Part shown: positions 1 to 64,000 of the stretch, one piece after another | How the letters are laid out: each line of letters opens with the position of its first letter | Position numbering within the stretch: position 1 is the first letter of the stretch | Origin: Flavobacteriales bacterium | Lineage (GTDB): Bacteria; Bacteroidota; Bacteroidia; NS11-12g; UBA955 | Length of the DNA: 64,000 nucleotides | Direction of reading: 5' to 3' | Assembly: GCA_947463125.1 (NCBI GenBank) | Contig: CANHQZ010000006.1 | Coordinates: 5,243-69,242, forward strand | Translations under genes and position numbers: made by a program | Notes under the pieces: model-generated | Told to the model about the DNA's origin: nothing | Seen by the model: the letters and a program-made list of their open reading frames with translations, nothing else | Database searches by the model: none

Positions 1-2
1 TT

Positions 3-140
3 ATCGTGGGCGTGTATGGGATGAATTTTAAATATATGCCTGAATTGCTGTGGGAAAAAGGGTATTACTATGCACTTTCAATGATGGCAGTGGTTTGTAT
101 TGCCATTTTTATCTGGTTCCGAAAAAGGAAAATAATGTAA
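3..140 (+). CDS. corA: CorA-family Mg2+/Co2+ transporter, C-terminal fragment (gene begins upstream of window)
   Basis: Frame 3 reads IVGVYGMNFKYMPELLWEKGYYYALSMMAVVCIAIFIWFRKRKIM*. YGMN is the CorA signature loop, followed by the last TM helix and a basic tail. Stop TAA at 138-140. Confidence 0.7.
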   Translation: MVGVYGMNFKYMPELLWEKGYYYALSMMAVVCIAIFIWFRKRKIM

Positions 141-1391
141 TTATGATTTCTGAATAATATAATTCAGATATTCCATCACATGTTCTGTAGCACCGGCTTT
201 TGAAGCAATATATTGTTTCGCTTTATTACCTGCATATTCCCTAAACTCAGGATTCCCCAATCCGCTTTTCAGGTGTTTTTCAAAGGTATTGTAATCCTCG
301 CATTCATAGCCAAATCCGGCTTCTATGCTTTCCTGTGCCTCCGGAAATTTCTGGTGTTTTGGGCCAAACAGAACAGGTATCCCTCTGGAAGCGGCTTCCA
401 GCATATTGTGCAGGCCTTTGCCAAATGCCCCGCCAATAATGGCCAAATCGGCATAGGCATAAATGCCGTTTAGTTTGCCGATGCAATCCACAATGAGAAT
501 CTTAGCCTTGGAAATATCAGCGCCCTCTTGCAATTCGCTGTAGGTAACGCAATGATATTCCGAAAAACGTTTTTGTATTTCCTGTATATGTTTTTTGCCA
601 ATATCGTGAGGAACCAGTGCAAATTTTCGGTTTACGGGCATACCGTTGGTTGCGAAAAATTCCTGCAGTAGTTTTTCTTCCGGAGGCCAGCAACTGCCTG
701 CCACACAGAGAATATTGTCGCCTTTAAACAATTCAATTTCCGGCATGGGAGCGGTTTCGCGGATTACATCCAGTACCCGGTCAAAACGGGTGTCTCCACT
801 AATACTGATGTTGCGAAGACCTTCAGCACGGGCCTTTTCGGCGCTATGGTCATTTTGCACAAATACACGGTCAAAATCCTGCAGGCAGCGTTTCCAGGGC
901 TTTGCCCAGGGCTCAAATACAAATTGTTCTTCGCGGAACAAACATCCCGCCGCCACCATTTTACAGCCGTATTTCAGTCCCTGCTGCATATAGCGGAGCC
1001 AGAATTCATATTTTACAAAAACGGTTATGTCAGGCTGCACATAGCGGTACCACAATTTTGCATTGCGTTCAAAATCCAGGGGCAGATAAAAGACCCCATC
1101 GCAGGGGTAATCTTTCCGCTGCTCGAAGCCTGAGGGTGAAAAAAAGGAAATAACGATGCCCGTTTCAGGCTGCTCTTTTTTGAGGGCGTCCAGTAAGGGC
1201 CTGATCATTTCAAATTCGCCAAGCGATGCACAGTGAAACCAGATGCGTTTGCCGGCCTTTTTTGGCAGTGCCTTTCGCATCCTTTTTCGCCACTGCCAGC
1301 GCCCCTTGAGCATTTTACGTGCTTTGGGATGGAAAGGAGAGGCAATCAATAATCCCAGCAGGTACAGTGAAATCAACAGCGGATAAAACAT
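141..1391 (-). CDS. waaA: 3-deoxy-D-manno-octulosonic acid (Kdo) transferase
   Basis: 416-aa ORF with an N-terminal membrane anchor. Contains WFHCASLGEFEMIRPLL (H-x-x-S-x-GE block of Kdo transferases) and a C-terminal GT-B half (GGAFGKGLHNMLEAASRGIPVLFGP). Confidence 0.8.
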   Translation of the reverse strand: MFYPLLISLYLLGLLIASPFHPKARKMLKGRWQWRKRMRKALPKKAGKRIWFHCASLGEFEMIRPLLDALKKEQPETGIVISFFSPSGFEQRKDYPCDGVFYLPLDFERNAKLWYRYVQPDITVFVKYEFWLRYMQQGLKYGCKMVAAGCLFREEQFVFEPWAKPWKRCLQDFDRVFVQNDHSAEKARAEGLRNISISGDTRFDRVLDVIRETAPMPEIELFKGDNILCVAGSCWPPEEKLLQEFFATNGMPVNRKFALVPHDIGKKHIQEIQKRFSEYHCVTYSELQEGADISKAKILIVDCIGKLNGIYAYADLAIIGGAFGKGLHNMLEAASRGIPVLFGPKHQKFPEAQESIEAGFGYECEDYNTFEKHLKSGLGNPEFREYAGNKAKQYIASKAGATEHVMEYLNYIIQKS

Positions 1392-2155
1392 CAGTCAAAA
1401 TACTTGGGGTTGTCCTGAGCCTGCGATTTTAAACTCAATGGAATGATAATGCCTGCAGATATTCCGGTATAAAAATCAAAATGCAGACTATTGTCCGGTC
1501 CATAATCGCTGAAATTCCAGCTGCGACGGTTTTTGGTAAAACCCTGTGCAACGTCTAAGCTAGCAAACAGACTGATGGTTTCCGGATTGAGGTAATGCCA
1601 GCGAAAATGCTGCACCAACTGTAATCCATTGGTGAGCCTGTCATATCCTTTGGTGTATTGGCCTTCCAGTTGCGGTGTCCTGCCGGCATCGAACTGCATT
1701 TTTACGTAATGCTGCATAAAGCCCGCACCCAGAGCAACTTCAAACTGTCCGGGTTTTCCCGGTTTTCCGCCAAAAAGCTTGCCTGCGGTTAAGGTGGTGG
1801 CATTGCCACGCATGTAGTAGCGAATGATGGTGGGAAAGCCGTTTTGGTCCAGTATTTCACCACTCGGACCAAGTACGTCACCAAACAAATTGCTGTACTT
1901 TACCTTGTTACCCCAGAATGGCATGTGGTTAATCCCAACGGTGATATTGCTCCCTGATTTGTAATACAATCCCACGGGGAGGCTTGCAAACTGTGGAAAC
2001 CCTTTGGCCAGATCGGCGCCGGTGAGGTAAAAACCACCTCCTACGCGCAACAGCAGAAAAGAGCCACTTCCGGGAGCAGGCGCAGGACCCTGCACCGGTT
2101 GCGCACGCAGTGTTCCGGAGAAAATAATTAAAGCAACGACAAGAATTAGACGCAT
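1391..2155 (-). CDS. Hypothetical secreted/outer-membrane protein (beta-rich, Gly/aromatic-rich)
   Basis: ORF-track start at 2287 overlaps the upstream hydrolase gene. The internal ATG at 2155 gives MRLILVVALIIFSGTLRAQ, a clean signal peptide. No catalytic motif seen. Confidence 0.5.
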   Translation of the reverse strand: MRLILVVALIIFSGTLRAQPVQGPAPAPGSGSFLLLRVGGGFYLTGADLAKGFPQFASLPVGLYYKSGSNITVGINHMPFWGNKVKYSNLFGDVLGPSGEILDQNGFPTIIRYYMRGNATTLTAGKLFGGKPGKPGQFEVALGAGFMQHYVKMQFDAGRTPQLEGQYTKGYDRLTNGLQLVQHFRWHYLNPETISLFASLDVAQGFTKNRRSWNFSDYGPDNSLHFDFYTGISAGIIIPLSLKSQAQDNPKYFD

Positions 2156-2177
2156 TTCTTTTGCGAATCTACGCGAT

Positions 2178-2963
2178 TTATGCCTGAGCGTGTGCAACAA
2201 TAAAGTCAGATATTGTGGATATAAAGTCAGCCGGATTGTCGGCATGAACCCAGTGACCCGCGGAAGGTATGGTTTCCAGCTCCGCATTCGGGAAAAAGTT
2301 GAGAATGTTGTTCATGTCTTCGTCTTTGATATAGCCGCTTTTTTCACCGCGGATAAACAAGCATGGCCCGGCATAGCCTCTGGACAGGTGTAAGTCGCCG
2401 ATGATATCAGGGTAGTGCTTTTCCAGTGCGTCAATGTTGATTTTCAACTGATAACCACCACCGGGTGTGGGTTCCAGGTTTTTTAGCAGAAACTGCCGAA
2501 CCGCGGGGTCGGGTGCGTAAGGCTCAAAAAGGCTTTCGGCTTCTTTTCGGCTTTGTACTGCACTGAAATTAATTTCCCGGAATGCTTTGAAATAATCACC
2601 GTGTCCCGCAGGATAGGCTTTTGGGGCAATATCAACGACAATAAGGCCAGCCACCATTTCAGGATACCTCTCTGAAAACAGCATGGCTGTTTTGCCACCC
2701 ATACTATGGCCTAAAATTATGGCTTTTTCATCGCCAAGGTGTGCCATAAGATGCTGTAAATCTTCGCTCATGGCCTCAAATGATGCATCGTCATCGTGAA
2801 AACTGCGTCCGTGATTGCGTGCATCTACAGTAATCACCCTGCAGGATTTACTCAAAATCCCCGCTGCATAATGCCAGTTGTCCAGCATGCCGAAGATGCC
2901 GTGAAGTATATAAACTGCCGGGCCTGAATCGCCGTAAATGCGGTGGTTTGGAATCGCTGACAT
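2178..2963 (-). CDS. Alpha/beta-fold hydrolase (esterase/lipase family)
   Basis: HG oxyanion motif (VYILHGIFG), nucleophile elbow GHSMGG and C-terminal catalytic His (AGHWVHAD). 261 aa. Confidence 0.75.
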   Translation of the reverse strand: MSAIPNHRIYGDSGPAVYILHGIFGMLDNWHYAAGILSKSCRVITVDARNHGRSFHDDDASFEAMSEDLQHLMAHLGDEKAIILGHSMGGKTAMLFSERYPEMVAGLIVVDIAPKAYPAGHGDYFKAFREINFSAVQSRKEAESLFEPYAPDPAVRQFLLKNLEPTPGGGYQLKINIDALEKHYPDIIGDLHLSRGYAGPCLFIRGEKSGYIKDEDMNNILNFFPNAELETIPSAGHWVHADNPADFISTISDFIVAHAQA

Positions 2964-3081
2964 CCTTTGTGCAAAGGTATTTCACAGTGAGCTATAAATA
3001 GCAATAAAGTGGTGTTAGAAAAAAATATGCGCATCTTTGTGGCGCATACCCTAATATTGTAAAGAAAAACTATACATGTAT

Positions 3082-3702
3082 ATGAAAAATACAGTAAAAA
3101 CATTGAGCTATATCCTTGGATTAAGCATGGCGTTGTTCTCGTGTTCAGTTGAGCGCAATTCAGTGACCCGCGGAGGCGAATCCTCCTATGGAATTGGTTC
3201 CGGGGTGGCCGGTGCGCACAAGTCATCCAAGAAAATGACACCGGTGGCTGAATCCGATGCGGCAGGTATCGCTGAAGAACAGCATGACAGCAAAACAGCG
3301 GTTGTGAACGAAACTATGGCTGTGGCCTCAATGAAGCCCGCCTGCGAAACAACCTCCCCTAAAGTGAATTCTGCCAATACCGTAGCACCTGCTTTTGCTG
3401 CATTGCCCAAGCTGGTTAAGAAATTCAGCAACATGAATCGCGTAAACAGCGTAAACAAGAGCATGAATACACCCGCTATCTCAACTGCTGCCAAGGGCGA
3501 AAGCAAAAGCTGGTACTGGACTATTTTTCTGTGTTTCTTCTTTGGAGTTTTGGGAGCACACCGCTTTTACCTGGGTTACAACTGGCAGGGATGGGTGCAG
3601 CTCTTTACACTCGGTGGTCTGGGCATTTGGTGGCTGATTGATTTTGTGAGAATTCTGATGCGCAAACTCGAACCCCGCTGCGGTATTTACGAGGATATTT
3701 AA
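3082..3702 (+). CDS. TM2-domain lipoprotein (paralog 1)
   Basis: Lipobox LSMALFSC. C-terminal SKSWYWTIFLCFFFGVLGAHRFYLGYNWQGWVQLFTLGGLGIWWLIDFVRIL is a two-helix TM2 domain. The middle is low-complexity Ala/Ser/Val. Confidence 0.7.
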   Translation: MKNTVKTLSYILGLSMALFSCSVERNSVTRGGESSYGIGSGVAGAHKSSKKMTPVAESDAAGIAEEQHDSKTAVVNETMAVASMKPACETTSPKVNSANTVAPAFAALPKLVKKFSNMNRVNSVNKSMNTPAISTAAKGESKSWYWTIFLCFFFGVLGAHRFYLGYNWQGWVQLFTLGGLGIWWLIDFVRILMRKLEPRCGIYEDI

Positions 3703-3720
3703 AACGTAAAAACATAAACT

Positions 3721-3748
3721 AAAAAAGCGGCCCGGTGCCGCTTTTTTA
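3721..3748 (+). terminator. Rho-independent terminator
   Basis: aaaaaAGCGGCccggtGCCGCTttttttag. GC stem 3726-3731/3737-3742 followed by a T-run, 19 nt after the stop. Confidence 0.75.
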
Positions 3749-3855
3749 GTTTATCCGTATGGTTTGTGAACAAGATGTGAAAAACGATATGGTAGAATAT
3801 TGACTAAAAAATAAAAAATATTTCTTATGTTTGAAAATACCAAATTTATAATATT

Positions 3856-4458
3856 ATGAAAAAAGTAATCACCAAATTCGCACTGTTGCTGGTTGCCGGC
3901 ACCGTGTTCGTCTCATGCTCCGTAGAAAGAAACGCCATCAGCCGCGGTGAAGCCGGCTACGGTATTGGTTCCGGCATTGCATCCGGCACCAAAAGCAAAC
4001 AAGTCAAAACCATGGCAGCGCAGGAAGCTGTTGTTGTGGAAGAAGCCATGACTGCTGCCACTCCGGAGGTTGCTGTTCCTGTTTCTAATGAAAAAACGGT
4101 AGCCGTTTCCTCTGCTGTTGTTTCTGAAGCAAAAACACCAGGAACTGTGGTTCGTTCTGTAAAGAAACTCAACGTAGTGACTCCTGCAAAAGCGATACAA
4201 ACCCTGGCTGAAAAGAGTGTGAAAAAATCTCCCGCAGCGGCTGCTGAAAAGAATGGTGGTTCCAAGAGCTGGCTCATAGCAGTGTTGCTGGCATTTTTCG
4301 TGGGTGTTTTTGGCATACACAGATTCTATCTGGGTTATACCTGGCAGGGTGTAGTTCAATTGCTGACATTTGGCGGATTCGGTATTTGGGCATTTGTTGA
4401 TTTTATCAGAATTATCATTCGTGATCTTCAGCCCAAAGATGGCAGTTACGAGGATTAA
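3856..4458 (+). CDS. TM2-domain lipoprotein (paralog 2)
   Basis: Lipobox GTVFVSC. The N-terminus CSVERNAISRGEAGYGIGSG and the C-terminus SKSWLIAVLLAFFVGVFGIHRFYLGYTWQGVVQLLTFGGFGIWAFVDFIRII align with the 3082-3702 product. Confidence 0.7.
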   Translation: MKKVITKFALLLVAGTVFVSCSVERNAISRGEAGYGIGSGIASGTKSKQVKTMAAQEAVVVEEAMTAATPEVAVPVSNEKTVAVSSAVVSEAKTPGTVVRSVKKLNVVTPAKAIQTLAEKSVKKSPAAAAEKNGGSKSWLIAVLLAFFVGVFGIHRFYLGYTWQGVVQLLTFGGFGIWAFVDFIRIIIRDLQPKDGSYED

Positions 4459-4476
4459 ATATCAAGATTATAACAT

Positions 4477-4505
4477 AAAAAAAGCGGCCTTGGCCGCTTT
4501 TTTTA
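4477..4505. terminator. Bidirectional rho-independent terminator between convergent genes
   Basis: aaaaaaaGCGGCCttGGCCGCttttttt. GC palindrome flanked by an A-run and a T-run, between the TM2 gene (+) and ald (-). Confidence 0.7.
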
Positions 4506-4523
4506 TGTTATGAATTCAGGTTG

Positions 4524-5639
4524 TTAGTTCAATACGGTTTCAACCGGTGTATACTCCAGATTGAAGGCTTCTGCAACACCTTTGTACACCACTTTACCGT
4601 TTACTACATTCAAGCCCAGGCAAAGTTCTTTGCTCTTGCTGCAGGCGGCTTTCCAGCCCTGGTTGGCCAATTGAATGGCATAGGGCAGCGTTGCGTTGGT
4701 CAACGCCAGTGTGCTGGTATACGGAACAGCTCCGGGCATGTTGGCTACGCAGTAGTGTAGCACGTTGTCCACTACATAAACGGGTTCTGCGTGCGTGGTA
4801 GGTTTGCTGGTTTCGAAGCATCCGCCCTGATCGATGGCCACATCCACAATCACAGCGCCTTTACGCATGGTAGACAGCATATCTTTGGTGATCAGCTTGG
4901 GTGCTTTCGCTCCGGGTATCAGTACACCGCCAATAACGAGATCTGCGGTTTTTACAGCTTGTCTGATGTTGTAATTGCTGCTGAACTGAGTATCAACATT
5001 GGCAGGCATGATATCGTCCAGCTGGCGCAAACGCGGCAGGCTGATATCCATGATGGTTACATGTGCTCCCATACCTGCGGCAATTTTCGCAGCCTGCGTT
5101 CCCACAATTCCACCACCCAGCACCAGCACGTCTGCAGGTTTTACGCCGGGAACACCGCCCAGCAATACACCTCTGCCACCCATGGGTTTTTCGAGGTATT
5201 TGGCACCTTCCTGCACGCTCATGCGGCCTGCCACTTCGCTCATGGGAATCAGCAATGGTAGGCTGCGGTCGGCTTTTTCTACGGTTTCGTAGGCCAGACA
5301 AACCGCATTGCTCTTTATCATGGCATGGGTGAGGGGCTCATAGCTGGCAAAGTGAAAATAGGTAAACAGCAGCTGGTTGGGTCTAATCAGGCTGTATTCG
5401 CTTTCAATGGGCTCTTTTACCTTGATGATCATCTCGGCAATGCCATACACTTCTTCAATCGTAGGCAGCAGCTTTGCGCCGGCCTCGGTGTATTCTGCAT
5501 CGTCAAAACCACTGCCGATACCTGCGCTTGCCTGCACATATACCGTGTGTCCGTTTTTTACAAGTTCGCTTGCGCCTGAGGGCGTTAAAGCCACCCGGTT
5601 TTCATTGTTTTTGATTTCCTTAGGTACTCCGATAATCAT
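4524..5639 (-). CDS. ald: Alanine dehydrogenase
   Basis: MIIGVPKEIKNNENRVALTPSG is the typical Ald N-terminus. NAD fold VLVLGGGIVGTQAAKIAAGMGAHVTIMD. Start moved to ATG 5639 because a TAnnTTTG box lies inside the longer track ORF. Confidence 0.9.
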   Translation of the reverse strand: MIIGVPKEIKNNENRVALTPSGASELVKNGHTVYVQASAGIGSGFDDAEYTEAGAKLLPTIEEVYGIAEMIIKVKEPIESEYSLIRPNQLLFTYFHFASYEPLTHAMIKSNAVCLAYETVEKADRSLPLLIPMSEVAGRMSVQEGAKYLEKPMGGRGVLLGGVPGVKPADVLVLGGGIVGTQAAKIAAGMGAHVTIMDISLPRLRQLDDIMPANVDTQFSSNYNIRQAVKTADLVIGGVLIPGAKAPKLITKDMLSTMRKGAVIVDVAIDQGGCFETSKPTTHAEPVYVVDNVLHYCVANMPGAVPYTSTLALTNATLPYAIQLANQGWKAACSKSKELCLGLNVVNGKVVYKGVAEAFNLEYTPVETVLN

Positions 5640-5653
5640 AAGTAAAAGTGCCG

Positions 5654-5661
5654 CAAAGATA
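5654..5661 (-). promoter_or_regulatory. Bacteroidota -7 promoter box (TAtcTTTG) for ald
   Basis: Minus strand reads TATCTTTG, 14 nt upstream of ATG 5639. Matches the published Bacteroides/Flavobacterium sigma-A -7 consensus TAnnTTTG. Confidence 0.45.
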
Positions 5662-5714
5662 CTCACCTTTGTGCTTCTCTCACAAACCCGTGTATTGTTC
5701 CGTTAAATAATGCC

Positions 5715-5722
5715 TATTTTTG
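5715..5722 (+). promoter_or_regulatory. Bacteroidota -7 promoter box (TAttTTTG)
   Basis: TATTTTTG lies 4 nt upstream of GTG 5727. Confidence 0.4.
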
Positions 5723-5726
5723 CCCT

Positions 5727-6110
5727 GTGAACGCGAACTGGCTTCAAAAGTATGCCTTGAATCTGGGATGGTTTCTTTTGATTTTGGGAGGCATTTCCCT
5801 GCTTGACAGAGGAATGTGGGCTTATGCAGGCATGTTGATGCTTTTCGGTGGTTTGCTGAATATGGTTAATGCCCTGCGGCTGCTTTATTTGGGCAAAAAA
5901 ACCTGGTTGCTTTCCCCTGAAAACATGTATTGGTTAAACTTGACAGGAATTTTGTTGCTGTCACTGGGGCATGTTTTTACCGTCAAAAAGGGAATTTCAT
6001 GGGAACTGCTGGGTTTTCTGGCAGTCAGTGCGGTATTCCTTTTTGCTGCCAAATCCAGAGCCGGCAGCCTGCAGCAGGCGGCTTCCAAAAAAGCTTCAGC
6101 GAAGCGATAA
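5727..6110 (+). CDS. Hypothetical membrane protein (3-4 TM helices)
   Basis: 127-aa ORF with a GTG start, hydrophobic throughout (LGWFLLILGGISLL, AGMLMLFGGLLNMV, LTGILLLSLGHVF, LLGFLAVSAVFLFAA). No motif recognised. Confidence 0.45.
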   Translation: MNANWLQKYALNLGWFLLILGGISLLDRGMWAYAGMLMLFGGLLNMVNALRLLYLGKKTWLLSPENMYWLNLTGILLLSLGHVFTVKKGISWELLGFLAVSAVFLFAAKSRAGSLQQAASKKASAKR

Positions 6111-6578
6111 TTCACGCAACAGCCCGGCTGTGCTGCGGTTCAAAATCTGATAAACATCCTCAAATCCCTCCGGTCCGCCATACCATGGATCAGGCACTTC
6201 CATGCCGGTTTGTTGTGAATCCCATTTGCGCATCAGATGGACTTTTTCGTGGTGCTGTGTATTTGTGCTTAATGATTTTACGTTCTGCGCATTGCTATCG
6301 TCCATTACCACAATCAGGTCAAATTGTTCAAAGTGGTCAAGGGTGAATTTTTTTGCACTGTGCTTGAAAATCAGCCCATTTTCCCGAGCGTTTTGCAGGG
6401 TGCGGCTGTCGGCATTTTCACCTGTATGGTGGCCACTGGTTCCCGCGCTGTCAGCGTGAACAAGGTGATCAAGCCCGTTATCTTTTACATGCTTTTCAAA
6501 CAAGGCCTTTGCCAGCGGGGAGCGGCAAATATTGCCAAGGCAAACAAACATTACCTTGTATTTGGGTTGTGTCATCAC
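6096..6578 (-). CDS. Low-molecular-weight protein-tyrosine phosphatase
   Basis: P-loop CLGNICRSP near the N-terminus and a downstream DP acid motif (VPDPWYG). 160 aa. Confidence 0.85.
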   Translation of the reverse strand: MMTQPKYKVMFVCLGNICRSPLAKALFEKHVKDNGLDHLVHADSAGTSGHHTGENADSRTLQNARENGLIFKHSAKKFTLDHFEQFDLIVVMDDSNAQNVKSLSTNTQHHEKVHLMRKWDSQQTGMEVPDPWYGGPEGFEDVYQILNRSTAGLLRELSLR

Positions 6579-6584
6579 GTAAAA

Positions 6585-6713
6585 TTACATCCAGCCCATC
6601 TCTGTGCGGGTTTTATTTTTGGTGTTGCATTTGCTGCGGCTTGCCCCGCAGGAAGCCAGGGCAACCAGGATCAAAATCCCTCCGGCGACCCATGTGAATG
6701 TGTATTTGCCCAT
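6585..6713 (-). CDS. Possible small lipoprotein (42 aa)
   Basis: The internal ATG at 6713 avoids overlap with the peptidase gene and gives MGKYTFTWVAGGILILVALASCGASRSK (lipobox LASC). There is no other support. Confidence 0.3.
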   Translation of the reverse strand: MGKYTFTWVAGGILILVALASCGASRSKCNTKNKTRTEMGWM

Positions 6714-6765
6714 ACTTTTTATAACGCAAAAGCAGGAATAAAATTGTGCATATGATACCCCATTT

Positions 6766-7953
6766 TTATAGCCCGCACTTTTGCATGGTTTTTTTATCAA
6801 TTCCGTCTTTGTGAAGCATAACCGATATGGTTTTTAGACGAAAATACGCTTCACTTACATACAGGTAACCACCGCAGTAATTGCCGCTGCCCCAGCTGTT
6901 TTTAACCTTGAAATAGCGTGTTCCGTTCTGGTCGGTAAGCATTCCGGTAATGTGCATGCCATGGTCATCCGTGGTTAGTTGTCTATCGAATTCATCCTGA
7001 CGCAGTTCCGGTGTAATCTGTTTTTCCGGGTAGGGCTGGTCAAAAGCCGAACCGCTTCGCATGGCGCCGGCATCATTGAAAAACCGGGAATCATCGCCCT
7101 TTTTCTTCACCAGGGTGTCGTTTACCGGAACAATTCCCAATCCGTCGCGAAACGAAAATCCTTTTTCGCTAACATCTGCCGCCCAGGCTACGCTGTAGCC
7201 ATTCTTCAGCGCATTTACCGTCGCCTCTGTCAGCTCATCCAGTGGCAGGTTATGGGCCTGCTGCATGCTCCAGTTATCGGGAACTTCAATGGTAAAAGGC
7301 TTGTAATAGGGGTGGTGGGTGAAACTGGTCAGTGCAACATAGTCGTCCATTTTCAGTCCCAGTGATTCCGCAAAAGACGTAGGGGTGTACTCCTTGCCGC
7401 GGTATTGAAAGGTTTCAGGTACTTTTCCCAGATAGGCATCCAAAACCCCTTCCACTGCCCTGATCCATACTTTGCTGTAGGTTCCGCCGGGATTGGCTTT
7501 CAGCTTTTCCATCATGCCCTGCAGCAGGGCCAGCATTTCATCATGGTTGTGTCTGTTTTGACCATATTCCAGGCCTTTGTAAACCTCTTCCGGGACAATC
7601 CCGTATTTGCCTACAAGGTAGGGTATATCATGCCCTTCTCCGCCCTGTTCAAAGTTGCATTTTCCATTCATGCGAATGTAGTTGATGGCTTTCTCCACAT
7701 AGCCCCGGCGCACTACATACATTTCGCTGAGGTCGTGCTTGCCTTTGCCGGTGCGTAGCAATTCGCTTTCCAGCATGCTTAGCGTGCTGAAACTCCAGCA
7801 GGCGGCTGTTTTGCACTGGTCTCTCACTTCAGTTCCCGCAAGGTCGTAAACGGACTTAAAAATATACTTACTGCCTGTTTTGTTGGTAAGGGTTACCTGC
7901 GCGTTCAGCGTTGAAAGCGAAAAAGCCAGCAAAGCCGGTATCAAGGTTCTCAT
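6766..7953 (-). CDS. C1-family cysteine peptidase (aminopeptidase C / bleomycin hydrolase-like), secreted
   Basis: Signal peptide MRTLIPALLAFSLSTLNAQ. Catalytic Cys block QCKTAACWSFS, His block DHGMHITG, and NSWG. Confidence 0.8.
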   Translation of the reverse strand: MRTLIPALLAFSLSTLNAQVTLTNKTGSKYIFKSVYDLAGTEVRDQCKTAACWSFSTLSMLESELLRTGKGKHDLSEMYVVRRGYVEKAINYIRMNGKCNFEQGGEGHDIPYLVGKYGIVPEEVYKGLEYGQNRHNHDEMLALLQGMMEKLKANPGGTYSKVWIRAVEGVLDAYLGKVPETFQYRGKEYTPTSFAESLGLKMDDYVALTSFTHHPYYKPFTIEVPDNWSMQQAHNLPLDELTEATVNALKNGYSVAWAADVSEKGFSFRDGLGIVPVNDTLVKKKGDDSRFFNDAGAMRSGSAFDQPYPEKQITPELRQDEFDRQLTTDDHGMHITGMLTDQNGTRYFKVKNSWGSGNYCGGYLYVSEAYFRLKTISVMLHKDGIDKKTMQKCGL

Positions 7954-7989
7954 AATGGCAAATGTAGTAAAACAGGATGTAACAGTGGC

Positions 7990-8988
7990 TTACTGATCCC
8001 GAAACGGCCTTCTTAAAACGTAGGTTTTGGGTTTGAAGAAATACTGTTTGTAGGCTTTCAGTATGGATTTTAGCAAAAAACTGCGCGTATATACCACGAT
8101 GCTGTTTTCCATGGGTTCTGCACCCAGCGTACTTTTGATTTCCGTGGCGGTGCGGCCCAGCTGAATGGCATGAATATCTTTGCCTACGTTTCTGCTTATC
8201 AAATCCAGCATCAGCCTTTGATACAGGTGCCATTCCCTGGCTTGTTCGGCAAGGTAGCCTATGTGCATGGCAAAAACCTGATTACCGGTCGTTACCGCAC
8301 TGAGAAATCCCATGACATTCCCTTGTGGGTCGCGGCAAAAAACCGTTTCGTAATTCCTGCCGTACGTTTTACAAAATCCTTTGATCAGTCCATGAAGGTT
8401 GGGGGGGAGTGCCAGCGTTTTTTTGGCCAGGGTTGCCGATAGAAGGTTAGCCATACATGCAATCTGCTCATCGGTTAATTCACTTCCCTCGAACCAGGCA
8501 GATTTCAGATGCTGGCTACATTGCAGCGCCTTGTTTACCCTGATGCGGTATTTGCTTTGCATGGCGCGGCTGTAATCTTCAAGCGATTTCCATTCAGGCC
8601 TGAGTTTCAGGCACATAAACGGTTCTGCCTGAAAAACAATGCCATCGGTGGTTTGAGGCACATCACTAAAGTTGCAGACAACCGTGTGGATATTATTTTC
8701 AACCAATACGGAACGGGCTTCTGTTTCCATGTGCTGCTCAAGCACCGACATGCCCGGAGTGCAAGGGTTGCCGGCAAACACCAGGCTGCCTTTGCGCAGC
8801 GAAGCATTGAAAAGTCGAAGTAATAATCTCGAAACGTATTTGCCGGTTGGCTTGCTGAATTCGGGAATGTACAGCTGAATGTCGCCATTATTGATTTTAT
8901 CCTGCTGCAGTCTCTTGCCCAGTGTGGTTTCTACTGCTATTGCGGTACGCTCGCAAACCAATCCGGGTATGAAACAAAATGCAGACAT
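7990..8988 (-). CDS. Hypothetical protein, possibly GNAT/FemAB-like acyltransferase fold
   Basis: 332-aa ORF. The C-terminal half (FLSAVTTGNQVFAMHIGY...LYQRLMLDLI...IQLGRTATEIKSTLGAEP) resembles BioF2-like/GNAT proteins as I recall them. Not verified. Confidence 0.4.
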   Translation of the reverse strand: MSAFCFIPGLVCERTAIAVETTLGKRLQQDKINNGDIQLYIPEFSKPTGKYVSRLLLRLFNASLRKGSLVFAGNPCTPGMSVLEQHMETEARSVLVENNIHTVVCNFSDVPQTTDGIVFQAEPFMCLKLRPEWKSLEDYSRAMQSKYRIRVNKALQCSQHLKSAWFEGSELTDEQIACMANLLSATLAKKTLALPPNLHGLIKGFCKTYGRNYETVFCRDPQGNVMGFLSAVTTGNQVFAMHIGYLAEQAREWHLYQRLMLDLISRNVGKDIHAIQLGRTATEIKSTLGAEPMENSIVVYTRSFLLKSILKAYKQYFFKPKTYVLRRPFRDQ

Positions 8989-9115
8989 GCCGCAAAGCTA
9001 ACAAAAGTTGCGGGTATTGGTTTGTTAATCGGATAGTTCGGACTTTACAGCCGAATTCTGCGAAGTGACAGCATAGCAAAAATAATTTGCACGATATTTG
9101 AATCCTTATCTTGTG

Positions 9116-10864
9116 ATGAAAAATACAATTCTTGTTTTGTGTGCCTTGGCCACGGCTACTGCAGCTATTGCGCAAAAAGACAAACAGAAGTCTGAAAAGA
9201 ATGCCACAATATGGAAAGGTTATCCTGTGGCCAGGCAGCTGGCAACCTATAAAACCCTGCCGCTGAAGACAGATATTTCTTCGCTTAGCGAAGCGGAGAA
9301 GGAAACGCTGCGCCACCTCATCCGTGCAGCCAAAACAGCCGACGATATTTTCTGGATACAGGCCTGGGGCGATAAAAATGTGCTTTTAAGCGATGCCAAA
9401 AATGATACCGTGCGCCGGTTTATGGAGCTTAACTACGGCCCCTGGGACCGTCTAAACGACAATGGCCCTTTTGTGAAAGGGGTTGGAGACAAGCCCAAAG
9501 GTGCAAACTTTTATCCCAAAGACATTACCAGGGAGGAATGGAATAATTGGGACCACCTGGATAAAAACAATCCCTACACGATTGTTCAGCGCGATGTCAG
9601 AGGCAACCTGGTGATGGTGCCTTACCATCAGGCATATGAGGAGAAAATCCGGGAAATGGTAAAACATCTTTCACTTGCTGCCAATGCAATTCGCCCGGAG
9701 GACGAACAATTTGCCGGTTTTCTGGAAGAGCGCTGCAATGCACTGTCGCAAAGCGATTACAATAAAAGTGATATAGCCTGGCTGGGCTTGCTCAAAAACA
9801 GGCTGGATATTATCATAGGGCCAATTGAAAATTATGAAGATGAATTCCAGGGGGCCCGCACCGCATTTGAGTCATATGTGTTGATACGCGATATGGCCTG
9901 GACAGGCAAACTGGAAAGATATGTATCGCTGTTGCCTTCCCTGCAGCAAAGCTTGCCGGTGGCAACTGCCTACAAACCCGCACTGGCCATGAATTCTACT
10001 CAGCCGGTTGTTCCCGATGGGAATGCCGGGGTTCAGGCAATTGAGGTAAGCCCTGCGGTATCGGCACAGGCTGCCAGACCGGGCAGTTCACTTGCGGTTT
10101 TTGATGTGGTTTATTACGCCGGGCACAACAATGCAGGCAGCAAAACCATCGCCGTCAATTTGCCCAACGATGAAACCCTGCAGCAGGAATATGGAACCCG
10201 CCGCTCACAGCTGAAAAATGTAATGCAGGCCAAATTTGATAACATGGTAAAACCCATTGCGAACCTCATGTTAAGTGAAGCACAGGCAGCGAAGGTGAAC
10301 TTTGATGCCTTCTTCAACAATGTCATGTTTCATGAAGTGGCGCACGGATTGGGTGTGAAAAATACGGTGAATGGAAAAGGAACGGTGAGGGAAGCACTGG
10401 GTGCCGGTTTTTCTCCCATTGAAGAGTGTAAGGCAGATGTGCTGGGTCTTTACATGATAACCAGATTGCTGGAAAGCGGCGACCTGGAAGGCAATGTGGA
10501 GGACTTTTACATCACATTTGTGGCAGGAACCTTCCGCAGCGTGCGCTTTGGTGCTGCTAGCGCCCATGGAAAAGCGAACATGATCATTTTCAACACCCTG
10601 GTTTCCAAAGGCGCCATCATCCGTCAGAAAGATGGCAAGTACACAGTAAAAGTGCAGGATATGAAAAAGGTCATCAGCAGCCTTGCCGCTGAACTGCTTA
10701 CACTGCAGGGCGATGGAAATATGCAGGGCGTTGCCAATATGTTGGATACCCGCGCCGTTATATCGGATACCCTAAAAGCGGATTTGTCCGCCATTGAGAA
10801 GGCGGGCATTCCCGTAGACCTGATTTTTGAACAGGGAGCGGATGTGCTGGGTTTAGACAAATAA
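9116..10864 (+). CDS. Secreted Zn-metallopeptidase, M49 (dipeptidyl-peptidase III)-like
   Basis: Signal peptide MKNTILVLCALATATAAIAQ. HExxH-type MFHEVAHGLG and downstream EECKADVLG, parallel to the M49 HELLGH/EECRAE pair. Confidence 0.55.
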   Translation: MKNTILVLCALATATAAIAQKDKQKSEKNATIWKGYPVARQLATYKTLPLKTDISSLSEAEKETLRHLIRAAKTADDIFWIQAWGDKNVLLSDAKNDTVRRFMELNYGPWDRLNDNGPFVKGVGDKPKGANFYPKDITREEWNNWDHLDKNNPYTIVQRDVRGNLVMVPYHQAYEEKIREMVKHLSLAANAIRPEDEQFAGFLEERCNALSQSDYNKSDIAWLGLLKNRLDIIIGPIENYEDEFQGARTAFESYVLIRDMAWTGKLERYVSLLPSLQQSLPVATAYKPALAMNSTQPVVPDGNAGVQAIEVSPAVSAQAARPGSSLAVFDVVYYAGHNNAGSKTIAVNLPNDETLQQEYGTRRSQLKNVMQAKFDNMVKPIANLMLSEAQAAKVNFDAFFNNVMFHEVAHGLGVKNTVNGKGTVREALGAGFSPIEECKADVLGLYMITRLLESGDLEGNVEDFYITFVAGTFRSVRFGAASAHGKANMIIFNTLVSKGAIIRQKDGKYTVKVQDMKKVISSLAAELLTLQGDGNMQGVANMLDTRAVISDTLKADLSAIEKAGIPVDLIFEQGADVLGLDK

Positions 10865-10883
10865 TAATCAGACAGATAAATCA

Positions 10884-12974
10884 ATGAGAATAAGATCCTG
10901 GATTTCCTTTTTTACAGTGGGTACCGCATTAACCCTGCTGGTTTTTTGCAGCAATAAAAAATTCACTGCCGGCGATTCACTGCTGGTGCGCGTTACCGGC
11001 ATTCTCTCAGAGAAGCATTATGCGCCGGTCAAAATCAACGATGATTTTTCCAAAAAACTGTATGACAATGTTTTGGAAAAACTGGACGATGATAAGCATT
11101 TTTTTACCCAAGAAGACATCAAAAAACTGGAAAAATACCAGTATTCACTGGATGATCAGATCAAAGCAGGGCGCTATGATTTCTATGACTCTGCCTGGAA
11201 TATTCTGATGAACCGCCTGACCCTGCTGGAGGCCCATTTCAATGCCACACTGGATAAGCCCTTTAATTATGAACAGAATGCCACTTACACGGTTCGTGAA
11301 ACCACGGAAAAATACCAGCCCAATATCAAAGCCCTGAAAGATGACTGGACCTTGTGGCTTCAGTATCAGACGGTGGATAGGCTTTACCGCAAACAGGAGG
11401 CGATGCGCAATGCCAAAGATTCCGCAGGTAAGAATTCCAAGCCGTTTGATACGCTTGAAACCAAAGCCCGTGAAGAAACCCGCAAGTTTTGCACAGACTG
11501 GTTCAAGCGCTGGCGTAAAATGGATAAACGCGATAAAATATCATTTTATGTAAACACCATAACCGAGTTGTACGATCCCCATACGAATTACTATCCACCC
11601 GAAGACAAAGCCAATTTCGATATCAGCATGACCGGCAAACTGGAAGGTATCGGTGCCACGCTGTCAGAGCGCGATGGTTACATCAAAGTGGAGCGAATTG
11701 TGCCAGGGAGTGCCAGTTACCGCCAAGGCGAACTGAAAGCCGGAGATTTGATTATTAAAGTGGGGCAGGGTGCCGCAGAGCCTGTAGATGTGGTGGATAT
11801 GAAACTGGATGACGCCATTCAGCTCATTCGCGGCAAGAAAGGAACAGAAGTACGCCTTACGGTGAAAAAGCCCGATGGGTCCATCAAGGTAATCCCAATC
11901 ATCCGCGAGGTAGTGGTCATTGAGGAAAGCTATGCGCGCAGCGCCATCATTGAATTTGGCGGTAAAAAAATGGGCATCATCCAGTTGCCTAGTTTTTATG
12001 CGGATTTCAGTGAGAAGGGCCGCGGCCGTCACTCATCGCAGGATGTGTACATGGAGCTGCTGAAACTTCAGGATGCAGGTGCTGAGGGTATTATGCTCGA
12101 TCTGCGCAACAATGGCGGCGGCTCTCTCGCCGATGCTATTGACATGGGTGGGCTGTTTATCAAGGAAGGTCCCATTGTGCAGGTGCGTGAGCCGCGCGGT
12201 GGGGTTGACGCTCCCGGCGATCCCGATCCCAATATTGTATACAGCGGACCGCTCCTCATACTCACAAATACCTACAGCGCTTCTGCAAGCGAAATTCTGG
12301 CAGCGGCCATGCAGGACTACAAACGCGCCCTGATCGTAGGTTCGAAAAGCACGTTCGGAAAAGGTACCGTTCAGACCTTTATCCCTATTGGCGGCGGGAG
12401 CTCTGCCGACTTTCCGCGCGGATTTGGTCAGCTCAAAGTAACCATTCAGAAGTTTTACCGTATTAATGGAGGTACCACCCAGCTTAATGGAGTAACCCCC
12501 GATGTTATCATCCCGGATTTATACGATGAAATCCCCCAGGGCGAACGCGAAATGAAGCACCATCTGGCTTTCGACAAAATTAAACCTGCCTCCTACACAC
12601 CTTTCACTGCTGCCCATTTGGCGCAGTTTCCTGCTGCCGTGCAGGCCGCTAAAAGCAGGATTGCCGGCTCCGAACACTTTAACAACGTTCAAAAAAGATC
12701 AAAGAGCCTGGCAGCCATGCGCGATAGCTACACATGGAGCCTGAACCTGAAGAAGTACACAGCCCAGCAAAAGGCACTCAAAGATGAGGAAAAACGCTTC
12801 TCCGACAGCGCCTACAAACCCATGGACCGCAAAATTGAAGCGCTGCTCTCTGACCTGGAAGAAGTGAAAGGGGATGCCGCTCGTGAAGCCCAGCGCAAGG
12901 AGTGGCTGAAAATGTATGCGAAGGACGCCTGGCTGGATCAGGCCATTCTAATGATGCAGGATCTGCTAAAATAA
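10884..12974 (+). CDS. S41 carboxy-terminal processing (tail-specific) protease
   Basis: PDZ-like region (GYIKVERIVPGSASYRQGELKAGDLIIKV). S41 core DLRNNGGGSL, nucleophile SASASEILA, and Lys block FGKGTVQ. 696 aa. Confidence 0.85.
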   Translation: MRIRSWISFFTVGTALTLLVFCSNKKFTAGDSLLVRVTGILSEKHYAPVKINDDFSKKLYDNVLEKLDDDKHFFTQEDIKKLEKYQYSLDDQIKAGRYDFYDSAWNILMNRLTLLEAHFNATLDKPFNYEQNATYTVRETTEKYQPNIKALKDDWTLWLQYQTVDRLYRKQEAMRNAKDSAGKNSKPFDTLETKAREETRKFCTDWFKRWRKMDKRDKISFYVNTITELYDPHTNYYPPEDKANFDISMTGKLEGIGATLSERDGYIKVERIVPGSASYRQGELKAGDLIIKVGQGAAEPVDVVDMKLDDAIQLIRGKKGTEVRLTVKKPDGSIKVIPIIREVVVIEESYARSAIIEFGGKKMGIIQLPSFYADFSEKGRGRHSSQDVYMELLKLQDAGAEGIMLDLRNNGGGSLADAIDMGGLFIKEGPIVQVREPRGGVDAPGDPDPNIVYSGPLLILTNTYSASASEILAAAMQDYKRALIVGSKSTFGKGTVQTFIPIGGGSSADFPRGFGQLKVTIQKFYRINGGTTQLNGVTPDVIIPDLYDEIPQGEREMKHHLAFDKIKPASYTPFTAAHLAQFPAAVQAAKSRIAGSEHFNNVQKRSKSLAAMRDSYTWSLNLKKYTAQQKALKDEEKRFSDSAYKPMDRKIEALLSDLEEVKGDAAREAQRKEWLKMYAKDAWLDQAILMMQDLLK

Positions 12975-12978
12975 GTGA

Positions 12979-13641
12979 TCAGTCGCGCCACAGCGGTGTG
13001 AACAGAATGCCGGACAGCACGAGAACCAAAAAGTTTAGGGCTGCCAGCAGCATTAAGTCTTTGTATACCGAACTGACAAGCAAAGGCTGCAATGCCTTCT
13101 GACTCGCCTGCATCCCAACCAGAATCATGGGTAAAATGACAGGCAAGGACAAGACGGGTGCAACAATTCCGGGCTGATGGGTTTTACCAGCAATAGCAGA
13201 AATCATAGTGAATATGGTAGAAATGCCCAGTCCGGTGAGGAATAAAGCAGCCATGTAAACCATGCCATGCTGCACCGGATAGCCGAGCAGGAGCGAGAAA
13301 ACCAACAGGTTTAATACACTGAAAACAGCCATGAGCAGGCCATGATAAGTGATTTTGGATAGCACTGTCATAAAGGGTGAAGCCAGCTGATTTAGATAAA
13401 TCCAGCGGCTACGGGAAACACTAGTAAAACCGCGGGAAATAGACTGAAACGTGCTGAAAATGAGTGAAATCCAAAACAGGCTGTTCCAGGTTTTTATTTG
13501 TATGTTGCTGTTTCCCAAATAACATAGCATTCCTATGGTAAGCAGCTGCAGCATCGCGGCAGACAGAAAAAAGGGCTTGCGCAAATCGGCTGCAATCTCA
13601 TTGTTTACCAAAATCCAAAACCTTCGAATACCGTTTTGCAT
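12979..13641 (-). CDS. CcmB-like ABC-exporter permease (heme exporter protein B family)
   Basis: 220 aa with six hydrophobic segments. Length and blocks (FWISLIFSTFQSISRGF, LSLPVILPMILVG) parallel E. coli CcmB from memory. No ccmA or ccmC is adjacent. Confidence 0.45.
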   Translation of the reverse strand: MQNGIRRFWILVNNEIAADLRKPFFLSAAMLQLLTIGMLCYLGNSNIQIKTWNSLFWISLIFSTFQSISRGFTSVSRSRWIYLNQLASPFMTVLSKITYHGLLMAVFSVLNLLVFSLLLGYPVQHGMVYMAALFLTGLGISTIFTMISAIAGKTHQPGIVAPVLSLPVILPMILVGMQASQKALQPLLVSSVYKDLMLLAALNFLVLVLSGILFTPLWRD

Positions 13642-13719
13642 GCAGAAATTCTGTTTTACCTTCGCGAAGGTAATTCAATCATCGATTATTATAACGAAAC
13701 CAACGCCAATACCTTTTTA

Positions 13720-15225
13720 ATGCCTCACTTTAAGAAAATACTGATTGCCAACCGCGGTGAAATAGCCATTCGCGTTATGCGCACCTGCCGGGAGCTTGGC
13801 ATCCCAACCGTGGCGGTCTATTCCGAGGCCGATAAACAGGCACTCCACGTGCGGTATGCCGATGAATCTTACTGCATTGGAACAGCGGCTTCTTCCGATA
13901 GTTACCTTCGCCAGGACCGTATTCTTGAGGTCATCAAAAAAGCCGGTGTGGATGCAGTTCATCCCGGTTATGGTTTTCTGAGTGAGAATGCCACTTTCGC
14001 CCGTCTCTTGCGCGAAAATGGGATTACCCTGATAGGCCCGTCACCGGAAAGCATGGATATGATGGGGGATAAAATCCGCAGCAAACAGGCGGTTGAGAAA
14101 TATGGTGTTCCGCTGGTTCCTGGCATCAACGATGCCATCACGGATGATGCTGCGGCCTTGCAAATTGCAAAACAGGTAGGTTTTCCTGTGCTGGTAAAAG
14201 CCAGTGCCGGAGGCGGCGGAAAAGGAATGCGCGTGGTGTATGCGGAAAATGAATTCGCACAGGCTGTGCAAACCGCCAGGAGCGAGGCCAGAAGCGCCTT
14301 TGGCGATGACAGTGTATTTATTGAAAAATACGTGAGCGGTCCCAGGCACATTGAGTTTCAGATTATGGCCGATACCCATGGAAATGTTTGCCACTTGTTT
14401 GAACGGGAATGCAGCATACAGCGACGCCATCAAAAACTGGTAGAAGAGGCTCCCAGCGCAGTGCTTACACCTGAATTAAGAAACCGCATGGGTGAAGCAG
14501 CCGTAAACGTGGCCAGGGCCTGCAACTATACCGGTGCCGGAACGGTTGAGTTTTTGCTCGGAGATGACGGGAATTTTTACTTCCTGGAAATGAATACGCG
14601 TCTGCAGGTGGAACACCCCGTTACAGAATGCATCACCGGTCTTGATCTGGTAAAAGAACAAATAAAGGTGGCCGCCGGCCTGCCACTCAGCTTTTCGCAG
14701 GAATCGCTGAAAATAAATGGCCATGCGGTAGAACTGCGGGTGTGTGCTGAAGATCCCCGCAACAACTTCCTGCCAAGCGTGGGTACCCTCACCGATTATG
14801 CCATACCCAAAGGGCCGGGATTACGCGTGGATGACTGCATGGAAGCCGGCATGGAAATTCCTATTTTTTATGACAACATGATTTCCAAACTCATCGCCTG
14901 GGGCGAAGACCGTGAAACTGCCATAGCAAGACTCATTCGCGCTATCGATGAATACAGAATTACCGGTATTGAAACCACACTTGATTTTGGAAAGTTTGTA
15001 CTCAATCATCCTGACTTCAGGGCAGGAAAATTCGATACGCATTTTATCGCCAAGCACTACAACCCGGAGGAGCAAACAGGAGAAGTGCTCTCAGCAGAAG
15101 AGCAAAGCGCGGCAGCCATGGCAGCCGTAGCCTTTTTCCAGGGTTCAAAGGCAGCCTCCGAAGTTCCCGCAGCCTCTGCCACGGAAAGCGCCTGGCTGAA
15201 AAATAGGAAAAGTTATTATTCTTAA
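13720..15225 (+). CDS. accC: Biotin carboxylase (acetyl/acyl-CoA carboxylase subunit)
   Basis: MPHFKKILIANRGEIAIRVMRTCRELGI, ATP-grasp KASAGGGGKGMRVV, and EMNTRLQVEHPVTE. About 50 aa of Ala/Ser-rich C-terminal extension and no biotinyl domain. Confidence 0.85.
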   Translation: MPHFKKILIANRGEIAIRVMRTCRELGIPTVAVYSEADKQALHVRYADESYCIGTAASSDSYLRQDRILEVIKKAGVDAVHPGYGFLSENATFARLLRENGITLIGPSPESMDMMGDKIRSKQAVEKYGVPLVPGINDAITDDAAALQIAKQVGFPVLVKASAGGGGKGMRVVYAENEFAQAVQTARSEARSAFGDDSVFIEKYVSGPRHIEFQIMADTHGNVCHLFERECSIQRRHQKLVEEAPSAVLTPELRNRMGEAAVNVARACNYTGAGTVEFLLGDDGNFYFLEMNTRLQVEHPVTECITGLDLVKEQIKVAAGLPLSFSQESLKINGHAVELRVCAEDPRNNFLPSVGTLTDYAIPKGPGLRVDDCMEAGMEIPIFYDNMISKLIAWGEDRETAIARLIRAIDEYRITGIETTLDFGKFVLNHPDFRAGKFDTHFIAKHYNPEEQTGEVLSAEEQSAAAMAAVAFFQGSKAASEVPAASATESAWLKNRKSYYS

Positions 15226-15236
15226 GCGCTGAAGGC

Positions 15237-16187
15237 ATGAAATCCGAACACCATGCCGTATTGATTGTGGATGATTTTCATCCTTTGCTGATGGATACCC
15301 TCACGGCTTCGGGAATTTCTTTTGTGTATGAACCGGCAGCAGATAGGGCGCGCATCCTGGAATTGCTTGAGAATGATTTTACCGGTTTGATTATTCGAAG
15401 CAAAACACGCGTAGACAAAGAATTACTCCAGGCTTCCTCCCGGTTAAGGTGGGTAGCACGCGGTGGTTCCGGCATGGATAATTTGGATGAAAAAACAGCA
15501 TCTTTGCTGGGAATAGAATTGTTTAATGCAGCTGCGGCCAATGCGGATGCCGTTGCCGAACACACAGTGGGAATGTTGCTTTCGCTGCTTCATAATCTGT
15601 CCCGCGCAGATGCGGAGGTGAGAAGCCGTATTTGGCGGCGCGAAGAAAACCGGGGAACAGAGTTAAAAGGGAAAACCGTGGGCATCATCGGATTTGGTAA
15701 TACCGGAAGTGCGGTTGCGCAGTACCTGCAAGGCTTTGGGGTAAATGTCATCGCCTACGATAAATATAAGCAAAATTTTGGAAACATACAAGTAAAAGAG
15801 GTGAATTTGAGCGAATTACAGCAGGCGTCAGATATCATTACACTGCATGTGCCATTGACCGATGAAACCCGGTACATGGTAAATGAATCTTTTATTAAAA
15901 AATGCCGCAAGCCCTTTTATCTGTTGAATCTTAGTCGTGGGGATATTGTCAAAACCACCGATGTGATTGAAGCTATGGAAAATAACCATATCGCCGGATT
16001 TGCCGCCGACGTGCTGGAGAATGAACGGTTGCAAAAGTTTACCGAAGCAGAAAATAAATGGTTTAATGCGCTTGTTCAGAATCCCCGCGTGGTTCTTGCC
16101 CCCCATATTGGAGGTTGGACCCATGAAAGCTACCGCAAAATTTCTGAGGTTCTGGCTGCTGAAGTGTGCAGGCGAATGTCATTGTAA
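15237..16187 (+). CDS. D-isomer-specific 2-hydroxyacid dehydrogenase (phosphoglycerate dehydrogenase-like)
   Basis: NAD fold GKTVGIIGFGNTGSAV plus the catalytic R/E/H pattern (LSRGDIV ... APHIGGWT). 316 aa with no ACT domain. Confidence 0.75.
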   Translation: MKSEHHAVLIVDDFHPLLMDTLTASGISFVYEPAADRARILELLENDFTGLIIRSKTRVDKELLQASSRLRWVARGGSGMDNLDEKTASLLGIELFNAAAANADAVAEHTVGMLLSLLHNLSRADAEVRSRIWRREENRGTELKGKTVGIIGFGNTGSAVAQYLQGFGVNVIAYDKYKQNFGNIQVKEVNLSELQQASDIITLHVPLTDETRYMVNESFIKKCRKPFYLLNLSRGDIVKTTDVIEAMENNHIAGFAADVLENERLQKFTEAENKWFNALVQNPRVVLAPHIGGWTHESYRKISEVLAAEVCRRMSL

Positions 16188-16375
16188 AGTCAAGTGAAAT
16201 GTTGTTTTGTCACAGCATTGTTGCTTTAAGCCTGTAATTCAATCTTTTTGTCACAAAAAAAGCAGGTTTTTGCCACCTTAATTTATCGGTTTGTTAAATC
16301 GTTGTTTTTTGGGTAAACTTGCAAACGAAACTCCGGATAAAAAGCAGGGTTTCATCGACTAAACGAAAAAGACAT

Positions 16376-19300
16376 ATGAACAGAACTATACTTAAGTTTC
16401 TTTTTGTAACCATCCTCAGTCTCAGCGCGGCAGCAGCCAAGGCACAAACCAGCTTTGCCGACTTCCGCGTAAAGGTGACTTTTAAAGGTGCATCCGTTTC
16501 GGGTGCCGTTATCAAAATGTCCAAGAATGACATTCTGGTAAAAACCGACACCACGGACAGCGATGGTTATTGTGTATTCCAAACCCTGGATCCAGGAACC
16601 TATGAAATGGAAGTGGAAAAGGGCGGCTACAACCCGGTTAAACTAGAGATTCCCCTCTCAGCAGGTCTGAACCCCCAGCAGGATGTTTCACTTACCCAGG
16701 GAATGGGAACGCTCGTAATTACCGGTGTTGCCAAGAAATCTCCGGTTGATCTCATCAAAAATGAACGTTCCGTGTCCAACAAACAGCTGCTGCAAGGCAG
16801 TCAGCGCGGTCTGAATGCGGTAATCTCCACCAACGCTGCAGTGGTAGCCACCACGCAGGGTGTTTCGGTAAGGGGGACCCGCGCAGATGGTAACGGAACC
16901 TTCATTGACGGTATGCGTGTGATTGGTTCAGGCGCACTGCCTACACTTGGAACAGATGCAATTGCTGCCAATATTGGTGGTATTCCTGCCATGTACGGTG
17001 ACCTTACCGGTGGTGCTTTCAGCTACACCTCTCGCGGCGCTACAGCCAAATTGGTTACCGCTGTGGAAGGGATTACCTCACAGGGGCTCGATCCTTTCGG
17101 ATATAATACAGTGGAAGGTTTTGTGTCAGGTCCACTCTGGAAAAAGAAATACAAGGACGAAACTGGCACCACCAAAGAGTTGGTAAAGCTCGGTTTTGTT
17201 CTGAACGGAAATCTGGGTTACTTCAAAGATCCTGCGCCCACCCGCACAGGTGTGTATGTGGTAAAAGAAGATAAACTCCGTGAACTTGAGGAAAATCCGC
17301 TGATGATGACCCCCAGTGGTTTCATACACCGTGGTTCTTATCTGCGCGAAGATGATTTTGAACGCCTGAAAGCACGTCCAAATTCTCCTTTGTATCAGGG
17401 CAATTTTATAGGTAAACTGGAATTCCGCCCCAACAACCAGGTAACCGTAACAGGCTATGCTTCTTATTTCTACAGCCAGGGTCTTGCAGCCAGCAACTCT
17501 GTGATGAACTTCAAGAACAACGCCCGCTCAGACAACTCTACATTCAGAAGTTATCTGCAATTCACCCAGAACTTTAAGGTAGATAAAAACAGCAGCATTA
17601 AAAGTGCTTTCTATACGGCACGTCTGGAATACCAGGATGCATCGGGTATGGGTCGCGATGCCAACCACCTGGACAACATATTTGATTATGGTTATGTGGG
17701 AACTTTTCAGTCGTTCCCCATGCCAGTATTCCAATACTCCAATTATGACGGTCAGCAGAATCCAAATAAAGATCCACGCACTGTTACAGACCAGTTTGGC
17801 AATACTGTGCAGCTGAGAAACTACTGGGAGCTCGTAGGTTATTCTGATACCTTAATGACTTTCACCCCCAGCAATCTCAATCCACTGAGGGCCCGCTACA
17901 CGCAAAATGTTTATGACTATTATGCCAGCCGTGGTTTCAGTGTAAGGAATTCATCCCAGGTGATTCAAAGCCAGGGGCTGATGAACGGATTTAACCCCAA
18001 TAATATCTATTCTCTGTGGGGTACTCCCGGCGGTATTACCAGCGGATTCAGTAAAAATCAATCTCAGCGTTTTTCGCTGTTTGCTATTGGTCAGATGCAG
18101 GTTAAGCCCAAGACTGTGGGTGGACGTGAACGTACCCCCCATGACCTGCAGGCGGGTATTTACTACGAACAGCAAATCTCACGGGGCTACGGTCTAAACG
18201 CAAATGGTCTTTGGGTTTTGATGGGCCAGCTGATGAACCGTCATATCTCTGAATTGGATCGCAACAACCCTATCCTTAGTTATGATGCAAACGGTATTTT
18301 CACCGATACTGTACGTTACAATCGCCTCATTAACTATGCCGACCAAAGCAATTTTGACCGCTCTTTCCGCAACAAACTGATTTCTCAGGGAGCCCGTGAT
18401 GTTTATGGAAACGCGGTAGATGAGCGCACTTTCGTGGATATCAACAGCTACAAACCCGGTGATTTCTCCATTAATATGTTTACGGCCGATGAGCTACTTA
18501 ACAATGGTAACGGCATAGTAAACTATTTTGGTTATGATCACATGGGCAATAAAGTGTTCAGAAAGCCTGCCATTGAAGAGTTTCTGAACGATCCAACAAT
18601 GCGCACTATTGGTGCCTTTAGACCCGTTTACATGGCTGCCTGGTTGCAGGACCAGTTTCAGTTTAAAGACCTTGTTTTCCGCTTAGGTCTGCGCATGGAA
18701 AGCTACGATGCAAACCAGTTTGTGCTGAAAGATCCTTATACCCTGCATCCGATTCGCACAGCTGCTGAGGTTAAACAAATCAATGGTCTTGAAGTAAATC
18801 ATCCTGGCAACATCGGCAGCAACTATGCTGTATATGTAAACGACCTGAAGTCTCCAACCAAAATTGTTGGTTATCGCAATGGAGACCGCTGGTATAATGC
18901 AGATGGCAGTGAGCAGCGTAACCCTGAGTTCCTGGCCAACCAAACTTCAAACGGACGAATTGCTCCTTACCTGGTAGCAACCAATACGGATAGCCTCGTG
19001 CTCGGAAAAGACGCCTTACGCGACTTTACCCCTGCCCTGAATTTCCTTCCCCGCATTTGGTTCAGCTTCCCGCTGGAACCCGGTCGCAAAACATTCTATG
19101 TGAGCTATGACGTTCTGGCGCAAAGACCTAACAGCGGTGCTTCATTCCTTACCATAGATGAACTGTATTACCTCAAAAACCGTCAGGGTGCTACCATCTC
19201 AAACGGTGATCTGAAAAGCCGTGTTAAAACCGACTACGAAGTGGGTTACAAACAACTCTTTGGCCGCAAGAAGAACAAAGGTCTTGAAATGGCAGCTTCT

Positions 19301-20128
19301 TACTCAGAAATCCGCCGTGATTTTGGTCTGTACCAGATTGCCCAAGGCTTCCCTGTTACCTACACTACCTTCCGCAACATTGATTTCGCAACCATCACCG
19401 GTTTCCGCGGAACTTTCGTTATGGAAGAAATAGGTCCCCTGAGCCTGCTCGCCAGCTACATGATGCAGTTTGCAGATGGTACAGGTTCTAATATCAACTC
19501 TCAGGCTGCACTGATTGCCAGTAATCAGCCAAACCTGAGAAATGTGATTCCGCTGGGCGAACTGGATATCCGTCACAACGTTAAATTATCAGCAACCTGG
19601 GCCTGGGGCGGAGGTAAAGACTTTAAAACCAAAAAGAACCTTTACAATGGTCCAATCGTAGGCGGAAAAGAAATCTTCAAGTTTACCAGCTTCAACATCA
19701 TTGCCAACGCTTACAGTGGCGCTCCTTACACCCCCACAACCCGACCTGTTCAGATAGGTGCAGTTGACAGAGCGCAAATTAAAGGTGTTCCATTCGGAGC
19801 CCGTCTTCCCTGGCAGCAAACTATTGATATCAATATTACCAAAGGTTTCAGCCTGAAGCGTTCCGGCAAAGACAATCCACTGCAGTTGAATGTTTTCTTG
19901 TGGGTACAGAACGTACTCAACACCAGAAATGTTGTGGGTGTGTTTCCCTTTACAGGTCAGCCCATGGATGATGGTTTCCTGAACTCTCAGGCTGGTCAGC
20001 TGCTGGTTCGCAACCAGATTGATGCCCAGAGCTACACCGATCTCTACAAAATCCTGTTGAATTCTCAAACCGGCAATTTTGGTGCCCCCAGAAATGCCCG
20101 TTTAGGTATACGTATGAATTTTAATTAA
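16376..20128 (+). CDS. TonB-dependent-receptor-like outer-membrane barrel with N-terminal CarboxypepD_reg domain
   Basis: Signal peptide MNRTILKFLFVTILSLSAAAAKAQ. Ig-like domain (DSDGYCVFQTLDPGTYEMEVEKGGY). Plug block (GVSVRGTRADGNGTFIDGMRV ... GGAFSYTSR). Long beta-rich body ending in an aromatic residue (GIRMNFN). Confidence 0.7.
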   Translation: MNRTILKFLFVTILSLSAAAAKAQTSFADFRVKVTFKGASVSGAVIKMSKNDILVKTDTTDSDGYCVFQTLDPGTYEMEVEKGGYNPVKLEIPLSAGLNPQQDVSLTQGMGTLVITGVAKKSPVDLIKNERSVSNKQLLQGSQRGLNAVISTNAAVVATTQGVSVRGTRADGNGTFIDGMRVIGSGALPTLGTDAIAANIGGIPAMYGDLTGGAFSYTSRGATAKLVTAVEGITSQGLDPFGYNTVEGFVSGPLWKKKYKDETGTTKELVKLGFVLNGNLGYFKDPAPTRTGVYVVKEDKLRELEENPLMMTPSGFIHRGSYLREDDFERLKARPNSPLYQGNFIGKLEFRPNNQVTVTGYASYFYSQGLAASNSVMNFKNNARSDNSTFRSYLQFTQNFKVDKNSSIKSAFYTARLEYQDASGMGRDANHLDNIFDYGYVGTFQSFPMPVFQYSNYDGQQNPNKDPRTVTDQFGNTVQLRNYWELVGYSDTLMTFTPSNLNPLRARYTQNVYDYYASRGFSVRNSSQVIQSQGLMNGFNPNNIYSLWGTPGGITSGFSKNQSQRFSLFAIGQMQVKPKTVGGRERTPHDLQAGIYYEQQISRGYGLNANGLWVLMGQLMNRHISELDRNNPILSYDANGIFTDTVRYNRLINYADQSNFDRSFRNKLISQGARDVYGNAVDERTFVDINSYKPGDFSINMFTADELLNNGNGIVNYFGYDHMGNKVFRKPAIEEFLNDPTMRTIGAFRPVYMAAWLQDQFQFKDLVFRLGLRMESYDANQFVLKDPYTLHPIRTAAEVKQINGLEVNHPGNIGSNYAVYVNDLKSPTKIVGYRNGDRWYNADGSEQRNPEFLANQTSNGRIAPYLVATNTDSLVLGKDALRDFTPALNFLPRIWFSFPLEPGRKTFYVSYDVLAQRPNSGASFLTIDELYYLKNRQGATISNGDLKSRVKTDYEVGYKQLFGRKKNKGLEMAASYSEIRRDFGLYQIAQGFPVTYTTFRNIDFATITGFRGTFVMEEIGPLSLLASYMMQFADGTGSNINSQAALIASNQPNLRNVIPLGELDIRHNVKLSATWAWGGGKDFKTKKNLYNGPIVGGKEIFKFTSFNIIANAYSGAPYTPTTRPVQIGAVDRAQIKGVPFGARLPWQQTIDINITKGFSLKRSGKDNPLQLNVFLWVQNVLNTRNVVGVFPFTGQPMDDGFLNSQAGQLLVRNQIDAQSYTDLYKILLNSQTGNFGAPRNARLGIRMNFN

Positions 20129-20154
20129 TGTTTTACTTCAATTACAGAAATCAA

Positions 20155-23100
20155 ATGAAAACCAAGCAATTGAAAAGTGTCCTGTTTGTGGCCACTGCCT
20201 TGTTGTCTGCTGCAGCTCATGCCAGACCTGTGGTGGGAACTTCAAGGATTCGTCCTACACAAAGCAACGACCAGCGTCTTGTCATGTTCGCAAATACCTG
20301 CGAGCCGGCCTCTACCAGTGCTGACCTTGATATAAACAACGTTAGGACCAAACTCCTTAACGGCGGTGATATGTGGTGGGATTTGAATAATCCCAAATAT
20401 GAAATTCCTAAGGTTACGGACCCCAATGCCGTGCGCAAGCATTCTCTGTTTTCCGGTGCCATTTGGATTGGAGGCAGGGATAACGGAGGCAGCTTAAAAC
20501 TGGCAGCCATGACCTACCGTCAGCGCGGATCAGACTTCTGGCCCGGACCGCTTGATACAACAACCGCGGCTACCGATCCTGTACGTTGTAAAAATTACAA
20601 CCGTATGTGGAAGGTTACCCGCGACGACCTGGAGCAGTTTGAAGAGAGTAAATTTATTTCTCAAACCAACGATATCCGCGAGTGGCCCGCTGGCAGAGAC
20701 CGCGCAACAAAGACCGGAAATGAAGCCCGTTACCTGGCACCATTTAAGGATATTGATAATGACGGCGTTTATGAGCCTGATTTAGGCGAACATCCTGTTC
20801 TTGACGAAAGACGTCCGGTAAGCGAAAATGGCGTTGACCGTCAGCCTGACATGTTCATTTGGTGGGTGTTTAACGACCGTGGCAATATTCACTCAGAAAC
20901 CCAGGGTCAGCCTATTGGTGTGGAATGTCAGACAACCGGTTTTGCATTTGCTACCAACGATGAAGTAAACAACATGACCTTTTACACAACCAAAATCATC
21001 AACCGCGGTTTCACTACCCTGAATGATTGTTACATGGGTCAGTGGGTAGATGCAGATTTGGGTAACTATGCAGATGATTATGTAGGCTGTGACGTAAACA
21101 GAAGCCTTGGCTATTGCTACAATGGTGATGATGACGATGAAGGTGTATTGGGTTATGGATTGAATCCTCCTACTATCGGTGTGGATTATTTTGAAGGTCC
21201 TACAGATACTGCAGGCAAGCAAATGGGATTGAGCCACTTTATGTATTACAATAACGATGCTGATCCCATTCGCGGTAACCCTGACCTGGCTCCAGAATTT
21301 TATAATCTGTTGCAGGGCAAATGGCTTGGTGGACAAACCGTTACCCGCGGCGGAACTGGATTTGGTGGCAGCCAGCCTGCCAAATATATGTTCCCCGATG
21401 ATACCGATCCGGATTACCTTGGAAGTAGCTGGACTGAAAAATCAAGCGGTAACAAGCCCGGTGATCGTCGTTTTATTCAAAGCACAGGTCCTTTTGAATT
21501 GAAAAGAGGGCAGGTTCAGCGCATTACCGTGGGCGTGGTTTGGGCAAGAACAACCAGTGGCGGTGCCCTCGGTTCTCTTAACTTGCTAAAACTCGCTTCA
21601 GACAAGGCTCAGACACTGTTTAACAATAACTTTAAAATCCTTGATGGACCAAATGCACCGGATGTCGAAATTCAAGAGTTAAACCAGCAACTGGTACTCA
21701 AACTGCTGAATACCGGCTCTGATAAGGTAGAAGCATACCAGGAAACGTATAAAGATGCGAATAACCAAACCAAAACATACAAGTTTGAGGGTTACATGAT
21801 TTATCAATTAAAGGATGGAACTGTTAATACCGGCGATCTTGAAAATATTGATAAGGCTCGTCTGTTGTTCCAATGTGATATCAAAAACAACAGAGCCCAA
21901 ATCATCAATAAAGTATTTGACCCAAAACTGGCAACCCTCATTCCTGTAGAAAAGGTGGACGGTGCCGACAAGGGCGTGCAGCATAGCTTCAGCATTAAAA
22001 CGGATTTATTTGCTACAGGTTCCAATACAGATTTGGTTGACTTCAAACCTTACTATTACATGATACTTTCGTATGCTATCATTTCGGATGATCCCCTACA
22101 GGTTGATCCTAACCAATTCTTGGCGGGTCGCAGAAATATTAAAGTTTACCGAGCAGTTCCGCATAAAACAGAACCCGAAAACTTTGGAACAGCGCTGAAC
22201 AGCAGTTACGGTAGCGGGCCTAAACTGACCAGAATTGAAGGTCGCGGTAATGGTGGAAACGTGCTCGAGTTTACCAAAGAAACCATCAATGAGATTCTGA
22301 ACAACGGCTTCAGCAACAACCCCACCTACATGGGTGGTATGGGCCCTGTTACTGTAAAAGTAGTTGATCCTTTGAAGGTTCCCAATGCAAAATTTGAGCT
22401 GTATTTCAAAGAGCGCACTGCTTCCAATGGAACATTGCTCCGCGATTCAATGACAGCCAATGCTTACTGGGTACTGGTAAATAAGACCACCGGCGACACC
22501 ATCGCAGGCGACACCACCATTGCTACCAAGTTTGAATCTCTTCAGGGCCGCCGCTTTGAAATCCCTGCCAAGGGAGCGAATCGGAGGGTGTTTAACAACG
22601 CCAATCCGGGTGTGACTATAGCAGACTGGGGTCTCAGTATCGAGATTAATCAGGTAAAAAATCCAGGTGAAAACGCAGAAGCTGATCCTTCAAATAGCAT
22701 GATTTCATGGTCTGTTGAATGGGAAGATAATGGCAAACAATGGCTCACTGCCGTTACTGATAATGACGCGCAAAGTACTGCCACCAGCGGTGCACTCTGG
22801 CAAAACTGGATTCGTTCCGGCACCAATGGTCGCGGTTCAACTTTCGATGGTCATCTGCATGACTTCACCGATGCCGGTGGAAACTCACTGGATCCGGGTC
22901 AGGCTTATGAAAGAATCTGGAACGGCCGTATAGCTCCTTATGCACTAGCTGCCCGTACTGCATTCAATCCGAGCAACGGCCGCAATACTTATGGTTTTGC
23001 CTGGGCAAGCAGTGGTACTACGGATAATCCAATGTCTGAGATTGCCAGCATCGAACTGGTGATTACCAAAGACAGAAGCAAATGGACCCGTTGTGCCGTA

Positions 23101-24066
23101 CTTGAAATGTCTGATGATGAAGTTAGAAACAGCAACGAAGGTTCAATCTACAAGTTTTCAATGCGTGCCGGCACATCCCGCGACCGCAATCTGAATCCTC
23201 AGTCTGGTAGCACCGGCCTCAGCTGGTTCCCCGGATATGCCATCAATATGGAAACAGGTGAACGCCTCAATATTGCCTTCAGTGAAGATAGCTATCTGGC
23301 TGGTGAAAATGGTCGCGATATGATATGGAACCCAACCGATCAGCTGTTCAACGACAATGGCAACTATCCCGCATTAGGTGGTAAACACTTCATTTACGTA
23401 TTCGGTACAGGTTTATCTATGACTAACCGTGCGATTAAAGGTGAACGCTACTTTGGAGAAGATGATGGTAACTTTAACCGTTTCCGCACAGGACTGGCAA
23501 ACGTGCCCACCGGAACTTTGGAAAAACGCCGTTTCCTGAGTCAGGCAATGTGGGTGATACCAACCTATATGGCTCCTGGTTACAGCATGACCAATGGTGT
23601 GCCGCCTACCGATGTGAAGTTCAAGATTAATATCCAGAAGGCGTATACAACTTTCAATACCGGAAGTACACTGAATAACAGCAGACCAATGTATTCTTTT
23701 GATGCTGCCGATATTGCACCAACTGTCAGCAAAGAGGTGGGTAAAAAGAGCCTGGATCTGGTAAATGTGGTTCCCAACCCATATAGGGCTTACAGTGAAT
23801 ACGAAAACAGCCCGATTGATACCAGAGTAAAAATCACCAACCTGCCGCCAACCTGTACCATAACCATTTATGATATGGCGGGTAATTTCATTCGCAAAAT
23901 CAGCAAGGCTGATGAAAAGACCTACTTCGAATGGGATTTGAAAAATGGCAGCAACGTGCCCATTGCGAGCGGTCTCTACCTGATTCACGTAAAAGCACCT
24001 GGACTTGGTGAGAAAATTGTCCGCTGGTACGGTATCATGCATGCCATAGATCTTGATACTTACTAA
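20155..24066 (+). CDS. Large secreted protein (about 1300 aa) with T9SS type-A-like C-terminal sorting domain
   Basis: Signal peptide MKTKQLKSVLFVATALLSAAAHA. C-terminus VVPNPY...ITIYDMAGNFIRKI...WDLKN...IASGLYLIHVKA fits the CTD/FlgD-Ig pattern. DIDNDGVYEPD is a Ca-binding-like loop. The remainder is unassigned. Confidence 0.6.
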   Translation: MKTKQLKSVLFVATALLSAAAHARPVVGTSRIRPTQSNDQRLVMFANTCEPASTSADLDINNVRTKLLNGGDMWWDLNNPKYEIPKVTDPNAVRKHSLFSGAIWIGGRDNGGSLKLAAMTYRQRGSDFWPGPLDTTTAATDPVRCKNYNRMWKVTRDDLEQFEESKFISQTNDIREWPAGRDRATKTGNEARYLAPFKDIDNDGVYEPDLGEHPVLDERRPVSENGVDRQPDMFIWWVFNDRGNIHSETQGQPIGVECQTTGFAFATNDEVNNMTFYTTKIINRGFTTLNDCYMGQWVDADLGNYADDYVGCDVNRSLGYCYNGDDDDEGVLGYGLNPPTIGVDYFEGPTDTAGKQMGLSHFMYYNNDADPIRGNPDLAPEFYNLLQGKWLGGQTVTRGGTGFGGSQPAKYMFPDDTDPDYLGSSWTEKSSGNKPGDRRFIQSTGPFELKRGQVQRITVGVVWARTTSGGALGSLNLLKLASDKAQTLFNNNFKILDGPNAPDVEIQELNQQLVLKLLNTGSDKVEAYQETYKDANNQTKTYKFEGYMIYQLKDGTVNTGDLENIDKARLLFQCDIKNNRAQIINKVFDPKLATLIPVEKVDGADKGVQHSFSIKTDLFATGSNTDLVDFKPYYYMILSYAIISDDPLQVDPNQFLAGRRNIKVYRAVPHKTEPENFGTALNSSYGSGPKLTRIEGRGNGGNVLEFTKETINEILNNGFSNNPTYMGGMGPVTVKVVDPLKVPNAKFELYFKERTASNGTLLRDSMTANAYWVLVNKTTGDTIAGDTTIATKFESLQGRRFEIPAKGANRRVFNNANPGVTIADWGLSIEINQVKNPGENAEADPSNSMISWSVEWEDNGKQWLTAVTDNDAQSTATSGALWQNWIRSGTNGRGSTFDGHLHDFTDAGGNSLDPGQAYERIWNGRIAPYALAARTAFNPSNGRNTYGFAWASSGTTDNPMSEIASIELVITKDRSKWTRCAVLEMSDDEVRNSNEGSIYKFSMRAGTSRDRNLNPQSGSTGLSWFPGYAINMETGERLNIAFSEDSYLAGENGRDMIWNPTDQLFNDNGNYPALGGKHFIYVFGTGLSMTNRAIKGERYFGEDDGNFNRFRTGLANVPTGTLEKRRFLSQAMWVIPTYMAPGYSMTNGVPPTDVKFKINIQKAYTTFNTGSTLNNSRPMYSFDAADIAPTVSKEVGKKSLDLVNVVPNPYRAYSEYENSPIDTRVKITNLPPTCTITIYDMAGNFIRKISKADEKTYFEWDLKNGSNVPIASGLYLIHVKAPGLGEKIVRWYGIMHAIDLDTY

Positions 24067-24072
24067 ACTTTA

Positions 24073-25188
24073 ATGAAAAACACAGTGAAAACTCAATATA
24101 TAGCAGCAATAACCATAGGCATGCTGGCAGGTGTTTCCGCCCTGCATGCAGGAAACCCTGAACGTCAAGGACAGGCTGGTGCCATGCAACTGACCATTAA
24201 CGGCTGGGCTCGCAGCAGCGGCTGGGGTTGGGCCAACGGTGGCGGAGTAAGTGGCGTAGAAGCCATGTACATGAACGCAGCCGGCCTAGACCGCAGTGCA
24301 AGCAGAACTGAACTGGCCTTTCACAGAACCCAATGGTTGGTAGGTTCCGGCATTGCCATCAATAATTTCGGATTTAGCCAGAAAATGGGTGAAGACGGAG
24401 ACAAAGGCACTTTCGGTGTAAGTGTAATGCAGTTTGGTATCAAACCCATCGAAATTACAACCGAGAGCAATCCTTATGGCGGGATAGGTACTTACCGTGT
24501 GAACATGACCAACATCGGTCTTGCATACAGCAAGTCATTCAGTAACAATATCTCGGCAGGCTTGGTTGTTAGGGCCGTCAATGAAGGTATTCCTGATGCA
24601 AGAGCCATGGGAATGAGCCTGGATGCGGGTGTACAGTACACCACAACCCTCAGACCTACGGCAAACAAAATCAAGCAGAATGACATTAAGTTTGGTGTAT
24701 CCATGAAAAACATCGGACCTGATATGCGTCACCAGGGTGATGGTCTTAGCTACAAAGCCATTATCTCCAATGGAGATTTTTCCAAGACCATGCAGCCCAA
24801 GGTGGACAAAATCAAGCTGCCATCGCTGCTGAATATCAGCGGATCCTATGACATCAGACTGGATAAAGACGCGGATGCCTACAACAACAAGCTTACCGTA
24901 GGATTTGGTTTCACCAACCATGCGTTCACGACCAACCAAACTACCCTGGGGCTTGAATACTCCTACAAGAACTTTATTTCTGTTAGAACAGCATTTGTTT
25001 ACCAGGAAGGGGCTTTTGATGAGGAAAACCGCACCAGCGCTTTCACAGGACTATGTGGTGGTTTAAGCTATGATATCAAGTCAAAATCCAATGTGATTTC
25101 TCTGGACTACAGCTATCGCGCTACCAATCCATTTGATGGTACCCATTCATTTGGACTGCGCATCGGACTTGGTGGCGGAGAAGACTAA
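24073..25188 (+). CDS. PorV/PorQ-like (FadL-fold) outer-membrane beta-barrel
   Basis: Signal peptide, then QAGAMQLTINGWARSSGWGWANGGGVSGVEAMYMNAAGL, which has the pattern of PorV/PorQ N-termini (ARs-G-G ... NpAgL). Alternating beta-strand pattern throughout. 371 aa. Confidence 0.5.
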   Translation: MKNTVKTQYIAAITIGMLAGVSALHAGNPERQGQAGAMQLTINGWARSSGWGWANGGGVSGVEAMYMNAAGLDRSASRTELAFHRTQWLVGSGIAINNFGFSQKMGEDGDKGTFGVSVMQFGIKPIEITTESNPYGGIGTYRVNMTNIGLAYSKSFSNNISAGLVVRAVNEGIPDARAMGMSLDAGVQYTTTLRPTANKIKQNDIKFGVSMKNIGPDMRHQGDGLSYKAIISNGDFSKTMQPKVDKIKLPSLLNISGSYDIRLDKDADAYNNKLTVGFGFTNHAFTTNQTTLGLEYSYKNFISVRTAFVYQEGAFDEENRTSAFTGLCGGLSYDIKSKSNVISLDYSYRATNPFDGTHSFGLRIGLGGGED

Positions 25189-25221
25189 GCACAAAACAGG
25201 ATTTATTATTAACTTTGCAGT

Positions 25222-25259
25222 GTTGCACCTTTGTAAAACATGGGTGCAACCTTTTTTTT
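25222..25259 (+). terminator. Rho-independent terminator after the three-gene outer-membrane operon
   Basis: GTTGCACC (25222-25229) pairs with GGTGCAAC (25243-25250), followed by cTTTTTTTT. Confidence 0.75.
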
Positions 25260-25271
25260 AAGAACAGACCC

Positions 25272-25745
25272 ATGAGCGAGATTCAATATTTTACCAAAGA
25301 AGGGCTTGAAAAAATCAAGCATGAATTGCATTTTCTGAAAACAGAAGAGAGAACCCGTATTACCCAGGCTATCGCTGAAGCAAGAGATAAAGGAGATCTT
25401 AGTGAAAATGCTGAATATGATGCAGCGAAGGAGGCCCAGGGACATCTGGAAGATAAAATCAGACAGATGGAAACGCTGATAGCCAATGCCCGCGTTATTG
25501 ACAGCTCTCAGCTGGATACAAGCAAGGTTTCCATTCTTTGCAAAGTAAAAGTAATGAATCACAATGTGGGTAAAGAGGCGGTTTACCAGCTGGTGAGTGA
25601 AACAGAAGCCAACCTGAAAGAAAACAAAATCAGTGTGAAGAGCGCGATTGGCGCAGGTTTACTGGGTAAGACCAAAGGGGAAGTGGTAGAGATTAGCGTT
25701 CCAGCAGGAAAAGTGAAACTCGAAATTCTGGATATTACCCTGTAA
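25272..25745 (+). CDS. greA: Transcription elongation factor GreA
   Basis: MSEIQYFTKEGLEKIKHELHFLK...AEARDKGDLSENAEYDAAKEAQ is the canonical GreA coiled-coil N-terminus. The track start at 25215 lies inside the terminator. Confidence 0.9.
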   Translation: MSEIQYFTKEGLEKIKHELHFLKTEERTRITQAIAEARDKGDLSENAEYDAAKEAQGHLEDKIRQMETLIANARVIDSSQLDTSKVSILCKVKVMNHNVGKEAVYQLVSETEANLKENKISVKSAIGAGLLGKTKGEVVEISVPAGKVKLEILDITL

Positions 25746-25748
25746 CCC

Positions 25749-26147
25749 ATGGCCAGTATCTTCAGCCGCATCGTTTCGGGAGAGATTCCCTGTCACAAAG
25801 TGGCCGAAACAGAACAGTTTCTTGCTTTTCTGGATGTGATGCCACTGGTGCACGGTCATGTATTGGTCATTCCTAAAAAAGAAACCGATTACATCTTTGA
25901 TCTTGAAACCGAGGAATACAAGGCCCTGTGGTCTTTTGCACAGGAAGTTGCAATAGGCCTGAAAAAAGCCATCCCCTGTAAAAGAATCGGAGTAGCCGTC
26001 ATTGGGCTTGAAGTGCCGCACGCACACATTCACCTCGTACCCATGAACGAAATTGGGGATATTAATTTTACCAGGGCCAAACTAAAACCCTCACAGGAAG
26101 AACTGGCGGCTGCCGCAGAAAAAATACGCACATATACTGCCGCTTAA
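25749..26147 (+). CDS. HIT-family (histidine triad) nucleotide hydrolase
   Basis: FSRIVSGEIPCHKV N-terminus and the histidine triad HAHIHLVP. Confidence 0.85.
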   Translation: MASIFSRIVSGEIPCHKVAETEQFLAFLDVMPLVHGHVLVIPKKETDYIFDLETEEYKALWSFAQEVAIGLKKAIPCKRIGVAVIGLEVPHAHIHLVPMNEIGDINFTRAKLKPSQEELAAAAEKIRTYTAA

Positions 26148-26160
26148 GGCATTGTTTTTT

Positions 26161-26168
26161 TATCTTTG
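26161..26168 (+). promoter_or_regulatory. Bacteroidota -7 promoter box (TAtcTTTG) for lgt
   Basis: TATCTTTG ends 4 nt before ATG 26173. Confidence 0.4.
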
Positions 26169-26172
26169 TTTC

Positions 26173-26955
26173 ATGTATCCCGAGATTTTTTCGCTGGGGC
26201 CGTTTACTGTTCAGGGATACGGTTTGATGATATTTATCGGGGTGATGCTTGGTTATGCATACATGTTGGCCAACCTAAAGCACCACGGTCTCAAATCAGA
26301 CGACGTAAGCGAGATGTTTCTTTGGTGCTTTGCATCGGTAATTGTGGGTGGCAAGTTATTTTTCTGGCTCGAAGACCCGGGTGCCTATGTGCGCGAACCT
26401 GAAAAGCTGTTCAAATCATTTGGAAATGGTTTTGTTTTTTACGGATCGTTTTTGGTTACTGTTCCTGTGCTTGTTTTCTGGTTTAAGAAGAAAAAAATTG
26501 ACCCATGGGTTGGTTTTGACTACGCGGGTATAGCCGGTGCGCTGGTGCATGCTTTCGGAAAACTGGGATGCCTGCTTGCGGGATGTTGCCATGGCAAAGT
26601 GAGTGAAGGTGCCAATGCGATTGTATTTACGAATCCAAACTGCCATGCTTCGCCCTTGAATACCCCGCTGTATCCTACCCAATTGTGGGATGCCATATTG
26701 TTGTTTACAGCTATCGGAATCATGGGATTAATGAAAAGAAAAAAATGGTTTGACGGTCAGCTTTTCTTAACCTATGGATTGGTTTATGCCATCGGCAGGT
26801 TTTTTACCGAGAAGTACCGTGGTGATGAAGAGAGGGGTTTTGTGCTGAACGGGCTGCTTAGTCACAGCCAGGCCATCGCCATTGCCGTATTCTCCGTTTG
26901 TTTGCTTATTTTTATCTGGCGCTACAATACTACCCGCAAAACGCATGCAGTTTAA
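26173..26955 (+). CDS. lgt: Prolipoprotein diacylglyceryl transferase
   Basis: MYPEIFSLGPFTVQGYGLM start, GKLGCLLAGCCHGK signature, YPTQLWD, and GRFFTEKYRGDE. Confidence 0.85.
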   Translation: MYPEIFSLGPFTVQGYGLMIFIGVMLGYAYMLANLKHHGLKSDDVSEMFLWCFASVIVGGKLFFWLEDPGAYVREPEKLFKSFGNGFVFYGSFLVTVPVLVFWFKKKKIDPWVGFDYAGIAGALVHAFGKLGCLLAGCCHGKVSEGANAIVFTNPNCHASPLNTPLYPTQLWDAILLFTAIGIMGLMKRKKWFDGQLFLTYGLVYAIGRFFTEKYRGDEERGFVLNGLLSHSQAIAIAVFSVCLLIFIWRYNTTRKTHAV

Positions 26956-28042
26956 ACAGGTTGCAGGACAATATTCGCTGAAAGCCAAGTTGGCTTCCAA
27001 CGCTGCCAGTGGCAGGGTGCCGCATGCTCAGCTGGTTTTGGGACAGTCCGGTGCCGGAAATTTACCCGTGGCACTGGCATTTGCATCCTATCTGCTATGT
27101 AAAAATCCCACACCGGAAGACAGTTGCGGTGTGTGTGATGCTTGCAGAAAAATGCAAACATTAACGCACCCGGATCTGCATTTTTCATTTCCGTTTCCAT
27201 CCTCGCTCGGAGATACCTGTGTAGATTTATACCCGCAGTGGCGAAAGGCATTGCAGGCTCAGCCCTACCTGAGCTATGAATCGTGGATGCGGCAGCTGAA
27301 TGCAGAAAACAAACAAGGCAATATACCCATTGATGAATGCCGCTCCATCATACGGAACCTTTCCATGAAGGCTTTTGAAAGCCGCTACAAAATATTGTTG
27401 CTTTGGCTGCCTGAATACCTGGGGAAGGAGGGCAATGTGCTGCTGAAGTTTCTCGAGGAACCGCCCCCGGATACCTTGTTTCTACTCGTATGCAGCCAGC
27501 CTGATAAATTGCTCAGTACCATTGTTTCACGTACCCAGCTTGTTCGTGTTCCGCCTATTGATGAGGATGACCTTGCTAATCACTTATCTGCTACCCTGGA
27601 AATCTCCCCTGAAGAGGCTTCCCGTTTCTCCATGATGTCGGGAGGGGATTTGCTCAAAGCTCTTGAGCTGGTGTCCAATGCTGAAAGTCCCTACATGGAA
27701 CCGTTTCGTCAGTGGATGCTGTATTGTTATAAAAACAATTTACATCAGTCTGCCAAATGGACAGAAGAGATCAGTGGAAAAGGCCGGGAATATATCAAAG
27801 GTTTGCTGCTGTATGGCATAGAAATTATGCGGGCTATTACCGTGATGGATTACCTCGGAGAGCGCAACGGACTCAACGAGAGCGAAAAAGAGTTTGTCTC
27901 AAAACTGGGCAAGCTGATGTCCCCCAAAAAAATAATCAGCATATTTGAGGCACTGGACGCAGCCGTTTATGAAGTTGAAAGAAACGGTAATATTAAAATG
28001 ATTTTTACCGATCTGTCTTTCAAAATAAGCAGGCTTTTTTAA
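26945..28042 (+). CDS. holB: DNA polymerase III delta-prime subunit
   Basis: GRVPHAQLVLGQSGAGNLPVALAFASYLLC, Zn module CGVCDACRKM...HPDLH, box LKFLEEPP and SRTQ. ATG 26945 overlaps the lgt stop by 11 nt. Confidence 0.75.
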   Translation: MQFKQVAGQYSLKAKLASNAASGRVPHAQLVLGQSGAGNLPVALAFASYLLCKNPTPEDSCGVCDACRKMQTLTHPDLHFSFPFPSSLGDTCVDLYPQWRKALQAQPYLSYESWMRQLNAENKQGNIPIDECRSIIRNLSMKAFESRYKILLLWLPEYLGKEGNVLLKFLEEPPPDTLFLLVCSQPDKLLSTIVSRTQLVRVPPIDEDDLANHLSATLEISPEEASRFSMMSGGDLLKALELVSNAESPYMEPFRQWMLYCYKNNLHQSAKWTEEISGKGREYIKGLLLYGIEIMRAITVMDYLGERNGLNESEKEFVSKLGKLMSPKKIISIFEALDAAVYEVERNGNIKMIFTDLSFKISRLF

Positions 28043-28118
28043 AATTATTTTCAAACGCAAGCAACCCATTGATACCGAAAATCTTCTTTAAGGTATTCAG
28101 GGTCTATGAAATACCTGC

Positions 28119-28664
28119 ATGGCATCATTGAATGCGGACATCACGGAGAGCGAACTGGTCAAGGCCTGTTTGGGCGGGGATACCCGGGCCCAGCAAGCGT
28201 TGTATCAAAAATACGCACCGGTAATGTACGCTATCTGCATGCGGTATTGCGGGTCTTCTGATAACGCCAAGGACATGTTGCAGGAATCCTTCATAAAGTT
28301 GTTTGAAAGTCTGGGTAAATTCAGATTTCAAGGCTCTTTTGAGGGCTGGGCAAAACGTATTGCCGTAACAACCTGTTTGGATTTTATAAAAAAACTAAAG
28401 CAGGAACCTTACACCGATGAGCTCGAAAACCATGTGGAGCTGGGTGCAGATGCATCCGTATTTCCCTCATTGGGAATGAAGGATTTGCTTGAGATATTAC
28501 AGACGCTGCCCGTGGGTTACCGCACCGTGTTCAACCTCTATGCTATTGAAGGGTACAACCACGGCCAAATTGCAGAGCTACTCGGTATCAGTGAAAACAC
28601 AAGTAAAACACAGCTATTTAAAGCCCGCAGAATTTTACAGTTAAAACTCAGCGGAAACAGATAA
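28119..28664 (+). CDS. ECF-type RNA polymerase sigma-70 factor
   Basis: Region 2 (LYQKYAPVMYAICMRYC...DMLQESFIKLF) and region 4 HTH (YRTVFNLYAIEGYNHGQIAELLGISENTSKTQLFKARRIL). Confidence 0.85.
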   Translation: MASLNADITESELVKACLGGDTRAQQALYQKYAPVMYAICMRYCGSSDNAKDMLQESFIKLFESLGKFRFQGSFEGWAKRIAVTTCLDFIKKLKQEPYTDELENHVELGADASVFPSLGMKDLLEILQTLPVGYRTVFNLYAIEGYNHGQIAELLGISENTSKTQLFKARRILQLKLSGNR

Positions 28665-28667
28665 ACC

Positions 28668-29723
28668 ATGACAAACGAACAAAATCCCATAGACGAATTG
28701 TTCCGAAACACCTTGAAAGACGGCGGACTGACACCTCCTCCGGGTGTGTGGGAAGCGGTATCTGCAGGGTTGCCTGCAGCGGCTGCCCCGGGATTGATAA
28801 CTGTCGTGGTTAAATCCGTATGGACCTGGGTGGTTGCGGGCTGTATTGTTGCCGGCGGACTGACAGCGGTTCTTTCGTCTGAAAAACAGCAACCCCCGGC
28901 AGGTGCGGCGCAAACAACCGAAACCGCTGTTGCTGAAATGCCTTCCAAGGCCGAAGTGACGGAGCAAGCCAAGCAAACCAAGCGCGTTCAGGAGTCAATG
29001 GCGCAGCAACCGTCACCGGAAAATCCATCAAATTCTGCAAACAGCGAGCAAGGCCACTCATCCGGCAAGACGCCAAAAACAGAGCATGGATCGGCGGCGG
29101 CAGTGAATGTGGGAAATGAACATGCGCCCCAACCGGTAGCTGAGCAGAAAACCTCCGTTCAGCTGATTGTGGAGGATCAAAACACCGGTACAATTCCTGC
29201 TTGCGGCAGAATTTTAAAAATTGCAGCTGCCAAGGCAGGCGACAATAACTGGTCTTTCAACATGCCTTCAGTGCCCTCCGGAGCTTACTGCTCCTGGAAT
29301 TTTGGCGATGGGGAGTCCGGAAATGGCAATTCGGTGCAGCACCAGTATGCCGATGTGAATGCAGAATATGAAGTGAAGGTGCTGGTTTTCAGGTCTGCAA
29401 GCTGCATGGATTCGGGTGTTTGCAGGGTTATAACGCGTCAGCTTCACAAAGGACTCAGTATTCCAGATGTAATTACGCCCAATGGTGACGGATTAAATGA
29501 TGAACTTGTGGTTACGCTGCCTGAAACCGTCCAATTCAGCATGATGGTGACGGACAGAAACGGCAAAAAAGTGTTTACGAGCAACAACCCTGCACAGCGC
29601 TGGAATGGAAAGTGTGCTTCAGAAGACTGTCCGTCAGGCAGCTACAAGGTGTTTATCAGCTACAAAACAACAACGGCAAAACAGGCCGTGACCTATACCA
29701 AAACCGTTATTTTAAAGAGATAA
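28668..29723 (+). CDS. Anti-sigma-like membrane protein with PKD-like domain and T9SS type-B (gliding-motility) C-terminal domain
   Basis: Starts 4 nt after the sigma gene. N-terminus IDELFRNTLKDGGLTPPPGVWEAV plus one TM (VWTWVVAGCIVAGGLTAVL). WNFGDGESG is a PKD block. The C-terminus IPDVITPNGDGLNDELVV...WNGK...GSYKVFISY is the type-B CTD pattern. Confidence 0.6.
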   Translation: MTNEQNPIDELFRNTLKDGGLTPPPGVWEAVSAGLPAAAAPGLITVVVKSVWTWVVAGCIVAGGLTAVLSSEKQQPPAGAAQTTETAVAEMPSKAEVTEQAKQTKRVQESMAQQPSPENPSNSANSEQGHSSGKTPKTEHGSAAAVNVGNEHAPQPVAEQKTSVQLIVEDQNTGTIPACGRILKIAAAKAGDNNWSFNMPSVPSGAYCSWNFGDGESGNGNSVQHQYADVNAEYEVKVLVFRSASCMDSGVCRVITRQLHKGLSIPDVITPNGDGLNDELVVTLPETVQFSMMVTDRNGKKVFTSNNPAQRWNGKCASEDCPSGSYKVFISYKTTTAKQAVTYTKTVILKR

Positions 29724-29826
29724 TATTAAAACAGCAGTAAAATATGGCAATGCATATGAACGCGATAAATCAGTCAAACAGCCAAAAAAATATCAGGGAA
29801 AATGTTGAAAATTCCCTCAAAAACGA

Positions 29827-29834
29827 TATTTTTG
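29827..29834 (+). promoter_or_regulatory. Bacteroidota -7 promoter box (TAttTTTG)
   Basis: TATTTTTG lies 29 nt upstream of ATG 29864. A GTTG sits 19 nt upstream as a weak -33 element. Confidence 0.35.
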
Positions 29835-29863
29835 AGGCTTCCCAAAAAAGGAAAACAAACATT

Positions 29864-32800
29864 ATGAAAGGTTATATAGCCATCTTCAAAAAAATCGTGC
29901 CGGTTCTGGCCCTGCTTTTTGCAGGCAGCTATGCCTCGGCACAGTGCACCATTCAATACAGTGGTTCACTCTGTGTAGGTTCGCCTATTTCGTTTACCGG
30001 AGCGAATACAGGCACTACCCATGACTGGGATTTTAACGGTGAAAACACCTCATCAGGTCTAAAGAACCTGAACTACGCCTTTAAAACCCCTGGGGTTAAG
30101 AATATCAGGTACATCACTACCATCAATGGTTCAAAATGTACCTCAAACATTCAGCTTACCATTAAAACAAGCCCGGTGCCAAAACTGAAGCTGATAAGCC
30201 AGCCGGAGCAGTGTTTCCGCGGAAACCTTTTCTGCTTTAGCGATTCCACCAAAAACCCCAACGGATCGCCTATCCGCTCCGCGAAGTATGTAGTGGGTGA
30301 CGGTCAGTTCTTCCAGAACAGCAGTGTAATCAATCCAATTTGCTACTCTATCAAGGATGTACGCGGAGGATGTTTTGACTTATACGTAGAATATACCGAT
30401 GCCAATGGTTGTGCTGCCAGCGATACAATTACCTGTGCCGCTAAGGTGCGTGAAGCCATCGGACCGGCATTTACCAGCAACAAGCCTATAGATTGTGACT
30501 CGGTAACTGCACTTATCAGAAATATTTCTAGGATTGCCCAAAGTAAGGTAAAGACTATAACCTGGTTCTGGGGTGATGGGACTACCAGTAATCAATGGGG
30601 CCCCAACATCAGCAAAAAATACAGATCGCCAGGCATATACAATATCAAAATGATTATTGAGACCACCGATGGCTGTATTGATTCTTTTGAGATGAAGGCG
30701 GCAGCCCAGGTGCTCAAAGGAGAATATCAGATTGTGGCAGACAAAGACTCCACCTGTATTTCGGATCCCAATATTAAATTTAGCCTTTCACCACAGCCTG
30801 TGGTAGGTATATCAAGCTTCCTCTGGAATTTTGGTGATCCGCCCACTGGTCCGTTGAACTTTAACAACCGTTCGTATGCTGCCGAACACGCTTTCAGCGG
30901 CCTGGGGCCGTTCCAGATTAAGTTCAACTATGATATTGTATGTGGCGGTATTACCAGAAAAAAAGTAGCATACGACACCATATTAATTATCGGACCACAA
31001 TCCACCATTGAAATTCCATTTAACCGAATTGCTGAATTCGAGGTGTTCCAGTGCCCCAAAGATGTGCAGGACACGGTACACTTTAAAAACTTCTCCAAAT
31101 TCTATCACAATGATAAGAACATGTGGAACGATGACAGTACCTTCAAAAAGTGGACAGGCAATAACCATCCAGGACATGTATTTGATAACAATCAAACCTG
31201 GGTTAGGCCCCAAGGCTTTGTTGATCCTTTGTTCCGCCAGAGGGTTTGCGCCGTGAGAATATGGGATTTTGGAGATAATTATGCTCCAAGATGCACTACC
31301 GACCGATTGAACAACAAAAACGTAAACGTAAACTGTCAGTATAGCCACGATTCTCTTCCCACGCATTATTACAAGAGCTGGGATCTGGTAATGCTTTCCG
31401 ACTTTAAAAATGCGCCCATGGAGGATGCCATTTTTATCGAGAGCAGCAAGCTTTGTAAGCGTATCAATATTTGGCCATCTGACACCAACTTTATCATAGA
31501 AGATACATTGCTGGTGGTTCCCAAGAGTATGGCTGACAGCATTCTGGCCAACCAGCCCAAATATGCTGCAAACAAAACAAAAACCTTCCTTTGGGAAAAA
31601 GGTATCAGAGGTCCGGCAGAACGCTTTATTACCAACAATGTAGATGTTCAGTTGAAGGCTGGTGATACTGCTTTTGTTGGTCCACAAAATGGGCCGTTTA
31701 CCCGTCACATCGGTCCTAAAACATTGAGTCTGGCACCAAGACAGGTCATAAAACTGACAAGTAAAACAGATTCATTCCGGTTCCTGTTTACTGTATTCCT
31801 GAAGAAAGACACCTTGCCGGCTCCCTTGCTGCGCATTCGCACCAAGAAAGGTGAAAACCCCAGAATTGTTGGATTTATTAAGCGTACCTTCCCCGGAACA
31901 GCCGGACTGGATTACAAAGTAGATTACAAACGCTGGAGAGAACTTTATTATGCAAGAATACCCCAGTGTAACAACGTAAGACTTACCCATTATGATACCT
32001 GTCACCCCTTGAAGTGCACATCTGAATCTATTAAGCAGTTGTCCATGCTTCATGCCAATGCGGGTGGCGTCGGATCCGGTCTGGTGAAAGACGCGATAGA
32101 ATGTCTTGGCAGCAAAAACCAGCAGTATGGTATTACCTTCATCCTCAGTGATCTGAAGCCGGGTTGTACCTTCTCTTATGTTGGAATCAATTATGATACT
32201 TTCTGTAAGCCCACTACCTGGACAACCCTGACATCCGGTTTAACCCCGGGTAACAGGCCTCCCGGTATGCCTTACATGGGTTATCAGATAGCATCAAACC
32301 CTCCTTCAAGGTACTCTAAACAGTATAATGCAGCCGAGGTGTGTAATCCAAATGGTTGTATTACAGTAGGAATTATTGTTGGTAACGGTGTGGCCAAAGG
32401 CAAAACCGTAGGAGATCCTCCCTTGTGCGCAGATACGCAGTATTACGACAAGTTTGCCTGCTTCCCTGTAATCGATCCTTCGTTTGAAATAGTAACTCCT
32501 ACGCCCAATGGGGACGGTGTTCGCAAGATTTGTAAGAATGACCGCGTTGTGGTTAGGCCAATATCCAACAATAAGACCAAGACAGATGACCTTAAGAGCC
32601 TGCGTTGGCAGTTTGGTACCGGCAATGCCAGTCCATCTTACAGCAGGCAGTGGAATTATCAGATTGTAGAAGATTACCAAAGAGGAATTCGCCTGAAAGA
32701 TTCAAGTGCCACTAAAATTTACAACATTCTTATTCAAAGCCGTTTTGAAACCCGTCCTGAACCCGTTCCCTGTTCAATGGATTGGCAGGATGACTCCAGA

Positions 32801-35215
32801 AATGACCGCACAGTTGCGTGGGACGACGGAAAACATGGCGGTAAGTTGGATAAAACCCCTGACACCATTGTTACAGCCATTATCGGTAAATGGGATACCG
32901 CAGCAGACGTTTCCGCAGTTTGGGATAGAATTAAAGAGCGTGTTGAATCCCGTGGCTTTGATCCGTTTGCCCTGGACGCCGCCCAGATTACCCGAATGAT
33001 TTGGAACAACAAAGGTATCATTGGTCAGCCTGCTACCGGAGCTGAAGGTTGTATTGATACCAATGGTTTTGGACGCTTTATCCGTTTCTATTTAAGACCC
33101 GATACCAACTTTAAGAAAATAATTCACCCCAGAGACACCAATATTCGTCCTTTGGATTCTGCTGTTGTTGGCGGTAATAAATTGAAGGCATACACTTTCC
33201 GCTCGCCCTGGGCAGGTTTCCACACCGTGGAACTGAGCATGACATCAGCCAATGGAAAGTGTGACGAATTCCTTGCGCTGCCCGTAATAGTAGGTTTTGC
33301 TGCCTTCATTGAATTGCCGGACTCCACAATATGTCAGGACCAGGCCACCAATCTTAGCGCGAAACTGGATCTTCGCTATTTCCATCCGGATCCGCAAGTG
33401 GGAACATGGGATCCCTTTGATTACTGGCGCGATGCCAAACGTCAGGCGGATATCTTTGCCGGTGTTCCAGGCCGTGAATCATTCACACGCTGGGATTGGA
33501 GCAAAAAGGATGATGACCCCAATAATGCAGCTACCCGTTTCGGTGGTGCTCCTTACGGTGCAGTGGGTGTAGGTACTTTGACTTCTCCCTGGTTCCAGCT
33601 GGGTGGCGGTCCTACAGATCCTAAAACTATCTACTATAAAAATGACTCAGGGGTGTATACCTTCCGCGTAGCGGTGGGTGACTCAACCGGATGTCGTGAT
33701 ACATTGTCGCGCCGCCTGTTCATCAGCCGACTTGACGTTAACTTTGGTCTTAACCTCTCTGTTCCTTCTTGTAACTCAATCATTGAATTGTTTGACAGTA
33801 CCAAATTGTTTGATCCCTGTAACTGGGCTATCAAGAATTGCAATGGTCCTGCACCTATCGAATGTGATTTTATTCGTGAGTACTTTATCGACTGGGGCGA
33901 TGGTAAAACCAACTACTTCAGCCGCTCAAAATCTTCAGACGAACTATTGCCTCCAAGCCTGGCGCACAAGTATACACGCAATGGCTGGTTCCAAATTACC
34001 CTGTTTGCAAGAACTGACCAAGGCTGCGCAGACACCATTAAGCGTTGGCTGAAAATTCCCGGACCCCGTCCTAAGTTTGAGTATGCGGATTTTGCAGGCA
34101 ATGAAATTACCATCTGTGTTGGCAATCCGGTTCGTTTCAAGAACATGACCGACTCTGCTACGAATGGCGCTGACTGGAACTGGTTGTTTGGTGACGGTGC
34201 CGTAGCTAACAAAAAGGATACATTTATTACCCATGTGTACAACAAACCGGGCAAATACTTTGTATTCCTTGAGCAGTATGACACCCTGTTTATTCCGCCA
34301 AACCTCAAGCGTTTCTGTCCCGCAACCTATCCTGATACTGCCGGTGGTCAGAAAGCGTTTATCGTAAATGTTATCAAACGCGACACCGTGAGAGGATTTA
34401 TTGTGAAGCCTTCGATTTGTCCGAACGATTCCAATGAATTTGTTGACAATTCAGATACCATCTTCAAGTCCTACAAATGGCGGTTTGAAAATCTGAGCAC
34501 AGGTAAGGTGGATACGGTAACAGTGACTACGAAGAATTATAAACGTCAGTTTACTGTTCCCGGTCAATACAGAGTGACGCACCTGGCTGACTATGGAATA
34601 ACCCATCCCCAGCCATACTGTCCCACACCGCCTGTGATTGACACCTTCCTTGTGGATAGCGTAAAAGCGGACTTCGATATTGATTCCAGCGGCAAGCCAG
34701 ACTTCTGCTTTACCCGCACAGATGTGAATGGTACACAATGGCGCTGGGGCTTCTCGCACGCAAACGATATCAAGAACAGCCTGCCTAAAGACTTCTTTGA
34801 GCAGAATAACAGCAACGACAAGAAGGTTTGCTATTCTTATGACAGCAGCGGCAAATACTGGGTATGTCTGATTGCGAAAAACGCATCAGGATGTGTGGAT
34901 ACAATTTGTAAGCCGGTAGTTGTAGATTTGTTTATTTACCTGGCCAACGTATTTACACCCGGAAAAGCTGACGGTAAAAATGATACCTACCGTGTGCCAA
35001 TTCAGGGCCAGGATCTCTTCGAACTGAAGATCTTCAACCGCTGGGGTGAGCGCGTGTTCCAGACCGAAAATTCAAAAGTGGGTTGGAACGGACGCGTAAA
35101 TAACGACGGACCTGAAGTACCCGAAGGTACCTACTTCTATCATCTAACTTACCGATTCAAAGGCAAGCAGCAGAAGTATGTGTCCGGTTCCGTAAACCTG
35201 ATACGCGCCAATTAA
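29864..35215 (+). CDS. Giant PKD-repeat surface protein (about 1783 aa) with T9SS type-B C-terminal sorting domain
   Basis: Signal peptide MKGYIAIFKKIVPVLALLFAGSYASAQ. Repeated W(D/N)FGDG PKD blocks. C-terminus ANVFTPGKADGKNDTYRV...LKIFNRWGERVFQ...GWNGRVNNDG...GTYFYHLTY. Confidence 0.8.
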   Translation: MKGYIAIFKKIVPVLALLFAGSYASAQCTIQYSGSLCVGSPISFTGANTGTTHDWDFNGENTSSGLKNLNYAFKTPGVKNIRYITTINGSKCTSNIQLTIKTSPVPKLKLISQPEQCFRGNLFCFSDSTKNPNGSPIRSAKYVVGDGQFFQNSSVINPICYSIKDVRGGCFDLYVEYTDANGCAASDTITCAAKVREAIGPAFTSNKPIDCDSVTALIRNISRIAQSKVKTITWFWGDGTTSNQWGPNISKKYRSPGIYNIKMIIETTDGCIDSFEMKAAAQVLKGEYQIVADKDSTCISDPNIKFSLSPQPVVGISSFLWNFGDPPTGPLNFNNRSYAAEHAFSGLGPFQIKFNYDIVCGGITRKKVAYDTILIIGPQSTIEIPFNRIAEFEVFQCPKDVQDTVHFKNFSKFYHNDKNMWNDDSTFKKWTGNNHPGHVFDNNQTWVRPQGFVDPLFRQRVCAVRIWDFGDNYAPRCTTDRLNNKNVNVNCQYSHDSLPTHYYKSWDLVMLSDFKNAPMEDAIFIESSKLCKRINIWPSDTNFIIEDTLLVVPKSMADSILANQPKYAANKTKTFLWEKGIRGPAERFITNNVDVQLKAGDTAFVGPQNGPFTRHIGPKTLSLAPRQVIKLTSKTDSFRFLFTVFLKKDTLPAPLLRIRTKKGENPRIVGFIKRTFPGTAGLDYKVDYKRWRELYYARIPQCNNVRLTHYDTCHPLKCTSESIKQLSMLHANAGGVGSGLVKDAIECLGSKNQQYGITFILSDLKPGCTFSYVGINYDTFCKPTTWTTLTSGLTPGNRPPGMPYMGYQIASNPPSRYSKQYNAAEVCNPNGCITVGIIVGNGVAKGKTVGDPPLCADTQYYDKFACFPVIDPSFEIVTPTPNGDGVRKICKNDRVVVRPISNNKTKTDDLKSLRWQFGTGNASPSYSRQWNYQIVEDYQRGIRLKDSSATKIYNILIQSRFETRPEPVPCSMDWQDDSRNDRTVAWDDGKHGGKLDKTPDTIVTAIIGKWDTAADVSAVWDRIKERVESRGFDPFALDAAQITRMIWNNKGIIGQPATGAEGCIDTNGFGRFIRFYLRPDTNFKKIIHPRDTNIRPLDSAVVGGNKLKAYTFRSPWAGFHTVELSMTSANGKCDEFLALPVIVGFAAFIELPDSTICQDQATNLSAKLDLRYFHPDPQVGTWDPFDYWRDAKRQADIFAGVPGRESFTRWDWSKKDDDPNNAATRFGGAPYGAVGVGTLTSPWFQLGGGPTDPKTIYYKNDSGVYTFRVAVGDSTGCRDTLSRRLFISRLDVNFGLNLSVPSCNSIIELFDSTKLFDPCNWAIKNCNGPAPIECDFIREYFIDWGDGKTNYFSRSKSSDELLPPSLAHKYTRNGWFQITLFARTDQGCADTIKRWLKIPGPRPKFEYADFAGNEITICVGNPVRFKNMTDSATNGADWNWLFGDGAVANKKDTFITHVYNKPGKYFVFLEQYDTLFIPPNLKRFCPATYPDTAGGQKAFIVNVIKRDTVRGFIVKPSICPNDSNEFVDNSDTIFKSYKWRFENLSTGKVDTVTVTTKNYKRQFTVPGQYRVTHLADYGITHPQPYCPTPPVIDTFLVDSVKADFDIDSSGKPDFCFTRTDVNGTQWRWGFSHANDIKNSLPKDFFEQNNSNDKKVCYSYDSSGKYWVCLIAKNASGCVDTICKPVVVDLFIYLANVFTPGKADGKNDTYRVPIQGQDLFELKIFNRWGERVFQTENSKVGWNGRVNNDGPEVPEGTYFYHLTYRFKGKQQKYVSGSVNLIRAN

Positions 35216-35232
35216 TTAACTTGTCATCAAAC

Positions 35233-35263
35233 AAAAAGCCCCGGCCTTGGTCGGGGCTTTTTG
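35233..35263 (+). terminator. Rho-independent terminator after the adhesin gene
   Basis: aaaaaGCCCCGgccttggtCGGGGCttttt. It lies inside the ORF-track N-terminal extension of mnmE, which argues against that extension. Confidence 0.8.
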
Positions 35264-35267
35264 TTTG

Positions 35268-35275
35268 TACCTTTG
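35268..35275 (+). promoter_or_regulatory. Bacteroidota -7 promoter box (TAccTTTG) for mnmE
   Basis: TACCTTTG ends 5 nt before GTG 35281. Confidence 0.45.
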
Positions 35276-35280
35276 CACGG

Positions 35281-36663
35281 GTGAAAAACAGACAGGACAT
35301 CATCGCAGCAAGAGCAACTCCCGCCGGTGTGGGTGCGGTCGCGGTGGTGCGTGTGAGCGGTCCGGGTGTTTTTGAACTGGTAGACCGGTTGCTTAAAAAG
35401 CCTGTTTCAAATGCCGATAGCCACACGGCTCATTTCAGGGCATTGTGGGATGAGGACGGCTTGGTGGATGAGGCGTTGTTAACGGTTTTCAGGGCGCCTC
35501 ATGGTTATACCGGAGATGATACTGTGGAAATCAGCACACATGGCTCTCCCTATATTGTTGACAGGCTTATTCAGGCTTTGTGCAGGCAGGGTGCCAGGCC
35601 GGCAGATGCCGGTGAGTTTACCTTAAGGGCTTTCCTCAACGGCAAACTGGATTTAGCACAGGCAGAGGCTGTGGCGGATTTGATATCATCGGAGTCTGCG
35701 GCTTCGCATAAAGCAGCGCTCGGACAGTTACGGGGCGGTATTTCAGAGGAGATTTCTTTGATGCGCACACGACTGATTGATTTTGCCGCGCTCATTGAAC
35801 TGGAGCTGGATTTTAGTGAAGAAGATGTTGAATTTGCCCGTAGGGATGATTTGATAGCCCAGGTGAATGAGGCGCTGGAAAAGATACAGACACTGCTAAA
35901 AACCTTTGCACAGGGGAATGCCGTTAAAGAGGGCGTTCAGGTTGTTTTTGCCGGTAGGCCCAATGCAGGTAAGAGCACATTGTTCAATTTGCTGTTGCAG
36001 GAAGACCGGGCTATCGTGTCGGATATAGCCGGCACCACCCGTGATGCGCTGGAGGATGTGCTGTTGATAGAAGGCATGCGCTACCGCCTGATTGATACGG
36101 CCGGTATCCGTGAGGCTACCGATACCATTGAAAAGCTGGGGATAGAGCGAACCTGGCAGTATATGCAGGGAAGTGCCATGGTGTTGTACGTGGCCGACGT
36201 ATCCGATAACACTCCCTTGCAGCTCTTAGAAGATTTAAATACCCTTGCCGGCAAAGCACAGCAAGTGTGGGTGGTAGGCAATAAAACCGATCTGGTGCAG
36301 GATTGGAATAGTATTGAATGGCAAGCTGCAGCGCAGGCAGGTGGGGCTGCCGGATTTATTGGGGTGTCGGGGAAGAACCCCGAAGACAGACAGCAATTGC
36401 GGGAATATTTATACCAAAATTCGGCGTTTAAATCCGATTTAAGCGACCAGACACTGATAACCAACCAACGGCACTTTCATGCGTTTTTAAAGGCGGAGGA
36501 ATCGCTTTTGCGCGTTTTGGAGGCCATTGAGGCTGGTATATCCAAAGAGATGCTTGCTTTTGATCTGCGGGAGGCATTGGCCGCATTAGGTGAGATCACG
36601 GGTGAGATTACCACTGAGGATCTTTTGGGAAGCATATTTGGGAAGTTCTGTATCGGAAAGTGA
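35281..36663 (+). CDS. mnmE: tRNA uridine-5-carboxymethylaminomethyl modification GTPase MnmE
   Basis: DIIAARATPAGVGAVAVVRVSG N-terminus, G1 GRPNAGKST, G3 DTAGIRE, G4 NKTD, and the C-terminal FCIGK motif. GTG start inferred from the terminator and promoter just upstream. Confidence 0.9.
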   Translation: MKNRQDIIAARATPAGVGAVAVVRVSGPGVFELVDRLLKKPVSNADSHTAHFRALWDEDGLVDEALLTVFRAPHGYTGDDTVEISTHGSPYIVDRLIQALCRQGARPADAGEFTLRAFLNGKLDLAQAEAVADLISSESAASHKAALGQLRGGISEEISLMRTRLIDFAALIELELDFSEEDVEFARRDDLIAQVNEALEKIQTLLKTFAQGNAVKEGVQVVFAGRPNAGKSTLFNLLLQEDRAIVSDIAGTTRDALEDVLLIEGMRYRLIDTAGIREATDTIEKLGIERTWQYMQGSAMVLYVADVSDNTPLQLLEDLNTLAGKAQQVWVVGNKTDLVQDWNSIEWQAAAQAGGAAGFIGVSGKNPEDRQQLREYLYQNSAFKSDLSDQTLITNQRHFHAFLKAEESLLRVLEAIEAGISKEMLAFDLREALAALGEITGEITTEDLLGSIFGKFCIGK

Positions 36664-36807
36664 AGTAATTTGCCTGCAGGCGCTTACTTCATAGTCGAGC
36701 AACTTTTCAGGATCATCAAAAATTAGTGCTTTATACTCTTTTCATGCCCCTATATACCGACTTGTTTAGTCTATTGATATTGGTAAGAAAGATCCCCTTA
36801 GTATCAC

Positions 36808-36838
36808 TTTGACACTTACTCCCTTTTTCTTACATTTG
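36808..36838 (+). promoter_or_regulatory. Bacteroidota promoter (-33 TTTG / 19-nt spacer / -7 TAcaTTTG) for the amylase gene
   Basis: TTTG at 36808-36811 and TACATTTG at 36831-36838, with GTG start 5 nt downstream. Confidence 0.5.
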
Positions 36839-36843
36839 AAATC

Positions 36844-38388
36844 GTGAAACGGTTTCAGGTATTTCTGTTAATGGCTATCTGTGCTATGCCCTGCAGGTTG
36901 TTGGCACAAAATGACCTCCGCGAAGAGAGCATATACTTCCTCATCACTTCCCGCTTTTTTGATGGCGATCCCTCCAACAACCGCCCTACCGAATGGTGCA
37001 GTTGGTACAAAGGCGCTTCCAATAACATCAAAGATACCCAGGATGTTACGTGGCGCGGTGATTTCAAAGGACTGGTGCGCAAACTCGATTACATCAAAGA
37101 CCTGGGCTTCACCGCCATCTGGATTACCCCCATCGTGCAAAACCGCAGTCCGCTCGATTACCACGGCTACCACGCCTGGGATTTTAACAAAGTAGATCCC
37201 CGCCTGGAATCGCCGGGCTATACGTTCAAAACCGTGATAGACTCCGCCCACGCCAAAGGCATCAAAATCTTTTTGGATGTGGTGTTGAACCATGCAGGCC
37301 GGTATGGTGTGAAAGGCCGTGCCGAAATCAAATACAATACCGATCCCAACCAGCCTTGGGGCAAAGACAAAAACGGCAAAGCCCTGGCCGATAACCCCAA
37401 CTGGCAATACGATGGCATGACCGCCAATCCCCTGGATGGCAAAATATGGAGCCGCTCCAACCTGGCCAAAATGCCCGCACCATATAACAGCAACCTCGCT
37501 GCCTACAACTGGCCCGGCATGGAAAGCTATGTAAACACGAGCGATGGCAAGTGGTACAATAAGTCAGGAAACGGCTTTGCACAGGGCTATGACGATACTA
37601 CTAACCTCTATTACCGTGCCCTGGCAGGCGACACCCCCGATTTTCTGACCGGCGGCGACAGTGTGCGCAACTACCTGTTTCAGGCCTACAAGAAGTTCAT
37701 AGATATGGGCATTGACGGCATGCGCCTGGACGCCGTGAAGCATATGCCCAAGCGCGATGTGCTGTGGTTTGTGGATGCCTTTAAAAAGGTGAATCCCAAC
37801 CTGATGGTATTTGCCGAAGTGGCCCAGAAACGCCACGAGCTGCACCAGATTGAAGAAATCAACCCCCACTGGTACACCTGGCGGGGCAAAACAGGCAGCT
37901 CTGCCAACAGCGGCATTGCGGTACTGGATTTCTTTGCCATGGGCACCTTTCACCTGTTTGGCAAAGGCGAGGCGTTTGCCGGCGTAAAAGCCGCCGACCG
38001 TTACGATTACCTCTACGCCGATGCCGGCACCAACGTGATGTTTCTGGACAACCACGATTTTGGCCCCAACAACGACTGGAACCGCCGTTACGACGGCTCT
38101 CCGGAGAACCTGGCAGCGGCCCTGAACTTCATGTACACCTGGCGCGGACTGCCCTGCGTATATTACGGTACCGAAATGCAGTTTAAAAAAGGCGCCTACT
38201 GCGACATACACAGCGCCAACGACATCAATAACTCCATAGACCTCACCGGCAGGGCCTATTTTGGCAACGACATTGCCAATGCGCCCAACCACAAGGTATA
38301 CCAGCACCTGCGGCGGCTCAATGCCATACGCAAGGCGATACCGGCCCTGCAGAAGGGCAGCTGGCGCTGGGATGGCACCTCTGATTGA
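36844..38388 (+). CDS. GH13 alpha-amylase, catalytic portion (ORF ends at an in-frame TGA)
   Basis: Signal peptide VKRFQVFLLMAICAMPCRLLAQ. GH13 regions I-IV are DVVLNHAG, GMRLDAVKHM, VFAEVAQ and FLDNHD. Ends WRWDGTSD-TGA at 38386-38388. Confidence 0.9.
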   Translation: MKRFQVFLLMAICAMPCRLLAQNDLREESIYFLITSRFFDGDPSNNRPTEWCSWYKGASNNIKDTQDVTWRGDFKGLVRKLDYIKDLGFTAIWITPIVQNRSPLDYHGYHAWDFNKVDPRLESPGYTFKTVIDSAHAKGIKIFLDVVLNHAGRYGVKGRAEIKYNTDPNQPWGKDKNGKALADNPNWQYDGMTANPLDGKIWSRSNLAKMPAPYNSNLAAYNWPGMESYVNTSDGKWYNKSGNGFAQGYDDTTNLYYRALAGDTPDFLTGGDSVRNYLFQAYKKFIDMGIDGMRLDAVKHMPKRDVLWFVDAFKKVNPNLMVFAEVAQKRHELHQIEEINPHWYTWRGKTGSSANSGIAVLDFFAMGTFHLFGKGEAFAGVKAADRYDYLYADAGTNVMFLDNHDFGPNNDWNRRYDGSPENLAAALNFMYTWRGLPCVYYGTEMQFKKGAYCDIHSANDINNSIDLTGRAYFGNDIANAPNHKVYQHLRRLNAIRKAIPALQKGSWRWDGTSD

Positions 38389-38394
38389 AACGGC

Positions 38395-39201
38395 GTGGGC
38401 TTTGTGCGACGGTTTAATGGTACCGATGTGGCGGTGGGGCTGGCCAAAGATGGCAGCGTAAACTTCAGTTTTAGCGGGCTGAACAACGGTACCTACCGCG
38501 ATGCGGTAAGCGGAAGGGAAGTAACCGTGAGCGGTGGAACCCTCAATTTTACGGTAGAACCCAGCAGTGCGGGCATCTATGTGCTGAACGGCCCCGGCCG
38601 CATCGGCAACCCCGGTGATGGCTATTTTCAGGGTGGTAGCAATGGCGGCAGCACCCCGGCTTCTGTGGAGTATGTTCCCGTGAATCCCCTGCCAGGGCAA
38701 ACCCTGAAGGTGATATACAATGGTTTTCTGGCCTCGGAAAGCAAGGTGGTAATGCACCACAGCTGGGACAACTGGACGGTGGGTGGTATTAGCGATGCCC
38801 AGATGAGCAAGGTGAACGGCAAGTGGGAGGCCACGGTAACGGTGCCGGCCGCGGCGCGTATTAATTTTAGTGCGGCTTTCAACAACGGGGCAGTGCGCTG
38901 GGATAACAACAACAACCAGGATTACAAGACACCATTGGGCAAGCCGGCAATGGGTGTGGCAGGCGTGCAGGCGAAAGGCTTACAGGTATATCCCAATCCG
39001 TCAAACGGGCAATGGATTATAGCGGGGATGCAGGTTAAGGCGGATGCAATAATGGTGCTGGATGCGGCAGGACGCAGGGTGCCTTTTGCTCTGGATCCAC
39101 AGGGCAGGGGCTGGCTATTGCGGCTGCCCGGAGCAAGTGCCGGGGTGTATGTGTTGCACTGGGGCGAGCAGCGCATGATACTGATGAACAGGGCCGAATA
39201 A
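38395..39201 (+). CDS. Amylase domain C + starch-binding-like module + T9SS type-A sorting domain (same frame as 36844-38388, probably its detached C-terminus)
   Basis: Same reading frame as the upstream ORF, 2 codons after the TGA. GFVRRFNGTDVAVGLAKDG...IYVLNG resembles the GH13 domain-C beta-sandwich. HHSWDNW...WDNNNNQDY is CBM-like. The C-terminus LQVYPNPSNGQWII...GVYVLHW is a type-A CTD. Confidence 0.7.
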   Translation: MGFVRRFNGTDVAVGLAKDGSVNFSFSGLNNGTYRDAVSGREVTVSGGTLNFTVEPSSAGIYVLNGPGRIGNPGDGYFQGGSNGGSTPASVEYVPVNPLPGQTLKVIYNGFLASESKVVMHHSWDNWTVGGISDAQMSKVNGKWEATVTVPAAARINFSAAFNNGAVRWDNNNNQDYKTPLGKPAMGVAGVQAKGLQVYPNPSNGQWIIAGMQVKADAIMVLDAAGRRVPFALDPQGRGWLLRLPGASAGVYVLHWGEQRMILMNRAE

Positions 39202-39231
39202 CGGATTTGCATCATTATTTTTCATTCCTTT

Positions 39232-39263
39232 TTTGCAAGCTTGGGGTAAAGGTGTTATTTTTG
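39232..39263 (+). promoter_or_regulatory. Bacteroidota promoter (-33 TTTG / 20-nt spacer / -7 TAttTTTG) for tRNA-Phe
   Basis: TTTG at 39232-39235 and TATTTTTG at 39256-39263. The tRNA 5' end is 37 nt downstream. Confidence 0.5.
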
Positions 39264-39300
39264 CACCCTCGTTTGGAAGATTCGTCTTCCGAAATGGTCT

Positions 39301-39376
39301 GGTTCGGTAGCTCAGTTGGTAGAGCAAAGGACTGAAAATCCTTGTGTCGACGGTTCGATTCCGCCCCGAACCACCA
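39301..39376 (+). tRNA. tRNA-Phe (anticodon GAA), CCA encoded
   Basis: Manual cloverleaf. Acceptor GGTTCGG/CCGAACC is 7/7 paired. D arm GCTC-AGTTGGTA-GAGC. Anticodon arm AAGGA-CTGAAAA-TCCTT. 5-nt variable loop. T arm GACGG-TTCGATT-CCGCC has one A50:C64 mismatch. Discriminator A plus CCA. Confidence 0.9.
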
Positions 39377-39385
39377 GAATAGAAA

Positions 39386-39411
39386 AGCCCTTCGAAAGAG
39401 GGGCTTTTTTT
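39386..39411 (+). terminator. Rho-independent terminator after tRNA-Phe
   Basis: aAGCCCttcgaaagagGGGCTttttttt. Confidence 0.7.
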
Positions 39412-39530
39412 ATGGGAGATTTTTAGTTCCTGAAAGTAGTTCAGCCACGACAAATATTACCCCTGCAGTGCGCGATTAGATTGTCGAGGGTGCGCATGTG
39501 ACTATGCGGTGAGCCGCGCAAGTCACACGG

Positions 39531-39591
39531 GATTGGTTAACGCAAAGGGCAAAAAATCTATGTGTCGTCGGTTCGATTCCGTCCGAGAGCC
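39531..39591 (+). pseudogene. Degenerate tRNA-Phe-like remnant (D-loop to 3' acceptor; non-functional)
   Basis: Aligns by eye with tRNA-Phe positions 13-73 and shares an identical 13-nt block cggttcgattccg. The anticodon loop is mutated (caaaaaa versus ctgaaaa), the anticodon stem no longer pairs, and no complementary 5' acceptor strand is present. Confidence 0.5.
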
Positions 39592-39600
39592 TTAACAGAA

Positions 39601-40083
39601 TTACACACTCGGAAACTTCGGATACGGAATAAATCCTGCGGCAATATTGATAAGGGCCGGGGCAATCACAAAAGCCAGCACAATAATAATGATGGCATGG
39701 GTCCAGGCCAGCTCTACATTATTTTTGGTTAATTCCACATCTTCGTTTTCATGGGTAAGCATACCCACCACCAAGTAACTCAATCTGAAAAAGATGAGCG
39801 AAAAAACCCACATGCCGGCAAAGTAGCCCACGGCATAGGTGATGGCACTGGAAAGCTGGTTGTTCGAAATGAAGAATGTGAATGCCTGGTTCGTTAGATC
39901 GGCCACATGGTATAGGTTTATTCCTGCCATAAGCAGGGAAGAAACAAACACAATCAGCACCGCCTGATTTTTGGTAGGACTCGAGAATTTGGCGAAAAAG
40001 CGCTGTTGCAGTTTGGTAAATCCGAACATGTATCCGATTCCCAAAATCATCAGCACCAGTAGGTTCATTAATCCTGTATTCAT
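39601..40083 (-). CDS. Small polytopic membrane protein, DUF350-like (operon gene 7)
   Basis: 160 aa with 4 hydrophobic helices. LTHENEDVELTKNNVELAWTHA resembles the DUF350 (E. coli YjfL-type) core as I recall it. Not verified. Confidence 0.55.
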   Translation of the reverse strand: MNTGLMNLLVLMILGIGYMFGFTKLQQRFFAKFSSPTKNQAVLIVFVSSLLMAGINLYHVADLTNQAFTFFISNNQLSSAITYAVGYFAGMWVFSLIFFRLSYLVVGMLTHENEDVELTKNNVELAWTHAIIIIVLAFVIAPALINIAAGFIPYPKFPSV

Positions 40084-40099
40084 AGTTGTTGTATTATTT

Positions 40100-41008
40100 T
40101 TATCTGATAGGTACTACTTCCCAGTTTTTAAACATTTTCCAAACCGGAGCGCCCAGTTCGGCAACATTGTTGCGCTGAGTGCATTCCCAGGCATAATAGC
40201 GTTTTCCGCTGCGCATATCCCTTACAGAAAGGTCTCTGTAGGGCGGGTTGGGAACACATACGCCCAGCATGGCATGGTGCCCGGCCTCTACCTGCCCCAT
40301 CAGCATTTCTGCATCAAATCCCATGTTCAGATATTTGAGGATGGCCATGGCAAAAAGGGCTTTGGTATCGCAGTCGCCGGCCCCGTTAACTGCATATTCC
40401 AAAGGGGAATACACAGCAAATGGTTCCACATTGTCGCAACAGCCGTAGGGATATGGTTTTGGCTTGCAATCCTGTGGTGGTCTGCCTCCGCTGCCGCAGG
40501 GTTCCTGGCCCCAGGTAATGTAAGTGTAATTGAAATTCTGTGCGCTTGAAACCACCATTTGCATGGCTTGCCGGTAATCCAGTTTTTGCTCTTCAATGAT
40601 GTTGCGGTATCCCTCCACCATGTCTTTAAGGCCGGCCCTGTCATGCCTGAACATACCCGCCCAGCAATTAGGATCCGGTGACTGTTTCAAACGGTTTTCA
40701 CGAGCCGATTTATAGGCTTTTTTGGGAACGGTAAACTCGAGTGTATAGGTTTTGCCGTCAAAGGATTCCCATTTCCAGGTTCTTTTAATGGTGCCGCCTG
40801 TGTCCTTGTCCTGCCCATTGTCATCCTGTTCTTCCGCTTCCTGTCGGGCAATTTTATTCAAAGAGTCTTCTTCCAGATGTCGGCGGGTGAGTTCGTTTTC
40901 ATTAAACAACCCCAAATCCGATTTCAGGAAAGACAATACAATCAGCAAAACAATCAGCGCCCAAAACAACAGTTGGGAAACATTGAAATATTTCTTTTCG
41001 CGGGTCAT
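40100..41008 (-). CDS. Membrane-anchored transglutaminase-like (papain-fold Cys-His-Glu) protein (operon gene 6)
   Basis: N-terminal TM VSQLLFWALIVLLIVLSFL. C-terminal blocks GAGDCDTKALFAMAILKY, GHHAMLGV and YYAWECT parallel the transglutaminase-core pattern G-x-C-x-x-fA / HAW-x-ev / W-x-x-DpT. Paralog of 44918-45940. Confidence 0.6.
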   Translation of the reverse strand: MTREKKYFNVSQLLFWALIVLLIVLSFLKSDLGLFNENELTRRHLEEDSLNKIARQEAEEQDDNGQDKDTGGTIKRTWKWESFDGKTYTLEFTVPKKAYKSARENRLKQSPDPNCWAGMFRHDRAGLKDMVEGYRNIIEEQKLDYRQAMQMVVSSAQNFNYTYITWGQEPCGSGGRPPQDCKPKPYPYGCCDNVEPFAVYSPLEYAVNGAGDCDTKALFAMAILKYLNMGFDAEMLMGQVEAGHHAMLGVCVPNPPYRDLSVRDMRSGKRYYAWECTQRNNVAELGAPVWKMFKNWEVVPIR

Positions 41009-41943
41009 TTTTGCTCTGTCACAATTTGCCGACGGGCTTCATTTGAATATTTGTTGAAATACAATTTCATGTCTTTAATTTCCGTAAAAATAACATGACA
41101 GTATTTCTGCGTAATCAAATAATGATAGGTGGTTTTGTTGATTTCATGGAGTGCAAGTTCCTGCACATACGCGCCGTGTCTAACCTCCTGGGAGCGGTAT
41201 ATAATCAACAGGGGAATCATATAAATGGCCAGTACCATGATGTCCATCCACAACTTCCAGTTGCCCAGCCCCGAGGCCAGCGCATCAAAGGTGAGCAGCA
41301 AAGAATTTGCGTTGACCAAAATAAAAGGCTCATCAGGGTCGGGGGTTAGAATGTACTTGTAGGTCCAGTCTTCCGGCGGAAGTACCTGTTTCAGGTCGGC
41401 CAGTGCCATGTTGATTTGCTGGCTGAACATCAGTGTTTCCAGTCCGTTGGCAAATATTACGGCGAGCAGTGCCATCACAAATACCCGCACGGCAATGGTG
41501 AACAGGTTGCGCGGGGCATTGGGATTTACATCGATTTTGCTGCGCAATTTGTCTTTGGCGGTAACCGCCCAGCCTTTCAAAACCTCATCTGCATGCTGAT
41601 AAGCGGTTCCATCAAGCGCATACAAATTATGTTCACGGTAGTGGTTTTCATGTTTGGTGTGATAATGCGCAAGGGTACTGCCTTTCAGATCCAGGCCTGT
41701 CATTAGAAACAACCTGTACAGATTAAAAACAACTGCCCCGATAAATAGGCCTACCCCGATGGCAATAAGCCAGCTGTGGAAGAGTATGAGTGCATAGACG
41801 GTGGCTGAAACTGCGCTGATGAGACCAACAACCAACAGCATAAGCGAAATACCATTGAAAATGAATATCTGCCGCTTAACCACATCTGCAGGCAATTTCT
41901 GCATGATATCGCTGTCTATTCCTATTTGGTCGCTTAGCCGCAT
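41005..41943 (-). CDS. Polytopic membrane protein, divergent DUF4407-like paralog lacking the coiled coil (operon gene 5)
   Basis: GAVVFNLYRLFLMT and FANGLETLMFSQQIN align with IIFNLDRFIVSS and ISAPLEVYIFQKEID of the 42944-44119 product. About 5 hydrophobic helices. The stop overlaps the next start by 4 nt (ATGA). Confidence 0.55.
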   Translation of the reverse strand: MRLSDQIGIDSDIMQKLPADVVKRQIFIFNGISLMLLVVGLISAVSATVYALILFHSWLIAIGVGLFIGAVVFNLYRLFLMTGLDLKGSTLAHYHTKHENHYREHNLYALDGTAYQHADEVLKGWAVTAKDKLRSKIDVNPNAPRNLFTIAVRVFVMALLAVIFANGLETLMFSQQINMALADLKQVLPPEDWTYKYILTPDPDEPFILVNANSLLLTFDALASGLGNWKLWMDIMVLAIYMIPLLIIYRSQEVRHGAYVQELALHEINKTTYHYLITQKYCHVIFTEIKDMKLYFNKYSNEARRQIVTEQK

Positions 41944-41958
41944 TTTTTTATTTCAACA

Positions 41959-42930
41959 TTATTGCTGTGGGCAAAACAGGGTGTACTTCCATTTGGTATC
42001 GCTGCTGCCGCCGGTCACCCGCACTTCACAGTAGTCGTCTTTGTTGTACTGAAAGTCAAAAGAGATGGCTCCGCAGCATTTGGCGGCATTTTTCCCGCCT
42101 ACAAAACCGTTGACATTGCCTTGCACCTGTTTGGTTGATGCCACCAGGTTGCCTTCATAGAATACTTCCAGTTTATCGGGCACACTTTCCATGTCGTATT
42201 GTATCACAACCCTTCCGGACTGATTGCCGAGTATGTGCTTTTTCTCGGTAATACCGCGCCCCCCGGATTTGGCTGCCTGGCTGCATCCCATGGTGTTGTC
42301 GCCGTTTAGGCTGTCAATTTGCTTGCGCAACCGTGCCAGTTCTTCCTGACAATCCTTGCAATTGTTCAGTCCCAGATTACAGCCGCTGGGATTGCAGTTT
42401 CGGAGTAAAAGCAACAGCAACAGCAGCAAAAGCAACCATTTCAGAATATCCCATAATTTAGACAAACAGCCCTTGAATTGAGGGAATATGGGCGGTCTGT
42501 CGGGATTGGGCGGTTCCGGTGCAGGTGGTGGTGTTGGGTCAGGGGCATTGGAAGGTACCTTGATTTTTCCTAAAAAAGTGCCTTCCACAATGCCGTAGGT
42601 TTTTCCGTCAATTTCCCATGAATCCTTTACCCGTGCGTCTTTTATGATAACCTGTTCGAAATCGTAAACGATTTTTTCCTGTATATACTGCTTGTTGCCC
42701 GGATGCAGCTGAATGTTGGTAACGTTATACAGGTACAGGGCATCGCGGTTCAGGTGGTCTTCCGGCTTGAATTCTTTCAGCGGAACGATGTCGTGTAATT
42801 CCCCGCGGTACAGGCGCACATGGTGTTTATCGGGGCCCGGCATGGGCTGTCCGTCCACCAGGGTGCTGCCCTGATCGGTAAAGTAATTACCACTGAAGGT
42901 GCCCTGAACAAAAAGAAATGGAAGCGACAT
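41959..42930 (-). CDS. Bitopic orphan protein: N-domain / Pro-rich linker / poly-Leu TM / Cys-rich beta-domain (operon gene 4)
   Basis: 323 aa. PDPTPPPAPEPPNPDRPP, then LKWLLLLLLLLLLLRN, then NCNPSGCNLGLNNCKDCQEELARLRKQIDSL, and a C-terminal beta-rich domain with 4 more Cys. No family recognised. Confidence 0.55.
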   Translation of the reverse strand: MSLPFLFVQGTFSGNYFTDQGSTLVDGQPMPGPDKHHVRLYRGELHDIVPLKEFKPEDHLNRDALYLYNVTNIQLHPGNKQYIQEKIVYDFEQVIIKDARVKDSWEIDGKTYGIVEGTFLGKIKVPSNAPDPTPPPAPEPPNPDRPPIFPQFKGCLSKLWDILKWLLLLLLLLLLLRNCNPSGCNLGLNNCKDCQEELARLRKQIDSLNGDNTMGCSQAAKSGGRGITEKKHILGNQSGRVVIQYDMESVPDKLEVFYEGNLVASTKQVQGNVNGFVGGKNAAKCCGAISFDFQYNKDDYCEVRVTGGSSDTKWKYTLFCPQQ

Positions 42931-42943
42931 GCAGCCGATTTAC

Positions 42944-44119
42944 TTATGCTTGGTTATCGGGTTTTACGAAAGAGGCCGGGTCTTTCTGAATATCATCTTT
43001 TTCCTGTTTGGCAAACAGGGTAATGGCTTCTTTGGCATTTTCCTCTTCCTTCGCATTCTGGTGTTCCACAATGGCAATAATGCGTTTGGGGTTGTAGAAG
43101 CCTTTCATGGTGTGCAGCTTGTTATTTTCGTCGATGATATGCTCGCGGTTGATGCCCTGCTTGGTTTCCAGAATCTGGTTCACGTTTTCACTCATATAGT
43201 CATAGGGCGATTTGATGAGCATCAGTTTCAGCAGCACCGGTGCAATTTCAATAAACACAAACATCAGGCGAATCATCCATGCAGGGACGGAGGATCCGGG
43301 AATGGCATGGAGGGCCAACAACCTGTCCAGCAAACCATGTGAAGAGTTATTAACGTTGCTGAGTTCTTTGATTTTGGCTGTTTTTTCATCATCATATACC
43401 TGCAGTTTCTTATCAAGGTCAGCGATTTTATTTTTCCGTTCATCTATCCTGCCCATTACTTCCGTGGCCATACGCTTGAATTCCTCGCATTTGGGTCCAC
43501 ATCCGCCAAATTCTGTGGCGTTTTCTTTGGCAGCACGCTTTTGATAATCTTCCCTCTCTTTTTCAAGGTTTCTAATTTCTTCTTCCAGCAAAGCCTTGTC
43601 TTTATTGAGTTTATTGAATTCCGGTGATTTGGTATAAATATCTTCAATTTTCTTAATCTCGGCTTTTTGTTCTTCCTGGTCCAGTTTGTAAAACTGCTTG
43701 TCAATTTCTTTTTGAAAAATATAAACCTCAAGGGGTGCTGATATGGTAAAGCCCAATATCATGGCCATGGCCAGACGCGGGGTAGCATTGCCCAGTTCTT
43801 TGAGGGTGATGGTGTCTGTTCCATCGCCTTTGCCGGTGCTTGACACGATAAAGCGGTCCAGGTTAAAAATAATGGCGCCCCACAGCAATCCTACGGGAAT
43901 GGCAATGGCCACATTTTCAAAGATGTAGTTGATGGCAAAAAACATGGAAAGGCTGGCCAGAATCCCCGTGGCCAGCACGATGCCTCCAATACCTACGTAC
44001 TTTACATGATCGGCATAACTCGAATATTTTAAAATATCCTTGTCTGCACCGGCGCACCACCACAAAAATCGGGTGGCCCCTTTTGCCGGTTTGGCTGAAT
44101 AGTCTACATGTTCATTCAT
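42944..44119 (-). CDS. DUF4407-like membrane protein with long central coiled coil (operon gene 3)
   Basis: FLWWCAGADKDILKY...GIGGIVLATGILA...LLWGAIIFNLDRFIV matches my recollection of the DUF4407 N-terminal consensus. About 130 aa of Lys/Glu heptad-like sequence (EEQKAEIKKIEDIY...LEEEIRNLEKEREDYQKR) follows, then another TM (MIRLMFVFIEIAPVLLKLMLI). Confidence 0.6.
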   Translation of the reverse strand: MNEHVDYSAKPAKGATRFLWWCAGADKDILKYSSYADHVKYVGIGGIVLATGILASLSMFFAINYIFENVAIAIPVGLLWGAIIFNLDRFIVSSTGKGDGTDTITLKELGNATPRLAMAMILGFTISAPLEVYIFQKEIDKQFYKLDQEEQKAEIKKIEDIYTKSPEFNKLNKDKALLEEEIRNLEKEREDYQKRAAKENATEFGGCGPKCEEFKRMATEVMGRIDERKNKIADLDKKLQVYDDEKTAKIKELSNVNNSSHGLLDRLLALHAIPGSSVPAWMIRLMFVFIEIAPVLLKLMLIKSPYDYMSENVNQILETKQGINREHIIDENNKLHTMKGFYNPKRIIAIVEHQNAKEEENAKEAITLFAKQEKDDIQKDPASFVKPDNQA

Positions 44120-44135
44120 GATGTATAATTATTTT

Positions 44136-44918
44136 TTATTGTTTGATTGTGTTGGAATAGTCGGTTTCGTTTTCGTTAAAGAAATGTTTGATAGCATTGT
44201 ATTTGGTGGTGCTGTAGTTGTATACAGCGAGTATCCGTCTCTTGTCCAGTGCGGTATGCAATTCACGTCTTTTATCGTTGCGCAGTGCCACCGGCTCCGG
44301 GTTTAGGTGGCTGACATTCGGTCCGATGAGGGAATTCCTGCTGCCAACGATGGGTTGGTCTTTGGTGAAACGCCTGTTTTGTGGCAGCGATTCAGTTAAG
44401 GGCTCCGTGGCCAGTGTCCTGTTGTTTCCGGTGGTGACCAGATCTCCCAGCGGTGCCACATCCAGGTGGTACAAGTCACGGTCCGGGATGCGTATGCCAG
44501 CAGTTACGGTTTTGCCGTTAAATCCTGTGGCGGTAAGGGTATATTGCGGCTGTGAAGCGTCAATGATAACAGTGGCAGCATTTCCGTTCAGTGACTTTCC
44601 AACCGGATGAATGTCAATGTTTTTTGCCCCTGTTACTTTCCATATTAAGGTTGCAGCGCAACCATCAATAAATATGCCTTCACCGGCAACCTCAGCATAT
44701 AGTTCGGCTCCCTGCCGGTCTTTGCCTACATACACATGCGGCGAGGATTCCAATTCAAAGAATTCAATTTGCAACGGCTGGGGTTTCATCAAATGCAGAA
44801 TGTATCTTTTAATGAATGATGCATAGGGAATAATGATCATGCAGGCAGCCACCAGCAGAAAAAGCAGCAGTTGTGTGCTTTTATCGAGTTCGCTGAGCCA
44901 TTCAAAAAAACTATACAT
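44136..44918 (-). CDS. Single-pass orphan membrane protein with beta-rich ectodomain (operon gene 2)
   Basis: TM TQLLLFLLVAACMIIIPYASFI followed by a Thr/Gly/Val-rich, Ig-like-looking region (TLIWKVTGAKNIDIHP...YTLTATGFNGKTVTAGIRI). The start ATG shares 1 nt with the upstream stop (TAATG). Confidence 0.55.
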   Translation of the reverse strand: MYSFFEWLSELDKSTQLLLFLLVAACMIIIPYASFIKRYILHLMKPQPLQIEFFELESSPHVYVGKDRQGAELYAEVAGEGIFIDGCAATLIWKVTGAKNIDIHPVGKSLNGNAATVIIDASQPQYTLTATGFNGKTVTAGIRIPDRDLYHLDVAPLGDLVTTGNNRTLATEPLTESLPQNRRFTKDQPIVGSRNSLIGPNVSHLNPEPVALRNDKRRELHTALDKRRILAVYNYSTTKYNAIKHFFNENETDYSNTIKQ

Positions 44919-45940
44919 TATACCAGTGGTCTAATCTCTGTTAATTGAAAAGAAACCCAGTCAAAACTGCCGATGGCGCTGGGTGCGGTGGTTTCAAGCA
45001 GAAGGTAAGATTTGCCGTTGTGAAGGATGCTTTCTCCTGAAATTTGTAGGTCAGATACGGCCGCCATGGCATGGGCACCATTGCTTCTGCTGTGAGAAGA
45101 CTTTACCGTACAGCGCACAATGACAATGTTTTCCTTGGGTATGAGGTGGGAGAGGATGGATGCAAAAAACAGCGATTTGCTGTCGCAATCGGCATAACCC
45201 AATACAAAGCTTTCGGGCGGAAGGCTCAGTCCGTAATAATACCATTCTTCGGAATCGAAGTTGGGCTGACCGTAGGGAATAAATTGTATAAAATTCAGCG
45301 CGGCCTGCACCCGGTTAAAATAGTTGTCTTTGTTGTGTGCCGATAATTGTTCTTTCAGGTCTGCGGCAATTTTGCCTGTGAGCGAATCGTACTGATGGAT
45401 TAACTGATGATAAGCTACCCCAAAATTGTTTTCATCCTCATAAAACCACCCGTTGCTGTTAAAATGAAGCTGTATTTGTGCCGATGTAACATTGGGGGCT
45501 ATTCGAAATCCATCAGGCGATACTTCCACTACACTGCGCGACATTCCAAACGTGTCAGCCTGCCGCGATGTTTCTACCGGTTCCATTACAATGTGAGACC
45601 GTCCCCTGATTTTTTGAATCAGAGGATATTCATACACAAAGGAAGCACTGTTGCCTTCCAGGGTGCCTTTGATAAAATGCTGGTAGGACCCATATTCCAC
45701 CGGAGGCCTGCGGTATTCCTTTGTTTTGGTTTTGTGCTGGGTCAGAAATTCAATGAGGGTTAAATGTTTGTCCGGAAGATATTCTGAAGCACCTCCTGAT
45801 TTGTATTGCATTTCAAAGCCAGCCAGGTAGAAAACCAGAAATAGGCAGAGCAGAGGAATGACATACAAGCTGGCCATGAATTGAGATAGAGGGTAGTAAG
45901 GTTGGCAATAATATTCAATAACTTCCGTAAATGAAAACAA
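44918..45940 (-). CDS. Membrane-anchored transglutaminase-like (Cys-His-Glu) protein (operon gene 1)
   Basis: TM ASLYVIPLLCLFLVFYLAGF. Blocks GYADCDSKSLFFASILSHL, GAHAMAAV and YLLLETT are paralogous to 40100-41008. The track start is TTG 45940. ATG 45877 (MASLYVIPLL...) is an equally plausible start. Confidence 0.6.
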   Translation of the reverse strand: MFSFTEVIEYYCQPYYPLSQFMASLYVIPLLCLFLVFYLAGFEMQYKSGGASEYLPDKHLTLIEFLTQHKTKTKEYRRPPVEYGSYQHFIKGTLEGNSASFVYEYPLIQKIRGRSHIVMEPVETSRQADTFGMSRSVVEVSPDGFRIAPNVTSAQIQLHFNSNGWFYEDENNFGVAYHQLIHQYDSLTGKIAADLKEQLSAHNKDNYFNRVQAALNFIQFIPYGQPNFDSEEWYYYGLSLPPESFVLGYADCDSKSLFFASILSHLIPKENIVIVRCTVKSSHSRSNGAHAMAAVSDLQISGESILHNGKSYLLLETTAPSAIGSFDWVSFQLTEIRPLV

Positions 45941-46042
45941 AAAGTACTATTTAATTCATTATACTGTTTTTTGAAGTTTTTATTTATAAAATATATTCTA
46001 TTTTTTAATATTTAAATATTTAATTTATTGCATTTCTGACTT

Positions 46043-46594
46043 TCAATTTATGATTTTACAGTTATCCGTTTTTAACATTTCATGAAGTTGAACGGCTGTA
46101 AATTGCAATAAATCCCCCTTCAGTGTTTCCCTTTTCTGCTTCGCATTTTCCCTAAGCCATTTCCCCTCACAAAACCTCCTTAGTTCAGTCTCATTTTGCA
46201 ATAGCAGTCCCGGAACCTCTTTTAAACTACCATCGTCGTTTTTGGCTACCATGGTGAAATAGCAGGAGTTGGTGTGTGTGGATTGACTGGTGCGGGGATT
46301 GAAGGCTTCCACCCGCATTCCGATAATCATGCTGGTTTTGCCAACATAGTTTACAGAAGCTTTCACGGTAACCAAATCTCCAACCTCCACCGGTGAGAGA
46401 AATTCCACACCCTCCACTGCCACCGTAACCACATAGCTTCCGCTGTGTTTTGTAGCACACACATAGGCAACTTTATCCATGATGGATAACAAAACACCTC
46501 CGTGCACTTTTCCTCCGAAATTAGCATAGGAGGGAATCATAAGTTCTGTATAGATGGTTTCAGATTCCTGAATACTTTTCATTTTAACAAACAT
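46043..46594 (-). CDS. Acyl-CoA thioesterase (hotdog fold)
   Basis: ELMIPSYANFGGKVHGGVLLSIMDKVAYVCA and VTVAVEGVEFLSPVEVGDLVTVKASVNYVGKTSM are typical of YciA/Acot-type thioesterases. Confidence 0.8.
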   Translation of the reverse strand: MFVKMKSIQESETIYTELMIPSYANFGGKVHGGVLLSIMDKVAYVCATKHSGSYVVTVAVEGVEFLSPVEVGDLVTVKASVNYVGKTSMIIGMRVEAFNPRTSQSTHTNSCYFTMVAKNDDGSLKEVPGLLLQNETELRRFCEGKWLRENAKQKRETLKGDLLQFTAVQLHEMLKTDNCKIIN

Positions 46595-46640
46595 AGCATA
46601 AAATGAACATATATAGCGGACATGTTTTTCTTATATTCGC

Positions 46641-47990
46641 ATGATGGGTGTTCAAATTCCTGAAGTGCAAAGCGCCATTATTAAAGTAACCTCTGTGTTT
46701 GCATACAAGCCGGAAGATGTTGTTAAATTTAGAAAAGCCGGTTATAAAGATGCTCCAATAGGAGATCATACAACTGACTATGATGATGCATCAACCAAAT
46801 CTTTTTATCGCGATAAATATTATCGTGAATATTATAAGATGATGCTGGTTAGCGAGGGCAATGGAGCCGGCATGACGGCGCTCAGGCGTGATCTTCCTAT
46901 CAAACTGAATATTTCGGATGATTGGGGAAAGTATCATTTAAAAGATTTGAGTTGCGATTGTCAGGATCTTTATCTTTTTAATCATGGAATCGGTATTTTA
47001 TCATTGTCCTTTAATATCGGAAAAATTAGTTTTCAGGAACTTAGCAATGTGATTTTTGTTCTTAGACTATTCGAATCGAGAATTAAGCAATCGGATAATA
47101 CAGAAATTGCATTTCATCAATTTATTTCAAATCAAATACTGGAAGGCATTGCCCTCCGCCGCACCGATGCTAAAGACAATGGCGATGTGGGGATTTCGGA
47201 TGACTATAGCGGGTCAAAGTTTAAGATATATTCAATTATCAATTCAGATCAGTCTGAAGAAAAAAGGGAAAAGTTACTCTATGAATTAGGAACAGGGTCT
47301 AAAATCGGTATCGTCGGCAGCAATGATTATCAGGCCCCTGCAACTGTGTATTATAATGAGTTAATGAAATCCGGTATCAGACTTTTTAATAATTACACGG
47401 GTCTTGCCCTGCAAGATTCTTTTACTGTTATTGGTCATAATATTTATGATTCGGAGAAAAGAGACATTAAATATAATACCTGGAACAAGGTTTATTTTTC
47501 CATATATATTTATAATTTGTACATACGATACAATGTGTTTCGTTATAATACCATTTTCAATGATGATGAAATTAAAACCAGAGATGAATTTCAAAATTTC
47601 ATCAATCGCTATAACATGTCTCACATATCCTTTGACTTTCTGCCCAATATCCTCCACCGCAAAATTCACGATGCCTTGGGCATTGATGAAGAAGTAGCCC
47701 ATTTTGAAAAACGCCTGGCCAATCTGGCAACCAGTATTCAGGAAAAGCAGAGCAATCGGCAGCAATTTCTGTTGTTCGTGGTTTCTGCAATTACAGGCCT
47801 CTCGTCATACAAAGAAATTTATGCGTTTTTAGAAATGATTAGATTGAAATTGCAATGGGATATGATGCCGTTTTATTCGATTCTAATTTTATTTACATTG
47901 ATTGCCGGATTTTTTGTGTTGTCATGGCTCTATCCGCATCAGTCCAGGAAACTGAAAAAAAGGGCCAGAATGAAGTTGAATAAAGGATGA
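46641..47990 (+). CDS. Orphan protein with large soluble N-domain and C-terminal helical hairpin (2 TM), CorA-like architecture without a GMN motif
   Basis: 449 aa with AT-rich codon usage. The C-terminus has FLLFVVSAITGLSS and FYSILILFTLIAGFFVLSWLY followed by a basic tail RKLKKRARMKLNKG. No motif recognised. Confidence 0.5.
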   Translation: MMGVQIPEVQSAIIKVTSVFAYKPEDVVKFRKAGYKDAPIGDHTTDYDDASTKSFYRDKYYREYYKMMLVSEGNGAGMTALRRDLPIKLNISDDWGKYHLKDLSCDCQDLYLFNHGIGILSLSFNIGKISFQELSNVIFVLRLFESRIKQSDNTEIAFHQFISNQILEGIALRRTDAKDNGDVGISDDYSGSKFKIYSIINSDQSEEKREKLLYELGTGSKIGIVGSNDYQAPATVYYNELMKSGIRLFNNYTGLALQDSFTVIGHNIYDSEKRDIKYNTWNKVYFSIYIYNLYIRYNVFRYNTIFNDDEIKTRDEFQNFINRYNMSHISFDFLPNILHRKIHDALGIDEEVAHFEKRLANLATSIQEKQSNRQQFLLFVVSAITGLSSYKEIYAFLEMIRLKLQWDMMPFYSILILFTLIAGFFVLSWLYPHQSRKLKKRARMKLNKG

Positions 47991-48003
47991 TGAGGTTGGG
48001 CAA

Positions 48004-48477
48004 TTGGAGTATTTAGTTACTGATAAGGCAAGAGAACACTGCAAGCAGCACTTTAGTGATTCGGAAAAATCAGGCAGTAAGTTTAATGCTGCGGTTTTTC
48101 CAAGTTTAGACAGCATTTTGGCTGCAATCAAAAGCATTGAGCCCAAACGAATTGTTGAGCAAAGCTCAGGCAGGTTTGCCCATGTTTATGAATTACATGG
48201 ATATTGCGGCTGGTCCGGTGTAGGAAAACGGGCCGACTACAACAGAATTGAAACCGAAATAAGAAACGGATTTATTACAGAATTTGCCGTTGTTGAATCC
48301 CTGCCCCAAACCCGGCTGTTAACAGTCATTTCGGAATTTATTGATGGTGCAAATACCTTAATCACCCTTTTCCCGGGCGATTATGCGCCACCGTTTCCTT
48401 ATGATGGAATGATGCCGGAGGAAAAAGAAAAAGCAGTATTGTTTTGGCAAGAAAATATATTGTTAAAAATGGGCTGA
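48004..48477 (+). CDS. Orphan 157-aa protein
   Basis: TTG start 13 nt after the upstream stop. No recognisable motif. Ends 10 nt from the convergent STAND gene stop. Confidence 0.4.
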   Translation: MEYLVTDKAREHCKQHFSDSEKSGSKFNAAVFPSLDSILAAIKSIEPKRIVEQSSGRFAHVYELHGYCGWSGVGKRADYNRIETEIRNGFITEFAVVESLPQTRLLTVISEFIDGANTLITLFPGDYAPPFPYDGMMPEEKEKAVLFWQENILLKMG

Positions 48478-48487
48478 TTAAAACCGA

Positions 48488-51400
48488 TTAGTGTAACTTC
48501 ATCCATTCAGGCAATTCATTCTCTCGTCCTAATTTTTTTGCAAGCTTTTTTGATTTTTTAATGATTCTTAAATGAAGTCCGTCGCGCTTTTGGTTATCCT
48601 CATTCTTTTTGTTCAATTCTGCTGCCTGTAGGTAATAAGAAAGTGCATCGTTGGGATTTTCCCATGCCACATAACAATTTCCAATCTTGTCCATAAACAA
48701 CGCATCGTTGTGTATGTCAAATCCCTGATTGTAAACATCAATTGCGGCCTGATACTGCCCTGCCTTAAGGTAAGAGTCGCCCAAATCAGACAATATTTCA
48801 GATACATCTTTGTGCTCGCGTCCCAGGTATTTTATTTTCAGATCAAGGCTCTTTTTATAAAATTCTATGGCTTTTTCATAGTCTCTTTTCTTTCTCCATG
48901 CAGCGCCAATATTTCTGTAAGATAACGCGAGAGAAAAATGATCTGTGCCAAAGTTTTTTAGTTTAATTCTCAGGCTCTCTGAGTACCACCTCAGGGCCTC
49001 GTCATATTGGCCCTGGTCGGCCCATAAAAACCCAACATTGTTGTAAACGGGAGCTAACGATGTGTTGTCTGCACCCAGTACTTTTAACTTTATGTCAATG
49101 CTCTTTTCGTAGTAGGAAAGTGCTTTTTCGTGTTCGCCCTTTTTTCGCCAAACCGCGCCAATATTGCTGTAGGAGGCTGACAGGGAAGGATGCATTGCGC
49201 CAAGCCGTTTTAATTTTAAATCAACACTTTTGTGATAGAATTCCAGCGCTTTGTCCAGTTCTCCTTTTTTTACTTCCGCTAACCCTATGCTGTTCAACAA
49301 TCCCGCTACCGATGGGTCATTATCTCCTAAAACCTTTAACTTGATATTCAAGCTTTTGTGGTAAAAAATAAGTGCCTGGTCATAGTTTCCGTATTTCGCC
49401 ACACATCTGCCTAACAGGCTTAACAGGTTATGGTCATTTTCAATCAGGGCTTGTGATTTATGTATTTCGGTCAGATAATATACAGCCTGGTTTTTGTCAA
49501 AGCAGGTAATTATTGCTATCAATCCCAGCCAAATTGATTCTATATGCGTGAATTGATTTTGCTTCATTAATTCCGTGAGGAATTCCTTGCGCAGTGCGTG
49601 CAACCGCAATTTTGTCAGGTTTTTATCCAGTTCGAGCAGCGCTTTCCAGTCATTTGCCGTTCCGTGCTGCATTAACTTGTTTAGGGTGTTCGCTACTCCG
49701 AAAGTTTTTAAATACAGCAGCGAAGGTTTAATGCAAATGTCAAGATAGTCATCACCGGCATCAATAAGCTGCGTAGTAAGGGTAAAGTTGTCATCCAAAG
49801 CCAGTTCACATAGCATGGCTTCCAGCGCAAATCGCTGCAGCTTTGAACCCTGTTTGAGTAGGTCTTTGGCACTTTTTAAATGAATGGCAGGTTCTTGTTT
49901 GCGTAAGTGTGCGCCCAGCATATAAAGCAATGCGCCCTCAACCGTGAATGACAGGTAAGCGTTCAGGTCTTTGGTATAGCGACTTAACCATCCCAGGTTT
50001 TTAAGACGGGGATATGGATCATTTTGAACATCTGAGTTAAAGTATGGTTTCAGCCTTTCCGAATTGATCAAATCGTCCAGTAACAGTTCATTTTCCCCCT
50101 TTTCCCATACCGCTTCTACCAGCAGTTCCATGAATACTCGTTCTTTTGCAGAAAAGGATTCCAGCCAGTCGCGCCATATATTAAGATGCCTGTTTCCGCT
50201 TTTGGGCAGTGTTTTTTGGTGGTAGGTTTCAAGGAAAATTCTTAATACAAGCGGGTTGTTGATTTGATTGTAAATGGAACGGTCAAAATCTGCTATATCT
50301 GAAAATGTAAACCGTGGGTTGAATTTGTTTTTATGTTTCCGGGTGTAAATGTTCCAGGCTTCCTGCATTTCTGCCATGTTCATGGCAGTGAGCCAGTTGA
50401 TGAAAACCGCCAGACCATTTTCGCCTTCCGGATTTTCTCCGTACAACAATTCCTGTTCGTTTTCATTTAAAGTAAACCGCTGTATGTCTGCACCCGTATT
50501 GGCCCTGCTGGCAACAATAAATTTTAGCCTTCCGGCATCAAATATTTTACTGATGGCAAGGATTTCCTCCCATACATCTTCGGCGTTGATTGCCTCATTC
50601 AATCCGTCTATCAGGATGGTGGTTGGGGTGTCCTGGGTTCCGGCAAGTGCCTGATAATTTTCAAGCCCCTCCCTGGGGTTGATATTGAGGATAAAGGCAA
50701 GATGCTCTGTCAACGAGTTCTTCTCCATCCTGCCTGCACGAATTAGCAGGCAAGGCAGGTTCAGTTTTGAATATTGTCTTTGTATTTCAACCAGCAGATT
50801 GGTTTTTCCGCTGCCGGCCTCTGCTGCGATAAAAAAAATGTTGGCAGCAGAGCCAATCCATTCATGCAGTTTTTGCTCAATCTCTTTGCGGTTAATGTAA
50901 ATTTCCGGAAGAATCTTTTTTTCATGGATAAGGTTGTCTGTGAGCAATTTGTTTTCTTCGGCTATCCTGCTGATAAATACCTGCTTAGTGAATTCTGCAG
51001 GTGTATAATTGGTTTCGTTTTGCTTTTCACGAAGCAGTAGGTTTAGCTTGTTAAGAGTCTTTCCTGAAGTCTGTTTTTCAGTGCCCTCCGGACTGAAAAA
51101 TTTGATGGTTTTACCGGTGTGGGATTCGTAAATGAAAATTTGCTCCTTGTCTTCTTTGGAAAGAGAAACTTCACCCGGGACAATATAAAATGGCAGGATG
51201 TCAAACTGCTCTTGCTTTTGGTTTTCAATCCAAACCCTTGCAGGCTTTTGTTGCCCCTTTTCAACTGTGTTTATTTCTGCCGATTTCAGTAAATAGGTTT
51301 CACCGTGCTCGTGCTTGTACATGGGAGCAGGCTCTGATTTTAATAAGTCTGTCAGAAGGTATTTAAAAACAGGATAATATTCCTGCCAGATATTCTCTGA

Positions 51401-52006
51401 AACCGAGTCAGGCGGGGTCAGCGAATGGCCTATGTGCCTGTTGCGAAAATTAATAAGCATCCCAATACCTGTGGCTTCCTGTTTCTTCAATTGAACATCT
51501 CCGTTTATATCCGTGTATTCAATTTCTCCTTTGAAGAGGGTTCTTTTTTTGCCGGTTTCAACCCGTTCGTAATGGTTGAAGATTCCACTGTCAAAAAAGG
51601 TATGTTGCCTAGTCTTCAGATACTTAATGGTTTCTCGGATAAATTCATTCCACGAGCCAAAGGAAGGTTCGGCAATGGTTTTATGAAACAGAGCGACCAT
51701 GTTTCTATCCCTTAACGGGCTGTTGAAAAATTCAGAAGCAGTAATAAGGCCTATATATTTCAGGTAGTTGAGAAATGTATCTTTTAATAAATTGATTTTC
51801 CTCCAGGGATTTTGTTCCTCCAGGGCCCGTTTCAGTGGGTCGGCAATGACATACGGCAATTCCCGGATAAGTTGTATTTCCTCTTCGCTGAATGCAACAG
51901 CGCTAACCAGCGGCGTGCCGCATACGGGGCAGTTTTTTATTTCAGGTGGAAACTCTGCCTTTGTGCCGGCCATTAAGCAGTTTTGATTTTGGCAGCGAAA
52001 ACCCAT
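48488..52006 (-). CDS. STAND NTPase: N-terminal Zn-ribbon + unknown about 380-aa domain / NACHT-type P-loop / C-terminal TPR array
   Basis: CQNQNC...CPVCGTPL zinc ribbon. Walker A FFIAAEAGSGKTNLL. NACHT-style Walker B TTILIDGLNEA. Sensor-1-like KFIVASRAN. At least 6 tandem 42-aa TPR pairs of the kinesin-light-chain type (YDQALIFYHKSLNIKLKVLG... EKALSYYEKSIDIKLKVLG... EKAIEFYKKSLDLKIKYLG). Confidence 0.8.
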   Translation of the reverse strand: MGFRCQNQNCLMAGTKAEFPPEIKNCPVCGTPLVSAVAFSEEEIQLIRELPYVIADPLKRALEEQNPWRKINLLKDTFLNYLKYIGLITASEFFNSPLRDRNMVALFHKTIAEPSFGSWNEFIRETIKYLKTRQHTFFDSGIFNHYERVETGKKRTLFKGEIEYTDINGDVQLKKQEATGIGMLINFRNRHIGHSLTPPDSVSENIWQEYYPVFKYLLTDLLKSEPAPMYKHEHGETYLLKSAEINTVEKGQQKPARVWIENQKQEQFDILPFYIVPGEVSLSKEDKEQIFIYESHTGKTIKFFSPEGTEKQTSGKTLNKLNLLLREKQNETNYTPAEFTKQVFISRIAEENKLLTDNLIHEKKILPEIYINRKEIEQKLHEWIGSAANIFFIAAEAGSGKTNLLVEIQRQYSKLNLPCLLIRAGRMEKNSLTEHLAFILNINPREGLENYQALAGTQDTPTTILIDGLNEAINAEDVWEEILAISKIFDAGRLKFIVASRANTGADIQRFTLNENEQELLYGENPEGENGLAVFINWLTAMNMAEMQEAWNIYTRKHKNKFNPRFTFSDIADFDRSIYNQINNPLVLRIFLETYHQKTLPKSGNRHLNIWRDWLESFSAKERVFMELLVEAVWEKGENELLLDDLINSERLKPYFNSDVQNDPYPRLKNLGWLSRYTKDLNAYLSFTVEGALLYMLGAHLRKQEPAIHLKSAKDLLKQGSKLQRFALEAMLCELALDDNFTLTTQLIDAGDDYLDICIKPSLLYLKTFGVANTLNKLMQHGTANDWKALLELDKNLTKLRLHALRKEFLTELMKQNQFTHIESIWLGLIAIITCFDKNQAVYYLTEIHKSQALIENDHNLLSLLGRCVAKYGNYDQALIFYHKSLNIKLKVLGDNDPSVAGLLNSIGLAEVKKGELDKALEFYHKSVDLKLKRLGAMHPSLSASYSNIGAVWRKKGEHEKALSYYEKSIDIKLKVLGADNTSLAPVYNNVGFLWADQGQYDEALRWYSESLRIKLKNFGTDHFSLALSYRNIGAAWRKKRDYEKAIEFYKKSLDLKIKYLGREHKDVSEILSDLGDSYLKAGQYQAAIDVYNQGFDIHNDALFMDKIGNCYVAWENPNDALSYYLQAAELNKKNEDNQKRDGLHLRIIKKSKKLAKKLGRENELPEWMKLH

Positions 52007-52570
52007 TGTGCGAAGTTATATTTTAAACGCTGAAATAGCTCTTTCGTTTTAATCAGGGATTTTGTGCATTCTTTTATTCTCTTTCAAATAGTGCTCAAAA
52101 GGTTATTTCATCGCATTCACACGTGTATCTTTATGGGCAACATACTGCAGTGTTGATCGGCTTAATCCTAAAACAATGTTTTTCATGACTTTATGTTGAT
52201 TGGGGATTCAGTATGTTGGCTGCAATTGCTGTAAAATCCCCATTAATTCGCTGTTTTGGTGGGCGTTTTCAGATTATCACTACCCAATTTCCATTCAGCT
52301 TCATTGATAAAATCAGGTTTTTGTCAAGTATAGTTATCCACATTTTCAAAAAATTTCTTTTTTCAATACTGAAGTATCCGAGTTTTAATAAAATTACCTG
52401 AAAATCAATGTTAATAGGCTAATAAGATTCGATTATCTGAATTTATTGTGATGTTTTTGTTGTGGATAAACGTGGTGGTTGCCCCGTAATATACAAAAAA
52501 AATGAAGACAAGGCAAACACAATTGCATTTTCTATGTTCATTTGTGTACATCATTAAAATACATACACGT

Positions 52571-53296
52571 ATGGAACATTTCAACCTATTGACGACTAAC
52601 GTCATCGCAGCCGACAACTACGTAGCCTTTACGTTTTTCATCGGCACCATGGCCATGATGGCCGCATCTGTGTTCTTCTTCTTTGAACTGGGTAACACCT
52701 CTAAAGACTGGAGAACTTCTGTTCTTGTTTCCGGTATCATTACCTTCATTGCAGCTGTGCATTATTATTACATGCGCGGCTACAACTTGGAAACCGGTGG
52801 AGAATCACCCGTATTCTTCCGCTATGTGGACTGGTTGCTGACTGTGCCTTTGATGTGCGTGGAATTCTACCTCATCACCAAAAAGGCCGGTGCTAAAGTA
52901 GGTCTGCTGTGGAAACTTATTTTTGCTTCAGTAATCATGCTGGTTACCGGCTACTGGGGTGAAGCTGTTGCCCGCAATCAGGCTGCCTTCTGGGGTCTGG
53001 TTTCAGGTCTGGCTTACTTCTGGATCGTTTGGATGGTATGGAAAGGCGAAGTTGCTCAGCTTTCAAAAGCCAGCAGCCCTGCTGTACAGAAAGCCATCGA
53101 TTCTCTGTTGAAGTTCGTTGTTATCGGATGGGGTATTTATCCCCTGGGTTACCTGGTAGGTACTGCCGATGGTCAGTGGTACGAGTTCTGCAAGAACTGG
53201 AACCTGAACATGGACATCATCTACAACATCGGTGATGCCGTGAACAAAATCGGTTTTGGTCTGGTTGTATATGCCCTGAGCAGAAGCGAAGACTAA
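52571..53296 (+). CDS. Microbial rhodopsin, proteorhodopsin-type light-driven proton pump (DTE motif)
   Basis: Seven hydrophobic helices. Helix C is FRYVDWLLTVPLMCVEFY (D/T/E at the PR 97/101/108 equivalents, Met at tuning position 105). Helix-B His (AAVHYYYMRGY). Helix G carries the Schiff-base Lys (IGDAVNKIGFGLVVY). Start at ATG 52571 (MEHFNLL). Confidence 0.9.
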   Translation: MEHFNLLTTNVIAADNYVAFTFFIGTMAMMAASVFFFFELGNTSKDWRTSVLVSGIITFIAAVHYYYMRGYNLETGGESPVFFRYVDWLLTVPLMCVEFYLITKKAGAKVGLLWKLIFASVIMLVTGYWGEAVARNQAAFWGLVSGLAYFWIVWMVWKGEVAQLSKASSPAVQKAIDSLLKFVVIGWGIYPLGYLVGTADGQWYEFCKNWNLNMDIIYNIGDAVNKIGFGLVVYALSRSED

Positions 53297-53312
53297 GACA
53301 ATATACACTTTA

Positions 53313-53351
53313 CAAAAAAGGGGTTCTGATTTTATCATGAACCCCTTTTTT
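53313..53351 (+). terminator. Rho-independent terminator directly after the rhodopsin gene
   Basis: aaaaaAGGGGTTC-tgattttatcat-GAACCCCTttttt. 8-bp stem 53319-53326/53339-53346 followed by a T-run. Confidence 0.8.
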
Positions 53352-53362
53352 ATAAGCAAACC

Positions 53363-55375
53363 ATGAACCCCAAAAGCCATATTAACTGTGATTACCTGTT
53401 TGCCGGTACAGGTGCATCTGCCACTTTGCTGCTGATGCGCATGGAGAAGGCGGGTTTGCTTGCCGGTAAGAAGGTGGTGCTTTTGGATACCGATTTTACC
53501 TCGTTGAGCCGCAAGACATTTTGTTTTTGGGCAAAGCCTGATGACAACATCGTGCGGGATTGCCATGGGCTGATTCAAAAAACCTGGAATCATCTGCGCA
53601 TTGACAGGGGAGTTGAGAGTGTACTGAAACCCCTGCAATACCATTACATCCCCGGTGAGAATATGAAAAATGCCATGCTGGCACTGGCTGAACGAAATGC
53701 TTGTGAAATGCTTGAATCTGCTGTTGTTTCCATGATTTCCGATGATTCGGGGGTGGTGGTCACCACCGGGGCCGGTTCCTATCTCGCAGCCCGGGTATTC
53801 GACAGCAGACCCGCAGGCTTTATGGCACCAAAACCCAATGAAACCAGCCTTTTTCAGTCATTTATAGGCTACATGATTGAACCGGAACACCCGATTGCAA
53901 ATACCGATTCCATGGATATGATGGATTTTGGTGTTGATCAGCAGGGTGCAACCCAGTTTATGTATGTGCTGCCGCTCTCAGAAAGAAAAGCACTGGTGGA
54001 ACTTACCCGCTTTGGGATAAAGAAGATAACCGAACCGGAAGCTGCACCGGTGCTGGAAAATTATATACAGCGGCATTTTGGAAATGCACGTATTCTGGAA
54101 ACCGAAACCGGTTGTATTCCTATGTGTTCTGCGCCGCTGGAGATTACAGAACTGGAAGGGGTAACCCGCCTGGGAAGCCGTGCAGGAGCAATTAAGCCAG
54201 GAACAGGTTATGCTTTTAAAAACATGCACCGGCAGGCAGCGGAAATAACCCTGCAGTTACAGAATAAGCAGGTTTTTGAAACGAAGCATGCATCTGCGCG
54301 CTTCAAATTCTATGACCGCCTTCTGCTCCGTATTCTCGCCGTCAGTCCGGATTGGGGGAAGCCAATCTTTCAGCAGTTGTTCAGAAAAAACAGCACCCCG
54401 CAAATTCTGCAGTTTTTGGATGAAAAAACCACCCTGCGTCAGGATGCAGGTATTCTGCTGAGTTTGCCCTTTCGCCCATTTTTAGCCGCTTTGAAACAGG
54501 ATGTCAGATACAATCCGCCGGCCATGTTAAAACCGGTTTTGCTTACGTTGCTGTCCCTGCTGTTTTGGTTTGTTTATGCTATTTCCCCTTCCGTGTTTTT
54601 CCCGCTGCAATGGGCCTTTATTGGTGTTGGCTTGTTGGCCGTCGGAATACCCCACGGTGCACTTGATCATCTGCTGGAATCGGGAAAGGTGCAGGGCAGG
54701 GCTGAACCTTTGTTTGTTGCAAAGTACCTAGCTATTATGCTGCTGTATCTTCTGCTTTGGTGGTTGCAGCCCTGGGGCGCCCTGGTTGTATTTCTGGGGT
54801 ATTCGGCATTTCATTTTGGCCAGTCTGACATTCAGGAGTGGCAAATTACCCGCTATCCCAATCTTAAGTCATTTTTATGGGGAATAATAATGCTGGGGAT
54901 TATCCTGTTCTCTCACCTCGAAGAGGCGATGGCTATTGTCAATGGTATGGGTGTCGCTTTTGCCGGCATAAATCCCGGAGAATCCCTTATTTATATGCTG
55001 GTGTTGGCAGTCCTTTTATGGGCTTTGGTTGAGAAAAACGCGGCTATTTTGCTGAGTTTGCTAATGCTGGTAATTGGCACGCAATTGCCGCTGCCTGCAG
55101 CTTTCGGGCTGTATTTTATCGGGCAGCACAGCCTGAACGGATGGTCGCATTTACAAAAGGGAATGGGAGCAGCAGGTGAAACCCTTTTCCGCAAGGCGCT
55201 TCCATTTACTTTCGGCGCTTTGATATTGCTGGGTTTATTAATGATGTTGGTTTACACAGGAATCATGCCCTGGACACACCAGCAGTGGATTTCTGTATTC
55301 TTTGTTTTTCTTGCCTGCCTTAGCCTGCCCCATGTGTGGGCCATGCACCGCTTTTATAACCGCAGCGGAAAGTAA
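53363..55375 (+). CDS. Fused lycopene beta-cyclase (CrtY-type) / Brp-Blh beta-carotene 15,15'-dioxygenase
   Basis: The N-terminal about 385 aa have FAD fold DYLFAGTGASATLLL, FMYVLP, ETGCIPM, GSRAGAIKPGTGYAF and FLDEKTT. The C-terminal about 285 aa are polytopic with the four Blh His blocks GIPHGALDH, SAFHFGQSD, GQHSLNGW and LSLPHVW. One uninterrupted ORF of 670 aa. Confidence 0.8.
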   Translation: MNPKSHINCDYLFAGTGASATLLLMRMEKAGLLAGKKVVLLDTDFTSLSRKTFCFWAKPDDNIVRDCHGLIQKTWNHLRIDRGVESVLKPLQYHYIPGENMKNAMLALAERNACEMLESAVVSMISDDSGVVVTTGAGSYLAARVFDSRPAGFMAPKPNETSLFQSFIGYMIEPEHPIANTDSMDMMDFGVDQQGATQFMYVLPLSERKALVELTRFGIKKITEPEAAPVLENYIQRHFGNARILETETGCIPMCSAPLEITELEGVTRLGSRAGAIKPGTGYAFKNMHRQAAEITLQLQNKQVFETKHASARFKFYDRLLLRILAVSPDWGKPIFQQLFRKNSTPQILQFLDEKTTLRQDAGILLSLPFRPFLAALKQDVRYNPPAMLKPVLLTLLSLLFWFVYAISPSVFFPLQWAFIGVGLLAVGIPHGALDHLLESGKVQGRAEPLFVAKYLAIMLLYLLLWWLQPWGALVVFLGYSAFHFGQSDIQEWQITRYPNLKSFLWGIIMLGIILFSHLEEAMAIVNGMGVAFAGINPGESLIYMLVLAVLLWALVEKNAAILLSLLMLVIGTQLPLPAAFGLYFIGQHSLNGWSHLQKGMGAAGETLFRKALPFTFGALILLGLLMMLVYTGIMPWTHQQWISVFFVFLACLSLPHVWAMHRFYNRSGK

Positions 55376-55490
55376 GAGCCCATTCAGGCTTTTCATACAT
55401 TAGAAAGTATGATAATAGCTTTCGTCAAACATGATTTTCGTCCATCGGTTGTGTTTGTTAGCCATTGTTTTTTTGAACCCAGACAAGATT

Positions 55491-55940
55491 ATGATTACAT
55501 TTTATTTAGCCAAAAAAACTTGGGTAATAATTGGGTTGGCGTTGTTCACCTTTTATCCTGAATCATCGCAGGCGCAGCAGTCGGAAAACGCAGCACTTCT
55601 AACTGTGATTCGCCATGCGGATCGAAAATCGAAAATTAAAAAACCGAAATTATACATTAACGGTAAGAAAAAGTGTATCATCCCTGATGCAGGCTATACA
55701 ACTTTTACACTCAATGAAGGCGAACACACGGTTTTTGCAGCGCTGAATAAACCGGTGAAGTCCGGTGAGGAAATTCGCGAAACATCCTTAAGCATAAACG
55801 CCGAACCGCGTCAGCACTATTATGTACTGCTGCTTATCCCCGATATAAAACGCAAAATAGTTTCGGTTACCCCCATCATGGAATCCGGCGCAGCCAGGCT
55901 CATGAAAGATTACAGCAAATGCGATTGCAGTAATCCTTAA
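55491..55940 (+). CDS. DUF2846-like secreted protein (paralog 1)
   Basis: Signal peptide MITFYLAKKTWVIIGLALFTFYPESSQAQ. KLYINGKKKCIIPDAGYTTFTLNEGEHTVFAA fits the DUF2846 pattern (vy-vDGk...l-x-G-x-y-x-x-x-l-x-x-G-x-H) as I recall it. Confidence 0.55.
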   Translation: MITFYLAKKTWVIIGLALFTFYPESSQAQQSENAALLTVIRHADRKSKIKKPKLYINGKKKCIIPDAGYTTFTLNEGEHTVFAALNKPVKSGEEIRETSLSINAEPRQHYYVLLLIPDIKRKIVSVTPIMESGAARLMKDYSKCDCSNP

Positions 55941-55986
55941 AAGCAGTATACATTTAGGGTTTGTGGACTGAACCTATGAATTCATT

Positions 55987-56016
55987 TAACCGTTAAACGG
56001 TTATGATTTTATTTTT
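55987..56016 (+). terminator. Palindrome / weak intrinsic terminator
   Basis: TAACCGTTaAACGGTTA is a perfect 17-nt palindrome (55987-56003), followed by tgattttattttt. Confidence 0.4.
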
Positions 56017-56074
56017 GTAATTACTTGAATTTGTTCACTTTGTTGCGTAAATCCGAGACATTAATCTAAAATTG

Positions 56075-56515
56075 ATGAATTCAAGAACCATGTTTCAAAA
56101 AAGGATTTTGCTATGTTTAGGATTGTCCCTGTGGTTTGTATCATCATTTGGGCAGTCTCCTGCAGCCAGGATTGTTGTATTGAGATCTTCTGAGGACTTT
56201 ATGGGCGATAAACCCGTATGGATTTATGCTGATGGGAAGAAGATTTGCAGTGTAACCGCGGGTCAGCATATTCAATTAAATCAAACTGCTGGGGAACATA
56301 CTTTCTATGTTTCATATTCAGGGAAAAACAAGCTGAAACCAAAGCAAATGGCTGAGGTAGTTTCTGTGGCTTGTGCTGCAGAAAAAACCACCTACCTGCT
56401 CATTGTAAGTAATCCGGCCAATAAAAAACCGGTTTCCTGTGCCGCTATTGTGGAAGACAGTGCTGAAAAATTGCTGCTCAACAGCCGTAAACACGATTGT
56501 ATCATTAAAGATTAA
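56075..56515 (+). CDS. DUF2846-like secreted protein (paralog 2)
   Basis: Signal peptide MNSRTMFQKRILLCLGLSLWFVSSFGQ. VWIYADGKKICSVTAGQHIQLNQTAGEHTFYVS is parallel to the 55491-55940 product. Confidence 0.55.
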   Translation: MNSRTMFQKRILLCLGLSLWFVSSFGQSPAARIVVLRSSEDFMGDKPVWIYADGKKICSVTAGQHIQLNQTAGEHTFYVSYSGKNKLKPKQMAEVVSVACAAEKTTYLLIVSNPANKKPVSCAAIVEDSAEKLLLNSRKHDCIIKD

Positions 56516-56592
56516 TTGGTTCTGAGGGCACTGCTTCAGATGCTTCAACTGTAAGCCGTAATTTATTGTTTTCCTCTGTTCAGGTCTTTATT

Positions 56593-56609
56593 TGTCAACC
56601 TTGACAAAA
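56593..56609. repeat. Copy 1 of palindromic 17-mer TGTCAACCTTGACAAAA
   Basis: The core TGTCAA-CC-TTGACA is a 6-2-6 inverted repeat. An identical 17-mer recurs at 59469-59485. It lies 113 nt upstream of the amidotransferase ATG. Confidence 0.7.
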
Positions 56610-56646
56610 CAGCCCGCATGGCAACGTACGGGCTGAACTTTGTTTT
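56610..56646 (+). terminator. Hairpin with T-rich tail (probable terminator of the DUF2846 gene)
   Basis: CAGCCCG-catggcaacgta-CGGGCTG, followed by aactttgttttgtt. Confidence 0.5.
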
Positions 56647-56721
56647 GTTAAAAGTGAAATGTATGGCCCCGCAAAGCCCTTCACTGCCAATTAAATGATT
56701 AAACTAATAATACAATTATCC

Positions 56722-57525
56722 ATGTGCGAACTACTTGCCCTTCAATTCAACCAAAACATTCATCCCCGTTTTTCACTGCAGGGGTTTCAGCAACGTGCCC
56801 AAATCCACCGCCACGGCTGGGGACTGGCGTGGTTTCCCGATGGGGAAGCCCAGATTATCAAGGAAGCCCGCAGTGCTTTGCAAAGCAGTCTTTTTGAGGC
56901 TGTTTACGATGGTCCCTGGGTGAAAAGCAAAAACGTAATTTCACACCTGCGCTATGCCACCCATGGCAGCCATGTGCAGCAAAACACGCATCCCTTTATG
57001 CGCTACTATCAGGGTAAAAGTATTGTTTTTGCCCACAATGGAGTGCTGAGCAACCATGAATCGCTTCCCCTGTCGGGATACAAGCCTGCCGGACAAACCG
57101 ATTCCGAACATGCATTTTGCCATTTACTTGGAGAAATGAAAAGGCAGAAACTGCAATTCGACAAAGCTGCGCATTATCCAAAAATTCAGGCCATACTGCA
57201 GAACATTAACAAACTGGGCAAATTCAACTGCCTCATCAGCGATGGTGTGCGCATGATTGTTTATCATACAGCTACTCCCGGCGCATCCCTGCATTACACC
57301 GTACGAAAGGCTCCTTTTAACCATGTGCGGCTTGCAGATCTGGATGTGACACTGAATCTGGAGGATGAAAAAAGTCCCGGCACCAGGGGTGTCGTTATTG
57401 CCACGGCCGCGATTACCGAAAACGAAGAATGGCACCCGCTGCCCAAAGGCAAAATGTTGGTTTTTAACAATGGAGATTGTATTTTTGGAAAAATACGTTC
57501 TCATGATACCCCGCCCCGTCTTTAA
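56722..57525 (+). CDS. Class-II (Ntn-type) glutamine amidotransferase, YafJ-like
   Basis: Met-Cys start (MCELLALQF) provides the N-terminal nucleophile Cys. HLRYATHG, NTHPF and FAHNG blocks are present. Confidence 0.75.
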   Translation: MCELLALQFNQNIHPRFSLQGFQQRAQIHRHGWGLAWFPDGEAQIIKEARSALQSSLFEAVYDGPWVKSKNVISHLRYATHGSHVQQNTHPFMRYYQGKSIVFAHNGVLSNHESLPLSGYKPAGQTDSEHAFCHLLGEMKRQKLQFDKAAHYPKIQAILQNINKLGKFNCLISDGVRMIVYHTATPGASLHYTVRKAPFNHVRLADLDVTLNLEDEKSPGTRGVVIATAAITENEEWHPLPKGKMLVFNNGDCIFGKIRSHDTPPRL

Positions 57526-58750
57526 AAATGTTTCTGAAAGACTCAACTTTTTATTTCCTCCCGACAGCTTTGTCTACATCAACCTAAGTGCCGGATCATC
57601 AGGCCGGTTGCCTTCGGCCAGGCGCTTCTCCCTGTGTGAACAGCTGGAGCAGCGGGGCATGTCGCTGGCATTTCCACCCAATCTGGATAACGATACACTG
57701 GATTTGTCCAAGACGGATGAAGATTACTGGACCTACCACTTTCCGGGATTAAAACACCTGCACCGCCGCAAACAGGGAATTCTGGTGGGAGAGCTGCTGC
57801 ATGGCGTTGATTTGAAGATGGCCGGGCTACTTATACTGCGCAAACTGAATATTCCGGCCGATAAGGAGCATTATCTGCTGTATTTCGGGCGCAGCGGGGC
57901 CTGGTGTTGCACCGAACCGGAATTCCAGACGGAGGTAAACATGACCAACCTGATGATTCATGTTTCGCATACCGGCATCATTCCATGGATTTACACAGAA
58001 CCGGTTGCGAACTATAAGCCTGCTGCAAACTATAGCAGCAGCATGGAAGAACCGGCGAAGGCTTCACAAGGATTTGATTATACCGGCACAAGATTCAAGC
58101 TGTTGCAGCTGTTTGGCAGACAATTCAGGCAAATCCAGGAAGATGACCCCGACTTTGAAAAATGGGATGATCAGGCGCTGCTTCAGGATCCGGATGTGCT
58201 GAATACCCTGCGGGCGCTGCAGCAAACAGAAACAGAGAAGGGGTTTTTCAAAATCATACGCGGGCTGCTGCAGGAAGTTTATGAAGATATGCCGCATGCT
58301 GCAAGGATGCTTATGCCCGGACTGGCCGATGTAATCCTTGAATCCAAACAAAGGCCGTTTCGCCTGAGCATTAACACCTATCACAACCGCATCGATTTTC
58401 CTGAGGTGGATGTGTATGTGCCGCTCCAACCGCTCGACTTTGCGCTGTATCGACTGTTTTTTAACCACCCAAAGGGTTTCAGGCTAAGCGAACGCCAGCG
58501 TTACCTGGATGAAATGCGCACCATCTACCGCGGTGTAACCGGTAATAACGATGACCAGATCAATGCTGTACTCGAGCCTATGTTTGTTTTGTCGAAAGAC
58601 AACGGCAGCATGAACCAGGCTATATCCCGAATAAAAGCAAGGTTCCGCTCCCAGATGAGTGAATGGAACATACAGCCATACATCATTTCCGGGGCGCGGA
58701 ACCAGCCCTATCGCATCGCCTGCGACAGGAATTTTATGTTAATGGGTTAA
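57503..58750 (+). CDS. Orphan protein (about 415 aa), C-terminal region possibly HTH/winged-helix-like
   Basis: The start is uncertain. ATG 57503 overlaps the amidotransferase end by 23 nt, and ATG 57470 is also possible. C-terminus LQPLDFALYRLFFNHPKGFRLSE...MNQAISRIKARFRSQM...YIISGARNQPYRIACDR resembles a Bacteroides DNA-binding-like tail from memory. Not verified. Confidence 0.45.
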   Translation: MIPRPVFKNVSERLNFLFPPDSFVYINLSAGSSGRLPSARRFSLCEQLEQRGMSLAFPPNLDNDTLDLSKTDEDYWTYHFPGLKHLHRRKQGILVGELLHGVDLKMAGLLILRKLNIPADKEHYLLYFGRSGAWCCTEPEFQTEVNMTNLMIHVSHTGIIPWIYTEPVANYKPAANYSSSMEEPAKASQGFDYTGTRFKLLQLFGRQFRQIQEDDPDFEKWDDQALLQDPDVLNTLRALQQTETEKGFFKIIRGLLQEVYEDMPHAARMLMPGLADVILESKQRPFRLSINTYHNRIDFPEVDVYVPLQPLDFALYRLFFNHPKGFRLSERQRYLDEMRTIYRGVTGNNDDQINAVLEPMFVLSKDNGSMNQAISRIKARFRSQMSEWNIQPYIISGARNQPYRIACDRNFMLMG

Positions 58751-59386
58751 TTACGGTTTTTTGATCCGGCTCAGGAAGGCCATTTTTCTGTTGAACGCAT
58801 CATCGTTGTAGTCGTCCATCATGGATTTCATGCCGGCACTGCTCTTGCTGAAATTGTAGTGGTTTTTGATGTTCAGCTCTTCGGCGGCGCGCCACACATC
58901 ATGGTCGGCGCCATAATAGGTAAATTCCCAGCCTTTTCCTTCACATTCTGTAATATACTGGCGTATTCCGGCAGTGGTCCATTCACGGCTGCAGTTTTCC
59001 GCGCCATCGGTCAATATGAAGACACTCACGCGGGTGTTGTCTGCCGCCAGGTTTTTTACAAACAGGTAGTTTTCCAGTTTTTTCAGCGCTCCGCCAATGG
59101 CATCGTTCAGGGGCGTGCCACCCATGGGCCTGTATTCCGGTGCTTCTCCGTTCCAGCGCTGCACTTCCTGAAAAATCAGACGTTCGCTGAAGCGGTGATC
59201 GGCAAAAGTCCACAGGTTTACGAACTGCTGCAGCTCGGGCATGTCAGCCTGTTCCTGTTTGATTTTTTCAAGCAATCCGGTAAACGTTTCACGGGTGCTT
59301 TGGGTCATGGAAGCCATGGAACCGCTCTCGTCAATAATAAAAAGGTTTACGGCGTTTGCGATTTGGGTGTTTTGAGGATTTGTCAT
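58751..59386 (-). CDS. von Willebrand factor type A (vWA) domain protein
   Basis: MIDAS motif LFIIDESGSMASM, later TPLNDAI and ILTDGAEN. 211 aa. The stop abuts the convergent gene stop (TAATTA). Confidence 0.75.
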   Translation of the reverse strand: MTNPQNTQIANAVNLFIIDESGSMASMTQSTRETFTGLLEKIKQEQADMPELQQFVNLWTFADHRFSERLIFQEVQRWNGEAPEYRPMGGTPLNDAIGGALKKLENYLFVKNLAADNTRVSVFILTDGAENCSREWTTAGIRQYITECEGKGWEFTYYGADHDVWRAAEELNIKNHYNFSKSSAGMKSMMDDYNDDAFNRKMAFLSRIKKP

Positions 59387-59468
59387 GGTGTTTTGGATGT
59401 TTAAAAGGTGAATAAAAAATTTGAATTGAGCACAAATATTCAGCGGTGCACCCTGCCTGGCGCTGTTC

Positions 59469-59485
59469 TGTCAACCTTGACAAAA
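59469..59485. repeat. Copy 2 of palindromic 17-mer TGTCAACCTTGACAAAA
   Basis: Identical to 56593-56609. Here the symmetry extends to CTGTTcTGTCAAccTTGACAaaAACAG (59464-59489). It lies 83 nt upstream of the vWA start and 97 nt downstream of the response-regulator stop. Confidence 0.7.
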
Positions 59486-59581
59486 ACAGGCATTTTTTGA
59501 AAATAGATCTAAATTATGTGTGCATACCTGCACGCGCGCGTTCCTGTTGATTAGCACTGCATGCTATCAAAGTTGGCCGGC

Positions 59582-60199
59582 TCAGCCTTTGGTATGCCAA
59601 AACAAATACCTGCGCGCAATTTCTTCCATCGTACAGGCATTTTTCTCCATCAGTTTCATGCGTTGATTCCGAATGGTGTATTTTGATTTTTTGGTCTCCT
59701 GAGATAGCTGCACGGTGGTTTTCCCTTCAATCTGTGCCAGTATTACAAACTCTTCGGAGGGGGTAAACAGCACCCTGGGGGTTTCTTCCGAAATACGGCT
59801 TTTTGTATGGTTAATGTTGTTGCAAACCGCGCATCGGAAATGTTGGTTGTTTATCAGGCTTTTCACACCCTGCTTCAGGTCCTCCATGTCCGAAGATTTG
59901 GCTACAACCACCCTTGCCTTGTATTGGTTGCAATGGTCGATGATGGTTGGGTTGATGAAACTGGAGAAAACCATGAATGGAATCTTCTTTTCATGGCATG
60001 CCTCAAGCAGTTCCAGCTGTTTGTAATCGCCAATCTGAATATCGGAAATAACCCAATCCGGCGAAGCCCGGTTTATGCTCTCCAATGCGCTTTCCCACGC
60101 GGTAAAAAGTTCTATTTCTATGTTGTTTGCAATTTCCTTTATGATGATTTCCAGCAAGTGAGCAATGCCGGGGTGGTCTTCCAGAATGAGTATTTTCAT
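59582..60199 (-). CDS. Two-component response regulator, receiver + LuxR/GerE-type HTH
   Basis: MKILILEDHPGIAHLL, acceptor Asp in WVISDIQIGD, and C-terminal HTH (TTVQLSQETKKSKYTIRNQRMKLMEK). Confidence 0.8.
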   Translation of the reverse strand: MKILILEDHPGIAHLLEIIIKEIANNIEIELFTAWESALESINRASPDWVISDIQIGDYKQLELLEACHEKKIPFMVFSSFINPTIIDHCNQYKARVVVAKSSDMEDLKQGVKSLINNQHFRCAVCNNINHTKSRISEETPRVLFTPSEEFVILAQIEGKTTVQLSQETKKSKYTIRNQRMKLMEKNACTMEEIARRYLFWHTKG

Positions 60200-60963
60200 T
60201 TGTTCTGTTGAATGGGGAAGGTAATATTTTCCTTGTAAAAACCATCGGCGTATTCTGTTTGAACGCGTGCCTTGAGCAGATTCAGCCTTTCGCGGATGGT
60301 TGAAATTCCGCGGCCCTCTCTGCCGGGTTTCAGGGTTTTGTTTTTGTCCGTATGCCCGATTGGATAGGAGATAGATAACAATACCTCGTTATCATCGGTG
60401 TTTTCAAACAGGCTTATAAATATTTTGGGTGGTTTTGCATGCGCTGCAATATTGGATATTTTTTCCTGCACGAGCCTGTATAGTTGATGCATGCTCTCTT
60501 GTGCGTGCTGGTTTTCAAATTCAATATCCATGATAATTTCGGTGGCAGATGTGCTCATGTCAGCGGCCAGCCGCAGAAACCCCTCTTTGATATTGCCCGA
60601 CATGAGTTCCTTCGGGTAAATGTATTCAACCAGGTATCTCAGGTCATCGTGAAACCGGTTTAAATCTGAAATGCCCTGCGAAATATGGTTATGCATAAGG
60701 GGGGCACTCGCGTTGTTCAGACTGTCATGCAGTTCGCTTTTAATTTTAAGCAGTTTACCCGCTACAAAATCATGCAAGTCGTTGGCTATGCGCTTTCTTT
60801 CAGTTTCAATTTTCTCCAATTCCCGAATTTTATACCTTCGGAAAATTCGTTTGTATCTCTTGATATAAAAATAAGAAATCAACAGCGTGCCTCCCAGCAT
60901 CAGTGCACCGGGCAGCAAAAGGAAAAAGATTTCACTTAATAATATGTCGCCGGAATTTAACAT
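60196..60963 (-). CDS. Histidine kinase (HisKA_3 / NarL-partner type)
   Basis: One TM (IFFLLLPGALMLGGTLLISYFYI), H-box RIANDLHDFVAGKL, and an ATPase lid with GREGRGISTIRERL. 4-nt overlap with the regulator gene. Confidence 0.8.
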   Translation of the reverse strand: MLNSGDILLSEIFFLLLPGALMLGGTLLISYFYIKRYKRIFRRYKIRELEKIETERKRIANDLHDFVAGKLLKIKSELHDSLNNASAPLMHNHISQGISDLNRFHDDLRYLVEYIYPKELMSGNIKEGFLRLAADMSTSATEIIMDIEFENQHAQESMHQLYRLVQEKISNIAAHAKPPKIFISLFENTDDNEVLLSISYPIGHTDKNKTLKPGREGRGISTIRERLNLLKARVQTEYADGFYKENITFPIQQNK

Positions 60964-61540
60964 TGATGAGAATTAAAGTTGAAAACATTATAAGCCAAAA
61001 TACAATCATTATTTTACTTACCAGCAAAGATTCATACCAGTTGATTTTTGTATTTATCATCAAATTCACTATAGATTGATGATACAATCCCAAAAATATT
61101 AAAATGTCAATTATGTTAATAAGTTGAAGTGATCGCCGATTAGCCGTTTTGATCAGCAGTAGCAATATGCCGGCCATGCATAACGTAAAGTTGATATTAA
61201 AAAACAATATGTTGTCTAACAAATAAAACAATACTGCCATTCCTGTTAAAAAGCCAAAAATGTATTTAATGTAATGGTCGGTTAATCTTGCAATGATGGT
61301 TATTGAAAGGCATAGTGGGAAGAACATGTTGTACAGAAACTCAATGGCAGAATCATCATTATCGCTAAAGATAAAACCTAAATTGGGGTCATTTTTTTGA
61401 GAAAACAAAAATTCAAAAATCAGGCTTGTATAGAGATACAGGTGAACGGTTGATGTGGAGCGATGCATTCCATTTTTTAAAAGATTCCTTACCCCTGAAA
61501 AAACAGTAAACAGTAAAAGAGCGAAATAACCGTATGTCAA
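60932..61540 (-). CDS. Polytopic membrane protein (about 6 TM), possible detached sensor module of the downstream kinase
   Basis: 202 aa, almost entirely hydrophobic. The 3' end overlaps the kinase start by 32 nt in a different frame. Confidence 0.5.
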   Translation of the reverse strand: MTYGYFALLLFTVFSGVRNLLKNGMHRSTSTVHLYLYTSLIFEFLFSQKNDPNLGFIFSDNDDSAIEFLYNMFFPLCLSITIIARLTDHYIKYIFGFLTGMAVLFYLLDNILFFNINFTLCMAGILLLLIKTANRRSLQLINIIDILIFLGLYHQSIVNLMINTKINWYESLLVSKIMIVFWLIMFSTLILINVKFRRHIIK

Positions 61541-61558
61541 TGGATAAAACGGACAGGA

Positions 61559-61861
61559 TTAAAGCAACGGAGAATTTTGAGAACAATTTATAGGGCAATT
61601 TTCAGTCCTGTTCATGATTTTCCCGGAAGTCATGTCATTGCCATTGCTGTCCACACCTACAATCACCAGGGTTAATTCACCAGCTGCATTTTTGGCAAAG
61701 TAAGCTCTTACCGCTTCACAACCGTGCTGGTTTATGATTTCCAGGTAGGCATCGGCAGAAATTTTGGCTGCCACGGTCTGGCCGGTAAACAAGGTATCGC
61801 TTTGGTATGCATGGGTCATGGTTATGGCTTCGGCGAGGGTTATTTCGTGTGGGTTGCTCAT
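61559..61861 (-). CDS. Orphan 100-aa protein, first gene of the two-component operon
   Basis: ATG 61861 (MSNPHEITLAEAITMTHAYQ...) is preferred over TTG 61879. No motif recognised. Confidence 0.4.
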   Translation of the reverse strand: MSNPHEITLAEAITMTHAYQSDTLFTGQTVAAKISADAYLEIINQHGCEAVRAYFAKNAAGELTLVIVGVDSNGNDMTSGKIMNRTENCPINCSQNSPLL

Positions 61862-62025
61862 GCCTGCAATGATACCCAATTTTAGTTATTTGTTACTACT
61901 TGAGAAGAAAAACATGGTTTTAATTTCGCAGGAGTGAATTCATTGTAAAAAAATAAACATAAATCTATTGTCGGTTATTTTTCACTTCGCGAATAGGTTG
62001 CGTTTACCTCTTGAAAATTTGCCTT

Positions 62026-63687
62026 ATGGAATCAAACAGCCCGATTTTGGAACATTTCTCCACCCTGGCAGATTGCTTTGCTGCCGTATACCGAAAAACG
62101 GTTTCCGGAAAAACGGATGCCCACTCCGAAAAAAAGGACAATGAACTGGAAGGCTATGCCAAAAGCCTGAATATGACCCGCGATGAGCTGGTGGTTTTTG
62201 CCTTGATTTTTCACCATCAGTTCCGCATCAAGCCCATAGAGGAAAACCGACTGTATGAGCTTGCAGAAAGGCTTATGGGCAATCGCGGAGATGCATTTGA
62301 CGTGGTGTACAGTTTCAAGCGCCTGAAAGTAGTTTCCGAGGCGGACCATCCCATGTCGGAGCCCAAGATTGTGCTGCAACGTGCGGTGTGGTCGGCTGCC
62401 CGCAAAAATGATATAAGATTTATACGCGAACTCAAGCCTATTGGGGTATTGCGCATGATGGAGTATTTTCGTTTCAACCTGCTGGACCATGATTTTTTGA
62501 ACGAGCACGAACTTCACGACGAACTTGAATTTCTCTTTGCCGTGAATGAAAATCTCACACTGGTCAAAAAAATGCGCAGCAGCCTGAATGTGTTGCATCG
62601 GTTTGTGCTCTGTGCCATTGTAGCCCGTTTTCTGATTGAAAACAGGCCGTTTGAACTGCGCTATATCGAACGGTTTGTCCGCGCCGGCGCCGGATTTGCT
62701 TCCCTAAAGCAGCAGATTGCCTCCAATGCATGGGGTCCTATAAAGGCAGGGCTGGTGCAGCATGCAGGCAGTGCCCTGATGAACGATGATATGGAGCTGG
62801 AGCTTACCACCAAAGGCATTGAAACGCTGTTGCCAGAAATTACGGCAGAATTGGAGGAAAGCCTGAAGGAACGCTTCAAAACGCTGCCGCCCAATGCCAT
62901 TGATCCCAAGAAGATTAAACCGGCAACCCTGTTATTTAACCCGGATGTGGAAGGACAGGTGCGCGATTTGCACCGCCTGATTAAACCCACCAAGTTCAAA
63001 GAGTTCAAGCGCAAAATGCCTGCGCAGGGACGCATGACAGGTCTTACCATTCTTTTTTACGGGGCCCCCGGAACAGGAAAAACCGAACTGGCACTGCAGC
63101 TTGCAAAGCAAACAGGGCGCGCGGTTTTCAGGCTGGATGTAACCCACATCATGAGCAAATGGGTAGGTGATTCTGAAAAGAACCTGAAGTCATTTTTCCA
63201 CGACTACGGCAGGGCGCTGCAATACATCAGCCCCGAGCCCATCCTGCTGCTGAATGAGTGCGATGGCCTGCTGACACGCCGTATGGCAGTCAATTCATCC
63301 GTAGATCAGATGAACAATGCACTGCAAAATATATTGCTGGAAGCACTGGAGAATTTTGACGGCATCCTCATTGCCACCACCAACATGACCCGCAACTTAG
63401 ATGATGCATTTGAACGCCGTTTCTTGTATAAAATTCAGTTTGAATTGCCTGAAACGGCCGTGGCCGTGAAGTTGTGGAAACAGGCTGTACCAACCCTACA
63501 ACAAAATGAGGCAGAGCAGCTGTCAATCCGCTACAGGCTGAGTGCAGCCGAGATTTACAACATTGCCCGCAAACTGGCTGTACAGTCATTGCTGAATCAG
63601 CGTACCCAGGAGTTTGAACTTATCCGCCGCTTGTGTGATTCCGAAAAATGGAACCACCAAAGCACGCATTCGCTGGGCTTTTCATAA
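62026..63687 (+). CDS. AAA+ ATPase with orphan about 330-aa N-terminal domain
   Basis: Walker A ILFYGAPGTGKTELA, Walker B PILLLNECDGLL, sensor-1 IATTN and Arg finger DDAFERRF (classic-clade AAA). The N-terminal two-thirds are unassigned. Confidence 0.8.
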   Translation: MESNSPILEHFSTLADCFAAVYRKTVSGKTDAHSEKKDNELEGYAKSLNMTRDELVVFALIFHHQFRIKPIEENRLYELAERLMGNRGDAFDVVYSFKRLKVVSEADHPMSEPKIVLQRAVWSAARKNDIRFIRELKPIGVLRMMEYFRFNLLDHDFLNEHELHDELEFLFAVNENLTLVKKMRSSLNVLHRFVLCAIVARFLIENRPFELRYIERFVRAGAGFASLKQQIASNAWGPIKAGLVQHAGSALMNDDMELELTTKGIETLLPEITAELEESLKERFKTLPPNAIDPKKIKPATLLFNPDVEGQVRDLHRLIKPTKFKEFKRKMPAQGRMTGLTILFYGAPGTGKTELALQLAKQTGRAVFRLDVTHIMSKWVGDSEKNLKSFFHDYGRALQYISPEPILLLNECDGLLTRRMAVNSSVDQMNNALQNILLEALENFDGILIATTNMTRNLDDAFERRFLYKIQFELPETAVAVKLWKQAVPTLQQNEAEQLSIRYRLSAAEIYNIARKLAVQSLLNQRTQEFELIRRLCDSEKWNHQSTHSLGFS

Positions 63688-63737
63688 ACCTGCACTCGGT
63701 TTGGTATTCCGTGCATTAACATGCAAATTTGCACTGA

Positions 63738-64000
63738 ATGACAGGATTAATCATATGTCTTGGGCTCTACCTCGCTGCGCTCATATATGCCAGAACCTTG
63801 CTCAATAAAGGACTTAAAAGCCTGAGTGTGGAAGACAAAGGACGTTATCTTGAAATCAGCCTTTCTGTAAGGAAATGGTCCCTGATTTTTTTAATCGGTA
63901 TCATTGTATTGTTTCTGTTTGCCTCACGTGCCGGAAATATATCGTTCTTCGTTCTTTACGGATCTTATATCGCTGCATTGCTGTTGTTTAATAACGTGGT
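63738..64000 (+). CDS. Hypothetical membrane protein, 5' fragment (runs off window)
   Basis: ATG 63738 opens a frame with no stop to position 64000: MTGLIICLGLYLAALIYARTLLNKG...WSLIFLIGIIVLFLFASRAGNISFFVLYGSYIAALLLF. It is not in the ORF track because it has no stop. Confidence 0.35.
   Translation, partial: MTGLIICLGLYLAALIYARTLLNKGLKSLSVEDKGRYLEISLSVRKWSLIFLIGIIVLFLFASRAGNISFFVLYGSYIAALLLFNNV

Follow-up and report, generated by a model that had tools for sequence, protein, structure and literature searches.

A run of seven tightly packed genes in a freshwater Flavobacteriales bacterium forms a conserved operon of membrane proteins. It is about as likely as not that the operon encodes a new complex of the inner membrane whose transglutaminase-fold enzymes face the cell wall. 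The operon packing, the synteny, the paralogy within the gene set and an invariant triad with its fold are shown, the fold coming from an AlphaFold model with weak Foldseek matches. The complex, its substrate and its activity are inferred. The genes (g1 to g7) lie in a 64,000-nucleotide stretch of DNA, here called the window. They and the upstream spacer are listed below with the basis of each assignment.

45878..46042, minus strand: AT-rich spacer upstream of g1 (GC measurement)
44918..45940, minus strand: g1, bitopic, N-terminal TM helix and C-terminal Cys-His-Glu transglutaminase-fold domain (ORF list, hydropathy, orthologue alignment A2)
44136..44918, minus strand: g2, bitopic, N-terminal TM helix, no known family (alignment A7)
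42944..44119, minus strand: g3, DUF4407, four TM helices, long helical hairpin between TM3 and TM4, small C-terminal alpha/beta domain (PF14362 at 6e-64)
41959..42930, minus strand: g4, bitopic strut (alignment A4, OmpA in orthologues)
41005..41943, minus strand: g5, divergent DUF4407 paralogue, four TM helices, without the long coiled coil (weak PF14362, hhalign to the g3 family)
40100..41008, minus strand: g6, bitopic, N-terminal TM helix and Cys213-His245-Glu275 transglutaminase-fold domain predicted to be periplasmic (AlphaFold model, Foldseek, alignment)
39601..40083, minus strand: g7, DUF350 (YjfL family), four TM helices (PF03994)

The seven ORFs were confirmed at these coordinates, with junctions of -1, 16, 13, 15, -4 and 16 nt between successive genes. 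The g1/g2 overlap (TAATG at 44918) and the g5/g6 overlap (ATGA at 41005-41008) were read directly in the sequence. For g1 to g7 in order, a hydropathy scan gave 1, 1, 4, 1, 4, 1 and 4 hydrophobic helices. An intact tRNA-Phe gene lies at 39301-39376. Its 3' half recurs as a decayed 43-nt copy at 39542-39584, 10 nt from the 3' end of the operon. This copy is 84% identical to the intact gene, and none is expected by chance. An earlier note, made from the sequence alone, had described the seven packed ORFs with these junctions and overlaps, at least one hydrophobic helix in every product and the decayed tRNA-Phe next to the intact one, and all of this held. It had also placed an AT-rich spacer of about 100 bp at 45941-46042. 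The AT-richness held (12.7% GC, compared to 46.3% for the whole window), and the extent is likely to be 165 bp. The orthologues of g1 begin at the Met encoded at 45877 (alignment A2), and gene callers give 319 aa for g1 on near-identical contigs; TTG 45940 is therefore probably not the start, and the true start is likely ATG 45877. With this start, the spacer covers 45878-46042 at 20% GC. It is presumed to contain the operon promoter, a function that is inferred and not shown. The GC content of the operon itself equals the genome average.

About 20 Bacteroidota genomes share the gene set in synteny, at identities as low as 25-45%. At loci L007-L025 the seven families keep one order, with g1 missing from L022, L024 and L025. 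These loci include metagenome-assembled genomes of Flavobacteriales, Cryomorphaceae, Crocinitomicaceae, Chitinophagaceae and Saprospira. A simpler core is more widely spread (L026-L033, L049-L053) and consists of a small protein, two DUF4407 proteins, a g6-like protein and a DUF350 protein, with an optional, often present wall-binding single-TM protein between the DUF4407 pair and the g6-like protein. Overall, occurrence is patchy, mostly in uncultured freshwater Bacteroidota, and flanking genes vary. The most conserved subunit is g3, and g1 and g2 diverge fastest (67-69% identity where g3 has 94%).

The two predicted enzymes, g1 and g6, are paralogues of one family that is absent from Pfam (BLASTP 3e-7; family profiles, hhalign probability 97.9%, E 4e-13). 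The family motif D-C-D...H...E-x-T is invariant. In g6 numbering, D212-C213-D214, H245 and E275-x-T277 do not vary in 40 sequences at about 20% identity, g1 included; in g1 orthologues, the invariant residues are D251-C252-D253, H290 and E316 (alignment A2). A conserved triad marks the transglutaminase-like superfamily: its Cys stands at the N-terminus of a helix, and its His and acid lie in or next to strands that follow. The AlphaFold model of g6 (pLDDT 83, pTM 0.75) fits this arrangement: C213 opens helix 213-227, H245 lies within strand 243-251 and E275 directly follows strand 270-274. The first 20 or so Foldseek matches of this model all belong to the transglutaminase-like/papain-like superfamily, but they are weak. 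The top ones are PeiP, LapG, 3isr, PeiW and TG2/FXIII; the best, PeiP, has E 5e-4 and probability 0.97, and TM-scores of the matches are 0.25-0.47. The leading matches thus include the cell-wall isopeptidases PeiP and PeiW and the periplasmic protease LapG (7e-3, probability 0.93). Arylamine N-acetyltransferases were also matched. No sequence method placed g1 or g6 in a named family of transglutaminases or peptidases. At E up to 1, neither matched such a family in Pfam or NCBIfam (for example Transglut_core or BTLCP/DUF920), their family profiles found nothing relevant among PDB sequences, and g1 gave no match at all in Pfam, NCBIfam or PADLOC. The transglutaminase-like identity of g1 and g6 is thus a prediction from fold and motif only, and their activity and substrate are inferred.

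The location of the catalytic domain is predicted from relatives of g6, a family with 1,212 cluster representatives. Relatives often carry an N-terminal DnaJ domain (E 1e-20 to 1e-24) or Peptidase_C1 (papain-like) domain followed by an odd number of TM helices, which places the transglutaminase-fold domain outside the cytoplasm. The catalytic domains of the g6 family are therefore predicted to be periplasmic.

Three polytopic proteins are encoded with these enzymes. g3 is a clear DUF4407 member (216.6 bits to PF14362, positions 1-291 of 297). g5 scores 23.3 bits, below the gathering score of 31.3; its paralogy with g3 is supported by BLASTP (1e-7) and by comparison of the family profiles (hhalign 96.6%, E 6.6e-10, over TM1-TM3), and g5 orthologues in L045-L047 are labelled PF14362 (weakly in L047). 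Charged residues in TM3 (E131) and TM4 (E291 and K298) of g3 are invariant. The g3 model (pLDDT 73.5) has no fold relative in PDB or BFVD. Its hairpin is about 7 nm long and most likely periplasmic, an orientation inferred only from the charge bias in the paralogue g5. g7 is a member of DUF350 (31.3 bits to PF03994 with a cut-off of 26, positions 4-132 of 133) with four hydrophobic helices. In almost all architectures examined, the gene right after the g6-type gene is of the g7 type; at some loci the gene in the g7 position gave a weak DUF350 match or none.

The remaining subunits, g4 and g2, are bitopic. g4 consists of a conserved N-terminal domain of about 130 aa, a Pro-rich linker, the TM helix, a short coiled coil and a Cys-clamped C-terminal domain. 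In the orthologues of L012, L014, L019, L020, L022, L031 and L032, OmpA replaces this C-terminal domain, and the family profile matches OmpA, Pal and MotB in PDB at 1.9e-17. Relatives bear peptidoglycan-binding OmpA, LysM or SH3 domains, and a single protein in L051 combines OmpA, LysM and SH3_3. Most relatives of g4 are thus MotB/Pal-like peptidoglycan anchors, and the family is no real orphan. The copy in the window gave no OmpA (PF00691) match in Pfam and no relative of its C-terminal domain was found, so wall binding by this operon's own g4 is argued only by analogy. The Asp in its TM helix is not conserved, and neither is any other acidic residue there (alignment A4). A long g6 relative also includes the g4 N-terminal domain as a fusion (hhalign 77%, E 2e-5), which argues that g4 and g6 act together. 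In an alignment of 13 orthologues (A7), g2 shows two conserved features, a beta-rich domain at about aa 50-150 and the motif Y-x-F-S-T-x-K-Y-N at the C-terminus. It has no match in PDB, Pfam or PADLOC.

No described system that claims these genes was found in PADLOC, Pfam, NCBIfam, PHROGs, PDB (sequence and fold) or the literature. The best matches of the seven proteins in PADLOC-DB 2.0, the anti-phage catalogue searched, were unrelated and had E 0.0058 or worse, so they do not qualify as members of a catalogued defence system. Distant variants matched only the generic OmpA portion of ZorB. No relatives were found in IMG/VR or PHROGs, where the only matches were weak (g4 to phrog_26008, of unknown function, 3.7e-6; g2 to phrog_2155, 0.0096), and no system was found on a plasmid. 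Searches of the seven products in Pfam, PADLOC, NCBIfam and PHROGs also gave no ATPase, transporter, nuclease or regulator domain.

Several known systems resemble parts of the operon. PeiW and PeiP, endoisopeptidases that cut cell-wall (pseudomurein) isopeptide bonds, and LapG, a periplasmic enzyme of the BTLCP family under cytoplasmic control through its inner-membrane partner LapD, share the Cys-His-acid arrangement of g6 and, by homology, of g1. Unlike them, g1 and g6 have no detectable similarity to Transglut_core, DUF920 or any Pfam family, their acid is the Glu of E-x-T, their Cys is flanked by two invariant Asp, and they are membrane-anchored and encoded with DUF4407 and DUF350 partners instead of LapD. 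The g4 family resembles MotB, Pal and TolR: a single TM helix is followed by a linker and, in the majority of members, by an OmpA-like domain that binds the wall. As in MotAB, TolQRA-Pal and ZorAB, its gene stands beside polytopic proteins with charged TM residues. However, the operon does not qualify as a 5:2 stator (MotAB, ExbBD, TolQR, ZorAB, GldLM), since it has no MotA/ExbB/TolQ-type subunit (no match to MotA_ExbB in Pfam or ZorA in PADLOC) and no conserved protonatable residue in the g4 TM helix. g4 also has a 130-aa cytoplasmic domain absent from MotB, and in a relative the ZorB models match nothing but the OmpA part. In E. coli, genes for a 4HBT thioesterase (ybgC) and for a TPR protein (cpoB) likewise belong to the tol-pal cluster. 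Like YjfL of PspA/polyamine operons, g7 belongs to DUF350 and has four TM helices, but no PspA, ATP-grasp ligase or spermidine-synthase gene lies alongside. Descriptions of the DUF350 family go no further than its presence in operons linked to envelope stress and polyamines, and to our knowledge no DUF350 protein has a known function. Finally, many g6 relatives share with DjlA-type proteins a cytoplasmic N-terminal J-domain on a membrane anchor, which implies that DnaK is recruited to the complex. A periplasmic enzyme domain is absent from DjlA, and the window's g6 has no J-domain.

Two neighbouring genes recur beside the system:

46043..46594, minus strand: acyl-CoA thioesterase of the 4HBT Acot/YciA type (PF03061 at 7e-19; PDB acyl-CoA hydrolases at 1e-40)
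46641..47990, plus strand: w448, 449 aa, large soluble N-terminal part and two C-terminal TM helices (weak PADLOC CorA-like match)

The thioesterase adjoins the system in L007, L009, L010, L031, L033, L043-L046, L048 and L051/52, only in Flavobacteriales and in changing positions and orientations. Its linkage to the operon is possible and unproven. w448 has a CorA-like topology and weakly matches the PADLOC CorA-like model (5.9e-5), with no Pfam or PDB match. Its homologues adjoin the system in L007, L029 and L019/L047, and it could be an accessory component. Defence-type neighbours were seen as well: a type I R-M system (L049), an NPHP3_N STAND protein (L051), an Avs2-like STAND protein directly downstream of the system (L045; PADLOC 1.7e-17) and, in the window, a STAND/TPR protein near the operon together with the CorA-like protein. 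Large PKD/CHU_C surface proteins are encoded elsewhere in the window, near the operon. In Roseivirga, a lone DUF4407 gene lies between vWA/kinase-like genes and a DNA methylase gene with a UvrD-like helicase gene. In Aquimarina, a LuxE acyl-protein synthetase gene directly precedes a g6-DUF350 pair.

In the explanation we propose, g3, g5 and g7 would form a membrane core from which the g3 hairpin projects into the periplasm. g4 would be a strut with a cytoplasmic N-terminal domain, a periplasmic coiled coil and a wall-directed C-terminal domain. The N-terminally anchored g1 and g6 would hold their Cys-His-Glu domains in the periplasm, where they may cleave peptide bonds (endopeptidase/isopeptidase) or transfer them (transamidase). 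Their target would be the stem peptides of peptidoglycan or a protein attached to the wall, and their activity would be gated by the cytoplasm via the membrane core. The wall-binding domains of g4 relatives and the cytoplasmic J-domain or papain fusions of g6 relatives are shown; the physical complex, the hairpin orientation, the substrate, the direction of the reaction and the gating are inferred. Against this reading stand the weak fold matches, the lack of a sequence link to a named enzyme family, the extrapolation of wall binding to a g4 without OmpA, the side of the g3 hairpin resting on charge bias in g5 alone, and the patchy distribution with its defence-type neighbours.

The earlier note had assigned g1 and g6 as paralogous transglutaminase-like proteins, g3 and g5 as paralogous DUF4407 proteins, g7 as DUF350-like and g2 and g4 as orphans. 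Both paralogies and the g7 assignment held, the transglutaminase-like label is supported by fold and motif and not by sequence, and the orphan label survived for g2 and failed for the g4 family. The absence of an ATPase, transporter, nuclease or regulator was upheld, as was the lack of a match to a characterised system, a test the note itself had set. Its other possible refutation, that the genes occur only singly, was not borne out, since the neighbourhood persists in different families of Bacteroidota. The proposal of an envelope machine made of several subunits, with duplicated catalytic ectodomains and membrane scaffolds, is supported, with the complex itself inferred, and it is strengthened because relatives fuse or swap domains of different subunits. 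The g4 anchors and g6 fusions, known from relatives only, go beyond that note.

The rival that survives best, and remains possible, is a system for anti-phage defence or abortive infection. In this view, disturbance of the envelope or the cytoplasm during infection would be sensed by the membrane complex, which would then kill or arrest the cell by membrane permeabilisation (DUF4407, DUF350) and/or wall degradation by the transglutaminase-fold enzymes. The mechanism overlaps with that of the wall complex, and the biological role differs. In its favor are the patchy occurrence, the variable flanking genes, the defence-type neighbours (without defence-island enrichment statistics), the Roseivirga locus and the fast divergence of the presumed exposed subunits g1 and g2. 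Against it are the PADLOC matches limited to the OmpA part of ZorB, the lack of viral relatives beyond weak PHROGs matches and of plasmid-borne systems, the unremarkable GC content and the housekeeping-type thioesterase that stays alongside in Flavobacteriales, which suggests stable inheritance. A defence role is not excluded. The patchy distribution and the STAND/TPR, Avs2-like, CorA-like and type I R-M neighbours are more in keeping with an accessory or defence role than with housekeeping wall metabolism.

An unlikely explanation is a LapD/LapG-like inside-out switch, in which a cytoplasmic signal would prompt the periplasmic proteases to free or process a specific surface protein (an adhesin or T9SS cargo, for instance), and peptidoglycan would not be the substrate. 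The LapG fold match, the cytoplasmic input domains fused to g6 relatives and the nearby PKD/CHU_C proteins support it. However, searches of the operon and its relatives gave neither DUF920 nor a HAMP-GGDEF-EAL receptor, no conserved gene for a candidate substrate accompanies the operon in the loci examined, and the wall-binding domains of g4 relatives indicate peptidoglycan instead. Still more doubtful is envelope modification by acyl or polyamine transfer. Here the enzymes would transfer acyl or aminoacyl groups, and a small amine or acyl compound would pass through the membrane by way of DUF350. The other known links of DUF350/YjfL are to polyamine-amide enzymes and PspA operons, the thioesterase is a recurrent neighbour, and the Aquimarina LuxE gene and the N-acetyltransferase fold matches could be added. 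This basis is entirely circumstantial; the predicted location of the catalytic domain, the periplasm, has no CoA thioesters, and the thioesterase is of a common housekeeping type and a neighbour only in Flavobacteriales. A chance run of hydrophobic or decaying ORFs without function, for which only the missing annotation speaks, is all but excluded, refuted by seven families that keep their order across distant genomes with invariant motifs and intact reading frames.

The data do not decide between envelope remodelling and an abortive-infection effector. For the wall-acting complex, the J-domain and papain fusions of g6 and the wall binders of g4 relatives point to the cell wall as the target and indicate the topology. 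If this reading is right, for which the odds appear balanced, Bacteroidota would have an uncharacterised complex that cuts or joins cell-wall peptide links under cytoplasmic control.

Seven minus-strand ORFs make up the operon, with g1 first and g7 last:

44918-45940, minus strand: g1, transglutaminase-fold protein
44136-44918, minus strand: g2, bitopic protein
42944-44119, minus strand: g3, DUF4407 protein
41959-42930, minus strand: g4, bitopic protein
41005-41943, minus strand: g5, DUF4407 paralogue of g3
40100-41008, minus strand: g6, transglutaminase-fold paralogue of g1
39601-40083, minus strand: g7, DUF350 protein

The junctions, in order, are -1, 16, 13, 15, -4, and 16 nt. An earlier note on this stretch had claimed TAATG and ATGA gene overlaps, and both were confirmed by reading them directly in the sequence. 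Its start for g1, a TTG at 45940, is probably wrong and was corrected to the Met encoded at 45877, because g1 orthologues begin at this Met and gene callers on near-identical contigs give a protein of 319 aa. The spacer at 45941-46042 has a GC content of 12.7%, compared to 46.3% window-wide. A hydropathy scan found 1, 1, 4, 1, 4, 1, and 4 hydrophobic helices from g1 to g7.

ARAGORN detects a single tRNA-Phe, at 39301-39376. Its 3' half recurs at 39542-39584 as a 43-nt copy (84% identity) that ends about 10-17 nt from the g7 stop. Both lie on one side of the operon, separated by 218 nt, and the partial copy is also found, decayed, in the closest related locus, L007 (about 14530-14590). A genomic island bounded by tRNA-Phe repeats was rejected on these grounds, as there are only two copies. 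Since no third copy was found in the window, the partial copy is probably not an attachment site. It is likely to be an old tandem duplicate rather than such a site or the edge of an island carrying the operon.

Two other parts of the window were recorded. Alpha-amylase and CBM53 parts are encoded by separate ORFs (36844-38388 and 38395-39201), which are also split in the identical contig L001 (500 + 265 aa) and form a single 771-aa gene in L002. The split may be a true gene interruption or an artifact of sequencing or assembly. After a rhodopsin gene (52502-53296) comes a gene that fuses lycopene cyclase and beta-carotene dioxygenase (53363-55375). Their identities rest on Pfam labels on L001, from which a retinal-based phototrophy cassette is inferred.

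The window belongs to a MAG lineage of freshwater Flavobacteriales. To survey synteny, the seven products were compared by tblastn with 36 related genomic loci. The full gene set is present in the same order in L007-L025, except that L022, L024, and L025 have no g1. These loci belong to Flavobacteriales, Cryomorphaceae, Crocinitomicaceae, Chitinophagaceae, and Saprospira MAGs, with identity down to 25-45%. Apart from the absence of g1 in some genomes, variants with two g4 paralogues occur in others. Loci L026-L033 and L049-L053 share a reduced architecture: first a small protein, then DUF4407 and a four-TM protein resembling DUF4407, optionally a single-TM protein that binds the wall, and finally a g6-like protein and DUF350. 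Of these elements, the g6-DUF350 pair varies least. In Aquimarina sp. 2201CG5-10 (L056 9008-11562), LuxE precedes a g6-like protein and DUF350, and DUF4407 is absent. This is the only isolate genome found, and two large TPR/NPHP3-type proteins are encoded about 3 kb downstream in it.

The subunits diverge at different rates. The fastest are g1 and g2, at 67% and 69% identity in L009 compared to 94% for g3. The identity of g3 departs from that of the other operon genes, as seen by comparing L012, L013, and L014-L017 with L019 and L020. In L012, g3 is 73% identical and the others 31-44%; in L019, the values are 49% for g3, 58% for g7, and 46% for g1. Extreme constraint on g3 and recombination inside the operon are both possible explanations.

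Neither g1 nor g6 matched anything in Pfam, NCBIfam, PADLOC, or PHROGs, and their family profiles found nothing relevant among PDB sequences. The two are paralogues (BLASTP 3e-7; hhalign 97.9%, E 4e-13, 183 columns). An AlphaFold model of g6, built from 41 homologues, was confident (pLDDT 83, pTM 0.75). In it, helix 213-227 starts at Cys213, strand 243-251 contains His245, and Glu275 comes right after strand 270-274. The leading PDB matches from Foldseek were all transglutaminase-fold cysteine enzymes: PeiP, LapG, the Cytophaga protease 3isr, PeiW, TG2/FXIII, CPR-C4, NAT, and Rad4. The scores were weak, with a best E of 5e-4 and TM-scores of 0.25-0.47. In an alignment of 40 family members including g1 (about 20% identity), Q157, Y161, P202, D212-C213-D214, H245, Y271, E275, and T277 are invariant. 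Because of these structural matches and invariant residues, the earlier description of g1 and g6 as transglutaminase-like Cys-His-Glu proteins holds for the fold and the motif, but neither protein can be placed in a named sequence family. An exhaustive HMM search found 1,212 representative clusters of the g6 family at E <=1e-3 and 197 at <=1e-30, compared to only 49 recovered by a word-indexed search.

In many relatives of g6, 500-670 aa long, one or three TM helices are preceded at the N-terminus by either a DnaJ J-domain (E 1e-20 to 1e-24) or a Peptidase_C1 domain of the papain family. Such fusions were seen in L025 (12791-14638) and in the relatives P0185, P0229, P0232, P0241, P0244, and P0290. 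A J-domain is necessarily cytoplasmic, and therefore the transglutaminase-fold domain should lie on the outer side of the membrane. Another long relative, P0208, has at its start a homologue of the g4 N-domain (hhalign 77%, E 2e-5). We argue from this domain swap that the subunits act as one assembly.

Members of the g4 family are built from a conserved N-domain (about 130 aa), then a linker, TM helix, and coiled coil, and end in a C-terminal domain that varies. This last domain is OmpA in L012, L014, L019, L020, L022, L031, and L032, and a g4-type protein in L051 has OmpA, LysM, and SH3_3 together. In the window's lineage the C-terminal domain (41959-42300, aa about 215-323) has an invariant Cys at each end and no Pfam or PDB relative; its sole match is a weak one to PHROG 26008, of unknown function (3.7e-6). 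The family profile matches Pal, OmpA, and MotB structures at 1.9e-17, and some alignments take in the MotB TM helix. No conserved acidic residue was found in the g4 TM helix in the family alignment. A MotAB- or Zorya-type stator was rejected due to this lack of a conserved TM Asp and of a MotA/ZorA subunit.

In scans of the seven proteins against Pfam, NCBIfam, PADLOC, and PHROGs, only DUF4407 and DUF350 were informative. Full-length DUF4407 is found in g3 (216.6 bits). The score of g5, 23.3 bits, is below the Pfam cut-off of 31.3, but across TM1-TM3 the g5 family profile aligns with that of g3 (hhalign 96.6%, E 6.6e-10). DUF350/YjfL is assigned to g7 at 31.3 bits (cut-off 26). The AlphaFold model of g3 (pLDDT 73.5) is all-alpha apart from a small C-terminal alpha/beta domain. 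It runs from a TM1-TM2 hairpin through TM3 into a long helical hairpin (136-200, 209-256), then TM4 and the alpha/beta domain, with invariant charged residues in TM3/TM4 (E131, E291, K298). No significant structural relative was found in the PDB or BFVD; the only matches were generic long-helix proteins (such as ABC-exporter TM domains and YaxA) with TM-scores <=0.27. The g2 family profile had no match among PDB sequences. Homology of g2 to the small protein that opens the reduced architecture was considered, but its support was weak (hhalign 35%).

The most economical reading is that the seven products would form one inner-membrane complex. Its polytopic core would be the two DUF4407 paralogues and DUF350, with g4 tethering it to the wall. 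The Cys-His-Glu domains of g1 and g6 would face peptidoglycan or wall-attached proteins, where they would cleave or transfer (iso)peptide bonds. Control would be exerted from the cytoplasm, by way of the g4 N-domain in this operon and of J-domain or papain fusions in relatives. Several points are inferences: that there is a complex, what its substrate is, which way the reaction runs, how it is gated, and how the g3 hairpin is oriented, the last from sequence alone with a charge bias in g5 as its sole support. We give this model, as stated, slightly less than even odds. A bolder, tentative reading is that the DUF4407 pair, MotB-like g4, and DUF350 are an unrecognized class of wall-anchored trans-envelope signaling or energy-coupling complex that switches on membrane-tethered transglutaminase-fold wall enzymes. 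It would be a new envelope-stress or remodeling machine, or a new anti-phage suicide or defense family, widespread in Bacteroidota. Such a complex could conduct ions, since the DUF4407 TM helices carry invariant Glu and Lys, and the J-domain variants could conceivably couple it to the DnaK chaperone.

Another possible explanation is a primarily defensive role, in phage defense or suicide, instead of envelope remodeling or stress response. The system is patchy in occurrence and its flanking genes vary. In L049 a type I R-M system is a neighbor, in L045 an Avs2-like STAND lies directly downstream, and L051 has an NPHP3_N STAND nearby. In the window, the operon adjoins a low-GC stretch (46000-53000, GC 0.36-0.43 compared to a window mean of 0.46) with the following genes:

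46641-47990, plus strand: 449-aa protein with CorA-like topology (PADLOC 5.9e-5)
48004-48477: 157-aa ORF
48488-52006: 1,172-aa STAND/TPR protein

Relatives of the CorA-like and STAND/TPR proteins recur near the system in other genomes, and homologues of the former lie beside it in L007, L029, and L019/L047. Neighbors of 469-484 aa in L043 and L048 were rejected as its homologues on comparison. On the other side, PADLOC defense models did not match the seven proteins or their distant variants, except for the OmpA part of ZorB. No g6 relatives were found in IMG/VR, and the system was not found on plasmids.

A lone DUF4407 gene was also seen in Roseivirga pacifica (L035 6355-16132), between an N6/N4 DNA methylase with a UvrD-like helicase and, on its other side, vWA and kinase-like genes. 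These surroundings resemble a defense island.

Two other readings, LapG-like protein processing and acyl or polyamine modification, are unlikely. As to the latter, an Acot/YciA-type acyl-CoA thioesterase adjoins the system in at least 11 Flavobacteriales-type loci, where it takes four different positions relative to it.

The nearest known systems are PeiW/PeiP and LapG (in fold, envelope substrates, and inside-out control), MotB/Pal/Tol-type wall anchors (for the g4 family), and YjfL in PspA/polyamine operons. The operon fails the defining tests of each. The accessible literature searched has no mechanistic statement on DUF4407 and no paper combining the operon's components. Nor did searches on YjfL, on DUF350 together with transglutaminases, or on J-domains in anti-phage systems turn up a mechanistic account. 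Since the nearest systems' defining tests failed and the literature lacked such a statement or paper, we rate the system as outside every described kind, with its function only predicted.

Conserved membrane operons without a known function are not rare among Bacteroidota, so the interest of this one is clear but not exceptional. It defines a transglutaminase-fold enzyme family of about 1,200 representative clusters that is missing from Pfam and is a possible source of new wall-active enzymes. A first functional context would follow for DUF350 and DUF4407 (>2,300 hits in one search for the latter), both of them widespread domains whose function is unknown. The wall-directed complex suggests an undescribed coupling of cytoplasm to cell wall in Bacteroidota, and the J-domain variants hint that wall processing is linked to the DnaK chaperone. 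The system would be relevant to envelope biology and phage defense in abundant freshwater bacteria if its enzymes can be switched on to remodel or breach peptidoglycan.

Follow-up and report, generated by a model that had tools for sequence, protein, structure and literature searches.

The 64,000-nucleotide stretch of DNA analysed here (the window) carries on its reverse strand a gene for a 1172-residue protein in which a zinc ribbon, a HEPN-like domain, a STAND NTPase and TPRs can be recognised (Table 1). The ORF listing confirms the 1172-aa frame proposed in the original prediction, and the gene is monocistronic as had been supposed; the 495 bp of intergenic DNA between it and a divergent rhodopsin gene are AT-rich (GC 0.327). 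At its other end the gene converges on a 157-aa ORF, and the reported distance of 10 nt from stop to stop is exact (TGA at 48475–48477 for the 157-aa ORF; TAA, as reverse complement, at 48488–48490 for the 1172-aa gene). The gene was also said to lie in the most AT-rich part of the window. This is correct for a trough at 45–53 kb but not for the gene itself (GC 0.421 compared to 0.463 for the window), because the local minimum, 0.362, sits in the adjoining 449-aa gene. The flanks of the 1172-aa gene in the window are housekeeping genes, and no integrase or other mobile-element gene was found among the window ORFs checked; both observations count against the interpretation favoured below.

The domains follow one another in the order zinc-ribbon cap, HEPN-like domain, beta-rich region or linker, NTPase with its helical continuation (together residues 351–860) and TPR array. 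The proposed layout of effector, STAND switch and TPR sensor is real.

Table 1. Features of the 1172-aa gene and its convergent neighbours, in window coordinates.
Feature	Position	Strand	Basis or remark
Whole gene, Zn-ribbon/HEPN-like/STAND NTPase/TPR protein	48488..52006	-	ORF listing; 1172 aa, ATG start, stop codon included
Zinc ribbon, aa 1-40 (C5, C10, C26, C29)	51887..52006	-	N-terminal segments of 120 homologs
Helical HEPN-like domain with beta-hairpin insert (aa 157-179), aa 41-230	51317..51886	-	AF2 model; relatives' Pfam matches
Predicted HEPN catalytic motif R-N-R-H-I-G-H (Rx5H), aa 188-194	51425..51445	-	Conservation across 78 N-modules
Small beta-rich region, then very conserved segment (ILPFYIVPGE…YESHTGKTIKFFSPEGTEKQTSGK), aa 231-350	50957..51316	-	Conservation profile
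STAND (NACHT-like) NTPase with winged-helix/helical continuation, aa 351-720	49847..50956	-	Motifs; profile against PDB
Walker A AGSGKT, aa 397-402	50801-50818	-	Agrees with GxxxxGK[ST]
Walker B ILIDGLNEA, aa 464-472	50591-50617	-	hhhhD followed by G-x-x-E/D acidic pair
Sensor-1 S500-R501 in FIVASRAN		-	Sensor-1 arginine after strand 4
Helical linker or pre-TPR region, aa 721-860	49427..49846	-	TPR_NPHP3 match; lower conservation
TPR sensor, KLC/NPHP3-type, aa 861-1172	48491..49426	-	TPR_12 match; repeat listing
Convergent two-gene module	46641..48477	+	Recurrent neighbour of STAND family
CorA-like 449-aa membrane protein	46641..47990	+	Weak PADLOC CorA-like matches, 5.9e-5 and 4.1e-4
157-aa protein	48004..48477	+	Member of 's185' partner family

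The NTPase motifs that had been read from the sequence, a NACHT-style Walker A (GSGKT), Walker B (ILIDGLNEA) and an ASR sensor, are all present; G398, G400, K401, T402, D467 and R501 do not vary among 15 divergent relatives, and G468 and E471 are at least 90% conserved. When a profile of the NTPase family is compared with the PDB, the best solved relative is the antiphage protein Avs2 (9o4e, E=1.7e-8, with an alignment spanning Walker A to sensor 1), followed by NLRC4 (1.5e-3) and an NB-ARC domain (9h2l, 6.7e-3), consistent with the Avs-type likeness suggested earlier for the protein. Pfam NPHP3_N matches the window protein below its cut-off (E=1.3e-3; 19.4 bits, cut-off 24.8 bits) and AAA_35 matches the NTPase region weakly; Pfam NACHT (PF05729) does not match the window protein, while some homologs have precomputed PF05729 or PF24883 matches. 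The helical region expected after the NTPase is present, and a Pfam TPR_NPHP3 match covers residues 809–976.

The C-terminal repeats are of the kinesin-light-chain type, as predicted. Direct reading gives five exact 42-residue units (aa 878–1087) and then two degenerate units; Pfam TPR_12 matches in five stretches (E=3.9e-59), and TPR_10 matches with E=1.6e-32. The TPR region is the most divergent domain of the protein: the closest relative shares 66% identity with it and distant ones 22–39%. The length of homologs varies between 995 and 1470 aa. The opposite end of the protein also varies. The N-terminal zinc ribbon was correctly recognised, although its spacing is Cx4C…CxxC and the CxxC…CxxC originally written was a minor slip. 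The cysteine pattern is kept in about 100 of 120 homologs, whereas in 13 of the 120 the ribbon is replaced by a SAM domain (Pfam SAM_1 and SAM_2 matches); judged from these N-terminal sequences, the zinc ribbon is a swappable cap. It is among the fastest-evolving parts of the protein (62% identity to the closest relative, compared to 76–85% for the core).

Residues 1–365 of the window protein match no Pfam, NCBIfam or PADLOC model, so the original description of a module of about 380 residues without a recognised motif was fair at first sight; a HEPN signature is nevertheless found across relatives. In 78 N-modules sharing 17–64% identity, R188 (99%), N189 (99%) and H194 (97%) are the sole near-invariant polar residues of the helical core. 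The segment R188-N189-R-H-I-G-H194 has the Rx4-6H form of HEPN domains, with a polar residue after the arginine. Distant family members carry the canonical motif [FY]RNxxAHG; in the window subfamily the motif is RNxxxGH, with one extra residue inserted, which counts against a HEPN assignment. A Pfam scan of 39 divergent relatives found HEPN_RiboL-PSP in 13 (best E=2.7e-5), HEPN_MAE_28990 in 12 and HEPN_Swt1 in five, all under the Pfam gathering scores (best 24.6 bits against a 28.4-bit cut-off). These matches fall on the motif helix, or on the motif-bearing part of the HEPN profiles, and non-HEPN Pfam families each match just one or two of the 39. The window protein itself matches no HEPN model, even at E≤10, a second point against the assignment. 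The best PDB sequence match of the N-module is the HEPN toxin 8xdj (E=0.028); the alignment covers the motif and the helix after it.

An AF2 model of residues 40–272 (pLDDT 94.7, pTM 0.91) is helical: helix 180–192 ends in the motif and a long helix (200–223) comes next; 8xdj aligns to both. The check by AlphaFold and Foldseek that had been proposed for the N-terminal module was run with this model, and neither a HEPN structure nor any other neighbour was found in the PDB or BFVD. Beyond the helical domain, beta strands at residues 229–269 are modelled confidently, while residues 273–322 had a pLDDT below 50 in a first model. Within the close family, conservation peaks in the latter segment and not in the HEPN motif region.

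That conservation peak away from the motif, the lack of a HEPN fold among Foldseek results for so confident a model and the sub-threshold scores of every HEPN HMM match would fit a different role for the N-module, as an inert helical scaffold or adaptor which keeps the RN…H motif, the output being recruitment of a partner, or residues 231–350 being the real effector. This is improbable, since in the wider family R188, N189 and H194 stay invariant while residues 273–322 are moderately conserved; in addition, inactive HEPN domains typically lack the R or the H (Table 1 of PMC3710099), and the gene does not regularly share an operon with any candidate partner. The module left unassigned in the original prediction, where it was considered as a possible new effector or adaptor domain, is most likely a divergent HEPN-type RNase, as predicted from the HEPN RNase signature of its core and the recurring sub-threshold Pfam matches. 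This places the protein in a class of NLR-like immune sensors of bacteria that had been predicted before. With a probability of about 0.6, it is a single-chain NLR-like STAND protein with a divergent HEPN-type RNase as its predicted effector.

Fusions of an N-terminal HEPN domain to STAND, with TPR or S1 domains, were described in 2013 (Anantharaman et al., Biol Direct 8:15, PMC3710099); listed examples include Npun_F6454, MED222_16016, Desac_1927 and B. cereus gi 229028907. By their description, they share with the present family an N-terminal HEPN with Rx4-6H, a STAND NTPase and helical repeats, as well as the predicted role of a conflict or abortive-infection RNase. The present family differs in that its HEPN domain escapes the Pfam Swt1-like and other HEPN models at threshold, in its inserted beta-hairpin, its additional conserved module of 120 residues and its zinc-ribbon or SAM cap, and in being confined to uncultured freshwater Bacteroidota. 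HEPN, ZnR and TPR are also listed among the domains of bacterial NACHT proteins, with HEPN as an effector (Kibby et al., bioRxiv 2022.07.19.500537). The window protein resembles bNACHT proteins in its NACHT-style Walker A, Walker B (hhhhDGxxE) and sensor-1 arginine and in its order of effector, NTPase and repeat sensor, but differs in lacking a PF05729 match, with just the sub-cut-off match to NPHP3_N.

Among defence STANDs TPR-like sensors dominate, and the Avs effector characterised in the same paper is a DNase, Cap4 (PMC13581612). Avs/AVAST proteins (Avs1–4, Avs7) share with the window protein the related NTPase, a TPR-type sensor and an N-terminal nuclease-type effector, which is predicted here; by analogy, activation by target-induced oligomerisation may be expected (PMC13581612). 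Unlike Cap4, the predicted effector is an RNase, and the sensor is a short, regular array of 42-residue KLC-type TPRs. No Avs, bNACHT or other PADLOC system model matches the 1172-aa protein, which is matched by the generic TPR model PDLC01169 alone; membership in the named bNACHT or Avs families, as originally suggested, is therefore unsupported. In sequence searches with the N-module, the HEPN toxins of HEPN-MNT (HepT) toxin-antitoxin systems (8xdj) and HEPN_RiboL-PSP/HEPN_MAE_28990 are the only families that recur. The module resembles them in its motif helix, with RNxxxH, and in the long C-terminal helix after it, a likeness limited to about 45–90 residues at E-values of 1e-2 to 1e-5. In contrast to HEPN-MNT systems, there is no MNT antitoxin here, and the HEPN-like domain is fused to a STAND switch instead of being under antitoxin control.

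At least 482 homologs of the protein were found. The best 120 share 54–61% identity over residues 1–850, except for five close relatives at 78–100%. The family has 342 representatives among 1.84 billion proteins and occupies 32 loci among 185,579 species genomes, all of them in freshwater Bacteroidota MAGs with a GC content of 29–48%; all of its hosts are uncultured. It is absent from the phage, plasmid and viral-contig collections searched. Near relatives of the gene, PADLOC defence candidates include PDC-S01 (three times), PDC-S02, AbiEii, a DRT-type RT and IetA-like genes (twice), as raw counts without a computed baseline.

Conservation of residues 1–850 at 54–61% across hosts is unusually high for a defence gene and counts against an immune role. 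It is consistent with a non-immune signalling STAND that, gated by a ligand, would regulate how the cell turns over its own RNA (in dormancy, stress or envelope stress) and would be passed on mainly by vertical descent within a lineage of freshwater Bacteroidota; so are the absence of mobile-element genes among the nearby ORFs checked, the absence of the family from the collections above, the lack of a PADLOC system match, and the recurrence of 4HBT and DUF4407…DUF350 genes across the neighbourhoods of relatives, which indicates that some synteny exists. Such a regulator is nevertheless unlikely given how patchy the family is. A uniform single-copy core gene with conserved synteny, the pattern named at the outset as contrary to a conflict role, was looked for and not seen: one MAG has two copies, other STAND/TPR genes adjoin the family gene on several contigs, and gene order varies. 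Repeat number is variable and caps are swapped. The gene has 77% identity to its closest relative whereas its flanking genes have 90–97%, and the sensor region diverges fastest. Regulatory STANDs of the MalT/AfsR type carry a DNA-binding output domain, and none was found in the Pfam scan of the window protein. Rarity, the duplicate copy, the adjoining STAND/TPR genes, cap swapping, the fast divergence of gene, TPRs and cap and the PADLOC defence candidates near relatives were taken as conflict-type evolution.

The two genes converging on the STAND gene had been called an orphan module; they are instead a conserved module which recurs near relatives of the 1172-aa gene. The 449-aa CorA-like protein has no Pfam match, one clear C-terminal TM segment (aa 407–425) and no visible GMN motif in its sequence. 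Of 38 loci, 16 have its gene no more than about 7 kb from a member of the STAND family; at least seven gene orders are seen among them, and the small partner is detected in about half of those 16. With 131 matches, the family of the pair is comparable to the STAND family in its small size and narrow ecological range. The pair also lies beside a split three-gene STAND/TPR set (locus L040) and beside NACHT/TPR genes (L042), and both it and the STAND gene diverge far faster than their flanking genes. Together with a DUF4407-OmpA-DUF350-4HBT block that recurs in at least nine loci, this association could suggest that the 1172-aa protein is the sensor of a larger, undescribed multi-component conflict system of freshwater Bacteroidota. 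An RNase-bearing NLR-like sensor would then be coupled to the CorA-like pair as membrane effector, the DUF4407…DUF350 envelope operon might take part, and residues 231–350, for which there is no homolog or confident fold, might be a new coupling domain. Such a system is doubtful, however. The window holds the closest arrangement, and there the genes are convergent and not co-transcribed; elsewhere distance and orientation vary, for many family members no pair is present in the nearest 10 kb, and L038 and L039 contain the pair but no STAND gene. No adaptor domain common to the STAND N-module and either protein of the pair was detected, and co-location could stem from a variable hotspot that related genomes share.

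The protein is probably best understood as a ligand-triggered RNase activated by oligomerisation, that is, an NLR of the abortive-infection type, by analogy with the workings of characterised STAND, Avs and NLR proteins and of HEPN RNases. The TPR array would bind a foreign protein or peptide, most plausibly one derived from phage; this binding would lift auto-inhibition and permit NTP-dependent oligomerisation of the NTPase. In known HEPN RNases the active site is formed across a HEPN dimer, so that bringing the N-terminal HEPN domains together by oligomerisation would switch on metal-independent cleavage of RNA. Cleavage would stop the infected cell from growing, or kill it. Being monocistronic and without an operon partner, the HEPN-STAND-TPR protein would act alone.

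The architecture of an N-terminal HEPN joined to STAND is known; what is newly seen is a family of this kind limited to uncultured freshwater Bacteroidota. As the architecture was already predicted in 2013, the family adds only modestly to current concepts, unless its link to the CorA-like pair proves real. If the favoured reading is true, this NLR-like immune family, whose output is an RNase, has yet to be catalogued; its effector and any defence role are missed by Pfam, NCBIfam and PADLOC. It would offer a clean case for asking whether STAND oligomerisation gates a HEPN RNase by induced dimerisation, and its small, regular TPR sensor could make the trigger easier to map. Its hosts are abundant freshwater Bacteroidota that have not been cultured, and little is known about their repertoire of phage defences.

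The STAND gene appears in the ORF listing as an ATG-started frame encoding 1172 residues, and both its position and the predicted order of domains, from an N-terminal zinc ribbon through a P-loop NTPase to C-terminal TPRs, are borne out by that listing and by motif reading. The zinc ribbon has the expected four cysteines (C5, C10, C26 and C29), but in a Cx4C…CxxC pattern and not the CxxC…CxxC first described; they are kept in about 100 of 120 homologs. At the other end of the protein, the TPR array matches TPR_12 in Pfam (E=3.9e-59), and direct reading gives five exact 42-residue units (aa 878-1087) together with two degenerate ones. The gene is monocistronic, as described, with a 495-bp intergenic region (GC 0.327) between it and the divergent rhodopsin gene, and it converges on the 157-aa ORF with exactly 10 nt from stop codon to stop codon. 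It had been placed in the most AT-rich part of the window; its GC content (0.421) does lie below that of the window (0.463), but the minimum (0.362) falls in the adjoining 449-aa gene. Directly upstream of the STAND gene, and divergent from it, lies a compact retinal–rhodopsin cassette.

Features of the STAND locus, with residue numbers referring to the 1172-aa window protein and identities to its closest relative, at locus L006
Feature	Position	Strand	Remark
Single tRNA gene, edge of DUF350 operon	39301..39373	+	Rfam, 69.4 bits
Eight-gene operon: 4HBT thioesterase, p340, p260, DUF4407, p323, DUF4407-like p312, p302, DUF350	39601..46594	−	
CorA-like pair, 449-aa gene	46641..47990	+	
CorA-like pair, 157-aa gene	48004..48477	+	
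STAND gene	48488..52006	−	1172 aa
Zn-ribbon cap	aa 1-40		62% identity to L006
HEPN-like	aa 41-230		80% identity to L006
Conserved segment	aa 231-350		82% identity to L006
Low-confidence stretch of conserved segment	aa 273-322 (51041..51190)		
NTPase	aa 351-560		76% identity to L006
Winged-helix/helical	aa 561-860		85% identity to L006
TPR	aa 861-1172		66% identity to L006
Retinal–rhodopsin cassette	52502..55375	+	
Bacteriorhodopsin-family gene	within 52502..55375	+	Pfam E=3e-40
Fused lycopene cyclase and beta-carotene 15,15'-dioxygenase (Blh), crtY-blh fusion	within 52502..55375	+	after rhodopsin gene

The NACHT-style P-loop of the original prediction is present as AGSGKT (aa 397-402), followed by ILIDGLNEA (aa 464-472) and S500-R501. 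These motifs are intact, with G398, G400, K401, T402, D467 and R501 invariant across 15 relatives whose identity to the window protein over the NTPase region is just 21-39%. When a profile of aa 360-700, built from 15 divergent relatives, was run against solved structures, it matched the antiphage protein Avs2 (9o4e; E=1.7e-8) from Walker A to sensor 1, as well as NLRC4 (E=1.5e-3) and an NB-ARC protein (E=6.7e-3). Walker B, with its DGxxE, and the SR sensor both resemble NACHT motifs; of the Pfam NACHT-family models NPHP3_N matches the window protein, at a sub-threshold score, and PADLOC matched it with a generic TPR model alone. The window protein is a STAND NTPase of NACHT-like character; its membership in Avs or bNACHT, as named systems, is not demonstrated.

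The N-terminal module, which had been left unassigned, is with a probability of about 0.8 a HEPN domain, a reading that is well supported by sequence and structurally unconfirmed. Queried directly, residues 1-395 and 1-850 found no match in Pfam, NCBIfam, PADLOC or PDB sequences. An alignment of 78 N-modules, 17-64% identical to that of the window protein, is near-invariant only at P51, A55, K83, L87, W119, R188, N189, H194 and R373. Judged from this alignment, the invariant R/N/H motif (R188-N189-x4-H194) agrees with the Rx4-6H signature of HEPN domains; distant N-modules carry the canonical [FY]RNxxAHG, and the FRNR[HY][IL]GH of the window subfamily represents a one-residue insertion in the motif. 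When 39 divergent N-modules were scanned with Pfam, HEPN_RiboL-PSP matched 13 (best E 2.7e-5), HEPN_MAE_28990 12 (best E 1.8e-4), HEPN_Swt1 five (best E 0.049), and HEPN_Apea and HepT-like one each, all of these HEPN matches scoring below the Pfam gathering score; any non-HEPN family matched one or two of the 39. Within each Pfam model the HEPN matches cover the C-terminal part, where the motif lies. As a specificity control, these 39 N-modules were also scanned with NCBIfam, which gave single-member noise only. The top PDB sequence match of the N-module profile is likewise a HEPN toxin (8xdj, E=0.028), aligned over the motif helix and the helix that follows. The profile of the divergent alignment, used as a bridge to Pfam-annotated HEPN relatives, recovered only fragments of its own family, and the N-terminal extensions of distant relatives (140-400 aa) are without any Pfam domain.

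A first AF2 model of aa 1-395, made with 18 close homologs, was mediocre (pLDDT 70), and Foldseek searches with it returned noise. A second, covering aa 40-272 with 39 divergent sequences, reached a pLDDT of 94.7 and a pTM of 0.91; it is a helical domain with a beta-hairpin insert (aa 157-179) and a small C-terminal beta region, in which the R/N/H motif lies at the end of helix 180-192 and is followed by a long helix (200-223). Foldseek searches of this model against PDB and BFVD gave nothing with E<0.07, so the HEPN call stands without structural confirmation. Between the HEPN-like region and the NTPase, the conserved segment contains PFYIVPGE…YESHTGKTIKFFSPEGTEKQTSGK (aa 273-322), which no other stretch exceeds in conservation among the close family members. 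This stretch has a pLDDT below 50 in the first AF2 model and no homolog outside the STAND gene family; it may be a contact surface that acquires its fold only when docked on the NTPase or a partner.

The window protein belongs to a compact family of at least 482 homologs found by search, annotated solely as 'TPR repeat protein' or 'hypothetical'. The top 120 are 54-61% identical over aa 1-850, except for five close relatives at 78-100%, and range from 995 to 1470 aa, mostly through variation in the TPR region. Against 1.84 billion representatives, the N-module profile matched 342 proteins (E≤1e-3); almost every one has 1000-2100 aa and the N-module at or near the N-terminus. Most homologs begin with a Zn-ribbon of 40 residues, in place of which 13 of the top 120 have a SAM domain; this looks like cap swapping at the extreme N-terminus. 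In homologs P0016, P0019, P0021, P0024 and others, SAM (PF00536 / PF07647) stands in place of the zinc ribbon and the remainder is about 60% identical.

A scan of one genome per species in 185,579 species found 32 loci, a lower bound given that the scan relied on two invariant peptides. All 32 are in MAGs from lakes, reservoirs or rivers, and their GC content spans 29% to 48%. Most are labelled Flavobacteriales, Chitinophagaceae, Crocinitomicaceae, Saprospira or Owenweeksia; two carry the non-Bacteroidota labels Comamonadaceae and Candidatus Falkowbacteria. One MAG has two copies of the STAND gene. In the closest relatives (loci L005 and L006) the STAND gene is 77% identical, compared with 90% for the flanking 4HBT gene and 97% for DUF4407, and the TPR region evolves fast, its identity falling to 22-39% in distant comparisons. 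A housekeeping role, with the gene as a uniform single-copy core gene, would have refuted the original prediction; it was rejected on the strength of this distribution, the number of copies and the divergence compared with flanking genes. A mobile-element origin was also rejected: searches of viral contigs in IMG/VR, of phages in GenBank and of plasmids in PLSDB found no relatives of the STAND gene, and neither an integrase nor any other gene of a mobile element turned up among the ORFs scanned from 29.7 to 55.4 kb. Farther out, the flanks hold genes of housekeeping or physiological function (MnmE, α-amylase, rhodopsin and the crtY-blh fusion).

The convergent gene pair, originally described as an orphan module, proved instead to be a conserved one that recurs near STAND gene relatives. 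Its 449-aa protein has weak CorA-like matches in PADLOC and a C-terminal TM segment, and its 157-aa protein shares a family with 160-190-aa partners at other loci. Of 38 loci, 16 have a CorA-like gene at a distance of up to about 7 kb from a family member; at least seven gene orders occur among them, and in about half of the 16 the small partner was detected beside the CorA-like gene. The pair also adjoins a split three-gene STAND/TPR set (L040) and other NACHT/TPR genes, and elsewhere it is found away from any STAND gene. Compared with its copy in the closest relatives, the pair in the window is only 43-45% identical, against 90-97% for flanking genes there. No adaptor domain common to the N-module and the CorA-like or 157-aa proteins was detected. 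A 1603-aa protein adjoining a family member (L020:587-5398) resembles the 157-aa protein at its extreme C-terminus (aa 1535-1597; E=7e-4), which suggests that the small protein is a detachable domain. The CorA-like gene product is 100% identical to P0271, a protein on a 592,745-bp NCBI MAG contig labelled 'Sphingomonadales bacterium'; this label is probably wrong, the relatives all being Bacteroidota and genes in the window bearing Por_Secre_tail and CHU_C, sorting domains of Bacteroidota type IX secretion.

An equivalent of the eight-gene operon (DUF4407-p380-OmpA-p547-DUF350-4HBT) stands beside STAND/TPR genes or CorA-like pairs at nine or more other loci; a literature search on DUF4407 found nothing relevant. 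The recurrence of the DUF4407…DUF350 block and the CorA-like pair may point to a functional link, or to a variable hotspot that these loci have in common. In a set of 139 non-redundant genes that neighbour relatives, PADLOC identified as defence candidates PDC-S01 (three), PDC-S02, AbiEii, a DRT-type reverse transcriptase, IetA-like proteins (two) and WYL proteins (two), and additional STAND/TPR paralogs frequently adjoin family members. As a link to defence these neighbours are suggestive only. Candidates close to family members include those at L013:1000-2298 and L025:3802-5511, with matches to PDC-S01 at 8e-175 and an IetA-like ATPase at 4e-29. The split STAND/TPR system (L040:12080-18410 and L004:19991-23618) comprises three consecutive genes, for a protein of about 510 aa with no domain match, an NPHP3_N/AAA_16 NTPase of about 500 aa and a TPR protein of about 1100-1290 aa.

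Proteins of this kind are already known, because N-terminal HEPN–STAND fusions, with TPR or S1 domains, were catalogued in 2013 (PMC3710099) and bacterial NACHT proteins are recorded as carrying HEPN, ZnR and TPR among their domains (bioRxiv 2022.07.19.500537). What is new is one particular family, hitherto without annotation, whose divergent HEPN is missed by current models, the extra conserved module at aa 231-350 and swappable cap, and the restricted ecological range and recurrent CorA-like neighbour. That the HEPN-STAND-TPR sensor is coupled to the CorA-like module in a multi-component system seems unlikely.

The active site of HEPN RNases such as Csm6, RNase L/Ire1 and Cas13 is built across a HEPN dimer. 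In Avs and NLR proteins, activation occurs when a target on the repeat sensor triggers oligomerisation of the NTPase (PMC13581612). By analogy with both, a ligand of the TPR array would therefore switch on RNA cleavage: its binding would drive NTPase oligomerisation, which would bring the HEPN domains at the N-termini together, and cleavage of RNA would arrest the growth of the infected cell. More speculatively, the cap, whether Zn-ribbon or SAM, may tune auto-inhibition, RNA binding or higher-order assembly.
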